Source: an uncultured Solirubrobacterales bacterium
Lineage (GTDB): Bacteria > Actinomycetota > Thermoleophilia > Solirubrobacterales > 70-9
Reading direction: 5' to 3'
Assembly (NCBI GenBank): GCA_963758845.1
Contig: CAVWWX010000001.1
Span: forward strand, 45,067 to 109,066
Length of the DNA: 64,000 bases
Positions 1 through 64,000 of the stretch are shown here, piece by piece. The notes under the pieces are model-generated. The model did no database searches. It saw only the letters and a list, made by a program, of their open reading frames with translations, and was not told the origin of the DNA. Position 1 is the stretch's first letter. Each line of letters begins with the position of its first letter. The translations under genes and the position numbers were made by a program.

Positions 1-978
<978 letters not shown>

Positions 979-986
979 CGGCCAGG

Positions 987-1017
987 GGGCCGATCCATCC
1001 GGGTCGGCCCTCTTTTT
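987..1017 (+). terminator. intrinsic terminator after tuf
   Basis: Stem GGGCCGA (987-993) pairs with TCGGCCC (1004-1010), followed by TCTTTTT. Confidence 0.7.
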
Positions 1018-1034
1018 CAGTGTTGGATACGACC

Positions 1035-1068
1035 CAGGGCGCAGCCCTCCCGAGAGGGCAGCGCCCTG
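1035..1068 (+). promoter_or_regulatory. S10-operon leader hairpin (possible autoregulatory or attenuator structure)
   Basis: cagggcgc-a-gccctc-ccga-gagggc-a-gcgccctg: 8+6 bp perfect stems with a symmetric A/A mismatch, 38 nt upstream of rpsJ ATG. Confidence 0.5.
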
Positions 1069-1105
1069 TCTGCGCCAAGAGAACGAGAGAGAAGAGAAAC
1101 GCGAA

Positions 1106-1426
1106 ATGGCCTCATTGGCCGCCACCAGAATCCGGATCCGCCTGAAGGCGTACGACCACGACGCGATCGATCGCGCGGCGCGGGAGATCGTCGAGACGGC
1201 CACGCGTACCGGCGCCACCGTGTCGGGCCCCGTTCCCCTGCCCACCGAGAAGAACGTCTACTGCGTGATCCGCTCTCCGTTCAAGGACAAGGACTCGCGC
1301 GAGCACTTCGAGATCCGCACCCACAAGCGCCTGATCGACATCCTTCAGCCGACGCCGAAGACGATCGACTCGCTCCAGCGCCTGGACGCCCTCCCCGCGG
1401 GCGTCGACATCGAGATCAAGACCTAG
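1106..1426 (+). CDS. rpsJ: 30S ribosomal protein S10
   Basis: [24 protein letters not shown]...[13 protein letters not shown]; first gene of the S10 operon order. Confidence 0.97.
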
Positions 1427-1431
1427 GTGGC

Positions 1432-2049
1432 ATGGCGGCGATCATCGGCAAGAAGGTCGGCATGACCCAGGTCTTCACCGACGACGGCACTCGCGTGCCC
1501 GTCACCGTGATCGAGGCCGGCCCCTGCACGGTCACCGCGCTGCGCGTGCCCGACCGCGACGGCTACGAGGCGATCCAGCTGTCGTTCGGCGAGGTCGCCG
1601 AGCGCAAGATCACCAAGGCCGAGCTGGGGCACCTGGCCAAGGCGGGCGCCCCGCCGTCGCGGACGCTGGTGGAGTTCCGCGACGAGGCCGGCGAGCACCA
1701 GGTGGGCGACCAGGTCACCGTGTCCGAGTTCGAGGCGGGCCAGCTCGTGAAGGTGGCCGGGACCGGCATCGGCAAGGGCTTCCAGGGCACGATCCGCCGC
1801 CACGGCTTCTCGCGCGGGCCGGTCTCGCACGGCTCGCACAACGTCCGTGCGCCCGGCTCCGTGGGCGCCAGCGCCGACCCGGCGCGGGTCTTCAAGGGCA
1901 TGAAGATGCCCGGCCGCATGGGCGGCAAGCGCGCCACGCAGCGCCGCCTGGAGGTGGTCGACGTGGACGCCGACAACAACCTTCTCCTGGTTCGCGGCGC
2001 GGTGCCCGGCCCGAAGGGCGGCACCGTGGAGGTGCGCACCGATGGCTGA
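1432..2049 (+). CDS. rplC: 50S ribosomal protein L3
   Basis: IIGKKVGMTQVFTDDG...FQGTIRRHGFSRGPVSHGSHNVRAPGS; operon position. Confidence 0.97.
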   Translation: MAAIIGKKVGMTQVFTDDGTRVPVTVIEAGPCTVTALRVPDRDGYEAIQLSFGEVAERKITKAELGHLAKAGAPPSRTLVEFRDEAGEHQVGDQVTVSEFEAGQLVKVAGTGIGKGFQGTIRRHGFSRGPVSHGSHNVRAPGSVGASADPARVFKGMKMPGRMGGKRATQRRLEVVDVDADNNLLLVRGAVPGPKGGTVEVRTDG

Positions 2050-2686
2050 CCCCAAGGCTCCCGTGCTGGGCAAGACCTCCAAGGCCGACCTGCCGGCCAC
2101 GCTGTTCACCGAGGACTTCCACGAGTCGCTGGTCCACGAAACCGCGCGCGCGGACCTCGCCGCCAGTCGCCGGGGCACCGCCTCGACGCTGGGTCGCGGC
2201 GAGATCGCGATGACGGGCGCGAAAGCATGGCGCCAGAAGGGCACCGGCCGTGCCCGCGTGGGCGCGCTCAGCGTGCCGCACCGGCGCGGCGGCGGCGTGG
2301 CCTTCGGCCCCAGCCCCCGCGGCTACGCGGTCAAGGTCAACCGCAAGGCGCGCCGCCGGGCGCTGCGCTCGGCACTGTCGGTCCACGCCGCCCGCGACAG
2401 CATCGCCGTGATCGACGCCGCGGGCTACTCGGAGCCCTCCACCAAGTCCGCGGCCGACGCGCTGACCAAGTGGGGCCCCAAGGGCCCGACCCTCGTGGTC
2501 GTCGGCGCCGAGGAGGCCAACGTGGTCAAGAGCTTTCGCAACATCCCGGGCGTGGGCGTCCTGCCCGCCACTTCGCTCGGTGTAGCCGACGTGCTGAGCG
2601 CGGGCTCGATCGTCGCCTCGCAGGAGGCCCTCGAGGTTCTCGAGTCGCGCGCCGGCGAGGTCACCCGCAAGGGCGGTGGGAGCTGA
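2042..2686 (+). CDS. rplD: 50S ribosomal protein L4
   Basis: GAKAWRQKGTGRARVGALSVPHRRGGGVAFGP motif; overlaps the rplC stop. Confidence 0.96.
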   Translation: MADPKAPVLGKTSKADLPATLFTEDFHESLVHETARADLAASRRGTASTLGRGEIAMTGAKAWRQKGTGRARVGALSVPHRRGGGVAFGPSPRGYAVKVNRKARRRALRSALSVHAARDSIAVIDAAGYSEPSTKSAADALTKWGPKGPTLVVVGAEEANVVKSFRNIPGVGVLPATSLGVADVLSAGSIVASQEALEVLESRAGEVTRKGGGS

Positions 2687-2982
2687 TGGACGCCCGCCAG
2701 GTGATCATCGAGCCGGTCGTCTCGGAGAAGAGCTACGCGCTGATGGCGGACGGCAAGTACACGTTCCGCATCGACGATCGCGCGCACAAGACGCAGGTCT
2801 CGCGCGCCGTCGAGGAGATCTTCGGTGTGACCGTGGTCGGCGTCCGCACCCTGCAGGTGCGATCCAAGCCGAAGCGCCGCGGCATGTACAGCGGGCGCAC
2901 CCGCAGCTGGAAGAAGGCGATCGTCCAGCTCGCCCCGGGCGACCGGATCGAGCTGTTCGAGGGCGCGGCGGTCGCGGACTGA
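2686..2982 (+). CDS. rplW: 50S ribosomal protein L23
   Basis: ATG 2686 overlaps the rplD TGA (ATGA-type coupling); [20 protein letters not shown]...; the track ORF 2227-2982 is an upstream read-through. Confidence 0.95.
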
Positions 2983-2990
2983 GGTAGCTG

Positions 2991-3842
<852 letters not shown>

Positions 3843-3844
3843 CC

Positions 3845-4123
3845 ATGGGCAGGTCAACGAAGAAGGGTCCGTTCGTCGAGGAGCGCCTGATGAAGCGCGT
3901 CAACGCGATGAACGAGTCCGGCGACAAGCAGATGATCAAGACCTGGTCGCGGTCCTCGACCGTCTTCCCGGAGATGGTCGGGCACACCATCGCCGTCCAC
4001 GACGGCCGCAAGCACGTGCCCGTGTTCGTCTCCGAGTCGATGGTCGGGCACAAGCTCGGCGAGTTCGCCCCGACCCGCACGTTCCGGTCGCACTCCGGCA
4101 CCGGGAGCAAGGCGGAGGCCTGA
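3845..4123 (+). CDS. rpsS: 30S ribosomal protein S19
   Basis: ATG 3845; [19 protein letters not shown]...[11 protein letters not shown]. Confidence 0.96.
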
Positions 4124-4500
4124 TGGCAGCCGCAACCGAGACAGCGACCCCCCAGGCGCCCACCGTGCGCGCCAAGGCCCGCTTCGTGCGCGTGGCGCCG
4201 CGCAAGGCGCGCCTCGTCGCCGACCAGGTCCGGGGCATGGACGTGACCGAGGCCCAGACGCTCCTGGACTTCTCCTCGCGTGGCGCCGCCCGCGACATCT
4301 CCAAGCTGATCGCGTCGGCAGCGGCCAACGCCGAGAACAACCACGAGCTCGTCGCCGAGGACCTGCGGATCGCCGAGATCCGAGTGGACGAGGGCCCCAC
4401 CCTCAAGCGCTGGCGCGCCCGCGCCCGCGGCCGCGCGACCCGCATCGAGAAGAAGACCTGCCACATGAGCGTCGTCCTGACGCCACACGACGACGAGTAG
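4123..4500 (+). CDS. rplV: 50S ribosomal protein L22
   Basis: [22 protein letters not shown]...[19 protein letters not shown]; ATG overlaps the rpsS stop. Confidence 0.96.
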
Positions 4501-4513
4501 TCGAGAGGAACTG

Positions 4514-5470
4514 ATGGGACAGAAGATCCACCCCGAGGGCTTCCGAGTCGGCTACATCCACGACTGGAAGTCGACCTGGTTCAACAAGCGTGAGTTCGCC
4601 GACTACCTGAACGAGGACCTGGAGATCCGCGAGCACATCGAGACCAAGCTCGCCCACGCCGGCCTCTCAGACATCAAGATCACGAAGCAGCGCGGCGAGA
4701 TCGAGGTCGACATCCACACGGCCCGGCCCGGCATCGTCATCGGCAAGTCCGGCTCCGAGGTCGACGCTCTGCGCCGTGACCTGCACCGGATCACGGGCAA
4801 GCCCGTGAAGGTGAACATCAAGGAGATCAAGCGCCCCGAGCTGGACGCGAAGCTGGTCGCGCAGTCGATCGCCGAGCAGCTCCAAAATCGCGTGGCCTTC
4901 CGCCGCGCGATGAAGCGCGCGCTGACCTCGGCGATGCGCTCCGGGGCCCAGGGCGTGAAGGTCCAGGTCTCCGGCCGCCTTGGCGGCGCCGAGATGGCGC
5001 GGACCGAGGGCTACTCCGACGGCCGCGTGCCGCTGCACACCCTTCGCGCGGACATCGACTACGGCTTCACCGAGGCCCGGACCACCACCGGCCGCATCGG
5101 CGTCAAGTGCTGGATCAACAACGGCGAGGTCATGCCCGAGGGCTTCCGCACCGGCCAGGACGAGGACGAGGACGCGATCGGCCCCCGTCCCGGGCGCAGG
5201 CGCCGCAGCGACGGCGATCGCCCCCGTGGCGGTGGCGGTGGCGGCGGTGGCGGCGGTTCCAGGCCTCCGCGCAAGCAGGACTCGAAGCCGAAGCCAAAGC
5301 CCGAGGCGAAGCCTGCCGCTCCCGCCGCGGCGGCGCCGACTCCCGCCGCCGAGACGCCCGCCCCTGCCGAGGCTCCGGACCCGGCCGAGGCGTCCGCTCC
5401 TGCCGAGGCCCCTGCCGCTCCCGCCGCCGAGCAGCCCGCCGCTCCCGCCGAAGGGGAGGCCTCGAGCTGA
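4514..5470 (+). CDS. rpsC: 30S ribosomal protein S3 with ~108-aa Gly/Pro/Ala/Glu-rich C-terminal tail
   Basis: [13 protein letters not shown]...KH domain...[11 protein letters not shown], then G10 run and a PAxAE-type tail from about nt 5144. Confidence 0.95.
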
Positions 5471-5889
5471 TGCTGATGCCGAAGCGGGTCAAGCACCGCA
5501 AGCAGATGCGCGGCAGGCGCCGCGGCAACACCAAGGGCGGAAGCCAGGTCGCCTTCGGCGAGTACGGCCTGAAGGCGCTCGAGCGCGGCTGGGTGACCAA
5601 CCGCCAGATCGAGGCTGCCCGCGTCGCGATGACCCGAAAGATCAAGCGCGGCGGGAAGGTCTGGATCAACATCTTCCCCGACAAGCCCTTCACGAAGAAG
5701 CCGGCCGAGACCCGCATGGGCTCGGGCAAGGGCAACCCCGAGGGGTGGGTCGCCGTCGTCAAGCCCGGGCGCGTGATGTTCGAGCTCGCCGGCGTCTCCG
5801 AGGAGCTGGCCAAGGAGGCCATGACGCTCGCGGGGCACAAGCTTCCCATCAAGACCAAGGTCGTAAGCCGCGAGGAGCTGGGCGGATGA
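5470..5889 (+). CDS. rplP: 50S ribosomal protein L16
   Basis: ATG 5470 overlaps the rpsC TGA; [19 protein letters not shown]... Confidence 0.96.
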
Positions 5890-6095
5890 AGGCCTCCGAC
5901 GTGCACGCGCTGTCGGACCCGGACCTGGTGCAGGCGCTCAAGGATGCCCGCGAGGAGCAGTTCAACCTGCGCTTCCGCCACGCCACCGGCGAGCTGGAGA
6001 ACACCGCCGGCCTGGGCGCGTCCAGGCAGGACCTGGCACGGCTGATGACCATTGCCCGCGAGCGCGGGATCGACCTGGGCAAGGAGCTCAAGTAG
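5886..6095 (+). CDS. rpmC: 50S ribosomal protein L29
   Basis: ATG 5886 overlaps the rplP TGA; ...[18 protein letters not shown] motif; 69 aa. Confidence 0.93.
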
Positions 6096-6097
6096 AG

Positions 6098-6248
6098 ATG
6101 GCTGACGAAGAGAAGAACGAGAACGAAGAGACGACAGAGGAAGCGGCAGACGCGGGGTCAGACGCCGAAGCTGAGGCGACGCCTGAGCCTGCTGCCGAGG
6201 AGGGGTCTGACCCCTCACCCGCCGATGCCGCGGCCGAAGCAACGTGCT
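6098..6248 (+). CDS. 50-codon acidic ORF, probably the displaced 5' part of rpsQ (frame change near 6225-6248)
   Basis: ATG 2 nt after the rpmC stop; MADEEKNENEETTEE...GSDPSPADAAAEATC*; shares a 38-nt, 12-aa motif with the rpsE tail. Confidence 0.4.
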
Positions 6249-6767
6249 GAGCCCCGGCCGCCGACCTGCGCACCCCCAGCCGCCGATGCAGCGGTTGATG
6301 AGGACGAGCCCCCGGAAGTCCTCACCCGCAAGCAGCAGCGCAAGCTCGCTCGCTCCACGCATGCCGGCGAGGCCAAGCCGCAGCGCTCCGTCGAGGAGCG
6401 CGTAGCCGAGCGCGCCACGGAGCGCAAGCAGGCGGCGGGGAACCGGCGCCGCCATCGCCAGCGCACCCGCGATCGCAGCGGCGAGGCCGGACAGGGCACG
6501 CCGGCCGCCGAGCGCGAGCCCGGCCCGAAGAAGGTCCGCCAGGGCATGGTTGTCTCGGCCAAGGCCGACAAGACGATCACCGTCCGCATCGACGTCGCCC
6601 GGCGCCACCCTCAGTACGAGAAGGTCGTCCGCCGCAGCGCCACGCTGCACGCCCACGACGCCTCGAACCAGGCCCAGGAGGGCGACACCGTCCGCGTCGT
6701 CGAGACCCGCCCGCTGTCGCGCACCAAGCGCTGGCGGCTCGTCGAGGTCGTGGAGAAGGCCCGCTGA
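6225..6767 (+). CDS. rpsQ: 30S ribosomal protein S17 with long basic N-terminal extension (true start uncertain)
   Basis: Core S17 begins at KKVRQGMVVSAKADKTITVRIDV (about nt 6530); upstream ~100 aa is Arg/Glu-rich in the same frame. Confidence 0.85.
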   Translation: MPRPKQRAEPRPPTCAPPAADAAVDEDEPPEVLTRKQQRKLARSTHAGEAKPQRSVEERVAERATERKQAAGNRRRHRQRTRDRSGEAGQGTPAAEREPGPKKVRQGMVVSAKADKTITVRIDVARRHPQYEKVVRRSATLHAHDASNQAQEGDTVRVVETRPLSRTKRWRLVEVVEKAR

Positions 6768-6770
6768 TCC

Positions 6771-7139
6771 ATGGTCCAGCAGGAGACACGCCTTCGCGTC
6801 GCCGACAACTCGGGCGCCCGCGAGATCCTCTGCATCCGCGTCAAGGGCGGATCGCACCGTCGCTACGCCGGGGTCGGTGACGTGATCACCGCCACGGTCA
6901 AGCAGGCGACCCCGCACGGCGCGGTCCGCAAGGGCGAGGTCGTCGAGGCCGTCGTCGTGCGAACCCGCAAGCAGCTGGGCCGCCCGGACGGCACCTACAT
7001 CGCGTTCGACGAGAACGCGGCGGTCCTGATCGACCCGCAGGGGGCCCCCCGCGGCACCCGCATCTTCGGCCCCGTCGCGCGCGAGCTTCGCGACCGCAAC
7101 TTCATGCGCATCATCTCGCTGGCCCCGGAGGTCCTGTAG
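6771..7139 (+). CDS. rplN: 50S ribosomal protein L14
   Basis: [27 protein letters not shown]... Confidence 0.97.
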
Positions 7140-7198
7140 CGGTGACCCCTCCCACGACAGCAGCCCCCCCTCCTTCGCCGCGGAAGGGGGCACCGCTG

Positions 7199-7537
7199 AT
7201 GGCTTCGATGCGAATCCGCCGCGACGATCAGGTGCTGATCACGGCCGGCAAGGACAAGGGCAAGACCGGGAAGGTCATCCGCACCGAGCCCGGGCGCCAT
7301 CGCGTCTTCGTCGAGGGCCTCAACATCGTCAAGCGCGCTCAGCGCCCGCGGTCGGTCAAGGACACCCAGCGCGGCGGCGAGGCCGGCGGCATCATCGAGA
7401 AGGAGGGTCCCGTGGACGTCTCCAACGTGATGCTGATCGACCCCTCCGACAACAAGCCGACCCGTATCGGCGTCCGCGTGAACGACTCGGGCAAGCGTGA
7501 GCGGGTCTCGAAGCGAACCGGCAAGGCGCTCGACTAG
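7199..7537 (+). CDS. rplX: 50S ribosomal protein L24
   Basis: ATG 7199 preceded by GGAAGGGGG; [26 protein letters not shown] (KOW motif). The track start 7142 is an upstream GTG. Confidence 0.92.
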
Positions 7538-7543
7538 GAGCCG

Positions 7544-8362
7544 ATGATGGAATCCGCAACGATCCCCGAGTCCCAGCAGGCGGCGCCACCGCCGCGGCTG
7601 CGCGATCGCTACCGCGACGAAGTCGTCCCGGCGATGACCAAGCGCTTCGGCTACGGCAACCCGATGGAGGTCCCGCGCCTGGTGAAGATCGGCCTCAACA
7701 TGGGCGTCGGCGAGGCGAAGACCTCGACGCCGGTGCTCGAGGCCGCCACCGAGCAGCTCGGGACGATCTCGGGCCAGCGCCCCAACGTGCGCCGGGCCAA
7801 GAAGTCGATCGCCTCGTTCAAGATCCGCGAGGGGATGCCGGTCGGGGTCGCCGTGACCCTGCGCGGCGCCCGCATGTGGGAGTTCCTGGACCGCCTGATC
7901 ACGATTTCGATCCCCCGGATCCGCGACTTCCGCGGTCTCAACCCGCGCTCGTTCGACGGCCGTGGCAACTACACGATCGGCGTCCGCGAGCAGCTGATCT
8001 TCCCCGAGATCGACTACGACTCGATCGACGAGGTGCGCGGGCTCGACGTCACGATCGCGACCACCGCCAAGACCGACGACGAGGCGTTCGAGCTACTTCT
8101 CGGCCTGGGCATGCCATTCTCACAAGAGGGCAGGCCCGGTACCGAGGACGCCGAGGCCGCGGCCGAAGAGGAACGCCGCCACGAGGAGGCCAGGCAGCGC
8201 GCCGAGGCCGAGGCGGCCGCCCTCGAGCAGCTCAAGGCCGAGAACCCCGAGGCCTACGCCAAGCCGGAGAAGCCCGAGGAGGGCGAGGAAGGCGAGGAAG
8301 GCGAGGGCGAGAGCCCGGCCGGGGAAGCCTCGGATTCAGACTCAAGCGAAGAGAGCGAGTAG
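7544..8362 (+). CDS. rplE: 50S ribosomal protein L5 with ~80-aa acidic C-terminal tail
   Basis: [15 protein letters not shown]...[18 protein letters not shown]; tail [15 protein letters not shown]...[10 protein letters not shown]...[10 protein letters not shown] from about nt 8120. Confidence 0.95.
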
Positions 8363-8370
8363 CAAGCCGA

Positions 8371-8556
8371 ATGGCGAAGACATCGAAGATCGTCAAGCAG
8401 GGCCGCAAGCCCAAGTACAAGACCCGCGCCCACAACCGCTGCCGGCGGTGTGGCCGCCCGCGCGCCTACTACCGCAAGTTCGGGCTCTGCCGCCTGTGCC
8501 TGCGCGACGCCGCGCACAACGGCTACATCCCCGGCCTGACCAAGTCGAGCTGGTAG
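8371..8556 (+). CDS. rpsN: 30S ribosomal protein S14, short zinc-binding (type Z) form
   Basis: 61 aa [45 protein letters not shown]; two CxxC pairs. Confidence 0.95.
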
Positions 8557-8560
8557 CACC

Positions 8561-8962
8561 ATGAGCGTCGTCACAGACCCCGTCTCGGATTACCTCACCC
8601 GCGTGCGCAACGGGCTCGCCGCCCAGCACGAGTCGGTCGAGATCCCGGCGTCCCGCTTGAAGCGGGAGGTCTCGAGGATCCTGGCCGAGCAGGGCTACAT
8701 CACCGGCTTCACGGTCGAGCCCACCGCGGTCGGCGAGGTCATCAAGGTCGACCTGAAGTACACGCGCGAGCGGCGCCCCGTGATCTCCGGCCTGCGCCGG
8801 GTGTCGCGACCGGGCCGCCGGCGGTACGTGTCCAGCGACCAGATCCCGCGCGTCCAGGGCGGCATGGGGACGGCCATCGTCTCCACGTCGACCGGCGTCA
8901 TGACCGGGCACGAGGCAAAGCACAAGGGCGTCGGCGGCGAGGTCGTCGCCTACGTCTGGTGA
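8561..8962 (+). CDS. rpsH: 30S ribosomal protein S8
   Basis: VTDPVSDYLTRVRNGLAAQHESVEIPASRLK... Confidence 0.96.
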   Translation: MSVVTDPVSDYLTRVRNGLAAQHESVEIPASRLKREVSRILAEQGYITGFTVEPTAVGEVIKVDLKYTRERRPVISGLRRVSRPGRRRYVSSDQIPRVQGGMGTAIVSTSTGVMTGHEAKHKGVGGEVVAYVW

Positions 8963-8983
8963 GCACGTAACGAGGGTCTTTCA

Positions 8984-9517
8984 GTGAGTCGAATCGGAAG
9001 AAAGCCAGTCACGATCCCCGAGGGCGTCAGCGTCGACGTCGGGCCGGGCCGTGTCTCGGTGAACGGGCCCAAGGGCGAGCTCAGCCAGGAGCTGAGCCCC
9101 GACATGAGCGTGGCCGTCGACGACGGAGTGCTCACCGTCAGCCGTCCCACCGACCGGGCACCGCACCGCGCCCTCCACGGGCTGACGCGCAGCCTGATCG
9201 CGAACATGGTCGAGGGCGTCACCGACGGATACACGCGCGAGCTGGAGATCCAGGGCGTCGGCTACAGGGCGCGCCTCCAGGGCAAGTCGCTCGAGCTGAG
9301 CGTCGGCTACTCGCACCCGGTCTCGCTCCCGGCGCCCGACGGCATCGAGTTCGAGGTCCCGCAGCCCACACAGATCATCATCAAGGGGATCGACAAGCAG
9401 CTGGTGGGCGAGACCACGGCACGGATCCGCCGCGTGCGCCCGCCCGAGCCCTACAAGGGCAAGGGCATCCGCTACCGCGGCGAGCACGTGCGCCGGAAGG
9501 TCGGTAAGCGCGCATGA
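8984..9517 (+). CDS. rplF: 50S ribosomal protein L6
   Basis: GTG start; [18 protein letters not shown]...GVGYRA... Confidence 0.96.
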
Positions 9518-9867
9518 GCGTCAAGACGAAGCAGCAGGTACGGCTGCGCCGGCGCCGCCGGGTGCGCGCCCGCGTGCGCGGCAGCGAGTCACGCCCGCGC
9601 CTGTCGGTGTTCCGCTCGAACCGGGGCGTGTTCGCCCAGCTCATCGATGACGACCGCGGGCACACGATCGCCTCGGTCTCGTGGATCGAGCCGGATCTCA
9701 AGAAGCTCAACCCCGGCGAGCAGGCGAAGAAGGCTGGCGAGCTCCTCGCCTCGAGGGCCAAGGAGGCCGGCGTCGAGACGTGTGTCTTCGATCGTGGCGG
9801 CTACCGCTACCACGGTCGTGTCCAGGCCCTCGCCGAAGGCGCCCGTGAGGGCGGGCTGCGGTTTTAG
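9514..9867 (+). CDS. rplR: 50S ribosomal protein L18
   Basis: [28 protein letters not shown]...[24 protein letters not shown]. Confidence 0.96.
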
Positions 9868-9888
9868 ACCCGCTACCTTCATCGACCC

Positions 9889-10548
9889 ATGCAGAGCAAC
9901 GTAGAGATCCAGACAGTCAGCCCCCAGGGGCTCGACCTCCAGGAGCGCGTGATCGAGATCAATCGCGTCGCCAAGGTGGTCAAGGGCGGCCGTCGCTTCT
10001 CGTTCACCGCGCTCGTCGCCGTCGGCGACGAGGAGTCGGTCGTGGGCATCGGCTACGGCAAGGCCCGCGAGGTCCCGCTGGCGATCCAGAAGGCGGTCGA
10101 GAACGCCCGCAAGAGCCTGGTGAAGGTGCCCAAGTACGGCCAGACGATCCCCCACCGCAACATCGGCCGCTTCGGCGCCGGCCACGTGGTGCTGCGCCCG
10201 GCCAGCCCCGGTACCGGCGTGATCGCCGGCGGCGGCGTCCGCGCGGTGCTCGAGCTCGCCGGGATCCGCGACGTGCTCTCCAAGAGCATCGGCAGCCAGA
10301 ACCCGATCAACCTCGTCAAGGCCACCATGAACGGCCTCACCACGCTTCGCCGCCCCGAGCAGGTCGCCAAGCTGCGCGGCCTCACGGTCAACCAGGTGCT
10401 GGGCATCCAGAAGGAGCCCAAGGCCAAGGAGACAGTGAACGGCGACGCCGAGCAGGCACCGGTGACCCCCGAGGCGGTCGCCGCCGAGCCGGCACCCGCG
10501 GGGTCTGACCCCCCATCCGCCGATGCCGCGGCCGAGGAGAAGGCTTAG
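9889..10548 (+). CDS. rpsE: 30S ribosomal protein S5 with ~45-aa acidic C-terminal tail
   Basis: [27 protein letters not shown]...; tail ...[20 protein letters not shown]. Confidence 0.96.
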
Positions 10549-10727
10549 TGCCCGACGTGAAGCTCAAGCAAGTCAGGTCCTCGAACGGCTCCAACGCCAC
10601 GCAGCGCGCGACCCTGCGCTCGCTCAAGCTCGGGAAGATCGGGCGCACCTCGACGATGGCGGACTCACCCCAGCTTCAGGGCATGGTCGATTCGGTCTCG
10701 CACCTCGTCGAAGTGGAGAAGGGCTGA
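10548..10727 (+). CDS. rpmD: 50S ribosomal protein L30 (59 aa, below the ORF-track length cutoff)
   Basis: GTG 10548 overlaps the rpsE TAG; hand translation [59 protein letters not shown]. Confidence 0.9.
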   Translation: MPDVKLKQVRSSNGSNATQRATLRSLKLGKIGRTSTMADSPQLQGMVDSVSHLVEVEKG

Positions 10728-11221
10728 TGGCCCGCCTCGACCCCGAGGACGTCGGCCTTCACAGCGTGCGCCCCAAGCCGGGCTCGCGGCGTCCGCGCAA
10801 GCGGATCGGCCGCGGCGAGGGCTCGGGCCAGGGCAAGACCTCCGGCCGCGGACACAAGGGCTACGGCTCGCGCTCGGGCTCGAAGCGCAAGCCCGGCTAT
10901 GAGGGCGGCCAGAACCCGATCCACATGCGGATGCGCAAGCTTCGCGGGCCGAACAAGAAGACCTCGATGCCCTTCGAGCGCTTCCGGACCCACACGCAGC
11001 CGGTGAACCTCGCCGACCTGGACGAGCGCTTCAAGTCCGGCGACGAGGTCACGCCCCAGACGCTGAAGGCCGCGGGGCTCGCCAAGCGCAGCCACCCGGT
11101 CAAGGTGCTCGGCCGCGGCGAGATCTCGAAGAAGCTCACGGTTCGCGTCCACGGCGCCAGCGCCACCGCGCGCGAGAAGATCGAGGCGGCCGGCGGGACC
11201 ATCGAGCTGATCGAGGACTAA
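10727..11221 (+). CDS. rplO: 50S ribosomal protein L15
   Basis: ATG 10727 overlaps the rpmD TGA; ...RIGRGEGSGQGKTSGRGHKG... Confidence 0.95.
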   Translation: MARLDPEDVGLHSVRPKPGSRRPRKRIGRGEGSGQGKTSGRGHKGYGSRSGSKRKPGYEGGQNPIHMRMRKLRGPNKKTSMPFERFRTHTQPVNLADLDERFKSGDEVTPQTLKAAGLAKRSHPVKVLGRGEISKKLTVRVHGASATAREKIEAAGGTIELIED

Positions 11222-11225
11222 CACC

Positions 11226-12821
11226 TTGCTCCAGACGATCGCCAACGCCTTCGCGATCCCGGAGATCCGCCGCAAGCTGCTGTTCACGGCAGCGATGCTG
11301 GCGCTCTATCGCCTCGGCGCCTACATCCCGGCTCCCGGCGTCGACGTCGACACGGTTCAGTCGCTGGAGAACAACTTCGCGGGCTCGAACATCCTCGGCT
11401 TCCTCAACCTGTTCTCGGGCGGGAGCCTCTCGCGCCTCAGCCTGTTCGCGCTGGGGATCATGCCCTACATCACGGCCTCGATCATCCTGCAGCTGCTGAC
11501 GGTCGTGGTCCCGGCTCTCGAGCGCCTCCAGAAGGAGGGCGAGGTCGGCCAGCAGAAGATCACGCAGTACACGCGCTACCTCACCGTCATCCTGGCGTTC
11601 GCCCAGTCCGCCGGCTACGTCGCCCTCTTCCAGTCCAGCTCCTTCTCCGGCGGCGCCAACCCGCTTGGGCCCAATGCCACCTTTGGGACCGTGTTCCTCG
11701 TCGTGATCTCGCTCACGGCCGGCTGCACCCTCTTGATGTGGCTCGGCGAGCTGATCACCCAACGCGGCATCGGCAACGGGATCTCGCTGATGATCTTCGC
11801 CTCGATCGCGGCCTCGATCCCCAGCGGCATCGCGTCCTGGTGGACCAACCCCGACCAGGTCTTCGTCGTGATGATGCCGTTCGTCGCGCTGGCCGTGATC
11901 GTCGGCATCGTCTTCGTCCAGGAGGGCCAGCGCCGGATCCCGGTGCAGTACGCCAAGCGCGTGGTGGGGCGGCGAATGACCACCGGCGGGTCGACCTACC
12001 TGCCGCTGCGCGTGAACATGGCCGGGGTGATCCCGGTGATCTTCGCGGCCTCGATCATGGCGTTCCCGCCCACGATCGGCCAGCTCATCAACACCCCGGC
12101 GGCGCTCGACTTCGCGGCGTTCTTCAGCCCGAACGGCTGGGCCTACGTCGTCGGCGAGGTGTTCTTCATCGTGATCTTCACCTACTTCTACACGGCGGTC
12201 ACGTTCAACCCGGTGGACCAGGCCGACAACCTGAAGAAGTACGGCGGCTTCATCCCGGGGGTCAGACCCGGCCGGCCAACGGCCGAGTACCTGGACCGCA
12301 TCCTCTCGCGCCTGACCTTCCCGGGCGCCCTCTACCTGGGCGCCGTCGCGGCCCTGCCGACGATCCTGATCAACCAGACCTCGGCCAACTTCTTCTTCGG
12401 CGGCACCTCGATCCTGATCGTCGTCGGCGTCGCCCTCGACACCGTCAAGCAGCTCGAGGCCCAGCTGATGATGCGCAACTACGAGGGGTTCCTGAAGTCG
12501 GCCCTTCGTAGAGGGGCGGTACGTCGAACATCACGATGTCCGCGACGTGATCCGCGAGGACCCCGTCCAGATCCCCACCGTGCACGGCGTCTGCCCAGCG
12601 CTCGACCAGGGTTCGGATCTGCTTCTCGTCATCGGTCATGTGGTCCTCTCGACGGGCTCGCGTTACACCCCTGTGAGTCAAGACCGGACTCGGCGCACAA
12701 TCTCATCGGCGTCGGGGCCAGGCACACCAGCCGTCCTGCCCTACTGCCCCACAGCGGCCGCTATCCAGGACAGCCCCACCTGAGCGGAGCGTTTAGGCTG
12801 CCCGCCTCATGTCCGAGCTGA
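11226..12821 (+). CDS. secY: preprotein translocase SecY; conserved part ends about 12497 (..MRNYEGFLK), followed by a 108-codon non-SecY extension
   Basis: TTG start; MLQTIANAFAIPEIRRKLLFT...GIMPYITASIILQLL; no in-frame stop until 12821. Confidence 0.9.
   Translation: MLQTIANAFAIPEIRRKLLFTAAMLALYRLGAYIPAPGVDVDTVQSLENNFAGSNILGFLNLFSGGSLSRLSLFALGIMPYITASIILQLLTVVVPALERLQKEGEVGQQKITQYTRYLTVILAFAQSAGYVALFQSSSFSGGANPLGPNATFGTVFLVVISLTAGCTLLMWLGELITQRGIGNGISLMIFASIAASIPSGIASWWTNPDQVFVVMMPFVALAVIVGIVFVQEGQRRIPVQYAKRVVGRRMTTGGSTYLPLRVNMAGVIPVIFAASIMAFPPTIGQLINTPAALDFAAFFSPNGWAYVVGEVFFIVIFTYFYTAVTFNPVDQADNLKKYGGFIPGVRPGRPTAEYLDRILSRLTFPGALYLGAVAALPTILINQTSANFFFGGTSILIVVGVALDTVKQLEAQLMMRNYEGFLKSALRRGAVRRTSRCPRRDPRGPRPDPHRARRLPSARPGFGSASRHRSCGPLDGLALHPCESRPDSAHNLIGVGARHTSRPALLPHSGRYPGQPHLSGAFRLPASCPS
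12498..12639 (-). pseudogene. 5' remnant (~47 codons) of an NTF2/SnoaL-like (DUF4440-type) gene
   Basis: GAGAGGAccacATG at 12639; MTDDEKQIRTLVERWADAVHGGDLDGVLADHVADIVMFDVPP, then runs antisense into the end of secY. Confidence 0.6.
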
Positions 12822-13483
12822 ACCTCGTGCTACTCGGCCCGCCCGGCTCCGGGAAGGGCACACAGGGCGAACGCCTCCAGGAGGACTTCCACCTGCCGTA
12901 CTCGGCGACCGGGGACATCCTGCGCGCCGCCGTCCGCGAGGGCAGCGACCTGGGCAAGCAGGTAAAGGAGTGCATGGACCGCGGCGACTTCGCGCCCGAC
13001 GAGCTGATGGTCGACGTCATCGCCGACCGCCTCGAGCAGCGCGAGGCGGCCGACGGCTTCATCCTCGACGGCTTTCCGCGCACCCTGCGCCAGGCCGAGG
13101 CGCTGGACGCCAAGCTGGGGCAGCTCGGCCGCGTGCTGACCGTGGCGATCATGATCGAGGTCAGCGACGACGAGGTCGTCCGCCGGCTCGGCGGCCGGCG
13201 CTCGTGCCCGAACGGGCACGTCTTTCACGTCGAGTTCGACCCGCCGAAGAACGAGGGGATCTGCGACGTGTGCGGCGCCAAGCTCGAGGTCCGCGACGAC
13301 GACAAGCCGGACGTGATCCGCCATCGCCTGGGCGAGTACCACGCCAAGACCGAGGCACCCTTGGTGCCCTACTACGAGGACCGTGGGATCCTCAAGCGCG
13401 TGGACGGCGACCGCCCGCCCGACGAGGTGTCCGACCGCATCCGGGCGCTGATCGCGACCCTTCGCATGGAGGAGGAGCTCTAG
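12809..13483 (+). CDS. adk: adenylate kinase (Cys/His zinc-lid type)
   Basis: LLGPPGSGKGTQ P-loop; lid CPNGHVFH...CDVCG. Confidence 0.96.
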   Translation: MSELNLVLLGPPGSGKGTQGERLQEDFHLPYSATGDILRAAVREGSDLGKQVKECMDRGDFAPDELMVDVIADRLEQREAADGFILDGFPRTLRQAEALDAKLGQLGRVLTVAIMIEVSDDEVVRRLGGRRSCPNGHVFHVEFDPPKNEGICDVCGAKLEVRDDDKPDVIRHRLGEYHAKTEAPLVPYYEDRGILKRVDGDRPPDEVSDRIRALIATLRMEEEL

Positions 13484-13521
13484 GAGGGCCGGACCCTCTC
13501 GGCGCTACTCTCGTGAGCACG

Positions 13522-14289
13522 ATGTATCGCAGTGGAATCCTCCTCAAGACGCCCGAGCAAATCGAGCAGATGGCCGCCGCCGGGGCGGTCCAGGCCAGGT
13601 GCCTGAAGATGCTGGCCGCGAAGTGCCGGCCCGGCGTGACCACCGGCGAGCTGGACCTCGCCGCCGAGCGCTTCATCACCTCGCAGGACGCGGTCGCATC
13701 GTTCAAGGGCTACCGGGGCTTCCCGGGCTCGATCTGCGCCTCGCCGAACTCGATGGTCGTCCACGGGATCCCGGGCGCGCACGAGCTGGGCCGCGGCGAC
13801 ATCATCTCGATCGACGTGGGGGTCACCAAGGGCGGCTGGGTCGCCGACGCCGCGATGACCGTCCCGGTCGGCCCGATCGCCGACGAGACGCAGAAGCTGC
13901 TGGACGTGACCAAGGCCTCGCTGTTCGCCGGCATCGGCGAGGCCCGCCCCGGCAACCACCTGGGCGACGTCTCGAACGCGATCCAGCGCACCGTCGAGGC
14001 CGAGGACCTGTCGATCATCCGCACGCTCGTCGGCCACGGGATCGGCCGCGACATGCACGAGGACCCGCAGATCGCCAACTTCGGCGAGCCGGGCACCGGC
14101 CCCGAGCTCGAGGCAGGCATGGTCCTGGCGATCGAGCCGATGGTGAACGCGGGCGGTCCCGAGGTCCGCGTGGGCGGGGACAACTGGTCGGTCTACTCAT
14201 CCGACGGTTCCCTGGCGGCCCACTTCGAGTTCACCGTCGCCGTCACCGAGGACGGCCCGCGCGTGCTCACCCCCTGGCACGAAGACTAA
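13522..14289 (+). CDS. map: type I methionine aminopeptidase
   Basis: MYRSGILLKTPEQIEQM...SPNSMVVHGIP...ISIDVG...VGHGIG...AIEPM...FEFTVAVT; an in-frame GTG at 13513 is also possible. Confidence 0.94.
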   Translation: MYRSGILLKTPEQIEQMAAAGAVQARCLKMLAAKCRPGVTTGELDLAAERFITSQDAVASFKGYRGFPGSICASPNSMVVHGIPGAHELGRGDIISIDVGVTKGGWVADAAMTVPVGPIADETQKLLDVTKASLFAGIGEARPGNHLGDVSNAIQRTVEAEDLSIIRTLVGHGIGRDMHEDPQIANFGEPGTGPELEAGMVLAIEPMVNAGGPEVRVGGDNWSVYSSDGSLAAHFEFTVAVTEDGPRVLTPWHED

Positions 14290-14299
14290 GCTCATCCCC

Positions 14300-15670
14300 G
14301 TGACAGGCGACGCGGCTTCGGAGATCCGCGAGTCGGTACTCGATTTGATCGGCGAGACGCCGCTGGTGCGGCTCTCCCGCCTCGAGCCGAGCGTGCGTAC
14401 TCCCCTGGTCGCGAAGGTCGAGTTCATGAACCCTGGCGGCTCGGTGAAGGACCGCCCGGCGGTGGCGATGATCGATGCTGCCGAGCAGGCCGGGAAGCTT
14501 CGGCCCGGCGGCACGATCGTCGAGCCCACCTCGGGGAACACCGGCCTGGGCCTCGCCATGGCGGCGGCCCTGCGCGGCTACAAGGTGATCGCGGTCATGC
14601 CCGACAAGATGAGCAGGGAGAAGATCGACACCCTGCGCGCTTTCGGGGCCGAGGTGGTCGTCTGCCCGACCGCGGTCGAGCCCGATTCCCCGCAGTCCTA
14701 CTACCGGGTGGCGGATCGCCTGACCGAGGAGATCAGCGGCGCGTTCCAGCCGAACCAGTACTTCAACGCCGCCAACCCCGAGGCCCACTACGCCTCCACG
14801 GGGCCCGAGCTGTGGCGCCAGAGCGGGGGCCAGATCACGCACCTGGTGATCGCGGTTGGCACCGGCGGGACCATCAGCGGCGTCGGCCGCTACCTGAAGG
14901 AGCAGAGCCCCGAGCTCGAGGTGATCGGCGCCGACCCCGAGGGCTCGATCTACTCGGGCGGCCCCGTCCACCCCTACCGCGTCGAGGGGATCGGCGAGGA
15001 CTTCTGGCCCGACAGCCTGGACCGCGACGTGATCGACCGCTACGTGATCGTCTCCGATCGCGACTCGTTCCTGATGGCGCGCCGCCTGGTCGCGCGGGAG
15101 GGCCTCTTCGCCGGCGGCTCCACCGGGACCGCCCTGTGCGCCGCCGTCCAGGTCGCCCGCGAGCTGGACGATCCCGAGCAGATGGTCGCGACCGTCCTGC
15201 CCGACGGCGGCCGGCCCTACGTCTCGAAGGTCTTCAACGACTCGTGGATGCGCGAGCACGGCTACCTGCCCGCCGTCGAGGCGCCTACGGTCGGCGACGT
15301 GCTGGCGACGAAGGGGGAGGGGCCCCTGCTGACCGTCGGCAGCCACGACGTCGTGCGGCGCGCGCTGGAGCTGATGCGCGAGCACGGCGTCTCGCAGGTG
15401 CCGGTGGTCTCCGACGAGGACGAGCGGGCGATCGTCGGCACGGTCAGCGAGCGCAGCCTGCTGGTGGTCTCGGCCGACCACCCCGGGCTGCTCGAGGAGC
15501 CGGTCACCGAGGCGCTCGAACCTCCGCTCCCCGAGCTGGCGGCCGCCGACCCCGTGGCCGACGCGATCCACATGCTGCGCGACGAGGGCAAGCCGGTGAT
15601 CGTCGTCGACGACGGCCGGCCGCTGGGCATCCTGACCGCCCTGGACCTGATCGAGGCGCTCAACCGGTGA
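14300..15670 (+). CDS. cbs: cystathionine beta-synthase (PLP fold type II plus tandem CBS domains)
   Basis: MNPGGSVKDRPAV PLP-lysine motif, TSGNTGLGLA, GTGGTISG; C-terminal ~120 aa has a CBS-pair pattern. Confidence 0.88.
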   Translation: MTGDAASEIRESVLDLIGETPLVRLSRLEPSVRTPLVAKVEFMNPGGSVKDRPAVAMIDAAEQAGKLRPGGTIVEPTSGNTGLGLAMAAALRGYKVIAVMPDKMSREKIDTLRAFGAEVVVCPTAVEPDSPQSYYRVADRLTEEISGAFQPNQYFNAANPEAHYASTGPELWRQSGGQITHLVIAVGTGGTISGVGRYLKEQSPELEVIGADPEGSIYSGGPVHPYRVEGIGEDFWPDSLDRDVIDRYVIVSDRDSFLMARRLVAREGLFAGGSTGTALCAAVQVARELDDPEQMVATVLPDGGRPYVSKVFNDSWMREHGYLPAVEAPTVGDVLATKGEGPLLTVGSHDVVRRALELMREHGVSQVPVVSDEDERAIVGTVSERSLLVVSADHPGLLEEPVTEALEPPLPELAAADPVADAIHMLRDEGKPVIVVDDGRPLGILTALDLIEALNR

Positions 15671-16761
15671 GCGACTCCACCGAAGGGCGGGAGCCGCATA
15701 TCGAGACGCGCGTGGTCCACGCCGGGCTGGACCCGGACCCCACCTACGGCTCGGTCATCCCGCCGATCCATCAGACCTCCACCTTCGTCCAGCCGCGGCC
15801 GGGCGAGTTCGTCGAGGACTACGACTACGCCCGCTCGGCCAACCCGACCCGGGCGGCGCTCGAGCGGGCGCTGGGCCAGCTCGAGGGCGGCCAGGCCAGC
15901 GCGTTCTCCAGCGGGATGGCGGCGACCCATGCGCTGCTCACCGCGGCGCTCGACGCGGGCGGGCACCTGATCCTGCCCCTCGACCTCTACGGCGGCACCT
16001 ACCGCCTGGTCGACAAGGTGCTCTCGCGGTTCGGCCTGGCCTACGACCTCGTCGACCAGGTCGACCTGGAAGCCGTCCGGGCGGCGCTGCGCCCCGAGAC
16101 GAGGCTGATCTGGGTCGAGACCCCCACCAACCCGCTGCTGAACGAGGTCGACATCCCCGGGGTCGTCGCGGCCGCGGAGGGCCGGGCGGTCGTCGTCGAC
16201 AACACCTTCGCGACCCCGATCGTCCAACGGCCGCTCGAGCTGGGCGCGACGGCGGTCGTCCACTCGACCACCAAGTACATCGGCGGCCACTCCGACGTGG
16301 TGGGCGGTGCGGTGATCACGGCCGACGAGGACCTGCACCAGCGGGTGCGGTTCGTCCAGAACGCGGTGGGCGCGGTGCCGGGCCCGTTCGACTGCTTCCT
16401 GGTCCACCGTGGCATCCGCACGCTCGCCCTGCGCGTCGCCCGGCACACCGAGAACGGCCGGGCCGTCAGCGAGTGGCTGCGCTCGGCTGAGGGCGTCGAG
16501 GGGGTGCGCTGGCCGGGGTTCGGCGGCATGGTCTCGTTCCAGCATCCCGACGCGGCGGCGTTGGCGGCACGGACCAAGCTGTTCTCGCTGGCCGAGTCAC
16601 TCGGCGGGGTCGAGTCCCTGGTCGAGGTCCCGCAGGCGATGACGCACCAATCCGTCGCCGATTCGGACGCCGCCGTCTCGCCTGATCTGGTCCGCCTTTC
16701 ATGCGGGATCGAGGCCGCCGAGGACCTCATCGCCGACCTGGCCCAGGCGCTCGCCGCCTGA
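15667..16761 (+). CDS. cystathionine gamma-lyase/synthase family PLP enzyme
   Basis: GTG 15667 overlaps the cbs TGA; ...YARSANPTR...HSTTKYIGGHSD (PLP lysine)...RLSCGIE. Confidence 0.88.
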   Translation: MSDSTEGREPHIETRVVHAGLDPDPTYGSVIPPIHQTSTFVQPRPGEFVEDYDYARSANPTRAALERALGQLEGGQASAFSSGMAATHALLTAALDAGGHLILPLDLYGGTYRLVDKVLSRFGLAYDLVDQVDLEAVRAALRPETRLIWVETPTNPLLNEVDIPGVVAAAEGRAVVVDNTFATPIVQRPLELGATAVVHSTTKYIGGHSDVVGGAVITADEDLHQRVRFVQNAVGAVPGPFDCFLVHRGIRTLALRVARHTENGRAVSEWLRSAEGVEGVRWPGFGGMVSFQHPDAAALAARTKLFSLAESLGGVESLVEVPQAMTHQSVADSDAAVSPDLVRLSCGIEAAEDLIADLAQALAA

Positions 16762-16893
16762 CGAGGCGCTCAGGCGACGCTTGCTATCCTTCCCGGTCGG
16801 CCGAAAGGCCATTTGTTTGTGCCCGCTAGCCCGATTCATGGGGCCTGCGGGCCTTCTCGATGAAAGCGATTGGATACGACCCCCAAGGGTTCG

Positions 16894-17007
16894 ATGAAGG
16901 TACGAACGTCCGTAAAGCCGATGTGTGAGCGTTGCCGGGTAATCCGGAGGCGCGGCAAGGTGCTGATCATCTGTTCGAACCCCCGGCACAAGCAGCGACA
17001 GGGATAG
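16894..17007 (+). CDS. rpmJ: 50S ribosomal protein L36 (37 aa, not in the ORF track)
   Basis: Hand translation [37 protein letters not shown]. Confidence 0.93.
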
Positions 17008-17019
17008 AGGGCTAAGACT

Positions 17020-17403
17020 TTGGCGCGCATCGCAGGAATCAACCTTCCGCTCAACAAGCGGATCGAGATCGGGCTCACCTACGTCCACGGCATCGGCCGT
17101 CCGACGGCCGAGAAGATCCTCGCCGACACGGGGATCGACCCGAACACCTACGTGAAGGACCTGACCGACGACGAGGCCGTGAAGCTTCGCGAGGCGGTCG
17201 AGTCCCGCGAGGTCGAGGGCGACCTGCGCCGCGACCGCTCCCAGAACATCAAGCGCCTCTCCGAGATCGGTGCCTACCGCGGCCTGCGCCACCGCCGCGG
17301 CCTGCCGGTCAGGGGCCAGCGAACGAAGACCAACGCCCGCGGCCGCAAGGGACCCAAGCGGATGAGCGTCGCCGGCAAGCGCAAGGCGCCGACGCCCAAG
17401 TGA
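17020..17403 (+). CDS. rpsM: 30S ribosomal protein S13
   Basis: TTG start; [33 protein letters not shown]. Confidence 0.96.
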
Positions 17404-17414
17404 GGAACTGAGAG

Positions 17415-17813
17415 ATGCCGCAACCGAGGAAGGGCAAGGGCAAGACCCGTCGCCGCGTCAAGAAGAACATCCCCTACGGCGTCGCCCACATCAAGACGTC
17501 GTTCAACAACACGATCGTGACGATCACCGACACCGACGGCAACGTCGTCTGCTGGGAGTCCGCCGGCTCGGCCGGGTTCAAGGGCTCGCGCAAGTCCACG
17601 CCGTTCGCCGCGCAGGTGACGGCCGACGCTGCCGCCCGCAAGGGCATGGAGCACGGGCTCGAGCGCGTGGAGGTCCACGCCAAGGGCGCCGGCTCGGGCC
17701 GCGACACGGCGATCCGCTCGCTCCAGGCCGCCGGCCTTCAGGTCACGACCGTCAAGGACGTCTCGCCGCAGGCCCACAACGGCTGCCGCCCCAAGAAGCG
17801 GCGGAGGGGCTAG
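17415..17813 (+). CDS. rpsK: 30S ribosomal protein S11
   Basis: [46 protein letters not shown]. Confidence 0.96.
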
Positions 17814-17815
17814 CC

Positions 17816-18436
17816 ATGGCGAGGGATACCGGAGCCCAGTGCAAGCAGTGCCGCCGCGAGGGACAGAAGCTGTTCCTGAAGGGCGAGCGCTGCTTCACCG
17901 AGAAGTGTGGCGTCGAGCGACGCTCCTACCCGCCCGGAGAGCACGGCCGCGGCCGTGTGCGGGCGTCGGAGTACCGCAACCAGCTGCGCGAGAAGCAGAA
18001 GGCGCGGCGCTTCTACCAGCTGCTGGAGAAGCAGTTCCACTCTTACTACGTGAAGGCGTCGCGGCAGCCGGGAGTCACCGGCGAGAACCTGCTGCGCCTG
18101 CTCGAACGGCGTTTCGACAACGTCCTCGTGCGCCTGGGCTTCGCGGCCTCGCGCCGCCAGGCCCGGCAGATGATCGGCCACGGCCACTGGTTCATCAACG
18201 GCCGCCGCGTCGACATCCCCAGCTACCAACTGCGTCCCGACGACGTGATCACGATCAAGCCCTCCTCGCCCGCGACCGACGTGGTTCGCCAGGCGACCGA
18301 GTTGACCGCTGCTGTCCCCCCGTGGCTGCAGGCCGATCACGACGCACTGACGGCGAAGGTGCTTCGCCTCCCCGAGCGCGCTGAGATCGCGACGCCGGTG
18401 GAGGAGCAGCTCATCGTCGAGCTCTACTCCAAGTAG
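17816..18436 (+). CDS. rpsD: 30S ribosomal protein S4
   Basis: CKQCRREGQKLFLKGERCFTEKC...YRNQLREKQK...; S4 RNA-binding domain. Confidence 0.96.
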   Translation: MARDTGAQCKQCRREGQKLFLKGERCFTEKCGVERRSYPPGEHGRGRVRASEYRNQLREKQKARRFYQLLEKQFHSYYVKASRQPGVTGENLLRLLERRFDNVLVRLGFAASRRQARQMIGHGHWFINGRRVDIPSYQLRPDDVITIKPSSPATDVVRQATELTAAVPPWLQADHDALTAKVLRLPERAEIATPVEEQLIVELYSK

Positions 18437-18476
18437 GGCAACCAACCTTCAGCGCCCGCAACCGAGAGGAATACCA

Positions 18477-19445
18477 ATGACCACGCTGCCCGAGTTCCAG
18501 ATCCCCAAGATCTCCAAAGAGGACATCAACGACGAGAAGGGGACGTTCACGATCGAGCCCCTGGACAAGGGCTTCGGCTACACCTTCGGCAACAGCCTTC
18601 GCCGAGTGCTCCTGTCCTCGCTCGGCGGCGCCGCGATCAAGAGCGTTCGCATCGAGGGCGTGGCCCACGAGTTCTCGACGGTCCCCGGGGTGAAGGAGGA
18701 CGTCACCGACGTCGTCCTCAACCTCAAGGACATCGTCGTGCGCATGCACACCGACGCCGACGAGGTCGAGGCGCCGCTGGTGGCCAGCGGCCCCGGTGAG
18801 GTCACGGCGAAGGACATCGACCTGCCCGCGGGCGTCGAGATCCTGAACCCGGACGCGCCGATCGCGACGCTCGAGAAGCGCACCAAGCTCGAGATGTACC
18901 TCACGATCGGCCGCGGCCGTGGCTACTCGCCCGCCGAGGAGAACAAGAGCGAGGATCAGGCCATCGGCGTGATCCCGATCGACTCGATCTTCTCGCCGAT
19001 TCGCCGCACCGCCTACTCGGTGGACGCGGCCCGCGTCGGCCAGCGGACGGACTTCGACAAGCTCTCGCTCGAGATCGAGACCGATGGGTCGATCGAGCCG
19101 GCCAGCGCTCTGCGCGAGGCCGCCGAGCTGTTGATCAAGAGCCTGGCGATCTTCACCGACGCCGACCGGGTCGAGGAGCTGACGGCGCGCGACGCGCTGG
19201 GCGCCCCCGACGGGGCCGGCCTGCCGGCCTCGCCCGCGGTCGAGGGCGACGATCGCCTGATCGAGGAGCTCGAGATCGGCGTGCGGGCATACAACTGCCT
19301 CAAGCGCGCCGGGATCCAGACCGTCGGCGACCTCGTCCAGCGTTCGGAATCCGAGCTGAACGCGATCCCGAACTTCGGCAAGCGCTCGACTGAAGAGGTC
19401 AAGGAATCTCTCGTCGCGCTGGGGCTTTCGCTCCGCGACGAGTAG
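18477..19445 (+). CDS. rpoA: DNA-directed RNA polymerase alpha subunit
   Basis: [31 protein letters not shown]...; C-terminal domain [25 protein letters not shown]. Confidence 0.97.
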
Positions 19446-19482
19446 TTTTCCGGGGCGGGCAGCGCCCGCCCAGGAGGCAACC

Positions 19483-19836
19483 ATGCGTCACTCGAAGCAG
19501 CGCCACAAGCTCAGCCGCGACTCCGCCCACCGGCGGTCGCTCCTTCGCAACCTGTCGAAGGACGTGATCCAGCACGAGCGGATCCAGACCAGCCAGGCGA
19601 AGGCCAAGGCCGTGAAGCCGAAGCTCGAGAAGCTGATCACGCTGGCCAAGCGCGGCGACCTTCACGCGCGCCGCCAGGCGCTCTCCGAGCTGGGACAGGA
19701 CAAGTTCATCGTCCACAAGCTGTTCGAGGAGGTCGCGCCCCGCTACGCCGACCGCCCGGGGGGCTACACCCGGATCGTGAAGCTCGGCCCCCGCCGGTCC
19801 GACTCCACCGAGATGGTGTTCATCGAGCTCGTCTGA
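19483..19836 (+). CDS. rplQ: 50S ribosomal protein L17
   Basis: [24 protein letters not shown]...[15 protein letters not shown]. Confidence 0.96.
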
Positions 19837-19846
19837 GTTCCCGGCG

Positions 19847-20593
19847 GTGCCGACCTACCGCCTCGACGTCGCCTACGACGGCGCCCCCTTCGCGGGGTGG
19901 GCAGCCCAGCCGGGGCTTCGCACCGTCCAGGGCGAGCTGGAGGACGCGATCGAGCAGGTCCTGGGCCACCGCGCCGCGCTGACCGTCGCAGGGCGGACCG
20001 ACGCGGGCGTCCACGCCTGGGGCCAGGTCGCGAGCCTGGAGCTTGCGTCCGAGCCCAGCCTGGACCTGCGCCGCGCGCTCGACGCGGTGACCCCGACCGA
20101 GATCACCGTTCGCGCCGCCGCGCCCGCCGCGGATGGCTTCAACGCGCGCCGCGACGCCAAGTCGCGCACCTACTGCTACCGGCTGCTCCCGCAGTCGGCC
20201 GCCAGCCCGTTCGAGGCCGGGCGCGCGCTGTGGTGGCCCTACCCGCTCGAGCGGGCGGCCCTCGACGCCTGCGCCGCAGCGGTCGTGGGCACCCACGACT
20301 TCACCGCCTTCACCCCAACCCAGACCGAGCACGTGCGCTTCCAGCGCGATGTCCTGCGCTGCGAGTGGCGCGACGGCACGGGGATCGGGCCGGACCCCGT
20401 GCTCGAGCTGTGGATCGAGGCCGACGCCTTCATGCGCAACATGGTGCGAGTGCTGGTCGGGACGATGCTCGAGGCCGGCGCCGGCAGGCGCTCGGAGGAG
20501 GACTTCGCCTCGCTCCTGGAGGGCGCGCCCCGCGAGCGCGGGGGAGAGACGGCGCCCGCGCACGGCCTCTACCTCGCATCGGTTCGCTACTGA
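19847..20593 (+). CDS. truA: tRNA pseudouridine(38-40) synthase
   Basis: GTG start; YRLDVAYDGAPFAGWAAQPG...AGRTDAGVHAWGQV (catalytic Asp motif). Confidence 0.93.
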   Translation: MPTYRLDVAYDGAPFAGWAAQPGLRTVQGELEDAIEQVLGHRAALTVAGRTDAGVHAWGQVASLELASEPSLDLRRALDAVTPTEITVRAAAPAADGFNARRDAKSRTYCYRLLPQSAASPFEAGRALWWPYPLERAALDACAAAVVGTHDFTAFTPTQTEHVRFQRDVLRCEWRDGTGIGPDPVLELWIEADAFMRNMVRVLVGTMLEAGAGRRSEEDFASLLEGAPRERGGETAPAHGLYLASVRY

Positions 20594-20615
20594 GACGCTC
20601 CATAGAATCGGCCCG

Positions 20616-23486
<2,871 letters not shown>

Positions 23487-23513
23487 GCCGGGTGTAGGCG
23501 CGAGAGTCTCGAG

Positions 23514-23894
23514 ATGCCCGACTGGACGAAGAAGAACTTCGACGACCTTCGCGACGTCAGCCCTGAGGATGTGCGAATCCAGTGGCGGTTCGCGCGAGAG
23601 GCTCTGGGCTCGCCCGAGCTCGGCGTCAGCCGCTTCACCTACGACCCGGGTGCCCGCATGCCGTGGGGCCACCGGCATCACGTGCAGGAGGAGGCCTACG
23701 TCGTGGTCGCCGGGTCCGGTCGTGCCAAGCTCGACGACGAGGTCATCGAGATCTCGGCGTGGGACGTGCTGCGGGTCGCTCCTACGGTGGCTCGCTCGTT
23801 CGAAGCCGGCCCAGACGGTCTTGACGTGATCTGCATCGGTGGTCGCAAGCCCGAGGGAGGCGACAACGAGCAGGTCGACGACTTCTGGGACTGA
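23514..23894 (+). CDS. cupin-domain protein
   Basis: 126 aa; PWGHRHHVQEEAYVVVAGSG...VLRVAP two-motif cupin pattern. Confidence 0.75.
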   Translation: MPDWTKKNFDDLRDVSPEDVRIQWRFAREALGSPELGVSRFTYDPGARMPWGHRHHVQEEAYVVVAGSGRAKLDDEVIEISAWDVLRVAPTVARSFEAGPDGLDVICIGGRKPEGGDNEQVDDFWD

Positions 23895-23965
23895 CCGGGA
23901 GGGCAGGACGGCTTGAGGGCGGGTTGGCGCAGGCCGACCACCCTCCCAGGCATAATTCAGGGTGG

Positions 23966-25264
23966 ATGGGAAAGGTCGTCGAGCTCGACACGTCGAGCAC
24001 TGAATCCAGGGCGGGGCGCGCGAAGCGCAGGCGCAAGCGGTCGAAGACCGCGTTGGTCCTGGGCGGGGGCGGCTTCACCGGGGGTGTGTACGAGATCGGC
24101 GCGCTGCGCGCGCTGGACCTCCTGGCCGTCAACCAGACCGTTAACGAGTTCGACGTGTACGTGGGCACCAGCGCCGGCTCGTTCATCTCCGCGCTCACCG
24201 CCAACGGGGTCACGCCCGAGGAGATGATGCGCGTCCTGAACCGCGACCTCGCCTCGCCCCTGCGCGATATCGACCTGAAGATGCTGTTGCGGCCCAACTA
24301 CAGGGGCATCATCACCCGGGGGGTCCAGTTTCCCTTCCGAATGGTCGGGCTCGCCCGCTCGCTGGTGGGCCACCTGGGCGAGACCTCGGCCGTGGACCTC
24401 CTGATGGGGCTGGCCAGCGGCCTACCGAACGGCTTCTACAGCAGCGACGGGATCGCAAGGTACGTCGAGGAGGCGCTGACCGACCCGGACCGGACCAACG
24501 ACTTCCGCCTGCTCGAGCGCGAGCTGTACCTCACGGTCACCGACCTCGACACCACCGAGCGGGTGGTGCTGGGGGAGGGCGAGTGGGCCGACGTCCCGAT
24601 CTCGCAGGCCGTGGCCGCCTCGGGCGCCCTGCCCGCGGTCTACGAGCCGGTGACCATCAAGGACCGCGAGTTCATCGATGGCGGGATCCGCTCGACCACC
24701 AACGTCGACGTCGCGGTCGAGCGGGGCGCCAAGTTCATCGTGGTGATCAACCCGATCGTCCCCTACGTGAACGACTTCTCCAAGCGGATCCCCACCATCA
24801 CCGGCGACCGCGTCCGCCGCGTCTCCGACATGGGGGTCGGCGCGATCGCCAACCAGTCCTTCCGGGCGCTTTCCCACGATCGCCTCCACCGCGCGGTCAA
24901 GGACTGGCAGGAGGACTTCCCCGGCGTGGACATCATCCTGATCGAGCCCGAGCTGGACGACGAGCTGATGTTCGGCACCCCGATCCTGGACTACTCGGCC
25001 CGGCTCGAGATCGCCAAGCACGGCTTCGAGTCGGTCACGCTCAAGCTGGCGCGTGACTACGACCGCTACAAGGCGATCGCCGAGCGCCACGGCATCGAGA
25101 TCTCGGGCCGGCGCGTCCGCCACGTGCTCGAGCAGGTCGAGCGCGACCGCGGCAAGCTCTCGGCCTGGCGGCGGGTGCTCGAGCAGACCACCGCCGCGCT
25201 CCTGCGCCAGCAGCCTGGCCAGCGCGAGGACCAGGCAGCGGAGGCCGCCTCTGAAGACGCCTGA
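23966..25264 (+). CDS. patatin-like phospholipase
   Basis: LGGGGFTGG oxyanion motif, GTSAGS (GxSxG), FIDGGIRS (DG). ATG 23966 preferred over the upstream TTG 23924. Confidence 0.85.
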   Translation: MGKVVELDTSSTESRAGRAKRRRKRSKTALVLGGGGFTGGVYEIGALRALDLLAVNQTVNEFDVYVGTSAGSFISALTANGVTPEEMMRVLNRDLASPLRDIDLKMLLRPNYRGIITRGVQFPFRMVGLARSLVGHLGETSAVDLLMGLASGLPNGFYSSDGIARYVEEALTDPDRTNDFRLLERELYLTVTDLDTTERVVLGEGEWADVPISQAVAASGALPAVYEPVTIKDREFIDGGIRSTTNVDVAVERGAKFIVVINPIVPYVNDFSKRIPTITGDRVRRVSDMGVGAIANQSFRALSHDRLHRAVKDWQEDFPGVDIILIEPELDDELMFGTPILDYSARLEIAKHGFESVTLKLARDYDRYKAIAERHGIEISGRRVRHVLEQVERDRGKLSAWRRVLEQTTAALLRQQPGQREDQAAEAASEDA

Positions 25265-25280
25265 GCCCGCGGGGGCTCAG
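25261..25280. terminator. hairpin between the convergent patatin and fadD genes, spanning both stop codons
   Basis: ctgagccc-gcgg-gggctcag: 8-bp perfect stem with a 4-nt loop. Confidence 0.45.
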
Positions 25281-27085
25281 CTCGAGTAAAGGCCCTCGAC
25301 CTCGCCGGCGTACTTGTCGGCTACGACGTTTCGCTTGACCTTCATCGTGGGGGTCAGCTCGCCGCCCTCCTGCGAGAGGTCCTGCGGCAGGATATGGAAC
25401 TTCTTCACCTGCTCGACCCGGGCGAACTTCTCGTTCACCTGGTCCAGGTGCGCCTGGATCGAGGCGTGGACCTTCTCGTTGGTGGCGAGCGCTGCCACGT
25501 CGTCGGGCAGGCCCTCCTCCTTCGCGTAGGCGGCCGCGGTCTCGGGGTCGAGCGTGACCAGCGCGACGAGGTAGGGCCGGCGGTCGCCGATCACGACGCA
25601 CTGCGAGACCAGCGGATGCTGCTTGATCTCGGCCTCGAGGTTCGCCGGGGTGATGTTCTTGCCGCCCGCGGTGATGATGATGTCCTTCTTGCGGCCGGTG
25701 ATCTTGATGAAGCCGTCCGGGTCGATCTCGCCGACGTCTCCGGTGTGGAGCCACCCGTCCACGATCGTCTCGCGGGTCGCCTCCTCGTTCTTGTAGTAGC
25801 CCTGGAACACGTTCGGGCCCTTGACGAGGATCTCGCCGTCGTCGGCGATCTTGATCTCGACGCCCGGGAACGGCTTGCCGATCGTCCCGAACCTGAACTC
25901 CTCGGGGGTGGCGATGGTCGCCGCGGTGGAGGTCTCGGTCATGCCCCAGCCCTCGAGCACGAGGACGCCGGCCGCGTCGAAGAAGCGCAGGATGTCGGGG
26001 TTGATCGGCGCGGCGCCCGAGACCGCCTGTTCGAGCTTGCCGCCGAAGATCGCCCTGATCTTCGAGAGCACCTGCTTGTCGGCGAAGTCGTGCTGCGCCT
26101 TCAACAGGAAGCCGGGCTCCTTGCCCTGGCGCTCGAGCTCGCGGACCTTGGCGCCGGTCCTGATCGACCAGTCGAAGATCGCCTTCTTGAGGCCGCCGGC
26201 CTTCTCGGCGTTCGCGACGGCGGCGCCGTGGATCTTCTCGAAGATGCGCGGTACCGACGGGAAGTAGGTGGGCTTGACCTCGCTGAGGTTGGGGACGATC
26301 TTGAGCGGGTCCCGCTCCCAGTAGGCGAGCGTCGCCCCCAGCGCGAACGAGCCAAGCTGGATCAGCAGCGCGAACGAGTGGGCGAGCGGCAGGAACAGGT
26401 ACGTCGTGCCGTCCGCGTCGATCGCGTTGACCGAGATCACCATGTCCAGCATCGAGCGGTAGTTGCCGTGCGAGATGACGCAGCCCTTCGGCGGGCCGGT
26501 GGTCCCGGATGTGTAGATGAAGGTGCAGATGTCGCTGGGCTGGACCGAGCTGTAACGCTCCTCCCACTCGGCGTCGCTGCGCCCGGCCCCGCGTGCTGCG
26601 AGGTCCTCGATGGAGATCGCGTCGTCGGCGGAGCCGGTCATCAGGACCACGTGCTGAAGGGCGGGGCACTGCGCGCGGATCGCGCGGATCTTCTCCAGCT
26701 GGGCCTCGTCCTCCACGATGACCGCCGTCGAGTCGGAGTTCTCCAGCACGTACTGGCACTCCTCGGGGCTGTTGGTCTGGTAGATCGGCACGACGGTTGC
26801 GCCAGCCGTCAGCGCGGCGAAGTCGAAGTAGGTCCACTCCGGCCGGGTGTTGGCCAGGATCGCGACCTTGTCGCCCTTGACGATCCCCAGGTCGATCAGG
26901 CCCAGCGCCAGGCCCTTGACGGTCTCGCCGACCTCGGCGTAGGTGCGCCCGACCCACGAGCCGGAGTCGTCCTTGAACAGGATGGCCCGCTGCTGGGCGT
27001 GGTCGCGTGCCGCCAGCGGCAGCAGATCGGCGATGGTCTTCGACTTCACGCCGCTAGCCGCGGCAGGCGCAGTGGCAAGTTCCAT
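25277..27085 (-). CDS. long-chain fatty-acid--CoA ligase (AMP-forming)
   Basis: 602 aa; YTSGTTGPPKG AMP-binding motif, ...GWLHTGDVGEIDPDGFIKITGRKKD. Confidence 0.92.
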   Translation of the reverse strand: MELATAPAAASGVKSKTIADLLPLAARDHAQQRAILFKDDSGSWVGRTYAEVGETVKGLALGLIDLGIVKGDKVAILANTRPEWTYFDFAALTAGATVVPIYQTNSPEECQYVLENSDSTAVIVEDEAQLEKIRAIRAQCPALQHVVLMTGSADDAISIEDLAARGAGRSDAEWEERYSSVQPSDICTFIYTSGTTGPPKGCVISHGNYRSMLDMVISVNAIDADGTTYLFLPLAHSFALLIQLGSFALGATLAYWERDPLKIVPNLSEVKPTYFPSVPRIFEKIHGAAVANAEKAGGLKKAIFDWSIRTGAKVRELERQGKEPGFLLKAQHDFADKQVLSKIRAIFGGKLEQAVSGAAPINPDILRFFDAAGVLVLEGWGMTETSTAATIATPEEFRFGTIGKPFPGVEIKIADDGEILVKGPNVFQGYYKNEEATRETIVDGWLHTGDVGEIDPDGFIKITGRKKDIIITAGGKNITPANLEAEIKQHPLVSQCVVIGDRRPYLVALVTLDPETAAAYAKEEGLPDDVAALATNEKVHASIQAHLDQVNEKFARVEQVKKFHILPQDLSQEGGELTPTMKVKRNVVADKYAGEVEGLYSS

Positions 27086-27139
27086 GCTCGGAAACTTACC
27101 GGCGGGAGGGCGCCGGCGTGAAGGGGGTGGCCTTGGCGG

Positions 27140-27322
27140 CTAGAGCGCTGCCTGCGGCTGCTTGCTTGTCTCGGTGAGCTGGCGGAGCGAGGTGACGAAC
27201 AGGGTCTTGTCGATTCGCCCGTTGAAGATCGGCACGCCCATCTCCATGCACTTGGAGATCACATCCCGCCGCTTCATGTTGACTTCGTCGGCGAGTTCGG
27301 TGGGCGTCAGGTGATTGGCCAC
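27140..27322 (-). CDS. small (60 aa) helix-turn-helix-like protein, resembles the IF-2 N-terminal-type domain
   Basis: GTG start behind GGAAGGGAG; LTPTELADEVNMKRRDVISKCMEMGVPI; co-oriented just upstream of fadD. Confidence 0.6.
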   Translation of the reverse strand: MANHLTPTELADEVNMKRRDVISKCMEMGVPIFNGRIDKTLFVTSLRQLTETSKQPQAAL

Positions 27323-27355
27323 GTATCTCCCTTCCGGTGGGGTCGGTTGAAAGGG

Positions 27356-27384
27356 ATTTTTATCGCTCTTGACGGATGTGTCAA
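27356..27384 (-). promoter_or_regulatory. near-consensus sigma70-type promoter for the small HTH gene
   Basis: Minus strand TTGACA (27384-27379), 16 nt, TAAAAAT (27362-27356) in a locally AT-rich island. Confidence 0.45.
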
Positions 27385-27508
27385 CGCTTTCTGTCGCAAT
27401 TTGCGGATGGGCGGGACCGCTCGGAGAACCCGAGAATCACCCGCGGCGGCCTACGGCCGCCGTACACGCTGCTTTCGGGGCTAAAGCCCCTCATGCGAAT
27501 ATCTGGCA

Positions 27509-27748
27509 ATGGCCGATCCCGAGACCACCTTCCTCGAGTCCCTGATGGAGACCGAGCTCTATTCCATCGGGGCCTACTTCTGCGACGAGCACCCGGATCT
27601 GGTCGACGAGCTGGTCGACCGCGCCGAGGAGATCGAGCGCAGCGGCCTCGAGACCTGGGCGGCCGGCGCCGGAGGCTCGCTGGAGGAGGCGTTCGAGACC
27701 CTCCTGACGGGGCTCGCCGTGCGCTACTACAAGGCGGTCGCGGGTTGA
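27509..27748 (+). CDS. small acidic protein of unknown function (79 aa)
   Basis: MADPETTFLESLMETELYSIGAYFCDEHPDLVDELV...; non-Arg-rich composition; its TGA overlaps the TTG start of the next gene. Confidence 0.55.
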   Translation: MADPETTFLESLMETELYSIGAYFCDEHPDLVDELVDRAEEIERSGLETWAAGAGGSLEEAFETLLTGLAVRYYKAVAG

Positions 27749-28452
27749 GGTCGCGCTCGCCGTGGCTGCCCCGCGCGCTGCTGGGGATCGGCGTCCTTGC
27801 CGTGATCGCGACCGTGGTCTCGATCGCGGTCGGCGACGGTGGGCCCGACGCGCCCGCGACCGAGGGCTTCAGCGAGACCCAGAAGCTCTTCGGCGGCCAG
27901 ACCCAGGACGGGGCCATCCTGGGCTCGACCGACGCGCCCGTCCTGGTCAAGGTCTTCAACGACGTCCGCTGCGTGCCGTGCGCCAGCTACCAGACCGAGG
28001 AGGTCGACCCGGTGATCGAGCGCTATGCCCGCAGCGAGGAGGCGCAGTTCGAGTTCAGCCACTTCTCGCTTGGCCCCGAGCCGACCAGCCTGGCGGCCGT
28101 TGCCGCGACTGCGGCCGGCGAGCAGGGCCGCCAGTGGCAGTACATCGACCTCCTGATGCGCAACATCGAGTCCGCGCGCGGGGACACCGACGAGGACTTC
28201 CTCACCGACGTCGCCCGCGCGGTCCCCGAACTCGAGCTGGAGGTCTGGCAGGAGGACCGGCTGGCGCCCGAGGCGCTCGAGACCGTGGAGGCGGACGCCG
28301 ACGAGGCGGTGGACCTGAAGCTCTCGGCCGACCCGGCGGTGATCGTGACCGGGCCCGGAGGAGAGGAGCGCCTGGAGGGAGCGCCGACCAGCGAGGAGAT
28401 CGAGGCGGCGGTCGAGGCGGTCGTCCTAGGCCGGGTCGCCCAGGCCCAGTGA
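27745..28452 (+). CDS. membrane-anchored DsbA-like thioredoxin-fold oxidoreductase
   Basis: TTG 27745 gives MRSRSPWLPRALLGIGVLAVIATVVSIAV (signal anchor); VLVKVFNDVRCVPCASY CxxC motif. The track ORF 27376 start is a read-through. Confidence 0.8.
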   Translation: MRSRSPWLPRALLGIGVLAVIATVVSIAVGDGGPDAPATEGFSETQKLFGGQTQDGAILGSTDAPVLVKVFNDVRCVPCASYQTEEVDPVIERYARSEEAQFEFSHFSLGPEPTSLAAVAATAAGEQGRQWQYIDLLMRNIESARGDTDEDFLTDVARAVPELELEVWQEDRLAPEALETVEADADEAVDLKLSADPAVIVTGPGGEERLEGAPTSEEIEAAVEAVVLGRVAQAQ

Positions 28453-29148
28453 CCGTGCCAGGCGGCGGGTCAGGAGCAGCAGGCCGATGACGATCGCGAC
28501 TCCCACCCAGAGCAGCGGGTCGTCGAGTGAGAGCGACTCCAGGCGGCTGCCGAGGTAGGCGAAGACGGCGGTCAGGGGGAGGTAGCCCACGCCGCTGGTC
28601 CACATGAACTTGCCCAATGGAACCCGCGCCGACCCGGCCGCGTAGGAGAACAGGCTGAACGGCACGATCGGCACCAGGCGCATGCCCAGCAGCAGGGTGG
28701 TTCCCCCGCGCGAGACCATCCGCTCATAGGAGTCCAGGCGCTCGCGTCCCAGGTAGCGCCACAGCAGCGGGCGCGCCGCGTTGCGGCCGATCCAGTAGGC
28801 GACGATCGCGTTCAGCATCCAGCCGGCCATCAGCAGGGGGAGCGCCACCCAGAAGCCGTAGACGTAGCCCGCGGCCGCGTTCAGGATCTCGGTCGGATAC
28901 CAGACGACCGTGTGCACCAGCGCCAGCGCCAGCACGATGAGCGCGCCGCCCACCCCCAGCCCGCGCAGATCCTCGCGAAGCGACTCGGTGTCGCCGCGCA
29001 CCGCGTCGGCGAAGCCCGTGCGCAGCGGCTCGATCGCCAGCACCACAGCGGCCAGCACCAGGACGCCCGCGATCGTGATCGCGATGGCGAGGCGGGGGGA
29101 GCCCCCGGGCGTCTCGTCCGTGCTTGCGCCGGCGTCGCGGTGGGCCAC
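28426..29148 (-). CDS. TVP38/TMEM64 (DedA/SNARE-associated) family membrane protein
   Basis: ...YPTEILNAAAGYVYGFW...GRNAARPLL...LLLGMRLVPIVPFSLFSYAAGSARVP. Start set at GTG 29148 because the longer ORF runs across the tRNA. Confidence 0.8.
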   Translation of the reverse strand: MAHRDAGASTDETPGGSPRLAIAITIAGVLVLAAVVLAIEPLRTGFADAVRGDTESLREDLRGLGVGGALIVLALALVHTVVWYPTEILNAAAGYVYGFWVALPLLMAGWMLNAIVAYWIGRNAARPLLWRYLGRERLDSYERMVSRGGTTLLLGMRLVPIVPFSLFSYAAGSARVPLGKFMWTSGVGYLPLTAVFAYLGSRLESLSLDDPLLWVGVAIVIGLLLLTRRLARSLGLGDPA

Positions 29149-29209
29149 CCTTCGAGTATGGCGGCCGGTCGCGGCAGCCCGGGCCGCGGCCCCTAATATG
29201 AGGCGCCTT

Positions 29210-29283
29210 CGGGGCGTGGCGCAGCCTGGTAGCGCGCACCGTTCGGGTCGGTGAGGTCCCCGGTTCAAATCCGGGCGCCCCGA
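29210..29283 (+). tRNA. tRNA-Pro (anticodon CGG)
   Basis: 74 nt cloverleaf folded by hand: acceptor CGGGGCG/CGCCCCG, D-stem GCGC/GCGC, anticodon stem CACCG/CGGTG with loop TTCGGGT, T-arm CCCGG-TTCAAAT-CCGGG; no encoded CCA. Confidence 0.93.
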
Positions 29284-29286
29284 TTG

Positions 29287-29448
29287 ATGAATGACGACGA
29301 CAAGGTCCCACAGGACGACGAGCGTGGCGCCAAGCCGCCCGCCGACGACGGCGAGGAGGGCTCACACGGTCCCCTCGGCAACCCGGCGAGTGACGAGGAG
29401 GCCCTGAGCCACGGCCAGCAGGAAAGCGACGAGGACTCGGACGACTGA
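29287..29448 (+). CDS. 53-aa highly acidic ORF of unknown function
   Basis: ATG 4 nt after the tRNA 3' end; MNDDDKVPQDDERGAKPPADDGEEGSHGPLGNPASDEEALSHGQQESDEDSDD; high GC3. Confidence 0.35.
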   Translation: MNDDDKVPQDDERGAKPPADDGEEGSHGPLGNPASDEEALSHGQQESDEDSDD

Positions 29449-29457
29449 GCCGCGCCT

Positions 29458-30120
29458 GTGAGCCCGCCGTCCTCCACTCCCAAGACGGCTGAAGCCGAGA
29501 AGGAGATCGCCGCCGCGGCCGCGGCGCTGCTGGTCGAGGACGGTATGACCGTCGGGCTTGGCACCGGCTCGACGGTCGCCCACCTGCTGCCCACGCTGGC
29601 GGCGCGCGATCTCGCGATCCGCTGCGTGGCTACCTCGCCGGCGACCGAGGACGCGGCGCGCGCCCTGGGGATCGAGGTCGAGCCGTTCGCCGAGCTCGAT
29701 CGCCTGGACCTGGCGATCGATGGCGCCGATCAGATCGACCCGGCCGCCTGGCTCGTCAAGGGAGGCGGCGGCGCCCACACCCGGGAGAAGATCGTCGCCG
29801 CGGCGGCCGAGCGGTTCGTCGTCATCGCCGACGCGAGCAAGCCCGTCGAGCGGATCCACGCGCCCATCCCGCTCGAGCTCTCGCCCTTCGGGCTGAAGGC
29901 GACCCTGCGCGAGCTGGGCCTGGTTCGCCTGCGCGACGCTCCACCGAGCCCCGACGGCGGCTTGATCGCCGACTACGACGGCGAGGTGGGCGACCCCGCC
30001 GCCCTCGCCGGCCGGCTCGACGCGGTTCCGGGCGTGGTCGCCCACGGCCTGTTCCCGCCCGAGCTGGTGAGCGACGTACTGATCGGCCGGGGCCAGACGG
30101 TCGAGCGCCGCGAGCCCTAA
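29458..30120 (+). CDS. rpiA: ribose-5-phosphate isomerase A
   Basis: VGLGTGSTVAH...DLAIDGADQID...LVKGGGGAHTREKIV motifs. Confidence 0.9.
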   Translation: MSPPSSTPKTAEAEKEIAAAAAALLVEDGMTVGLGTGSTVAHLLPTLAARDLAIRCVATSPATEDAARALGIEVEPFAELDRLDLAIDGADQIDPAAWLVKGGGGAHTREKIVAAAAERFVVIADASKPVERIHAPIPLELSPFGLKATLRELGLVRLRDAPPSPDGGLIADYDGEVGDPAALAGRLDAVPGVVAHGLFPPELVSDVLIGRGQTVERREP

Positions 30121-30767
30121 CCCGGGTCGGCCGCCGGGTCGGCCAGGACGACGGCACCGGGAGCCTTCACCCGGCCGGCCGGAATCGAGCGATCTCCCTC
30201 CAGGAGCCGGCCGAGCGCGTCGCGCTTGTCGGCCCCCGTGATGAGCCAGAAGACCTGGCCCGCCGCGGCGAGGGCGGGGAACGTGAGCGTCATCCGGCGG
30301 CGCCCCTGATACTCGCCGCCGGTCACGGCGACCGCGCGGTCGTCGACCTCCAGCACGGGGTCACCGGGGACCAGCGACGCGGTGTGGCCGTCGGGTCCCA
30401 GGCCCAGGTGGACGAGGTCGATGGCCGCGGGCAGCGCCGCGGCGTAGCGGGCGGCCGCGGCCTGGGGATCGTCGTCGGTCACCGGCATCGGGTGCAGCCG
30501 CTCGAGCGCCGCGGCGGGAAGGCTCTCGCGCAGGTGGGTGAGGTTGCGCTCGTCGTCGCCGTCGGGGGCGATTCGCTCGTCCACCTGGAAGATCTCGACG
30601 GACTCCCAGGAGACCTCCTCGCCGGCCAGGCGCCGGCACATCAGCCATGGGTTGTGGCCGCCGGAGAGCGCCAGGGTGAAGCCGCCGCGGTCAGCGATCG
30701 CCCGGCGGGCGGCGGCGGCGATCAGGCCCGCGCCCCTGGACGCCAGGGGCTCGGCGCCGTCGATCAC
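30117..30767 (-). CDS. pgl: 6-phosphogluconolactonase
   Basis: FTLALSGGHNP...IFQVDER...HLGLGPDGHTASLVPG motifs. Confidence 0.85.
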   Translation of the reverse strand: MIDGAEPLASRGAGLIAAAARRAIADRGGFTLALSGGHNPWLMCRRLAGEEVSWESVEIFQVDERIAPDGDDERNLTHLRESLPAAALERLHPMPVTDDDPQAAAARYAAALPAAIDLVHLGLGPDGHTASLVPGDPVLEVDDRAVAVTGGEYQGRRRMTLTFPALAAAGQVFWLITGADKRDALGRLLEGDRSIPAGRVKAPGAVVLADPAADPG

Positions 30768-30775
30768 CTCCAGGT

Positions 30776-31801
30776 TCAGGTGGGCTTCTCCTCGTGGCCG
30801 CCGAACTGCTTGCGCATCGCCGACAGCACCTTGTCGGCGAAGTCGTCGTTGCCACGCGACGCGAAACGCTCGTAGACCGCGGTGGTCAGCACCGGCGCCG
30901 GCACGCCCTCCTCGATCGCCGCGATCGAGGTCCAGCGGCCCTCACCCGAGTCCGACACCCGTCCGGCGTAGCCGGCAAGGTCCGCGGACTCCGCCAGCGC
31001 CGTGGCGGTGAGGTCGAGCAGCCAGGAGCCGACGACGCTCCCGCGCCGCCAGACCTCGGCCACCTGGGGAACGTCGATCTCGTAGCTGTAGTACTCGGGG
31101 TTGTCCAGGGGTGCCGTCTCGGCGTCGGCGTCGCGCTTGACGGTCCCCGCGTCGGCGTTCTTGAGGATGTTGAGGCCCTCGGCGTAGGCGGCCATGATCC
31201 CGTACTCGATCCCGTTGTGGACCATCTTCACGAAGTGGCCCGCCCCCGGCGGCCCGCAGTGGAGGTAGCCGTTCTCGGCCGGCGTCGCCTCGCCCTCACG
31301 CCCCGGCGTGCGCTCGGCCGACTCGACCCCCGGGGCGAGGGTGGCGAATACGGGATCCAGCCTTCGCACGGCCTCGTCCGGGCCGCCGATCATCAGGCAG
31401 TAGCCCCGTTCCAGCCCGAACACGCCTCCCGAGGTGCCGCAGTCGATGTAGTCGATGCCCCGCTCGCCAAGCTGGGCCGAGCGCCGGATGTCGTCGCGGT
31501 AGTAGGAGTTGCCGCCGTCGATGACCGCGTCGCCGGGCTCGAGCTCGGCGGCGACCGCGTGGACGGTGGCCTCGGTGACGTCGCCGGCCGGGACCATGAT
31601 CCAGACCGCGCGCGGTGCCGACAGCTTCCCGGCCAGCTCCGCCAGCGAGGTGGCGACCTCGGCGCCGTCGGCGGCGAGCGTCTGGGCCGCGGCGGGGTCC
31701 ACGTCGAAGACCACGCACCGGTGCCCGTCACGCATCAGGCGGCGGGCGATGTTGGCCCCCATCCTGCCGAGGCCGACGATGCCAAGCTCCGAGTTGCTCA
31801 C
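30776..31801 (-). CDS. gnd: 6-phosphogluconate dehydrogenase, short (~340 aa) decarboxylating type
   Basis: GTG 31801 behind GGAAGGAGAGG; [17 protein letters not shown] Rossmann motif, ...DGGNSYY...DCGTSGG...[13 protein letters not shown]. Confidence 0.9.
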
Positions 31802-31871
31802 GCCTCTCCTTCCGATTGCTGGCTGGGGCGCTGGCCATCGTAAGCCAGCGGGTAGGGTGCGCCGAGCTGAG

Positions 31872-33290
31872 ATGGAGGTTTCGAGCCTGCCCACAGCCGG
31901 CACCGCACAGCTCCGCGAGCAGGCGGACGCGCTGGTCATCTTCGGGATCAGCGGCGATCTGGCCCGCAAGATGACCTTCAAGGCGCTCTACCGCCTGGAG
32001 GCTCGCGGACGCCTTCACTGCCCGATCATCGGCGTCGCGATCGACGACTGGGACGACGAGAAGCTTCGCGACCATGCCCGCGAGGCGATCTCGGTCGGAC
32101 TCGAGCATCCCGACGAGCAGGTGCTCGCCAGCCTGGGCGACCGGCTGAGCTACGTCGCGGGCGACTACGCCGACCCGGACACGTTCGCCCGTGTGAGGAA
32201 GGCGCTCGCCGGGGCCCGCCACCCGCTGTTCTACCTCGAGGTCCCACCGTCGCTGTTCGCGCCGGTGGTCCGGAGCCTGTCCGACGCCGGCCTAACCCGC
32301 GACGCCCGGGTGATGGTCGAGAAGCCGTTCGGGCACGACCTCGCCTCGGCCCAGGAGCTGAACCGCCAGCTCCGCGAGGTCCTCGCCGAGCAGCAGATCC
32401 TCCGCATCGATCACTTCCTGGGTAAGGAGCCGGTGATGGACATCGTCTTCCTGCGCTTCGCCAACAGCCTCCTGGAGCCGGTCTGGAACCGCCACTTCGT
32501 CTCGCACGTCCAGATCACGATGGCCGAGGACTTCGGCGTCGAAGGCCGGGGGCGCTTCTTCGATCCGGTCGGCTCGCTTCGCGACGTGGTCCAGAACCAC
32601 CTGCTCCAGCTCGTCTCGCTGGTCGCGATGGAGCCCCCGGCCGGCAACCAGGTGGACTCGGTCCGCGCCAAGAAGATGGAGCTCTTCACGGCGATGCGGC
32701 CCGCCGACCCGAAGCGATACGTGCGGGGGCAGTACGAGGGCTACCGCGAGGTGGACGGGGTCGCGCCCGACTCGACCACCGAGACCTATGCGGCGCTCGA
32801 GCTGGAGATCGACAACTGGCGCTGGTCGGGGGTCCCGTTCTTCGTCCGGGCCGGGAAGTCCCTGCCGCTGCGGGCGACCGAGGTGAACGTGGTCTTCAAG
32901 CGCCCGCCGCGACTGGGCGTGGGCCCGGACACCCGGGCCGAGCCGAACCAGCTGGTGATCCGGATCGATCCGAAGCCCGGGGCCCGGATTCGCTTCGTGG
33001 TCAAGAAGGCCGGCGAGGTGGAGTTCGATCCCGCCGACCTGGAGGTGCTGTTCGAGAAGGTCCCCGGCTCGGACCCGCAGCCCTACGAGCGCCTGCTCGA
33101 CGACGCGATCCGGGGTGACCACCAGCTCTTCACCCGCGAGGAGGCGATCGAGCAGACGTGGCGGGTGGTCCAGCCTCTGCTGGACGACCCCGGGCCGGTG
33201 GACAGCTACGCGCCCGGCTCCTGGGGCCCCCAGCGCTCCCACGAACTCACGCGCGGCATCTGCGAGTGGTATGAGCCGTGGCTGCCATGA
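31872..33290 (+). CDS. zwf: glucose-6-phosphate 1-dehydrogenase
   Basis: ATG 31872; [14 protein letters not shown]..., RIDHFLGKE active-site motif, ...LRDVVQNH. Confidence 0.94.
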
Positions 33291-35350
33291 GCTCGCCCGA
33301 GCCCTTCGAGGACATCGACACGCTGTGCGTGAACACGATCCGGACACTCTCGATCGACGCCATCCAGAAGGCGAACTCCGGGCATCCGGGCACGCCGATG
33401 GCGATGGCCCCGGTCGCCTACACCCTCTGGCAGCGGTTCCTGCGCTTCGACCCCTCCGACCCGATCTGGCCCAACCGTGACCGCTTCGTGCTGTCGGCCG
33501 GCCACGCGTCGATGCTTTTGTACGCCCTCCTGCACCTCAGCCGGGTGCGGGCCGTCGACCCCGACTACGAGGTCGTCGGCCAGCCCTCGGTGAGCCTGGA
33601 CGACATCAAGACCTTCCGCCAGCTCGACTCGAAGGCGGCGGGGCACCCCGAGTACCGCTGGACGTCGGGCGTCGAGTCGACGACCGGCCCACTGGGCCAG
33701 GGCATCGCGACCAGCGTGGGGATGGCGGTGGCCGGGCGCTGGCAGGCCCAGCACTTCAACCGGCCGGGGTTCCCGATGTTCGACTTCGACGTCTACGCGC
33801 TGTGCGGCGACGGCTGCCTGATGGAGGGGGTGTCGAGCGAGGCCGCCTCGTTCGCCGGCCACGAGCAGCTCGCGAACCTGTGCTGGATCTACGACAACAA
33901 CCACATCACGATCGACGGCCGCACGGAGATCACGTACACGGACGACGTCGCCACGCGGTTCATGGGATACGACTGGAACGTGCTCCGGGTAGGGGACGCC
34001 AACGACCTGGATCTGCTGGCGAACGCGTTCGAGGCGTTCCGCGCCGAGGAGCGCCGCCCGACCCTGATCGTGGTCGACAGCCACATCGGCTACGGCTCGC
34101 CGCACAAGCAGGGCACCGCCGCCGCGCACGGCGAGCCGCTGGGCCCCGAGGAGGTCCGCGAGACCAAGCGCGCTTACGGCTGGCCCGAGGATGCCGAGTT
34201 CCTGGTGCCCGACGGCGTCTACGAGCACTTCGCGGCGGGGATCGGGGCGCGAGGCGAGAAGCTGCGCTCCGAGTGGGAGGGGCTCACGGACTCCTACCGG
34301 CGCGAGCACGACACGCTCGAGCGGCGGATCGGCAGGATGCAGCACCGCGAGCTTCCCGACGGGTGGGACAACGACATCCCCTCCTTCGACGCCGACCCGA
34401 AGGGCGTCGCCACCCGCAAGGCCTCGAACGCCGTTCTGAACGCGATCGCCCCACGGGTCCCGTGGCTGGTCGTGGGCTCGGCGGACCTGACCGGCTCGAC
34501 CTCGGTCGAGCTGAGCTTCGACGGGGCCGAGGCGGTCGAGCCCGGGACGCCCGGCGGCAGGCAGCTCCACTACGGCATCCGCGAGCACGAGTCGGCGGCG
34601 ATCTCGAACGGCCTCTCGCTCTCGAAGCTGCGCCCGGTGTGGTCGACGTACCTCGTCTTCTCCGACTACGCCCGGCCGGCCATCCGCCTGTCGGCCCTGA
34701 TGGAGCTGCCGGTGATCCACGTCTTCACCCACGACTCGATTGGGCTCGGCGAGGACGGCCCCACCCACCAGCCGGTCGAGCACCTGGCCTCGCTGCGGGC
34801 CATCCCCGGCCTGAACGTGATCCGCCCCTGCGACGCGAACGAGGTCGCCGAGGCGTGGCGGGTGACCATGGAGCAGCATCACCAGCCCGTGGCGCTGGTT
34901 CTCACCCGCCAGGACGTGCCGGTGCTGGACCGCTCGCGCTACGCGCCCGCCGACGGCCTGCGCCGGGGCGGCTATGTGCTGGCCGACGCCGAGGGATCGG
35001 AGCCGCAGGTCATCCTGATCGCGACCGGCAGCGAGGTGGCCTTGGCCGTCGCGGCGCACGAGCAGCTCGTGGGCGAAGGGGTGGCATCGCGCGTGGTCAG
35101 CCTGCCCTCGTTCCACCTGTTCGACCAGCAGCCGCAGGACTACCGCGACTCGGTGCTGCCGCCGGGCGTGACCGCCCGGATCTCGATCGAGGAGGCGTCG
35201 ACGCTGGGCTGGGACCGCTACGTGGGCCCCGGCGGCCGTACCATCGGTATGCACACCTTCGGGTCATCGGCTCCGCTCAAGGACGTGACCACGAAGTACG
35301 GGTTCACACCCGAGAAGGTCGTCGAGACCGCAAAGGAGCTGCTGGCATGA
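33287..35350 (+). CDS. tkt: transketolase
   Basis: ATG 33287 overlaps the zwf TGA; [40 protein letters not shown] motifs. Confidence 0.96.
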
Positions 35351-36408
35351 AGCCGACCGCAGAGCTGCACGAGCTGGGCCAGAGCCTGTGGGTGGACAAC
35401 ATCACCCGCACGATGCTCGACGACGGCACCCTCCAGGGTTACATCGACGAGCTGTCGCTGACCGGCCTGACCTCGAACCCGACGATCTTCGACAAGGCGA
35501 TCGGCGCCGGCGACGCCTACGCCGAGCAGGTCGCCGAGCTCAGCGGGAAGGGGCTCGAGGGCGAGGCCCTGTTCTTCGAGCTGGCGATCACCGACCTGCG
35601 CCGCGCCGCCGGGATGTTCGACCCGGTCCACCAGCGCACCGACGGCCTCGACGGATGGGTCTCGCTGGAGGTCTCGCCCCTGCTCGCGGACGACGCCGAT
35701 GCCACGATCGCCCAGGTGCGGGAGCTGCACGCCAAGGCCGGCGAGGGCGTCCTGATCAAGATCCCCGGCACCGAGGCCGGCCGGACAGCCATCGAGGAGT
35801 CGATCTTCGCCGGCATCCCGGTGAACGTGACGCTGCTGTTCTCCGCCGAGCACTACCTGGATGCCGCCGACGCTTACATGCGCGGCGTCGAGCGGCGGAT
35901 CGAGGACGGCCTGGATCCGGCGGTGCCGTCGGTGGCATCGCTGTTCATCAGCCGCTGGGACGTCGCGGTCGGCGAGGAGGCCGGCGAGGAGCTGAAGAAC
36001 AGGCTGGGGGTCGCCGTCGGCAAGCGGGCCTATCGGGCCTACCGCGAGCTGCTGGACTCGGATCGCTGGCAGCGCCTGGCCAACGAGGGCGCGCGGCCGC
36101 AGCGCCTGCTGTGGGCCAGCACGGGGACCAAGGACCCCGACGCCTCCGACGTGCTCTACATCGAGGCGTTCGCCGCGCCGCTCACGGTCAACACGATGCC
36201 CGAGAAGACGCTGCTCGCGTTCGCCGACCACGGGGTGGTGGGCGAGCACATGCCGGCCGACGGCGGCGATTCGGACGCTGTGCTCGCCGCCTTCGCCGAG
36301 GCGGGGGTCGACGTGGACGCGCTGGCCGCCCGCCTCCAGCGCGAGGGCGCGCAGACCTTCGCCGACTCGTGGCGGGAGCTCCTGGAGACGATCGCCTCCG
36401 AGCGATGA
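35347..36408 (+). CDS. tal: transaldolase (long actinobacterial type)
   Basis: ATG 35347 overlaps the tkt TGA; [10 protein letters not shown]..., GLTSNPTIF, ...LIKIPGT (Schiff-base Lys). Confidence 0.94.
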
Positions 36409-38052
36409 GTGACCTGCGACAGCGCGCGGCGTGGCTCGCGCTGGAGCGCCATCACGCCGAGATCGCCCCGATTCACCTCCGGGAGCTCTTCGATTCCGAC
36501 CCGGCTCGCGGCGAGCGGCTGACCGCCGACGCCGCCGGGCTGCACCTCGACTACTCCAAGAACCGGATCACGGACGAGACGCTGGAGCTGCTGCAGGCGC
36601 TGGCGCGCGAGTCCGACCTGGCGGAGCGCCGCGAGGCGATGTTCGCCGGCGAGCGGATCAACGTCTCGGAGGACCGCTCCGTGCTCCACGTCGCGCTGCG
36701 GATGCCGCGCGAGCGCTCGCTGGTCGTCGACGGCGTCGACGTCGTCAAGGAGGTCCACGAGGTGCTGGACCGGATGTCCGCCTTCTGCGAGCGGGTCCGT
36801 GGCGGCGAGTGGCGTGGGCATACCGGCCTGCCGATCCGCAACGTGGTCAACATCGGCATCGGCGGCTCGGACCTGGGGCCGGTCATGGCGCACGAGGCCC
36901 TGCGCCACTACTCGCGGCGCGAGATGACCTTCCGCTTCGTCTCCAACGTCGACGGAACCGACTTCGCCGAGGCGACCCGCGACCTCGACCCCGCCGAGAC
37001 GATGTTCGTGATCTCGTCGAAGACGTTCACGACGCTCGAGACGATGACCAACGCGGCCACGGCCAGGGAGTGGTCGCTGAACGCGCTGGGCGACCACGAG
37101 GCCGTCGCGAAGCACTTCGTCGCCGTCTCGACCAACGCCGAGGGCGTCCGCGAGTTCGGGATCGACACCGACAACATGTTCGGCTTCTGGGAGTGGGTCG
37201 GGGGGCGCTACTCGATGGATTCGGCGATCGGGCTGTCGACCATGCTCGCGATCGGCCCTGAGCGGTTCGGCGAGATGCTCGCGGGCTTCCACGCGCTGGA
37301 CGAGCATTTCCGCGAGGCCCCGGCGGCGGCCAACCTGCCGGTCCTGATGGGCCTGCTCGCGGTCTGGTACGGCGGGTTCTTCGGGGCCCAGACGCAGGGC
37401 GTCTTTCCCTACGACCGCTATCTGCTGCGCTTCCCCGCCTATCTCCAGCAGCTCGACGATGGAGTCGAACGGCAAGCACGTCACCCTCGACGGCGCCCGC
37501 GTGGACTACGACACCGGGGCCATCTACTGGGGCGAGCCGGGGACCAACGGGCAGCACTCCTTCTACCAGCTGATCCACCAGGGGACCCGGCTGATCCCGT
37601 GCGACTTCATCGGCTTCATGCGCTCGCTCAACCCGCTGGGCACGCACCACGACCTGCTGCTCTCGAACGTGTTCGCGCAGGCCGAGGCGCTGGCCTTTGG
37701 CCGCACGGCCGAGGAGGTCCGCGCCGAGGGGTCGCCCGAGGCCGTGGTGCCGCACCGGGTGATGGAGGGCAACCGGCCCTCGAACACGATCCTGGCCGAC
37801 CGGCTCACCCCCGCGACGCTTGGCAGCCTGGTGGCCCTGTACGAGCACAGCGTCTTCACCCAGGGGGTGATCTGGGGGATCGACTCGTTCGACCAGTGGG
37901 GGGTCGAGCTGGGCAAGGCGCTCGCCAAGCGGATCGTCCCGGAGCTCCAGGACGCCGGCGAGCCCGACCTCGCTCACGACGGCTCGACCAACGCGCTGAT
38001 CCGCCGATACCGCGCGGCGCGCGCGCAGGACGGACACCCCCGTGACGGCTGA
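36405..38052 (+). pseudogene. pgi: glucose-6-phosphate isomerase, interrupted by a +1 frameshift at about 37458
   Basis: Frame 0 up to ..[10 protein letters not shown]; frame 1 continues [12 protein letters not shown]...[18 protein letters not shown]...[10 protein letters not shown]. Confidence 0.88.
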
Positions 38053-38716
38053 CGGCGCGCGCGCCGTCCTCTTCGACATCGACGGCACGCTGATCCGCAG
38101 CGGCGGGGCGAGCGACCGCTCGTGGCAGCGCGCCTTCGCCGAGCTCGAGGGGGTGGACGTCGACATCAGGGCGACGACGGGCCGCGGGCTGCCCGACCCG
38201 GAAGTGGGGCGCCAGGCGTTCCACGCCGTGCGGGGCCGCGACCCGAGCGCCGAGGAGCTCGGGCGGCTGATGGAGCGGCGCCTTCACTACCTGCCCGAGG
38301 AGGTCGAGCGCGCGGAGCGCTATCGCGTGCTGGACGGGGCCGAGGACCTGCTCGAGAGGCTGATCGACAGGGGATACCTGCTGGGGCTGACAACCGGCAA
38401 CGTCGAGCCGGCGGCCCATATCAAGCTCGCCCGCGCCGGGCTCAACCGGTTCTTCAGCTTCGGGGGGTACGGCTCGGACTCGAGCGATCGCACCGAGCTC
38501 ACGCGCACGGCCATCGAGCGGGGCTCGACGGTGGCCGGGACCGCGCTCGAGCCGGCGTCGCTGCGGTCGGTGGGGGACACCCCGCGCGACATCGAGGCCG
38601 GCCACGGAGCCGGGATCCGGGTCATCGGCGTCGCCACCGGCGACTTCACGGTCGACCAGCTGGCCGACGCGGGGGCGGACTGGGCGATCGCATCGCTCCG
38701 GGACTTCCCGGAATAA
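38042..38716 (+). CDS. HAD-superfamily phosphatase (subfamily IA-like)
   Basis: LFDIDGTL motif I, ...LTTGN..., [11 protein letters not shown] motif IV; overlaps the pgi stop by 11 nt. Confidence 0.8.
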
Positions 38717-38726
38717 GGTCCTCGCG

Positions 38727-40583
38727 ATGGAGCATCCGGCGAAGAGCCCCTTCCCGCCGATCCAGGAGTACGCGTTCCTCTCCGACTGCGAGTCGTGCGC
38801 CCTGGTGGCGCCGGACGGCGCCGTCGAGTGGCTGTGCCTGCCGCGGCCGGACTCGCCCAGCGTGTTCGGGGCGATGCTGGACCGCGCCGCTGGGACGTTC
38901 CGGCTGGCGCCCGAGGACGTCGTGGTCCCCAGCCAGCGCCGCTACTTGCCCGGCACGCTCATCCTCGAGACCACCTGGCAGACGCCGTCGGGCTGGCTCG
39001 TCGTCCACGACTGCCTGGTGATGCAGCAATGGACTGACGGTCCCCGGCCCGAGCATTACCGCCGCGCGCCGGCGGACTTCCTCGCCGAGGGAGCGCTGGT
39101 CCGCACCGCGACCTGCATCGAGGGGCAGGTCGAGCTGGCGATGACCTGCCTGCCGGTGTTCGACTACGGGCGCAGCCCGTGCGGCTGGGCCTACAGCGGG
39201 GACGGCTACGGCGAGGCGGTGGCCACGCCCGAGGGGATCGAGGCACGGATGCGCCTGACTAGCAACATCCGGCTGGGACTGGCCGGGCAGCGCGCCTACG
39301 GGCACACCCTTCTGCACGAGGACGAGTCGGTCTTCGTCGCGGCCTCGTGGAACGGCGACGGCCCGACCGACCTCGACGGCGCCTTCCGGCGGGGCAAGGC
39401 GACGGCCAGGTTCTGGCGCGAGTGGCTGAAGGATGGCGACTTCCCGGATCACCCCTGGCGGCCGTACCTGGAGCGAAGCGCAGTGGCGCTGAAGGGCCTG
39501 AGCTACGCGCCGACGGGCGCCGTCCTGGCGGCCGCAACGACGTCTCTCCCGGAGACCCCGGGAGGCGAGCGAAACTGGGACTACCGCTACAGCTGGGTGC
39601 GGGACTCCTCGTTCATGCTCTGGGCGTTGTTCACGCTGGGCTTCGAATGGGAGGCCTACGAGTACTTCGCGTTCCTGACCGAGTCGGTGGCCGCCGGCCC
39701 GCTTCAGGTCATGTACGGGATCGACGGCGAGCGCGAGCTGGCCGAGTCCACCCTGGACCACCTGTCCGGGTACGGCGGCGCCCGTCCGGTGCGCATCGGC
39801 AACGGTGCCTACCGCCAGCAGCAGCACGACGTGTGGGGGATGCTGGTCGACTCGATCGCCGTGCACTCGCGGCAGGCCCGCTCGGAGGAGCTGCCCCCCA
39901 CCACATGGGAGCTGATCGCCTCCTTCGTGGACGACGCGGCCGAGAACTGGCGCAAGCCCGACCGTGGGATCTGGGAGGTGCGGGGCGAGCCCAAGCACTT
40001 CACGGCCTCGAAGGTCATGTGCTGGGTTGCGCTCGACCGTGGGGTCAAGCTCGCCGAGTTCCGCCACGACGCCAGGGCCGAGAGCTGGCGCGCCGTCGCC
40101 GGCGAGATCCGCGACGAGGTGTGCGAGCGCGGCGTCGACGAGCGCGGGGTCTTCGTGCAGCACTACGACACCGCCGACCTGGACGCGTCGCTGCTCCTGT
40201 TGCCGCTGATGGGCTTCCTGCCCGCCGACGACGAGCGGATCGTCAGCACGGTCCTGGCGATCGCCGAGGAGCTGACCGAGCACGGCCTGGTGCTTCGCTA
40301 CCGCGTCCAGCACACCGACGACGGGCTGAGCGGCGAGGAGGGCACGTTCACGATCTGCTCGTTCTGGCTGGTGTCCGCCCTGACGCTGATCGGCGAGGTG
40401 GGCCGCGCCCGCGACCTGTGCGAGAAGCTCCTCTCGCTCGCGGGCCCGCTGCGCCTGTACGCCGAGGAGCTCGACGCGACCAGCGGGCGCCATCAGGGCA
40501 ACTTCCCGCAGGCGTTCACGCATCTCTCGCAGATCAACGCTTTGATGGGCCTGATCAAGGCCGAACAGGAGGAGGAAGGATGA
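38727..40583 (+). CDS. glycoside hydrolase family 15 protein (glucoamylase/trehalase-like)
   Basis: 618 aa; IQEYAFLSDCESCALVAPDGAVEWLCLPR..., ...ERNWDYRYSWVRDSSF..., ...GNFPQAFTHL. Confidence 0.85.
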   Translation: MEHPAKSPFPPIQEYAFLSDCESCALVAPDGAVEWLCLPRPDSPSVFGAMLDRAAGTFRLAPEDVVVPSQRRYLPGTLILETTWQTPSGWLVVHDCLVMQQWTDGPRPEHYRRAPADFLAEGALVRTATCIEGQVELAMTCLPVFDYGRSPCGWAYSGDGYGEAVATPEGIEARMRLTSNIRLGLAGQRAYGHTLLHEDESVFVAASWNGDGPTDLDGAFRRGKATARFWREWLKDGDFPDHPWRPYLERSAVALKGLSYAPTGAVLAAATTSLPETPGGERNWDYRYSWVRDSSFMLWALFTLGFEWEAYEYFAFLTESVAAGPLQVMYGIDGERELAESTLDHLSGYGGARPVRIGNGAYRQQQHDVWGMLVDSIAVHSRQARSEELPPTTWELIASFVDDAAENWRKPDRGIWEVRGEPKHFTASKVMCWVALDRGVKLAEFRHDARAESWRAVAGEIRDEVCERGVDERGVFVQHYDTADLDASLLLLPLMGFLPADDERIVSTVLAIAEELTEHGLVLRYRVQHTDDGLSGEEGTFTICSFWLVSALTLIGEVGRARDLCEKLLSLAGPLRLYAEELDATSGRHQGNFPQAFTHLSQINALMGLIKAEQEEEG

Positions 40584-41545
40584 AGGCCAGAGGGGGAATC
40601 GACCTGGGCGGCACCAAGATCCAGACGGCCGTGGTCGACGGGCGCAACCAGGTCCGCGGCGAGGCGCGCCACCCGACTCCCCGCAAGGGAGGGCCCGAGG
40701 CTGTCGCCGAGGCGATGGCCGAGGCGATGGCCGAGGCGGCCGCGGCCGCGGGGGTCAAGACGGGGGCGCTGGTCGGCGTCGGGGTCGGCTCGCCGGGCCT
40801 GGTCGACTCGCGGGCGGGGACGGTGACGGGCGCCGGCAACCTACCCGGCTGGAAGGGCACGTTCGCCATCGGGCCCGCGCTTTCGGCGGCCCTGGGCGCC
40901 CCGGTCCACCTCGGCAACGACGTCCAGGTGGCGACCGACGCCGAGTACGCGCTGGGCGCCGCGCGCGAGTTCTCCTCGCTCCTCGGCGTGTTCTGGGGCA
41001 CCGGGGTGGGCGGGGGCATCATCTTGGACGGCAAGCCGTGGGTCGGCCGCGGCGGCGCCGCCGAGATCGGCCACGTCGTCGTCAAGCAGGGCGGCGCGCA
41101 CTGCCCGTGCGGGCGGCGCGGCTGCATGGAGGCCTACGCCGGGCGCGGAGCCATGGAGGCGCGCGCCCGCAAGCTGCACGAGGACGGCGAGAAGACCGAC
41201 CTCTTCAAGCTGATGAAGCACCACGACCGCGACCGGCTGACAAGCGGCATCTGGTCACGTGCCCTGGAGCGCGACGACGAGATGGCGACCGAGCTGATCG
41301 ACCGGGCGATCGCCGCGATCGGGGCCGGCGTCGCCTCGACGATGAACATCCTGGACGTGGAGGCGGTGGTGATCGGCGGCGGCATGGGCGTCCGCTTCGG
41401 CGAGGAGGGCGCCAAGCGGATCGAGAAGGCGATGATGCCCCACCTGTTCGCCGACGAGCGCCCGCCCGCGGTGCGGGTAGCGGCGCTGGGCGACCTGGGC
41501 GGGGCGATCGGGGCGGCGCTCCTGGCGAAGCCGGACGCGCGGTGA
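40580..41545 (+). CDS. glk: ROK-family glucokinase
   Basis: ATG 40580 overlaps the GH15 TGA; GIDLGGTKI, ...GHVVVKQGGAHCPCGRRGCMEAY zinc motif. Confidence 0.88.
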   Translation: MKARGGIDLGGTKIQTAVVDGRNQVRGEARHPTPRKGGPEAVAEAMAEAMAEAAAAAGVKTGALVGVGVGSPGLVDSRAGTVTGAGNLPGWKGTFAIGPALSAALGAPVHLGNDVQVATDAEYALGAAREFSSLLGVFWGTGVGGGIILDGKPWVGRGGAAEIGHVVVKQGGAHCPCGRRGCMEAYAGRGAMEARARKLHEDGEKTDLFKLMKHHDRDRLTSGIWSRALERDDEMATELIDRAIAAIGAGVASTMNILDVEAVVIGGGMGVRFGEEGAKRIEKAMMPHLFADERPPAVRVAALGDLGGAIGAALLAKPDAR

Positions 41546-41946
41546 CCGAGCGCACGATCCGCGTCGTCCTCGGCCTGCTTGGCCTGTACCACCTGCTCAC
41601 CGGCCTGCTGGCCCTGTTCGCGCCGGGCACGTTCTTCGAGCAGATCGGCCGCTACGGCGCCGAGAACCTCCACTACGTGGGCGACGTCGGGGCGTTCACC
41701 GCCGCCTACGGGATCGCGCTGCTCCTGGCCGTCGGCCGGCGCTCGTGGTGGGTGCCGATGCTCGCGCTCGGGGCCATCTGGTACGGGCTTCACGCGTTCA
41801 ACCACCTGTTCGACACCGACGAGGCGCGCAGCGACGCCCGCGGCTGGGCCGACACCGTGCTGCTGGCGGCGGGCGCAGCTGCCCTCGCCTGGCTGGCGGC
41901 CCAGGCCGCCCGGATGGACCCGAGCCGCGCCAGGCGGAGCGGCTGA
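41542..41946 (+). CDS. small integral membrane protein of unknown function
   Basis: GTG 41542 overlaps the glk TGA; four hydrophobic segments (VVLGLLGLYHLLTGLLALF, ...GAFTAAYGIALLLAV...). Confidence 0.6.
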   Translation: MTERTIRVVLGLLGLYHLLTGLLALFAPGTFFEQIGRYGAENLHYVGDVGAFTAAYGIALLLAVGRRSWWVPMLALGAIWYGLHAFNHLFDTDEARSDARGWADTVLLAAGAAALAWLAAQAARMDPSRARRSG

Positions 41947-41962
41947 AGGGGATGTCGCGCGC

Positions 41963-42901
41963 GTGAGCCGGGTCTTCGTCGCCGGCGCCTCGGGCGTGAT
42001 CGGCCGGCCGCTGGTGGCGCAGCTGGTCGCGGCCGGGCACGAGGTGACGGGGATGACCCGCAGAGGAGAGCGGGCGAAGGCGATCGAAGCCGCCGGCGCC
42101 ACCGGGGTCGTCTGCGACGCGTTCGACGCCATCGCGCTCGAGCGGGCCATGGGCGAGGCCCGTCCCGAGGTGGTCGTGCACCAGCTGACCGCGCTCCCGC
42201 AGGCGCTCGACCTGTCCAAGCCCGACGTGTACACCCAGACGAACCGGATCCGCACGGTGGGGACCCGAAACCTGATCGCGGCCGCCACCGCGGCCAAGGC
42301 AGGGCGCATGGTCGCCCAGAGCATCTCGTTCCTGTACGCGCCCACCGGGGACTGGGTCAAGGCCGAGGACGAGGCGACGATCGAGAACGCGCCCGGGCAC
42401 TTCGGCCAGGCGGTGGACGCGATGCTGGACGCCGAGCGCCAGGTCACGCAGGCCGGCGGGCTCGACGGGCTGGTGCTGCGCTACGGCTTCTTCTACGGGC
42501 CTGGCACGGCGTACTCGCGCGACGGCCACATGGCCGCCGAGGCCCGCCGGCGCCGGCTGCCGGTGGTCGGCAGGGGACAGGGGATGTCGTCCTTCATCCA
42601 CGTCGACGACGCCGCGGCGGCGACGGTCGCGGCGTGCGAGCGCGGCGCGCCGGGCATCTACAACATCGTCGACGACGAGCCCGCCCGGCTGCGCGACTGG
42701 GCGCCGGCCTTCGCCCAAGCGGTCGGCGCCCCGCGGCCGTTGCGGTTGCCGGTCTGGCTCGCCAAGCTGGTCGCCGGCCGCGACCTGGTGGCCCTGGCGG
42801 CGACCAGCCGCGGGGGCTCGAACGCGAAGGCCAAGGCCGCTCTGGGCTGGGCGCCCGGGATCCCCAGCTGGCGAGACGGGTTTCGCGAGGCCCTCGCGTA
42901 G
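41963..42901 (+). CDS. NAD(P)-dependent epimerase/dehydratase family protein
   Basis: GTG 41963; VFVAGASGVIGRPLV Rossmann motif. Confidence 0.8.
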   Translation: MSRVFVAGASGVIGRPLVAQLVAAGHEVTGMTRRGERAKAIEAAGATGVVCDAFDAIALERAMGEARPEVVVHQLTALPQALDLSKPDVYTQTNRIRTVGTRNLIAAATAAKAGRMVAQSISFLYAPTGDWVKAEDEATIENAPGHFGQAVDAMLDAERQVTQAGGLDGLVLRYGFFYGPGTAYSRDGHMAAEARRRRLPVVGRGQGMSSFIHVDDAAAATVAACERGAPGIYNIVDDEPARLRDWAPAFAQAVGAPRPLRLPVWLAKLVAGRDLVALAATSRGGSNAKAKAALGWAPGIPSWRDGFREALA

Positions 42902-42943
42902 GCTAGTAAGCGACTTCACAGCAACCCCGAAGAAGGAGCACCG

Positions 42944-43549
<606 letters not shown>

Positions 43550-43590
43550 CGCCGGCGCAGAGCGGACGGGGCCCATCCCGGGCTCCGCTT

Positions 43591-43625
43591 GGCCTGCCGC
43601 GCCTGTAAGGTACGCGCGGCAGGCC
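43591..43625 (+). terminator. strong hairpin after sodA (terminator-like, no U-tract)
   Basis: ggcctgccgcgc (43591-43602) pairs with gcgcggcaggcc (43614-43625): 12-bp perfect stem. Confidence 0.5.
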
Positions 43626-43652
43626 ATTGAATCGAGCAAGGGGAGGGTCGGC

Positions 43653-45641
43653 ATGGACGCTGGCAAGGGGAATAGTGGACGCACGCCGCGATCGGGCATC
43701 GTCGCGAAGACGCTCGGCGCCGCTGCTCTGACCGCGTCCCTGGCGCTGCCGGCCGCCGCGCTCGCCCACGTCGAGCGCCCGAGCTACTGGCCCGACCCGG
43801 CCGCCGACACCGGCGTCACGCCTGCCGCGGGCGGCGAGGTGCCCGTGCCGCGGAGCCTCGACACCGCCCTCACCGGTCCCGACGACACGAATGTGGTCTG
43901 CAAGAAGAACTCGCTCGACCTGGTCAAGGAAGCCGTCAAGAAGGCGCGCGACAACGGCTACAAGATCCTGCCGACCGACGACAAGAAGAAGCTCAGCAAG
44001 AGCAAGGCCGGCGATCACAAGCGCCTGAACGCCGACCTGTTCGACGCCTGCGAGTACCGCAACATCCAAGAGGCGGTCACGGATTCGGGCAACAACGACC
44101 GGATCGTGGTGATGCCGGGGCACTACATCGAGCAGCCCTCGCGCGACGAGCTCACCGACGATCCCGCCTGCGACGAGTTCAAGCTGCCCGACGGCTCGGT
44201 CACCTACGAGTACCAGGTCAACTGCCCGAACGACCAGAGCCTGGTCTTCGTCCAGGGGCGCGAGGTCGGGGCGTCCGACCCGCCCAACCCGCCGCTCGAG
44301 GACCGTCACGGCATCCCCGACGAGGGCGACTGCGTTCGCTGCAACCTCCAGATCGAGGGCTCGGGGCTGAGGCCGAACGAGGTCCTCGTCGACGCCGCGA
44401 CCGATCCCAAGGACACCGAGCTGAAGGAGCTGGGCGTCCCCGAGAAGGACGTCGGCATCCGCGTCGACCGCGCCGACGGCTTCGTGCTGCGCAACATGAC
44501 CTTCGCCCACGCGCTCGAGCACGGCGTCTACGTGATGGAGACCGACGGCTTCCTTCTCGATACGACCAAGTACTTCTACAACGGCGAGTACGGCTCGCTG
44601 ATGTTCCAGACCGATCACGGCCTGGTGGACACCTGCGAGGGGATGGGCCACGGCGACTCGGCGATCTACCCGGGCGCGGCCGCGGACACGGGCGAGGACG
44701 CCGCCGACGACAGCCCCGAGTTCTACCCGGACGCGCCACGCACGTCGAACACGATGATGAACTGCGACATCCATCACAACACGCTCGGCTACTCGGGCAC
44801 GATGGGCAACGCGACCCGGGTCACCGAGAGCCGGTTCTGGGACAACGGCACCGCGATCACGACCGACTCGCTCGGCCCGGGCGGCCACCCTGGCTTCCCC
44901 CAGGACTCCGCCCGGTTCGACCACAACAAGATCTGGGAGAACAACTTCAACTCGTTCAAGGCGAACTCGGATGTGGTCCCTCGCGTGCCGGTCCCGGTCG
45001 GCGTCGGCATCTTCATCGCCGGCGGCAACAACAACGAGATCGACAACAACCGGATCTACGACAACTGGAAGCGCGGCACGATGCTGCTGACGCTGCCTGA
45101 TTCGCTGTTCGGGCGTGACACCGAGCTCAACTCGACCTCGCATCGCAACCGCTACCACGACAACGTCATGGGCGAGCGGCCGAACGGCACCGTCGACCCC
45201 AACGGCGTCGACTTCTGGTGGGACGCCGCGAACTCTTTCAACGACGGCGGGCAAGACATCATGACCAGCGGCGTCCAGGACAACTGCTGGTACGACAACG
45301 GCCCCTTCACGAGTGATCCCCCTCCACCCGACGTGCCGGGCACGAACGAGGGCGGGCGCCTCCCGGCCCTCTGCGACAACGACACCGACGATGCCACGGA
45401 CAGCTATCAGCTCCACTACCTGACCAAGCTGACCAGCGAGCTCCTGCCCTGCCAGGACGCGATCGGCGGCGGCGGATTCGACCCCGACGCGTGCCACTGG
45501 TTCCAAACGCCCCCGGAACCGCAGCCCGCCAAGACGTCGTCCGCCAGGCTCGAGCCCGCCCCCGCGGTGCGCGCGGTGGGGCTGGATTGCCGCCTGGTCG
45601 GCGACACGAAGACGTGCGCGGGCTTCACCGGCAGGCCCTGA
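43653..45641 (+). CDS. secreted right-handed parallel beta-helix repeat protein (copy A1)
   Basis: Signal peptide ...[20 protein letters not shown]; Cys-rich; PbH1-like repeats ([51 protein letters not shown]). Confidence 0.8.
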
Positions 45642-45994
45642 GGGCCGCCGCGCTGGCTTGCGCCCTGGGCGCGTTGGCGCTCGGGGCGGGCTGCGGGCCC
45701 GAGGACGACAGCTCGGCCGCCGGCGAGCCCGAGCTGCTGGGCGAGCGGCCGGGCAGGCTCACCTGCACCGAGTGGAACGCGGGCACCCCCGAGCAGCGCC
45801 GGGGCACGATCGACCAGCTCACCATGCTCGCCGGGGCCAATGCCAACCCCGAGGAGGTCGGCCCAAACCGCACCCTCTCTGACGAGGACGCCTACGAGGC
45901 GCTCGACACGACCTGCTCGCGCAACCTCGCCCGCGGCTTCCTCCTCTACGAGATCTACAACCGAGCGGCTGCGTTCTCGTTCGAGGAGTCCTAG
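45614..45994 (+). CDS. small putative lipoprotein (copy B1)
   Basis: GTG 45614, 28 nt inside the A1 3' end; [27 protein letters not shown] lipobox-like; paralog of 46008-46409. Confidence 0.6.
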   Translation: MRGLHRQALRAAALACALGALALGAGCGPEDDSSAAGEPELLGERPGRLTCTEWNAGTPEQRRGTIDQLTMLAGANANPEEVGPNRTLSDEDAYEALDTTCSRNLARGFLLYEIYNRAAAFSFEES

Positions 45995-46007
45995 GGCGCG
46001 GCTGGGC

Positions 46008-46409
46008 TCAGCTCTCGCCCTCGGCGATGTCCTGGAGCGGCTTGAACGCGGCGGCGCGCGCGTACATCACGTGCAGCCGGTAGCCCAGCGCCCTCGCCTC
46101 GTCGCACCCGTTCTCGAAGACCTCCATCGCCTCGTCGTCGCTGAGCGCCGAGGCGGCGACGCCCGCGTCCTCGCGGTTCACCTGGCTGCGGATGTCCTCG
46201 ATCGTCGCGAGCTTCTGCTCCTCGCTCGCGGCGACCCAGTCCCGGCACTGCACCAGCTGCGCGACCGACCCGCCGAGCTCCTGGCCGACCGGTTCGGCCT
46301 CCTCTTCGTCGCCGGCGCCGCAGCCCGTCGCCGCCAGCGCCACGATCAGCGCCAGGCAGGCGGAGGCCGAAGCCGCGCGGCTAGGGCGTCGGCCCGAGAT
46401 CGACCTCAC
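46008..46409 (-). CDS. small putative lipoprotein (copy B2)
   Basis: GTG 46409 behind GGGAG, 29 nt inside the A2 3' end; ...CLALIVALAATGC lipobox; shares C.[DE]W...LSD[ED][ED]A...RAAAF with B1. Confidence 0.7.
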   Translation of the reverse strand: MRSISGRRPSRAASASACLALIVALAATGCGAGDEEEAEPVGQELGGSVAQLVQCRDWVAASEEQKLATIEDIRSQVNREDAGVAASALSDDEAMEVFENGCDEARALGYRLHVMYARAAAFKPLQDIAEGES

Positions 46410-48552
46410 CGGCCAGCTCCCGGTAGTACTGGGTGATCCGCTGCGCCTCGGGCGTCTTCGCCAGGGCGCGCATCGTCTGCTCCTGGGCGCGCTGATCGGC
46501 GCGGGCCGCCGTCGAGCCAGGCTGCGAGGGCATCTCGTACCAGTAGCAGCCCCCGTCGCCGGCGGTGCCGCTCTCCCACTCGGCGAAGCACTCGAGCAGC
46601 AACACGCCCTTGGCGCCGTAGACGGGGGAGCCGGTGCTCGTGGTGCAGTCCTCGGGCAGGAAGCCGGGCGTCGAGGTCCCCGCCATCGGGTCCAGCGGCG
46701 GGTCGCCGGTGAGGCTGGCGCGGGTGCCGTCGGGCCCGGTGTTGTCGGGCCAGCAGTTGCCGTCGTTGGTGGGAAACTCGTCCCACCAGAAGTCGACGCC
46801 GTTCGGGAGCTGGTCCGGTGCGTCGCCGCCGGTCAGCCCGGTCTGGTTGCCGAACTTGGTCAGCCCGGGGTGTCGCTTGAAGGCGCTCGGTACCTCGCCC
46901 ATCCGGTTGCCGGCGTAGCGGTTGTCGCATGAGGTCGACGCGGAGCCGTCGCCTGACGGGAAGCCGTCGACCGGCGCCACGAGGCAATGGATCTCGCTGT
47001 CGACGTTCCCCTCGGCCTCGCCGGCGAGCTCGTCGGGGATCGCGACCAGCAGCGTGCCGTGACGCCAGTTGTCGAACACCCGGTTGTTCGCGAAGACGCC
47101 GTCGTTCATCCCCGGCCACATGATCCCGGTGCCGATCGCCTGCGGTACCAGCGGCTCGAACTCGTTCTCGGGGTCGTAGACGTCGAGGTTGTTCGAGTAG
47201 AACCAGTTGTTGTCGACCTTCATCCCGTCGGACGGGAAGCCAGGGTGCCCCGGCGCCGAGATCGTGTCGCTGGTGAGGCCGTTGGCGTTGCCGTAGAAGC
47301 GGTTCTGCGTGACCCGCACCGAGTTGCCCATGGACCCGGAGTAGCCCATGGACGAGCCGTGGAGGTCGCACTTCTTGATCACCGTGTTGTAGCGCTCGTC
47401 CGGGTAGAACGACTCGTCGCGGAACTCGCCGGTCTGCGGCGCGGCGCCCGGATAGACCACCGCGTCGCCGGAGCCGAATCCGTCGCACCGCTTGACCACG
47501 TTGTGGTCGGTGGTGAAGGAGAGGTGGCCGTAGTCGGCGTTCCAGAAGAACTTCACCTTGTCGAGCAGGATCCCGTCGGTCTCCTCGGTGTAGAAGCCGT
47601 GCTCCTTGGCGCCGCGCATGAGGAAGTTGCGGCCGACGAACCCGTCCGAACGGTCGGTGCGCATCACGACGTGCTTCGCGTAGCAGGGGTTGGCGGGACC
47701 ATCCTCGGCCGCCAGGCATTCCTCGGCCGGGGTATCGCCGCCGGGACGGGCGCCGGGCTTGTCGGGATCTAGATAGCCCTTGCCGGCGTCCAGCAGTACG
47801 TCCTCGGGCCGCACGCCCGAGCCCTCGATCTGAAGGTTGCAGCGGATGCAGCGGCCAAGCTCCTGCTCGGGGATGCCGTGGCGATCGGGATCCGGGGTGG
47901 CGAGCGGCTCGCCCTTCACGGCCCGGCCCTGGACGTAGATCAGGTTCTGGTCGTTGGGACAGGTCGCCTGGTACTCGTAGCGACGGCGTCATCGCGCCCG
48001 ACTGGTCCTCCTGGAGCAGCGACGGATCGCACTGTGGGGTCGTTCACCGGCGACTTGCGCGAGCGCGGCTCCGTGTAGCGGCCGGGCATGATCACGATCC
48101 GGTCGTTGTTGCTGCGAGTCATCCACCGCCGCCTGGACGGCGTGGTAGCGGCAGCGGTCGGCGAAGGTGCGGTTCAGCTGCCGCATGTTCTCGGCCTTCT
48201 GCTCCCCGTACGTGGTCTTGGGCCGGCTGGGCCGCAGGCGGAAGCCGTTGGTCTCGGCGCGGTCGATCGCGCGCATCGCCAGCCGCAGCGACTCTTCGCC
48301 GCGCTCGCACACTACCCGCACGTCGCCCGGGCCCTGCCCGCTGACGGCCGAGGCCAGGCAGCGAGCCTTCGGGACCGCTCCGCCTGCGGCCGGGGAGACC
48401 GAGGTGTCGGGGGCGGGATCAGGCCAGTAGGAGGGACGCTCGAGGTGGCCGAGGGCGATCGCGGGGAGCGCGAGCGAGGCCGCGACCATGGCCCCGGCGA
48501 TGGTGGGCCGGCGCGCCGTCGGTCGCCTCTTGTCGCTGGTCCTACCCCTCAC
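46381..48552 (-). pseudogene. secreted parallel beta-helix protein (copy A2), three +1 frameshifts near 48114, 48035 and 47984
   Basis: GTG 48552 behind GAAGGAGA; ...[20 protein letters not shown]; homology to A1 moves through frames 0, 2, 1, 0 (NNDRIVIMPGRY / QCDPSLLQEDQ / RYEYQATCPNDQ). Confidence 0.8.
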
Positions 48553-48760
48553 GCTGCGTCTCCTTCGTCGGTCTGCCCCGTTTGCCCCGCGGCGCTGGGC
48601 CGCTGGAGGGCCGGGCGACCCTAACAACGGGTTTTCCCGCGCGCGCCGGTTCCCCGCGTCGAGCGGCGGCCGCCATCCGGCCTGAGGGTCGCTTAACCCG
48701 AACTCAACGTTTTCGCGCGAGATCTGGCTTCAAAGAGCCATTTGTGGGAACGGTTGTGCT

Positions 48761-48790
48761 TTGACACCCCGCTCTGACCGGTGCTAGGTT
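48761..48790 (+). promoter_or_regulatory. candidate promoter of the mce cluster
   Basis: TTGACA (48761-66), 18 nt, TAGGTT (48785-90), 62 nt upstream of GTG 48852. Confidence 0.35.
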
Positions 48791-48851
48791 CGCCTCGCGC
48801 CCGGGGGAACGCGCAAGGTCAAGCCTACGACGTGTACGGGTACGGGAGATA

Positions 48852-50290
48852 GTGAAAGGATCAACTGCCTTCGGCAGGATCGCTGCGCTGGTGGCGCTGG
48901 GAGTCGCCGTCGTGGCCGTCGTGCTGCTCCTGAGCGACGGTGACAAGCCCTACCAGGTCACCGGCGAGTTCGAGAGCGCCAGCCAGCTCGTGCCCGGGAA
49001 CGAGGTGATCGTCGGCGGGGTCGCGGCCGGCTCGGTGAAGGAGATCGAGCTCGGCGAGGATGGCCAGGCCCTGGTGACCTTCACGGTCGACGATGCCTAC
49101 GCGCCGCTTCGCCGGGGCACCGTCGCAACGGTTCGCTCCTACTCCCTGTCCGGCGTCGCCAACCGCCAGGTCCAGTTGACCATCCCCCCGAGTTCCGAGG
49201 GGGAGAGGAGATCCCGTTCGGCGGCAAGCTCAGTCAGTCCGAGACCGTCTCCGAGGTCGACCTCGACGAGATCTTCAACACCCTCGACAAGCAGACCGTC
49301 GCCGACTTCAAGCGCGTGATCCAGGGCTTCGACCAATCCTACGCCGGGGTCTCTGAGCAGGCCAACGCCGGCACCAAGTACGCCAACCCCTTCCTCTCGA
49401 CCTCCCGCGGCCTGTTCAGCGAGCTCACCTACGACGAGCGCGCCCTGGAGCGCCTGATCGTCGACACCTCAAAGCTCTCCGGCGCCCTCGCCGAGCGCTC
49501 CCCCGACATCTCGGCCCTGGTCGGAAACCTCGACCAGATGATGGGCGCGATCGGCTCTGAGAAGCTGGCCCTCGGCGACGCGGTCTCGAAGTTCCCCGAG
49601 TTCATGCGCGACGCCAACACCACCTTCGTCAACCTCCGCGCCGCGCTCGATGACGTCGACCCCCTGGTCGAGGCCTCAAAGCCCGCCGCCCAAGAGCTGC
49701 AGCCGTTCATGGCGAGCCTGCGGGTCGCGGTCGCAGACGCGGTGCCGACGATCAAGGACCTCGACCAGATCGTCCGCCGCTCGGGTCAGGACAACGACCT
49801 CGTCGAGCTCACCCGCGACCAGGTCGGCCTCGCCCGCAAGGCGATCGGCTCCGGCGCCCCTGACTGCGGCGGCGGCGACGACCTCTCCGACCCCGCCAAC
49901 GGCGCCGGTGACGGCGACTTCTCCCAGGGCGCCTTCGGCGAGTCCGCCTGCGCCCTCGCGAACGGCACCCCGACCCTGGCGATGTTCCGCCCCTACGCGC
50001 CGGAGCTGGTGGGCTGGTTCGACGACTTCTCGCACCCGGGCACGTTCGATGCCCTCGGCGCCGTCGGCCGCATCGGCACCTCCTTCAACCAGTTCTCCGT
50101 CTCCGCCGCCGGCGTGCCCAACCTCGGCGAGCCCGCCAGCCCCTCCGAGGCCTTCGTCCAGAGCGACCTCGACGAGAAGTGCCCCGGCGCCGAGGAGCGC
50201 CCGCTTCCCTCCAACCTCGGCGATGGCGGCAACCCGTTCGTCGAGGCCGGCGTCAACTGCGACCCCGACGACGTGCTGGACGAGCCATGA
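48852..50290 (+). pseudogene. Mce/MlaD-family protein 1 of 6, -1 frameshift at a G-run near 49199-49207
   Basis: N-terminal TM segment plus MCE domain (YQVTGEFESASQLVPGNEVIVGGVAAGSV) in frame 0; continues EEIPFGGKLSQSETVSEVDLDEIFNTLD in frame 2. Confidence 0.8.
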
Positions 50291-52122
50291 GGCGGATCGG
50301 CTTCATCGCAACGCTCGTGGCCACCGTCGCCGCCGTCTTCGCCGTCTCGGCGCCCGCCGACGACGAGCGCACCTACCTGATCGAGATGTACAACGCCTTC
50401 GGCATCGTCGAGGGCTCGGATGTCCGCGTGGCGGGGGTCAACGCCGGCGCCGTCACCGCGCTGGACGTGAACTCCAGGAAGCGCGCGGTCGTCGAGGTCT
50501 CGCTCAGCGGGCCGCTGGCCGTGCTGGGCGAGGACACCACCTGCGCCACCGAGCCGCAGTCGCTGATCGCGGAGTACTTCATCGACTGCCAGCCCGACGG
50601 GCCGGAGATCGAGTCCAGCGGGGACCCCGAGGACCCCGACGTGCCCGCCGAGGCCGTCAGCCAGACCGTTCAGAACGACCTCGTCAACAACACGCTGCGC
50701 GAGCCGTTCAAGCGCCGGCTCCAGCTGCTGATCAACGAGTTCGGAACGGCGCTGGCCGGCAACTCGGAGAACCTCAACGAGGCGATCCGGCTGGGCGCCC
50801 CCGCCCTGACCTCGCTGGAGAAGGTGCTGGATGTCATGGGCGACCAGAACTCGATCATCCGCGACCTCAACGTCGACTCGGACAAGATCATCGGCCGCCT
50901 CACCGCGCGCCGTGACGACGTGGTCAAGTTCATCCAGGAGGCGCGCGACACAGCCGCCGCCTCGGCCGAGCGCCGCGACGACCTTTCGACCGACTTCGCG
51001 CTGCTGGACGACTTCCTGGCCGAGCTCAACCCCACCCTCGTCGAGCTCGAGGCGATGGCGGGCGCCAGCACCCCCGTGTTCTCCGACCTCCGGGCGTCCG
51101 CACCCGGCCTGAACGAGCTGGTCACGAGCCTGCCGGGCTTCAACCAGGCGACCGAGCGCTCGCTCGACAGCCTGGGCGAGGCGGGGGTAGTGGGCCAGCG
51201 GGCCCTCCGCCGCGGCAAGGAGGAGATCGACGCTCTCGCTGAGTCCGGCAGGAACGCGACCTCCGTCGGCGAGATGCTGGCGGACCTCTTCCGCGACCTC
51301 GACGACCCGGATCGGGCCATCGAGGTCGATCAGCGCGCCGCCGACCGCACGAACCGTGACTCCCCCACCGGGTACACGGGCCTCGAGGGCCTCCTCAACT
51401 ACGGCTACTACCAGGCCGCCTCGACCAACCAGTTCGACGACGTCGGGCACCTGCTCCAGTTCAGCCTGTACTACATCTTCTCCGGACCCTGCGGCGAGTG
51501 GACAGCGGGCCGCAACCCCTCGACCGGCGAGATCGAGCTGCCGAACAAGGCTGGTGGGACCACGTCCAACCCGACGCTCACGGGATCCCCGGCGAACCAG
51601 ATCGCGAACTGCGTCGGCTGGCTTGGCCAGAACCAGCCCGAGCTCACCGCCGGCGACGACCTGCCGGGCCTCGGCCTCTACGACCAGGCGGTCTGCGACA
51701 CCGACGACGACGGCGACTACAGCGAGGTCAAGCCCGCCCAGGCCGTCTCGCTGTGCGAGCCGATCGGCTCGGGCAAGGCCGGCGACGGCGATTCGGCGAC
51801 TCAGCGCCGTGGCGGCGCCGCTGGCGGCAACGGCGGCGGCCTGCCGGGCGGCGGGCTGCCGGGCGGCGGGCTGCCCGATCTGCCCCTGCCGGGCGGCGGC
51901 AACCTCCCCAACGACCTCGACGACCTGCTGGATCTGCCGCCCAACGTGATCAACGGGCTCCCGGACCGCCTTCAGGACCGCCTGGAGGACCTCCGCAACG
52001 GCCTCGGCGGGGGCGGCGGCGGGGGCGGCGGCGGTGGCGGCGGTGGCGGCGGGGGAAGCGGCGGCGGCGGTGGCGGCGGCGGCGGCGCGGGCGACCTCCT
52101 CGACTACCTCCTGGGGCCGTGA
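50287..52122 (+). CDS. Mce/MlaD-family protein 2 of 6 with Gly/Pro-repeat C-terminus
   Basis: ATG 50287 overlaps the previous TGA; TM segment plus YLIEMYNAFGIVEGSDVRVAGVNAGAV; tail GGGLPGGGLPGGGLP and a 27-residue Gly tract. Confidence 0.85.
   Translation: MRRIGFIATLVATVAAVFAVSAPADDERTYLIEMYNAFGIVEGSDVRVAGVNAGAVTALDVNSRKRAVVEVSLSGPLAVLGEDTTCATEPQSLIAEYFIDCQPDGPEIESSGDPEDPDVPAEAVSQTVQNDLVNNTLREPFKRRLQLLINEFGTALAGNSENLNEAIRLGAPALTSLEKVLDVMGDQNSIIRDLNVDSDKIIGRLTARRDDVVKFIQEARDTAAASAERRDDLSTDFALLDDFLAELNPTLVELEAMAGASTPVFSDLRASAPGLNELVTSLPGFNQATERSLDSLGEAGVVGQRALRRGKEEIDALAESGRNATSVGEMLADLFRDLDDPDRAIEVDQRAADRTNRDSPTGYTGLEGLLNYGYYQAASTNQFDDVGHLLQFSLYYIFSGPCGEWTAGRNPSTGEIELPNKAGGTTSNPTLTGSPANQIANCVGWLGQNQPELTAGDDLPGLGLYDQAVCDTDDDGDYSEVKPAQAVSLCEPIGSGKAGDGDSATQRRGGAAGGNGGGLPGGGLPGGGLPDLPLPGGGNLPNDLDDLLDLPPNVINGLPDRLQDRLEDLRNGLGGGGGGGGGGGGGGGGGSGGGGGGGGGAGDLLDYLLGP
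52006..52092 (+). repeat. coding (GGN)n microsatellite (G17-S-G9-A-G)
   Basis: ggc/ggg/ggt codon run inside the 3' end of mce gene 2. Confidence 0.9.
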
Positions 52123-52126
52123 CCCG

Positions 52127-53881
52127 ATGAGCCGACGCAGCGCCACTCAGTCACTCGCAGCCTCGCCGACGATGGTCGGCGCGGTCACCGTGCTGATCGC
52201 GATCGTCGCGGTCTTCCTGGCCTACAACGCCAACAACGGGCTCCCGTTCGTGCCCGTCTACCGCGTCTCGGTGGAGGTCCCGAACGCTGCCCGCCTGGGC
52301 ACCAACAACGAGGTGCGGATCGGCGGCACCCGGGTCGGCGTCATCGAGTCGATCGAACCCGTCAGCGAGGGCGACACCACCGCGGACACGGGCGAGACCG
52401 TGGCGGCGGATGCCACCGAAGACACCGGCGGCGTCAAGGCGCTGTTGAACCTGAAGCTCGACAAGAGCGCGCAGCCGATTCCCCAGGACTCGGTCTTCCG
52501 CGTCCGCTACAAGTCGGCCTTCGGCCTCAAGTACCTGGAGATCGTCCGGGGCAACGGCGACCCGGTGCCCGAGGGCTACGCGTTCGACGGCACCGACGAC
52601 GGCGCCACCTGCCCCCTGCCCGAGACGGCGGACGAGCCTCCCGCCCAGGGCGCCGGCGCCAACGGCTGCTTCCAGGAGCAGACCGAGTTCGACGACATCG
52701 CGAACACCTTCGACACCGAGACCCGCGACAACGCCCGCCGCAACCTGACCGGGTTCGGCGACGGCTTCGCGGCCCGCGGCTACTCCCTGAACATCGCGAT
52801 CGAGAACCTGCGCCCGCTGATCGAGAACCTGAAGCCGGTGGCCGACGTCCTCGTCGAGCCCACCACGCGGTTCGCCCGGTTCTTCCCCGAGCTCGGCGAC
52901 GCCGCGCGCATCGTCGCCCCGGTGGCCGACGAGAACGCCGAGCTGTTCACGTTCATGGCGACCACCTTCACCGCGATCTCGTCCGACCCCGAGGCGCTCA
53001 AGGAGACGATCTCGGAGGGCGTCCCGACGCTCCAGACCGGGATCGACACGCTGCCCAGGCAGGTCCCCTTCCTGCGTGACTTCACCACCCTGTCCCGCGC
53101 GCTCCAGCCGGGTGTCGCCGACCTCCGGATCACCCTGCCGACGCTGAACGACGCGATCGACGTCGGCACCCCGGTGCTGAACGACTCGGTGGGTCTCAAC
53201 AGCCGGCTCGAAGGCGTCATGCGCGAGCTGCTGGACCTGGTCGAGCAGCCCAGCACCCGGACCGCGCTGCTGCGCCTGAAGGACACGTTCGACACCGCGG
53301 AGCCGCTCGCCCGCTACGTGGTGCCCGCCCAGACCAACTGCAACTACTGGAACTACTGGTTCACGTCGGTGCCCAACGCGCTGTCGGACGAGAGCACGAT
53401 CGGCTACACCTTCCGCCAGGCGCTGACGAACTACCCGCCGGGGCCGCAAGCGTTCAACCTCCCGAACGGTGACCCGCTCGTGGTCGACGCCGAGGCCGAG
53501 GCGCCGATGGCCGGCTACTCCGGCATCCAGTCGAACGGCCAGATCGGTACAACCGCCCCGCCAGATCCCGGCGTCACCTATCAGTCGGACGACTTCGCGC
53601 CGTACAAGATCCCGATCACCTACGCCCCCGTCTACGGGCCCGCGGGCCAGAACCTGCCGGGGCAGGACTTCGACGACTGCCAGGGCGGCCAGGTCGGCCT
53701 GCCGCTGGGCCAGCTGGGGCCACCGGGGAATGGCCAGCCGCTGAGCAACCCCGCGATCGCCGTGCCTGACCTGCCGGGGTCGCGGGGCCCGACCACCCTC
53801 TTCTGGAACCAGGACTCCACCCGCGAGCTCCGCGACACCCGCGTCAACAGCCGCCAGCCACAGAGTTGGGACGGTCTCTGA
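52127..53881 (+). CDS. Mce/MlaD-family protein 3 of 6
   Basis: ATG 52127; TM segment MVGAVTVLIAIVAVFLAY, then YRVSVEVPNAARLGTNNEVRIGGTRVGVI. Confidence 0.85.
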   Translation: MSRRSATQSLAASPTMVGAVTVLIAIVAVFLAYNANNGLPFVPVYRVSVEVPNAARLGTNNEVRIGGTRVGVIESIEPVSEGDTTADTGETVAADATEDTGGVKALLNLKLDKSAQPIPQDSVFRVRYKSAFGLKYLEIVRGNGDPVPEGYAFDGTDDGATCPLPETADEPPAQGAGANGCFQEQTEFDDIANTFDTETRDNARRNLTGFGDGFAARGYSLNIAIENLRPLIENLKPVADVLVEPTTRFARFFPELGDAARIVAPVADENAELFTFMATTFTAISSDPEALKETISEGVPTLQTGIDTLPRQVPFLRDFTTLSRALQPGVADLRITLPTLNDAIDVGTPVLNDSVGLNSRLEGVMRELLDLVEQPSTRTALLRLKDTFDTAEPLARYVVPAQTNCNYWNYWFTSVPNALSDESTIGYTFRQALTNYPPGPQAFNLPNGDPLVVDAEAEAPMAGYSGIQSNGQIGTTAPPDPGVTYQSDDFAPYKIPITYAPVYGPAGQNLPGQDFDDCQGGQVGLPLGQLGPPGNGQPLSNPAIAVPDLPGSRGPTTLFWNQDSTRELRDTRVNSRQPQSWDGL

Positions 53882-55632
53882 TGCGATCCTCGGACTCGAA
53901 GCGGCGCATGCCCAACTGGGCGATCGGCCTGATCCTGATCGTCGTCGTCGGCGTCGGCTCGGTGCTGGCCTACACCAAGAAGCTTCCGTGGGGGGATCCC
54001 TACGAGGTCCAGGCCGTGTTCGCGAACGCGCAGAACCTGCGCCCGAAGGCGCCGGTGCGGATCGCCGGCATCAACGTCGGCGAGGTCACCTCGGTCGAGC
54101 ACCTGACGATGGACGACCCCGCGCTTCAGGCCCAGGCCGACGCCCAGGAGACCCCGCTGCCGGAGGAGGGTGCGGGGCAGGCCGCGGCCCTGGTGACGAT
54201 GCAGCTCAACGACGAGGCGCTCCCCCTCCACGAGGACGCTCAGTTCCAGCTGCGGCCGCGCCTGTTCCTGGAAGGCAATCTCTTCGTCGACACCAAGCCC
54301 GGCAGCCCGAACGCCCAGGCGGTCGGCGAGGACCACAGGTTCGCCGTCACGCAGACCTCCAGCTCGGTGCAGATCGACCAGGTCTTCACGACCCTCCAGT
54401 CCGACGTCCGGGCGGACCTCCAGACGTTCCTCGACCAGTTCGGCAACGCGCTGATGAAGTACGGCGGCGCGAAGGGGTTCCAGGAGCTCTACCGCTCGTC
54501 CGAGGGCGCGTTCAAGTACACGTCGCAGGTGAACGAGGCGCTCCAGGGCACCCGCACCCACGACCTCTCGGGGCTGATCGGCAACCTCGACAAGGTCGTC
54601 GCCGCGCTTGGCTCGAACGAGACCGCGCTGCAGGAGCTGGTGACCAACTTCCGGGTGGTCTCGGGTTCGTTCGCCGCCGAATCGGCCTCGCTCGAGCAGG
54701 CGATCGCGAAGCTGCCCGACGTCCTCGACGCCGCCCAGCCGGCGTTCGCGAACCTGAACGCCGCGTTCCCGCCGCTGCGCGCCTTCTCGCGCGAGGCGCT
54801 CCCGGGCGTGCGCTCGACGGCGCCGACGCTGCGAGCCGCCACGCCGCTGATCGACCAGGTGCGGCTGCTGGTCTCCGAGCCGGAGCTGCGCGGCCTGGTC
54901 GCCGACCTGCGCCCGACGATCCCCGACCTGGCCCGCCTCTCGGCGCGAACCAAGCCGCTGCTGGACGAGTTCCGCAGCGTCTCGAGCTGTTTCAACGAGG
55001 TCGTGATCCCGTGGTCGAACGACACCGTCGACCCGCCGGCCTTCTACTCGAGCAACCTGGAGCCGAAGGGCACGGTCGCCGAAGAGACGGCCTCCGGCCT
55101 CGTCGGAATCGCCAGCGAGAGCCGCTCCGGCGACGCGAACGGCCAGTACATCCGCGTCCAGGCGGGTGGCGGCGCCAACACGGTCCTGATCCCGGGAGGG
55201 GCACCCGACGGCACCGACTCGGTCGGCCTCCTGGACTTCCCGCTGCTGGGCGGCGTTCCCAGCGTGCACGGGAACACGGCTGACTCGCAGGTGCCGCAGT
55301 TCAAGCGAAACGTGGCCTGTGAGACCCAGGAGCCCCCGGACCTCGCGGCGGCGGGAGTCACCGCCGGCGACGCGGGGATGCCCTCCTCGCCGAACCCGGT
55401 CGGCCCCGAGGACCTGATCGACATCATCAACGACATCATCCCGCTGCTGCCGGCCGACGCCGCCGCGCAGCTGAGGCGCGAGTCCGCCGCCTACATCGAG
55501 GCCCAGCAGGAGGGCGACCCCGACGCGCTGGCCGAGGCGGCGCAGGGCCTGCAGGAGGCACTCCAGGAGCTCTCGCAGTCGGGTAGCGCGAAGCTGGACG
55601 AGGCGACCGCGAACACGGAGCTGGGCGGCTGA
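53881..55632 (+). CDS. Mce/MlaD-family protein 4 of 6
   Basis: ATG 53881 overlaps the TGA; WAIGLILIVVVGVGSVLAY, then YEVQAVFANAQNLRPKAPVRIAGINVGEV. Confidence 0.85.
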   Translation: MRSSDSKRRMPNWAIGLILIVVVGVGSVLAYTKKLPWGDPYEVQAVFANAQNLRPKAPVRIAGINVGEVTSVEHLTMDDPALQAQADAQETPLPEEGAGQAAALVTMQLNDEALPLHEDAQFQLRPRLFLEGNLFVDTKPGSPNAQAVGEDHRFAVTQTSSSVQIDQVFTTLQSDVRADLQTFLDQFGNALMKYGGAKGFQELYRSSEGAFKYTSQVNEALQGTRTHDLSGLIGNLDKVVAALGSNETALQELVTNFRVVSGSFAAESASLEQAIAKLPDVLDAAQPAFANLNAAFPPLRAFSREALPGVRSTAPTLRAATPLIDQVRLLVSEPELRGLVADLRPTIPDLARLSARTKPLLDEFRSVSSCFNEVVIPWSNDTVDPPAFYSSNLEPKGTVAEETASGLVGIASESRSGDANGQYIRVQAGGGANTVLIPGGAPDGTDSVGLLDFPLLGGVPSVHGNTADSQVPQFKRNVACETQEPPDLAAAGVTAGDAGMPSSPNPVGPEDLIDIINDIIPLLPADAAAQLRRESAAYIEAQQEGDPDALAEAAQGLQEALQELSQSGSAKLDEATANTELGG

Positions 55633-57014
55633 TGGCCGTCGCGATCCGAAAGCACCTGCGCGACTTCATCGCCGTGGCCGTCCTGCTGGTCGTGGCCGGC
55701 GCGGTGACCCTTTACATCTTCCAGGAGCAGCGCCTGCGCATCCCGATCCTGGAGGAGAAGCCCTTCGAGCTGAAGGCCGAGTTCGAGACGGCCCAGGCGG
55801 TCGTCCCCGGCCAGGGACAGACGATCCGGGTCGCGGGCGTCCGCGTGGGCGACGTGCAGGACGTGGCGCTCGAGAACGGCGTCGGCGTCGTGACCTTCGC
55901 GATCGACCGCGAGTACCTGCCGGTCTACCAGGACGCGACGCTTCTGATGCGGCCGACCACCGGCCTCAAGGACATGTTCTTCCAGCTCGACCCGGGCACC
56001 CAGGCCGCGGGCGAGTACGAGGAGGGCGATGTCGTGCCCGTCTCGAACACCGCGCCCGACGTGAACCTCGACGAGGTCCTCGAGGCGCTCGACTCCGACA
56101 CGCAGGCCTACCTGCGGCTGCTCCTGGTCGGCGCCGGGACGGGCCTGGAGGGCCGCGACAAGGACCTCGGCGAGGTCCTGGGCGGGCTCGGGCCGATCAA
56201 CGAGGACCTGCGCAAGCTGAACTCCAAGGTCGCGTCGCGCCAGCAGAACCTGCGTACCCTGGTTCACAACTTCAACGTCCTCACCGGCCGCATCGCCCAA
56301 GCCGACGAGGACCTGGTCGAGCTGGTCACGACGTCCAACACGGCCCTCGGCGCCATCGCCGACCAGGACCCGAGCGTGCGCCGCGCCGTCGAGCTCCTCG
56401 GCCCGACCCTGACCCAGGCCGAGTCCACGCTGAACGAGGTCTCGAACTTCGCCGCGGTCGCCGGGCCTGCGTTCAACGACCTGCGCCCGTTCGCCCGCAA
56501 CCTCGACGAGTCGAACGCCTCGCTGGAGCAGCTGGCGAACTCGGCGACCCCGGTGCTGGAGAACGAGGTGCGGCCCTTCGTCCGCGCCGCCCGCAAGCCG
56601 GTCCCGGACCTGCGCCAGGCCGCGGACCGCTACTCGAGCGCCGCGCCGCGCCTGACCACGGTCGGCAAGAAGCTCAACGTCCTGACGAACATGGCGGCGC
56701 TCAACCCGAACGGCGCCGAGCCCACGGGCACCGCCGGGCGCGACGAGGGCTTCCTGTACTGGGTCGGCTGGCTCGGGCACAACGGCAACTACATCTTCAA
56801 CACGGCCGACGGCAACGGCCCCTGGCGCCGGATCTACTTCACGGCGGGCTGCAACCAGCTGGTCAACATCCTCACCGGCGGCACCGGCGGCCTGATCCCG
56901 ACGCCACCGTCGGGCGGCGAGGAGTTCAACGCGCTCCTGCAGCAGGTCAGAGGCCTTGCCTCGGGCGTCGGCACCCTGTTCGCCGACGGAGGGTTGTGTG
57001 ATCCGGACACATGA
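55632..57014 (+). CDS. Mce/MlaD-family protein 5 of 6
   Basis: ATG 55632 overlaps the TGA; FIAVAVLLVVAGAVTLYIF, then FELKAEFETAQAVVPGQGQTIRVAGVRVGDV. Confidence 0.85.
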   Translation: MAVAIRKHLRDFIAVAVLLVVAGAVTLYIFQEQRLRIPILEEKPFELKAEFETAQAVVPGQGQTIRVAGVRVGDVQDVALENGVGVVTFAIDREYLPVYQDATLLMRPTTGLKDMFFQLDPGTQAAGEYEEGDVVPVSNTAPDVNLDEVLEALDSDTQAYLRLLLVGAGTGLEGRDKDLGEVLGGLGPINEDLRKLNSKVASRQQNLRTLVHNFNVLTGRIAQADEDLVELVTTSNTALGAIADQDPSVRRAVELLGPTLTQAESTLNEVSNFAAVAGPAFNDLRPFARNLDESNASLEQLANSATPVLENEVRPFVRAARKPVPDLRQAADRYSSAAPRLTTVGKKLNVLTNMAALNPNGAEPTGTAGRDEGFLYWVGWLGHNGNYIFNTADGNGPWRRIYFTAGCNQLVNILTGGTGGLIPTPPSGGEEFNALLQQVRGLASGVGTLFADGGLCDPDT

Positions 57015-57051
57015 TCGAGCGTGACGGACAAGCACGGGAGGTGAGCGCCTG

Positions 57052-58638
57052 ATGCAGAAGCAAGCGCCTGGCGTCGGCCGCATCCTGATCGCCGTCGGCT
57101 TCACGCTGTCGTGCTTCGGCCTGATCCTGTTCCTGTGGATCGCCTTCGGTGGCCCGATCCCGCTGAAGCCCGAGAGCTACAAGGTCACCGCCTACTTCCC
57201 CGAGACGACCACCTTGGCCCGTGAGTCCGACGTGCGGATCGGCGGCGTCTCCGTGGGCAAGGTCAAGGAGATCCAGCTCGCCCCGCAGGAGTTCCGCGTG
57301 AACGGGAACGACACGACCGAGGCGACGATGGAGATCAGGCCCGAGTTCGCGCCGATCTCCGAGGACACCCGGGCGATCCTGCGCCAGAAGACGCTGCTGG
57401 GCGAGACCTACATCGAGCTGACCCCCGGCAGCGAGCCTGGCGAGCAGGCGGCGCCCGTGTCGCTGGGCGCCGCCGCGAACGTCTCCGACGCCGACTCCGA
57501 GGGCATCGCCACCGTCGAGGAGGGTGGCACCCTGGGCGTCGAGCAGACCCAGGACGCGACGCAGATCGACGAGATCTTCAACGCGCTCGACGAGCAGACG
57601 CGCGAGTCCTTCCAGAGCTGGCTCGCCAGCTCCTCGGATGCGATCGAGGGGCGGGGGCTCGACCTGAACGACGCGCTCGGCAACCTGGGCCCGTTCGTCA
57701 GCGACGCCGCCGACCTGCTGGAGATCCTGAACCGGCAGAAGGTCGCCCTGAAGGGCCTGGTGCGCGACACCGGCTCGGTGTTCGAGGCCCTGACCGCGCA
57801 GGACCAGGCGCTCGCCGGCGTGATCACGGGCTCGAACGAGACCTTCGAGGCCCTCGCGAGCGAGGACGAGGCGCTGGCCGAGTCGTTCCAGATCCTGCCC
57901 ACGTTCGAGCGCGAGTCCCGCCTGACGTTCGAGCGGCTGGACGAGTTCCAGGCCGACACGCGGCCGCTGGTCCAGGACCTGATCCCGGTCGCCAACGACC
58001 TGTCGCCCACGCTGGCGTCGGTGCGGCGCCTGTCGCCCAACCTCGAGAGCCTCTTCGGCAAGCTCGAGGTGCTGATCGACGCCAGCGTCGAGGGGCTGCC
58101 CGCGCTCGAGCGCACGCTCAACGGGCTGGGCCCGGTGCTCGAGGAGCTCGACCCGTTCCTCGCGAACCTGAACCCCGTCATCCGCTACCTCGAGTTCCAG
58201 AAGACCACTGTCACCGACTTCCTCGCCGGCCCGGGCGTGGCGCTGGCGAACTCGATCGACCCGGTCGCTTCCGACCAGGACGCGCCGCGCCACTACCTCC
58301 GCCAGCTCGGGTACCTGGGCGCCGAGACCCTGGGCGTCCACCCGGTCCGCCTGTCGACGAACCGCTCGAACGGCTACCTCGCCCCCGGTGCGCTGACGAG
58401 CTTCACGGCGGCGTCCAACGGCATGTTCCCCAGCTTCGACTGCCGCAACCTCGACTACAGCGAGGGCACCACCCCGGGCTCGCCCGAGGCGACCAGCGAG
58501 GAGATCCACACCGCCGACGACCCGGATCCGGACGCCAACGCGCCGGTCGGGGTCAGCTTCGCGCCCTGCATCATCGAGGAGCCCTTCCCCGGCGGCTTCT
58601 CCGACACCCGCTTCCCGAACCTCTTCGCCGACCCCTAG
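57052..58638 (+). CDS. Mce/MlaD-family protein 6 of 6
   Basis: ILIAVGFTLSCFGLILFLWIAF, then YKVTAYFPETTTLARESDVRIGGVSVGKV. Confidence 0.85.
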   Translation: MQKQAPGVGRILIAVGFTLSCFGLILFLWIAFGGPIPLKPESYKVTAYFPETTTLARESDVRIGGVSVGKVKEIQLAPQEFRVNGNDTTEATMEIRPEFAPISEDTRAILRQKTLLGETYIELTPGSEPGEQAAPVSLGAAANVSDADSEGIATVEEGGTLGVEQTQDATQIDEIFNALDEQTRESFQSWLASSSDAIEGRGLDLNDALGNLGPFVSDAADLLEILNRQKVALKGLVRDTGSVFEALTAQDQALAGVITGSNETFEALASEDEALAESFQILPTFERESRLTFERLDEFQADTRPLVQDLIPVANDLSPTLASVRRLSPNLESLFGKLEVLIDASVEGLPALERTLNGLGPVLEELDPFLANLNPVIRYLEFQKTTVTDFLAGPGVALANSIDPVASDQDAPRHYLRQLGYLGAETLGVHPVRLSTNRSNGYLAPGALTSFTAASNGMFPSFDCRNLDYSEGTTPGSPEATSEEIHTADDPDPDANAPVGVSFAPCIIEEPFPGGFSDTRFPNLFADP

Positions 58639-58716
58639 GCCGGCGAGCCCGGCGAGCGTGGCCGGCGCCTCCTCTGCGCATAGGATGCTCGCCAGCCGCA
58701 TGGAGGAGGGAGGACG

Positions 58717-59133
58717 GTGGCGCTGTTCAAGGACGCGGACGAGGTGTATGCCACGCTCGGGAAGCTGTTCTCGGATCTCGCCGAGGACGAGGTGCTCTCG
58801 GCGCGCTTCAGCGAGGCGAACACGATCGTGCGGTATGAGTACTCCGACCCGGACGCCGCGATCACGGTCCGCCTGGAAGAGGGCCAGCCGGCGGTGGTGG
58901 AGTTCGGCGAGACCGAGATGGAGCCCGAGGTGACGATGTCGATGAGCGCGGACACCGGGCATCGCTTCTGGCTCGGGGGCGTGAACGTGACCGCGGCCCT
59001 GGGCCGCGGCGAGATGCGCGCGGTCGGGCCCGTCGCGAAGATCCTGAAGCTGGTCCCGCTGGCGAAGCCGGTGTTTCCGCGCTACCGCGCCCAGCTCGAG
59101 GCGCAGGGGCGCCAGGATCTGGTGGGGGCCTGA
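58717..59133 (+). CDS. SCP2 sterol/lipid-carrier domain protein
   Basis: GTG start; 138 aa; ...DAAITVRLEEGQPAVVEFGE...ADTGHRFWLGGVNVTAALGRGEMRAVGPVAKILKL (SCP2-like pattern). Confidence 0.7.
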   Translation: MALFKDADEVYATLGKLFSDLAEDEVLSARFSEANTIVRYEYSDPDAAITVRLEEGQPAVVEFGETEMEPEVTMSMSADTGHRFWLGGVNVTAALGRGEMRAVGPVAKILKLVPLAKPVFPRYRAQLEAQGRQDLVGA

Positions 59134-59143
59134 GGAGAGCCGG

Positions 59144-59848
59144 ATGGGCGCGAAGGACGACGCCGCGGCCTGGGCCGAGACGGTGCGGGCCGTCGGCAAG
59201 CGCAGGGAGCTCACGTACGACGAGGTCGGCGGCCTGAACCCGCGAGGTGGCCCTGCCGCGCTGTGCCCGGGTGGCACGAACCGGCTGACCGGGCAGCTCT
59301 CGGACGGGTTCTGGGGCGCCTCGTGCGACGCCGACGAACGCGAGGAGGGCTCGCTGTTCTCGAAGGCGGTCATCCCGCACGCGATCCTGGCCAAGGCCCA
59401 CGTGCCGGATCTGGCGCAGGCGATGCCACCGTTCAACGTGGAATCGCTCGAGCGCAGCGCCGAGGACGTGATCGAGCGGCGCACCAGCCGCCACAAGGTG
59501 CAGTTCGAGAGCATCGAGTTCAACCAGCGGTTCCTGGCGACGGTGCCCAGCGAGTACGACCCGGTGGCCCTGCGCGAGATGTTCGGGCCGGGGTTCCTGG
59601 ACTGGGTGACCACGATCGACCGCGAGGTCGACTTCGGCGTGTCCGAGGGGCAGATCTACTTCCACTGGCGGCTTCGCGAGCGCACTCGCGAGGAGTACGA
59701 GGCGGCCCTCGACTCCGGCGCCGGGCTCTTCACCCGCGTCTACCGCGAGGTGGAGGAGCACGGCATGCACACCTACCAGCCCGGCCCCTGGCACGCCGGC
59801 CTCGAACCCTTCCCGGACGCCAAGGGTGAGCCTGCTCAGTCCGGGTAG
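59144..59848 (+). CDS. hypothetical protein (234 aa), only weak resemblance to DUF3137-type proteins
   Basis: Balanced composition, high GC3; ...[37 protein letters not shown]...; no TM or signal peptide seen. Confidence 0.6.
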
Positions 59849-60450
59849 TCCGGGTCGCCGGGGAGCACGACGCGCCAGTCCTCGCGGCTCCCGAGAACCT
59901 TCGGCAGGATCGGCTGGACGGCGCGCTCGCGGGCCGCCGCCATTACCTCCTGCGCCGTCGCGAACCCGGACAGCTCCTCGAGGTTTCGGACCGTCGGGAA
60001 GACGATCTCCAGCTCGTCGCGCGAGTGGCGCTCGAGGGCCTCGGCCGGCGCGATCCACGCGACCTCGGTGATCTCCGAGGCGTCCGGCTCCGGCTTGGCG
60101 TGGGGCGGCGCGATCGCGACGTAGAAGCGGGTGTCGAAGCGGACCGAGACGGGCTCGGGCGTGATCCAGCGCGACCACTCGACGAGGCCGGCGATGTCGG
60201 GCAGCTCGATGCCCGCCTCCTCGGCCAGCTCCCGCGCCGCGCACACACGGTGCGCCTCCTCCTCGGTGTGGGCGGCCAGCTCGTCGGCGTCGACCGCGCC
60301 GCCGGGGAAGACCCAGACCCCGGGCATGAAGCTCGCCGCGTCGGTCCGGCGGGCCAGCAGGACCTCGAGCCCGCGACTGGAGTGCCGTCCCCCGCGCCGC
60401 AGCAGCACAACCGTCGCAGCCGGGCGTGGTGTGACCGGTTCAGCGCTCAT
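59836..60450 (-). CDS. NUDIX hydrolase
   Basis: Nudix box GGAVDADE...[11 protein letters not shown]. Confidence 0.85.
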
Positions 60451-60486
60451 CCGCGGGGAATCTATCCGCGATACCCTGCCGCGGCG

Positions 60487-60672
60487 ATGGAGGCCGGAAC
60501 TCAGACCAAGCAGCTCTGGGTCTGCACGTCGTGCGGGTTCATCTACGACCCCGACGAGGGCGACCCCGACGGCGGCATCCCGCCCGGCACCGCCTTCGAC
60601 GACATCCCCGACAGCTGGTTCTGCCCCGTCTGCGGCGCCCGCAAGGCGGACTTCGAGCCCTACCAGGACTAG
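60487..60672 (+). CDS. rubredoxin
   Basis: 61 aa; [46 protein letters not shown] (two CxxC pairs). Confidence 0.93.
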
Positions 60673-60699
60673 GCGCGCCGGGGCGGGATTCGAAACGCG

Positions 60700-61995
60700 C
60701 TACTCGTCCAGCGCCCGGTCGCGAGCCCGGCCGGTTCGTGCCCTGAACGCGAGGGCGAAGAGCAGGGCGACCAGGGCCACCGGCAGCAGCACCGCGGCGA
60801 CGACGACCAGGACCCCGGCCGCCGTGCTCAGCACGTCGCCCGCGTCCTCGATCGCCTCGGCGATGCCCCAGTCGCCGTCGTCGCCGACGCCCTCCTCGGC
60901 CACGATCGATACCGAGACGGGCACGAGCTGCACGCGCTGGCGCACGTTGTCGAGCTCGGCCCGCGCCGATGAGAGCTGGGCGTTGACGATGTCGAGCTGG
61001 CGGCGCAGGGCGTCGGCCTCCTCGGTCGTGTCGGCCTGGGAGAGCTGGTTGAGGATGCTGTCGCGGTTGGCGTTCAGCTCCTCGATCCGGTCCTGCGCGC
61101 TGACGAAGCGGCCGGTGATGTCCTCGGTGCTCTCGGTGCGCGACTGGACGTGCGCCAGCTCGGACAGGTCGGCCAGCGCCGCCTGCAGGTTGCCGGCCGG
61201 CAGGCGCAGCTGGAAGGAAGATCCCAGGCCGTTGCCCTCGCCGCTCTGCACCGAGGACGAGACCACGATGCCGCGGTAGCGGTTGACGACCTCGTTGACC
61301 CCGTCGGACACGTCGCGAACCTCCTCGGGCTCGGCGGCGAGCATGAGGTCGGCCGTGCTGGCGACCTTGCGCTGGTCGGGAGCCACCTTGGCTGCGCGGC
61401 CGTCCTGGAGGCTGCGGGAGAAGCCGGAAACGTCCTCGGCCGGCGCGAGCGCGCGGGCATCGCCGTCCGCAGTTGCCTCCATCGGCTCGCTCTGCGTCGT
61501 GTCTCCACCCGCCAAGGGCGCGTCGTTGTGGGGCGCATCGCCCTCCGGCGCGGCCTGAACCGCATCGCCCCCGGGGGCCGTGCTGCCGGCGGTGCCGGCG
61601 TCATCGTCGCTGCCCGACTGCAGCCCGTTGGTCGAGACCACGAGCCCGGTGATCACAACGAGGGTTGCAACCGCGCCGATCGGCGCCGCGAGCTTGCGCG
61701 GGAGGAACCCTGCGAACCGCTCGCGCCGCACTGCGGCGTCGCTGCCGGGGCTGGGCTTGTGGCGCCTCGCGCGGGCAAAGCCGCTCGCCGCCCAGTTGTC
61801 GAGCTGGGTGGCGAAGTAGGGGTTGGGCTCGGCGCGCTCGTCGCGAAGCTCGCGGGTGAGCTGGGCCAGGCTCTCGCCGCCCTCGGGCACGGGCCCTCCG
61901 GCGAGGCAGGCGTCGATCACCGCCAGCTCGGCCTCGACCTCGGGGTCCAGCGCCTCTTCGGCGCGGTCGTTCGCGAACCTCTCAGGCAGCTTCAT
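60700..61995 (-). CDS. membrane anti-sigma-factor-like protein with DUF4349-type extracytoplasmic domain
   Basis: Overlaps the sigma gene by 14 nt; central TM segment (APIGAVATLVVITGLVV), ...LRLPAGNLQAALADLSELAHVQSRTESTEDIT..., C-terminal TM segment. Confidence 0.7.
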   Translation of the reverse strand: MKLPERFANDRAEEALDPEVEAELAVIDACLAGGPVPEGGESLAQLTRELRDERAEPNPYFATQLDNWAASGFARARRHKPSPGSDAAVRRERFAGFLPRKLAAPIGAVATLVVITGLVVSTNGLQSGSDDDAGTAGSTAPGGDAVQAAPEGDAPHNDAPLAGGDTTQSEPMEATADGDARALAPAEDVSGFSRSLQDGRAAKVAPDQRKVASTADLMLAAEPEEVRDVSDGVNEVVNRYRGIVVSSSVQSGEGNGLGSSFQLRLPAGNLQAALADLSELAHVQSRTESTEDITGRFVSAQDRIEELNANRDSILNQLSQADTTEEADALRRQLDIVNAQLSSARAELDNVRQRVQLVPVSVSIVAEEGVGDDGDWGIAEAIEDAGDVLSTAAGVLVVVAAVLLPVALVALLFALAFRARTGRARDRALDE

Positions 61996-62518
61996 CGCAG
62001 GCCCTCCTCAGCTTCTCGATCACACGGTGCAGGCGGGTGCCGGCGTTGCTCTCGCTGGTGCCGAGCACGGACGCGATCTCGGCGTTGCCGAGGCCGGCGA
62101 AGAATTTGAGCGCGACCAGTTCGCGCTCGCGCGGCGCGAGCTGGGCCATCGCCGTCCGCAGGGCGGCCCGGCGCAGCGCCACCTCGGCCGCTTCGGCCGG
62201 GTCCGGCGCATCGGGGTCGACGGCGTCATCGGCCAGCTCGCCCAGGCGCTTTCGTCTTCGCAGCTCGTCGAGCGCGGCGTTCCGCGCGATCCCGAACAAC
62301 CAGGCCCGGCGGGTGCCCCGCCGCGGGTTGAAGCTGCGCCGCCGGCGAAACGCCCGCTCGAACGCCAAGGCCGTCACGTCCTCGGCGGCCGAGGCCTCTC
62401 GCAGCAGGCCGCGCACGTAGGCGTACAGGTCGTTGCGGCACTCGCGGTAGAGCACCTCGAAGGCGCTTGTCGCCTCGTCTTTGGCGCCGGTGGCGGGCGC
62501 GGTAAGCGTCTGCTCCAT
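61982..62518 (-). CDS. ECF-type RNA polymerase sigma-70 factor
   Basis: ATG 62518; region 2 ...DLYAYVRGLL..AEDVTALAFERAF, region 4 ...RERELVALKFFAGLGNAEIASVLGTSESNAGTRLHR. Confidence 0.88.
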   Translation of the reverse strand: MEQTLTAPATGAKDEATSAFEVLYRECRNDLYAYVRGLLREASAAEDVTALAFERAFRRRRSFNPRRGTRRAWLFGIARNAALDELRRRKRLGELADDAVDPDAPDPAEAAEVALRRAALRTAMAQLAPRERELVALKFFAGLGNAEIASVLGTSESNAGTRLHRVIEKLRRACDEAA

Positions 62519-62697
62519 GTCCGTACTACGGCGAAACGGCGATCCCATCACACCCACTATCGGACTTTCCACTCCGTCCCGCGAGCCGTTTCCTACCGGT
62601 GGTAGATTGGCGGCGATGACAGGGCCGGCGGCACCCGCGCCGCCCGCCAGGGACGCCGGACCGACGCCGCCGCCGGGGCCCGGCGCGGCGCGGCGGT

Positions 62698-64000
62698 CTA
62701 GGCGGCCCTCGCGACCTGGTCGGCGACCGCGGGCTTCAGCTCGCGCGGCTTCGGATACGCCGACTCGCTGGCCGCGCGGATCGCCTCGACCGTGATCACC
62801 ACAAGGCGGGTCAGGTCGGCCTTGGTGATCGAGAGCGGCGGCATCAACACGACGGTGTCGCCCAGCGGCCGGACGATCGCGCCGCGCCGGCGCGCCTCGA
62901 CGCTGACGCGGTGGCCGATGCGAAGGGCCGGGTCGTGCTCGCCGAGGTCGATGCCGATCATGAAGCCGCGGCCGCGGACCTCGGCGACCTCGTCCATCGC
63001 CGCCACGTCGCTCAACAGATCCCCCAGGAGCCGGACCTTCGGTTGCAGTCGAAGCAGCGTGCTCTCCTGCTCGAAGACCTCGAGGCTGGCGATGCCGGCG
63101 GCGCAGGCGAGCGGGTTCCCGGTGAAGGTGTGGCCGTGGAAGAACGTCCGGTAGTCCTCGTGGGCCCCGAGGAATCCCTCGTAGACCCGCTCGGTCGTGA
63201 GCGTGGCCGCGAGCGGCATGTAGCCCCCCGTGAGCCCCTTGCCCAGGCAGAGGAAATCCGGCGCGATCCGCTCCTGCTCGCAGGCGAACATCGTGCCCGT
63301 GCGGCCGAACCCGGTGGCCACCTCGTCGCAGATCAGGAGGATGCCGTGACGGTCGCAGAGGTCGCGCACGGCGCGCAGGTAGCCCGGCGGCTGAACCCTG
63401 ATCCCGGCCGCGCCCTGGACGAGCGGCTCGACGATCATGGCCGCGATCGTGGGGCCGTGGCCGGCCAGCAGCCGCTCGAGCTCGCCGGCGTCGCCGGGCT
63501 GGACCTGGTGCGAGTCGAACAGCAACGGCCGGTAGGCGGAGTGGAAGAGGTCGATGCCGCCCACGGAAACCGCCCCGAGCGTGTCCCCGTGGTAGCCGTC
63601 GGCCAGCGAGACGAACGCGGTCCGCTCGGTCGCGCCCTGTTGCTGGAAGTACTGGAACGCCATCTTCAGGGCGATTTCGGTCGCGGTCGACCCCGAGTCG
63701 GAGTAGAAGACTCGCTGGAGCCCCGGCGGAGCGATCGCGACGAGGCGCTCGGCCAGCTGCGCCGCTGGCGGGTGGGTCAGGCCGAGCATCGTCGAGTGCG
63801 CGACCCGCTCGAGCTGCTGGCGGATCGCGCTGTCGATCAGCGGGTGGCGGTGGCCGTGGACGTTGCACCAAAGCGAGGACACGCCGTCGATGTAGCGCGT
63901 CCCGTCCGAGGCGATGAGGTCGGTTCCGTCGGCGCGCTCGATGACCGGCTGGTCGGCCGACTCCCAGTCGCGCTGCTGGGTGAAGGGGTGCCACAGATGG
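62698..64000 (-). CDS. bioA: adenosylmethionine-8-amino-7-oxononanoate aminotransferase (5' end outside window)
   Basis: The frame continues to the window edge: HLWHPFTQQRDWE...YIDGVSSLWCNVHGH; DEVATGFGRTG, LGKGLTGG (PLP Lys). Confidence 0.9.
   Translation of the reverse strand, partial: HLWHPFTQQRDWESADQPVIERADGTDLIASDGTRYIDGVSSLWCNVHGHRHPLIDSAIRQQLERVAHSTMLGLTHPPAAQLAERLVAIAPPGLQRVFYSDSGSTATEIALKMAFQYFQQQGATERTAFVSLADGYHGDTLGAVSVGGIDLFHSAYRPLLFDSHQVQPGDAGELERLLAGHGPTIAAMIVEPLVQGAAGIRVQPPGYLRAVRDLCDRHGILLICDEVATGFGRTGTMFACEQERIAPDFLCLGKGLTGGYMPLAATLTTERVYEGFLGAHEDYRTFFHGHTFTGNPLACAAGIASLEVFEQESTLLRLQPKVRLLGDLLSDVAAMDEVAEVRGRGFMIGIDLGEHDPALRIGHRVSVEARRRGAIVRPLGDTVVLMPPLSITKADLTRLVVITVEAIRAASESAYPKPRELKPAVADQVARAA

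What the first reader, a model, noticed from the sequence alone, without database searches (positions are those of the whole stretch)
48852..58638. Six-gene mce cluster with no yrbE permease or mkl ATPase genes in the neighbourhood
- Six consecutive genes each encode an N-terminal TM helix followed by an MCE/MlaD domain. They are tightly coupled, with ATGA/TGATG overlaps at 50287, 53881 and 55632.
- Established actinobacterial mce operons carry two yrbE (MlaE-like) permease genes directly upstream of mceA-F.
- Here the 300 nt upstream (48553-48851) is non-coding with a promoter-like TTGACA-18-TAGGTT, and the next upstream gene is the divergent beta-helix pseudogene.
- No permease or ABC ATPase is found at all in the window, which extends about 49 kb upstream and 5 kb downstream of the cluster.
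- The proteins are long (460-611 aa) with Cys-, Gly- and Pro-rich tails.

Either the hexamer borrows YrbE and Mkl encoded elsewhere, or it works in a transporter-independent way.
Basis: partly seen in the sequence, partly recalled or inferred. Interest (0 to 1): 0.62.

Follow-up and report, generated by a model that had tools for sequence, protein, structure and literature searches.

The report
Mce lipid-transporter genes split from their motor
Six real mce genes sit here without their usual permease and ATPase genes, but those genes lie intact elsewhere in the genome, and this split layout is the rule across this family of soil actinobacteria, so one ABC motor probably serves several Mce hexamers.

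Summary
Six tandem single-MCE-domain genes occupy 48852-58638. The first is split by one frameshift at a G run. No MlaE permease or ABC ATPase lies anywhere in the window.

The genome is a Solirubrobacterales MAG of 2.83 Mb. It carries two such sextets, neither next to yrbE. It has one free-standing yrbEA-yrbEB-mceG-MMPL operon and one lone MlaE.

In sister families of the order, the same operon context holds a sextet between mceG and MMPL. In this family the sextets lie elsewhere.

- In 16 well-assembled relatives, 24 of 27 sextets are unlinked from yrbE.
- None of 80 related loci has MlaE within about 10 kb.
- Sextets outnumber yrbE pairs, by up to 4 to 2.

So the layout is the lineage norm. 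I found no paper describing it.

Best reading (0.7): the hexamer docks on the trans-encoded YrbEAB-MceG motor, which several hexamers share. The window's sextet belongs to a family-specific clade with its own conserved promoter. It is followed by a cytoplasmic SCP2 protein and a TtfA-like protein.

Earlier first-reader notes of this scan describe similar orphan sextets on other DNA. This is a new variant of a known kind, of moderate interest.

The parts
48692..48708 (+). Conserved upstream motif CTTAACCCGAACTCAAC (consensus CTTAAC-N3-AACTCAAC); possible regulator site
   Evidence: Conserved in 13 orthologous upstream regions whose proteins are only 60-85% identical. Unique in the genome at up to 1 mismatch. 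Function not tested.
48751..48790 (+). Conserved promoter: CGGTTGTGCTTTGACA (-35 TTGACA at 48761-48766), 18-nt spacer, TAGGTT (-10, 48785-48790)
   Evidence: Sequence read. Both hexamers and the extended -35 are conserved in the alignment. The E. coli-style scan does not call it, because TAGGTT matches only the actinobacterial TANNNT pattern.
48852..50290 (+). mceA, split into two frames (48852-49319 and 49316-50290) by a single-base frameshift near the G run at 49199-49203
   Evidence: MlaD domain in the N-terminal piece and a sub-threshold Mce4_CUP1 match in the C-terminal piece. Frames differ. Orthologues L019-L022 and L057 are contiguous.
50287..52122 (+). mceB (611 aa), TM helix + MCE domain + helical region + poly-Gly/Pro tail
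   Evidence: Pfam MlaD 1.1e-7. TIGR00996 9.8e-18, below its cut-off. ATGA overlap with mceA.
52127..53881 (+). mceC (about 584 aa)
   Evidence: Pfam MlaD 9.3e-9. ATG 5 nt after the mceB stop.
53881..55632 (+). mceD (583 aa)
   Evidence: Pfam MlaD 3.2e-11. TGATG overlap with mceC.
55632..57014 (+). mceE (460 aa)
   Evidence: Pfam MlaD 3.4e-7 and Mce4_CUP1 1.4e-6. TIGR00996 9.4e-25 over model positions 3-283 of 291. The AF2 model gives a TM helix (2-32), beta domain (45-142) and long helices (146-355), but at low confidence.
57052..58638 (+). mceF (528 aa), with a highly conserved TM helix GFTLSCFGLILFLWIAFGG
   Evidence: Pfam MlaD 2.8e-17. Best PDB sequence hits are Mce1 chains 8fed_B and 8fed_E. 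The TM segment is 63% identical to yrbE-attached sextets, against about 38% over the whole protein.
58717..59133 (+). SCP2-family lipid-carrier protein (138 aa), no signal peptide, probably the seventh gene of the unit
   Evidence: Pfam SCP2 5.9e-5, above its cut-off. Sequence read. Found directly downstream of the sextet in about 50 of 80 related loci.
59144..59848 (+). Conserved 234-aa soluble protein from no described family, with a TtfA-like fold; probably the eighth gene of the unit
   Evidence: No Pfam or NCBIfam hit. 52 syntenic homologues, 54 invariant columns. AF2 mean pLDDT 83.7. The only significant PDB fold match is the mycobacterial TMM transport factor TtfA, 6t84: prob 1.00, E 3.3e-3, TM 0.48/0.61.

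Best explanation
This is the needle half of a split Mce lipid-uptake ABC transporter. The unit has eight genes: mceABCDEF, an SCP2 gene and a TtfA-like gene. It is transcribed from its own conserved promoter.

The six Mce proteins would form a heterohexamer, each anchored by one TM helix. The hexamer would dock on the YrbEA/YrbEB permease heterodimer, energised by MceG. Those three proteins are encoded in trans by a free-standing yrbEA-yrbEB-mceG-MMPL operon at G000:C2, about 2.597 Mb. That one motor would be shared with at least the genome's second orphan sextet (C2, about 1.02 Mb). The cytoplasmic SCP2 and 234-aa proteins would plausibly take over the imported lipid.

**Shown:**
- the gene content and domains
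- the existence and orthology of the trans-encoded motor
- the synteny that links that motor to a sextet
- the lineage-wide unlinked layout
- sextets outnumbering yrbE pairs

**Inferred:**
- physical assembly of this hexamer with that motor
- sharing of the motor between hexamers
- the lipid substrate
- the role of SCP2 and the 234-aa protein
For: 1. **Full motor elsewhere.** A MlaE pair lies at C2:2597569-2599048. A MlaF/MceG-type ATPase follows it, with Walker A present and one frameshift. Best PDB hits are 8fed_I YrbE1A 1.1e-35, 8fed_J YrbE1B 1.6e-33 and 8fed_G MceG 8.6e-55.
2. **Synteny.**
   - Five genomes of families f4, f5 and f6 have this arrangement: a divergent 231-aa gene, then yrbEA-yrbEB-mceG-mceA..F-MMPL.
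   - Family f1 (G000, G002, G005, G011, G018) and G040 (f4), G030 (f2) and G031 (f3) keep the same context, with mceG followed directly by MMPL. The exception is G011, whose fetched stretch shows no MMPL.
   - YrbEA/B stay 66-81% identical across these families, while Mce proteins are 35-45% identical. The unlinked motor is therefore under strong constraint.
3. **Counts.**
   - In 16 well-assembled genomes, 24 of 27 sextets have no MlaE within 10 kb.
   - None of 80 related loci has MlaE in the flanks. About 65 of them cover at least 3.2 kb upstream of mceA.
   - G002, G140 and G160 have 12 MlaD to 2 MlaE. G004 and G005 have 24 to 4.
4. **A one-to-one case.** G018 is a complete single-contig genome. 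Its only MCE genes are one SCP2-type orphan sextet. Its only MlaE genes are the free yrbEAB-mceG-MMPL module, present as two copies with identical match scores. Each is the other's only candidate partner.
5. **Genome-level co-occurrence.** In a class sample of 151 genomes, MlaE and MlaD occur together in about 23. MlaE occurs alone in 2-3, MlaD alone in 1, and neither in about 124. In family f1, all 12 genomes have both, and wherever the listed matches show both positions they are unlinked.
6. **TM helix.** The MceF TM helix is as conserved between this clade and yrbE-attached sextets (63%) as the MCE core is. That fits a shared intramembrane partner.
7. **No alternative partner.** No PqiA/LetA gene is in the genome. 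No membrane protein is conserved next to the sextet.
Against: - No direct evidence of assembly exists. All support is comparative.
- G026 is 100% complete by marker genes, in 10 contigs. It keeps six intact mce ORFs, but its assembly has no MlaE and no MceG orthologue; the best ABC hit is 40% identical.
- The conserved promoter motifs of this sextet occur nowhere else in the genome. There is therefore no sign of co-regulation with the yrbE operon.
- The MceE TM helix is not specially conserved, at 34%.
- Both mceA here and mceG at the motor locus carry a frameshift in this assembly.
Confidence: 0.7

Rival explanations
1. The hexamer works without an ABC motor, for example as a passive lipid conduit or envelope scaffold held in the membrane only by its six TM helices.
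For: - G026 retains an intact sextet, yet its assembly lacks yrbEAB and mceG at 100% marker completeness.
- The sextet has its own promoter and is never linked to yrbE in its sampled history.
Against: - Every other adequately assembled genome with a sextet has yrbEAB-mceG. In G038 the yrbEB gene sits at contig ends.
- The yrbEAB module occurs as pairs with identical match scores in G018, G025 and G169. Repeats of this kind are prone to drop out of assemblies, so the absence in G026 may be an artefact.
- In G018 the highly conserved motor would have no MCE partner at all unless it is this sextet type.
- The downstream SCP2 and 234-aa proteins lack export signals. That implies cargo reaches the cytoplasm, which needs a permease.
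Confidence: 0.1
2. The sextet pairs with the lone MlaE permease, encoded after a GntR regulator gene at G000:C2:2268647-2269228 and acting as a homodimer, not with YrbEAB.
For: A third MlaE gene with no MCE gene nearby exists in this genome. Lone copies are also seen in G010, G024, G025 and G040.
Against: - The lone MlaE is not found in G002, G005 or G018, which all carry the SCP2-type sextet.
- It is found in G024, G025 and G040, which lack that sextet type.
- No ATPase is adjacent to it.
Confidence: 0.1
3. The cluster is a decaying relic. mceA is a pseudogene, and the loss of yrbE linkage reflects a dead system.
For: mceA is frameshifted in this assembly.
Against: - The break lies at a homopolymer, in an assembly with many single-base frame breaks in conserved genes.
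- mceA is contiguous in all five close orthologues.
- All six genes keep coding-type GC3 of 0.82-0.98.
- The eight-gene unit and its promoter are conserved over dozens of MAGs at 50-85% protein identity.
Confidence: 0.05
4. The yrbE genes were simply missed at this locus, through mis-annotation or a mis-assembly junction.
For: None found.
Against: - The HMM search of all six frames of the genome finds no MlaE on contig C1.
- The 300-nt upstream gap is a conserved promoter region.
- Independent assemblies of dozens of MAGs show the same layout.
Confidence: 0.02

Closest known systems
Mycobacterial Mce1/Mce4 lipid importers (M. smegmatis Mce1 cryo-EM structure, PDB 8FED/8FEE/8FEF; PMC9882608)
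   Same: - Six paralogous single-MCE-domain proteins, each with an N-terminal TM helix, an MCE domain and long helices.
- A YrbEA/YrbEB heterodimer and a MceG ATPase are encoded in the genome. These give the best PDB sequence matches.
   Different: - The sextet is not in one operon with yrbEAB. Here yrbEAB is fused to mceG and an MMPL gene instead.
- Sextets outnumber yrbE pairs.
- No Mam/Mas genes follow the sextet; an SCP2 protein and a TtfA-like soluble protein do.
- The host is generally taken to be a monoderm actinobacterium without a mycomembrane (PMC10665443 calls the order monoderm).
Sharing of MceG, and of the orphaned oMce1A and Omam proteins, between Mce systems in mycobacteria (PMC9882608, PMC13492129, PMC9947336)
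   Same: There is precedent for Mce components that are encoded away from the operon and used by more than one Mce complex.
   Different: In mycobacteria, only the ATPase, single Mce paralogues and accessory proteins are known to be shared or orphaned. Here the whole hexamer is separated from the permease, and the permease pair itself would have to be shared.
Canonical eight-gene actinobacterial mce operon (Casali and Riley 2007, PMC1810536) and the Streptomyces/Nocardia form with a linked Mkl ATPase
   Same: Sister families of the same order carry yrbEA-yrbEB-mceG-mceA..F(-MMPL) in one block. The ancestry is therefore the same.
   Different: That paper concluded that all operons derive from one eight-gene cluster 'without shuffling'. 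It reported mce genes 'almost always' downstream of a yrbE pair. In this family the type-1 sextets seen are all unlinked.
E. coli PqiABC and LetAB (MCE proteins that work without an ABC transporter)
   Same: MCE-domain proteins that are not encoded next to MlaE or MlaF.
   Different: Those systems use multi-MCE-domain polypeptides and a PqiA/LetA membrane partner. Here each protein has one MCE domain, and no PqiA-family gene is in the genome.

Membership tests
Actinobacterial Mce ABC lipid transporter (Mce1-4 type) | Six tandem paralogous mce genes, each with an N-terminal TM helix and one MCE (PF02470) domain | tested here: met
   PF02470 scores above its cut-off in all six genes. Hydrophobic N-termini are present. 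mceA is split by one frameshift.
Actinobacterial Mce ABC lipid transporter (Mce1-4 type) | Long helical region after the MCE domain (the TIGR00996 / Mce4_CUP1 region that forms the needle) | tested here: met
   - TIGR00996 matches at 1e-17 to 1e-29 in the three proteins scanned (B, E, F). In MceE the match covers model positions 3-283 of 291. All are below the curated cut-off.
- Mce4_CUP1 gives sub-threshold hits in three of the six proteins.
- The AF2 secondary structure of MceE shows helices over residues 146-355, at low pLDDT.
Actinobacterial Mce ABC lipid transporter (Mce1-4 type) | Two yrbE (MlaE-family) permease genes immediately upstream in the same operon | tested here: not met
   No MlaE on contig C1. 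None within about 10 kb in 80 related loci.
Actinobacterial Mce ABC lipid transporter (Mce1-4 type) | YrbEA and YrbEB paralogues encoded in the genome | tested here: met
   The pair lies at C2:2597569-2599048. Best PDB hits are YrbE1A and YrbE1B respectively.
Actinobacterial Mce ABC lipid transporter (Mce1-4 type) | Mkl/MceG-type ATPase encoded in the genome | tested here: met
   The ATPase lies directly downstream of yrbEB. Its best NCBIfam model is MlaF. The G002 orthologue, 95% identical to it, has MceG 8fed_G as its best PDB hit at 8.6e-55. Walker A is present, with one frameshift in this assembly.
Actinobacterial Mce ABC lipid transporter (Mce1-4 type) | Mam/Mas accessory membrane proteins downstream of mceF | tested here: inconclusive
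   The two downstream genes are soluble, an SCP2 protein and a TtfA-like protein. No dedicated Mam model was available to scan the rest of the genome.
Actinobacterial Mce ABC lipid transporter (Mce1-4 type) | Physical assembly of MceA-F on YrbEAB-MceG | not testable with these tools
   No multimer prediction or experiment is available. Only comparative inference applies.
Pqi/Let-type ABC-independent MCE systems | PqiA/LetA-family membrane partner, and several MCE domains in one polypeptide | tested here: not met
   PF04403 was not found in the genome, which is 87% complete. Each protein has one MCE domain.
MlaFEDB-type system | A single mlaD gene forming a homohexamer, encoded with mlaE and mlaF | tested here: not met
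   All 12 MlaD-domain genes of the genome lie in two sextets. The lone MlaE has no MlaD or ATPase beside it.

The most novel reading that the evidence does not exclude
These orphan Mce hexamers can operate with no YrbE/MceG motor at all. That would make them an ABC-independent single-MCE heterohexamer conduit, feeding lipid to cytoplasmic SCP2/TtfA-like carriers by another route. The one relative that keeps an intact sextet with no detectable yrbEAB or mceG (G026) hints at this.
Probability: 0.1. Interest if true: 0.75.

Novelty: new variant of a known kind. Interest (0 to 1): 0.45.

Why it matters
The Mce field treats the eight-gene yrbEAB-mceABCDEF block as the unit of function. Only the ATPase and a few accessory proteins are known to be shared.

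A whole family of soil actinobacteria in which hexamer genes are uncoupled from the permease genes, and outnumber them, implies something different. A YrbEAB-MceG motor may accept interchangeable MCE hexamers. Transporter specificity and number would then be set by the needle module alone.

This gives a natural system for asking how a hexamer recognises its permease. It also ties two uncharacterised soluble proteins, an SCP2 protein and a TtfA-like protein, and an MMPL gene to Mce function in bacteria without a mycomembrane. The role of MlaD/MlaE homologues in that group has been called unknown (PMC10665443).

Tried and rejected
- **Shared regulon.** The two conserved upstream motifs were searched genome-wide with 1 mismatch. 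They occur only at this locus. There is thus no evidence of co-regulation with the yrbE operon or the second sextet.
- **Rfam.** No family matches 48300-48950.
- **Consensus promoter and terminator scan.** It finds nothing over 48400-60600. The promoter call therefore rests on conservation alone.
- **AF2 model of MceE.** Mean pLDDT is 49, too poor for a fold search. Only its secondary structure was used.
- **Lone MlaE as the dedicated partner.** Rejected on phyletic pattern.
- **PqiA/LetA-type partner.** Not found.
- **G038 as a second MlaE-less genome.** Rejected, because its yrbEB gene ends sit at contig ends.
- **Literature.** Phrase searches for mce clusters lacking yrbE found nothing relevant.
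Full report
**What is in the window**

The region is about 70% G+C. I picked real frames by third-position G+C. Six + strand genes fill 48852-58638. Each has a hydrophobic N-terminus and a Pfam MlaD domain above the gathering score. TIGR00996 ('MCE family protein') and Mce4_CUP1 match the region after the domain, below their cut-offs.

An AF2 model of MceE was built on 66 homologues. Its confidence is low (mean pLDDT 49). Its secondary structure shows the expected order: a TM helix, a beta domain, then about 200 residues of long helices. The best PDB sequence hits of MceF are chains of the M. smegmatis Mce1 complex.

Gene 1 is broken. 48852-49319 and 49316-50290 are in different frames, and the change falls at a G run near 49199-49203. 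In all five close orthologues the two halves are in one frame. The assembly carries many single-base frame breaks in conserved genes (earlier notes). I therefore read the break as an assembly error.

**Is the motor really missing here?**

Yes. A six-frame HMM search of the whole genome (2.83 Mb, 3 contigs, 87% complete) finds three MlaE genes, all on contig C2. It finds 12 MlaD domains: the six here and six at C2:1018595-1026064. The only ABC_tran hits on contig C1 lie outside the window. No PqiA/LetA gene was found.

**Where the motor is**

At C2:2597569-2599048, on the - strand, lie two adjacent MlaE genes. A MlaF-type ATPase follows, then an MMPL transporter and a 242-aa protein. The ATPase has Walker A and one frameshift.

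Best PDB matches to the M. smegmatis complex are:
- first permease: YrbE1A, 1.1e-35
- second permease: YrbE1B, 1.6e-33
- ATPase: MceG, 8.6e-55, tested on the G002 orthologue, which is 95% identical to it

The third MlaE is a lone gene after a GntR regulator gene, with no ATPase or MCE gene nearby. The second sextet is preceded by ROK and RsmI-like genes, again with no yrbE.

**The organism and its relatives**

Related loci come from uncultured Solirubrobacterales MAGs.

- None of 80 related loci has a MlaE homologue within the fetched flanks.
- In about 65 of them the flank covers at least 3.2 kb upstream of mceA.
- About 50 carry the same SCP2 gene and 234-aa gene right after mceF.

I then read coordinates for both families in 16 well-assembled genomes of the order. 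24 of 27 sextets have no MlaE within 10 kb. Three are attached.

Sextets outnumber yrbE pairs in many genomes. MlaD to MlaE is 12:2 in G002, G140 and G160, and 24:4 in G004 and G005. The canonical ratio is 3:1 (PMC1810536, Table 1).

In a class-wide sample of 151 genomes, both families are essentially confined to this order. They co-occur at genome level: about 23 genomes have both, 2-3 have MlaE only, 1 has MlaD only, and about 124 have neither.

**The key synteny result**

Five genomes of three sister families have this arrangement: a divergent 231-aa gene, then yrbEA-yrbEB-mceG-mceA..F-MMPL. These are G032 and G036 (f4), G033 and G028 (f5), and G029 (f6).

The window's family (G000, G002, G005, G011, G018) keeps exactly this context, and so do G040 (f4), G030 (f2) and G031 (f3). 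There, mceG is followed directly by MMPL. The one exception is G011, whose fetched stretch shows no MMPL. The free-standing operon is therefore the same operon without its sextet.

YrbEA and YrbEB stay 66-81% identical across families, while Mce proteins are 35-45% identical. The unlinked motor is conserved.

A second, divergent operon type also exists in some genomes of the window's family f1: G005 and G009 of its own genus, and G016. It has yrbEAB directly followed by six mce genes, only 25-35% identical to the window's, with no ATPase.

**Which sextet is which**

Trees of MceF (quick) and MceE (careful) agree.

- **The window's clade.** The window's sextet falls in a well-supported clade (99 SH-aLRT; 100/99). 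All nine of its members come from family f1 and all are unlinked. Most are followed by SCP2.
- **The attached clade.** All attached sextets fall in another clade (99; 100/99). That clade also contains the genome's second sextet and the unlinked sextets of f2 and f4.
- **How often the split happened.** Unlinking therefore happened more than once. The window's sextet type has been unlinked throughout its sampled history.

**Why I think it uses the trans-encoded motor**

- G018 is a complete single-contig genome. Its only MCE genes are one SCP2-type sextet. Its only MlaE genes belong to the free yrbEAB-mceG-MMPL module. G011 is the same, with the other sextet type.
- The MceF TM helix (GFxLSCFGLLLFLWxxFGG) is 63% identical between this clade and attached sextets. 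That is as high as the MCE core, against about 38% overall. The MceE TM helix shows no such excess.
- The lone MlaE does not track this sextet type.
- No other conserved membrane protein flanks the sextet. The conserved upstream neighbour in orthologues is sodA. In the window, sodA lies at 42944-43549, and two beta-helix modules sit between it and the promoter.

**Against**

G026 is 100% complete in 10 contigs. It has six intact mce ORFs, but its assembly holds no MlaE and no MceG orthologue. This may be an assembly gap. The module occurs as pairs with identical match scores in G018, G025 and G169, and in G038 it sits at contig ends. I cannot show that, however.

The sextet's promoter motifs are unique in the genome, so co-regulation is not supported.

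**Own promoter and accessory genes**

Upstream regions from 13 orthologous loci share CTTAAC-N3-AACTCAAC and CGGTTGTSCTTTGACA-N18-TAGGTT. No Rfam family matches the region.

The SCP2 protein has no signal peptide. The 234-aa protein has no family hit, but it is very conserved, with 54 invariant columns in 53 sequences. It folds confidently (pLDDT 83.7). Its only significant PDB match is TtfA, the mycobacterial partner of MmpL3 in trehalose monomycolate transport: prob 1.00, E 3.3e-3, TM 0.48/0.61. This is a lead, not a family assignment.

**What is known**

Reviews and the original survey describe an eight-gene module, with mce genes 'almost always' downstream of a yrbE pair and 'without shuffling' (PMC1810536; PMC13492129). 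Sharing is documented for MceG, oMce1A and Omam proteins (PMC9882608).

One phylogenomic paper notes multiple MlaD/MlaE homologues of unknown function in Solirubrobacterales. It does not describe their arrangement in the passages I read (PMC10665443). My phrase searches found no description of unlinked sextets.

First-reader notes of this scan describe similar orphan sextets on other DNA. One of them is preceded by a ROK gene, like this genome's second sextet.

**Verdict**

The 'borrowed motor' reading is well supported by synteny and counts, but it is unproven physically. The feature is a lineage-wide gene-order variant of a known transporter, not a new kind of system. It is moderately interesting because it implies that one YrbEAB-MceG motor accepts several different hexamers.

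Noticed in passing
window 59144-59848: The conserved 234-aa soluble protein from no described family gives a confident AF2 model (pLDDT 83.7). Its only significant PDB match is TtfA (6t84), the MmpL3-associated trehalose monomycolate transport factor. It accompanies the sextet even in loci that lack the SCP2 gene (L041, L044, L047, L065, L066, L088, L097).
   Followed up: partly
window 48692-48708: The motif CTTAACCCGAACTCAAC lies about 55 nt upstream of the -35 element. It is conserved in 13 orthologous loci and unique in the genome. It is a candidate operator or activator site for an unknown regulator.
   Followed up: partly
L017 7855-10202 (G000:C2:2267854-2270201): A GntR regulator gene is followed by a lone MlaE permease gene and two small ORFs (132 and 139 aa) with no family hit. 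No ATPase or MCE gene is nearby. Lone MlaE copies recur in G010, G024, G025 and G040.
   Followed up: partly
L016 6464-7487 (G000:C2:2596463-2597486): The MceG-type ATPase has an acidic N-terminal extension of about 100 aa. It is split by one frameshift just after Walker A (..LLYPG / DSGD..). This is probably another assembly error.
   Followed up: partly
G018:C1:2000586-2002017 and 2235300-2236731; G025:C1:5107-6676 and 1850522-1852091; G169:C5:1041958-1043489 and 1266325-1267855: The yrbEAB module occurs as two copies with identical scores on opposite strands, about 225 kb to 1.8 Mb apart, in three relatives. This is either a large inverted duplication or an assembly artefact. It may explain why the module drops out of some assemblies.
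   Followed up: no
L117 (G026:C5:1280000-1297000): One relative at 100% marker completeness keeps six intact mce ORFs. Its assembly has no MlaE and no MceG orthologue.
   Followed up: partly
L103, L111, L121 (G005:C2:1286-1300 kb, G016:C8:212-229 kb, G009:C10:160-175 kb): A second, divergent mce operon type has yrbEAB directly attached and no ATPase. Its proteins are 25-35% identical to the window's. It coexists with the unlinked sextets in some genomes of the same family, two of them (G005, G009) in the window's genus.
   Followed up: partly
L016 3039-6411 and 9377-10072: An MMPL (RND) transporter and a 242-aa protein follow mceG in most of these loci. A 231-aa protein with no family hit is divergently transcribed from yrbEA in most of them, whether or not the sextet is inside the operon.
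   Followed up: no
window 42944-48627: In orthologous loci, sodA lies directly upstream of the mce promoter. In the window, two beta-helix gene modules (43653-45641 and 46381-48627) sit between sodA (42944-43549) and the promoter.
   Followed up: no
window 51760-52122: The MceB tail has 50 Gly in its last 120 residues, including a long (GGN)n run. Such tracts are also error-prone in long-read assemblies.
   Followed up: no
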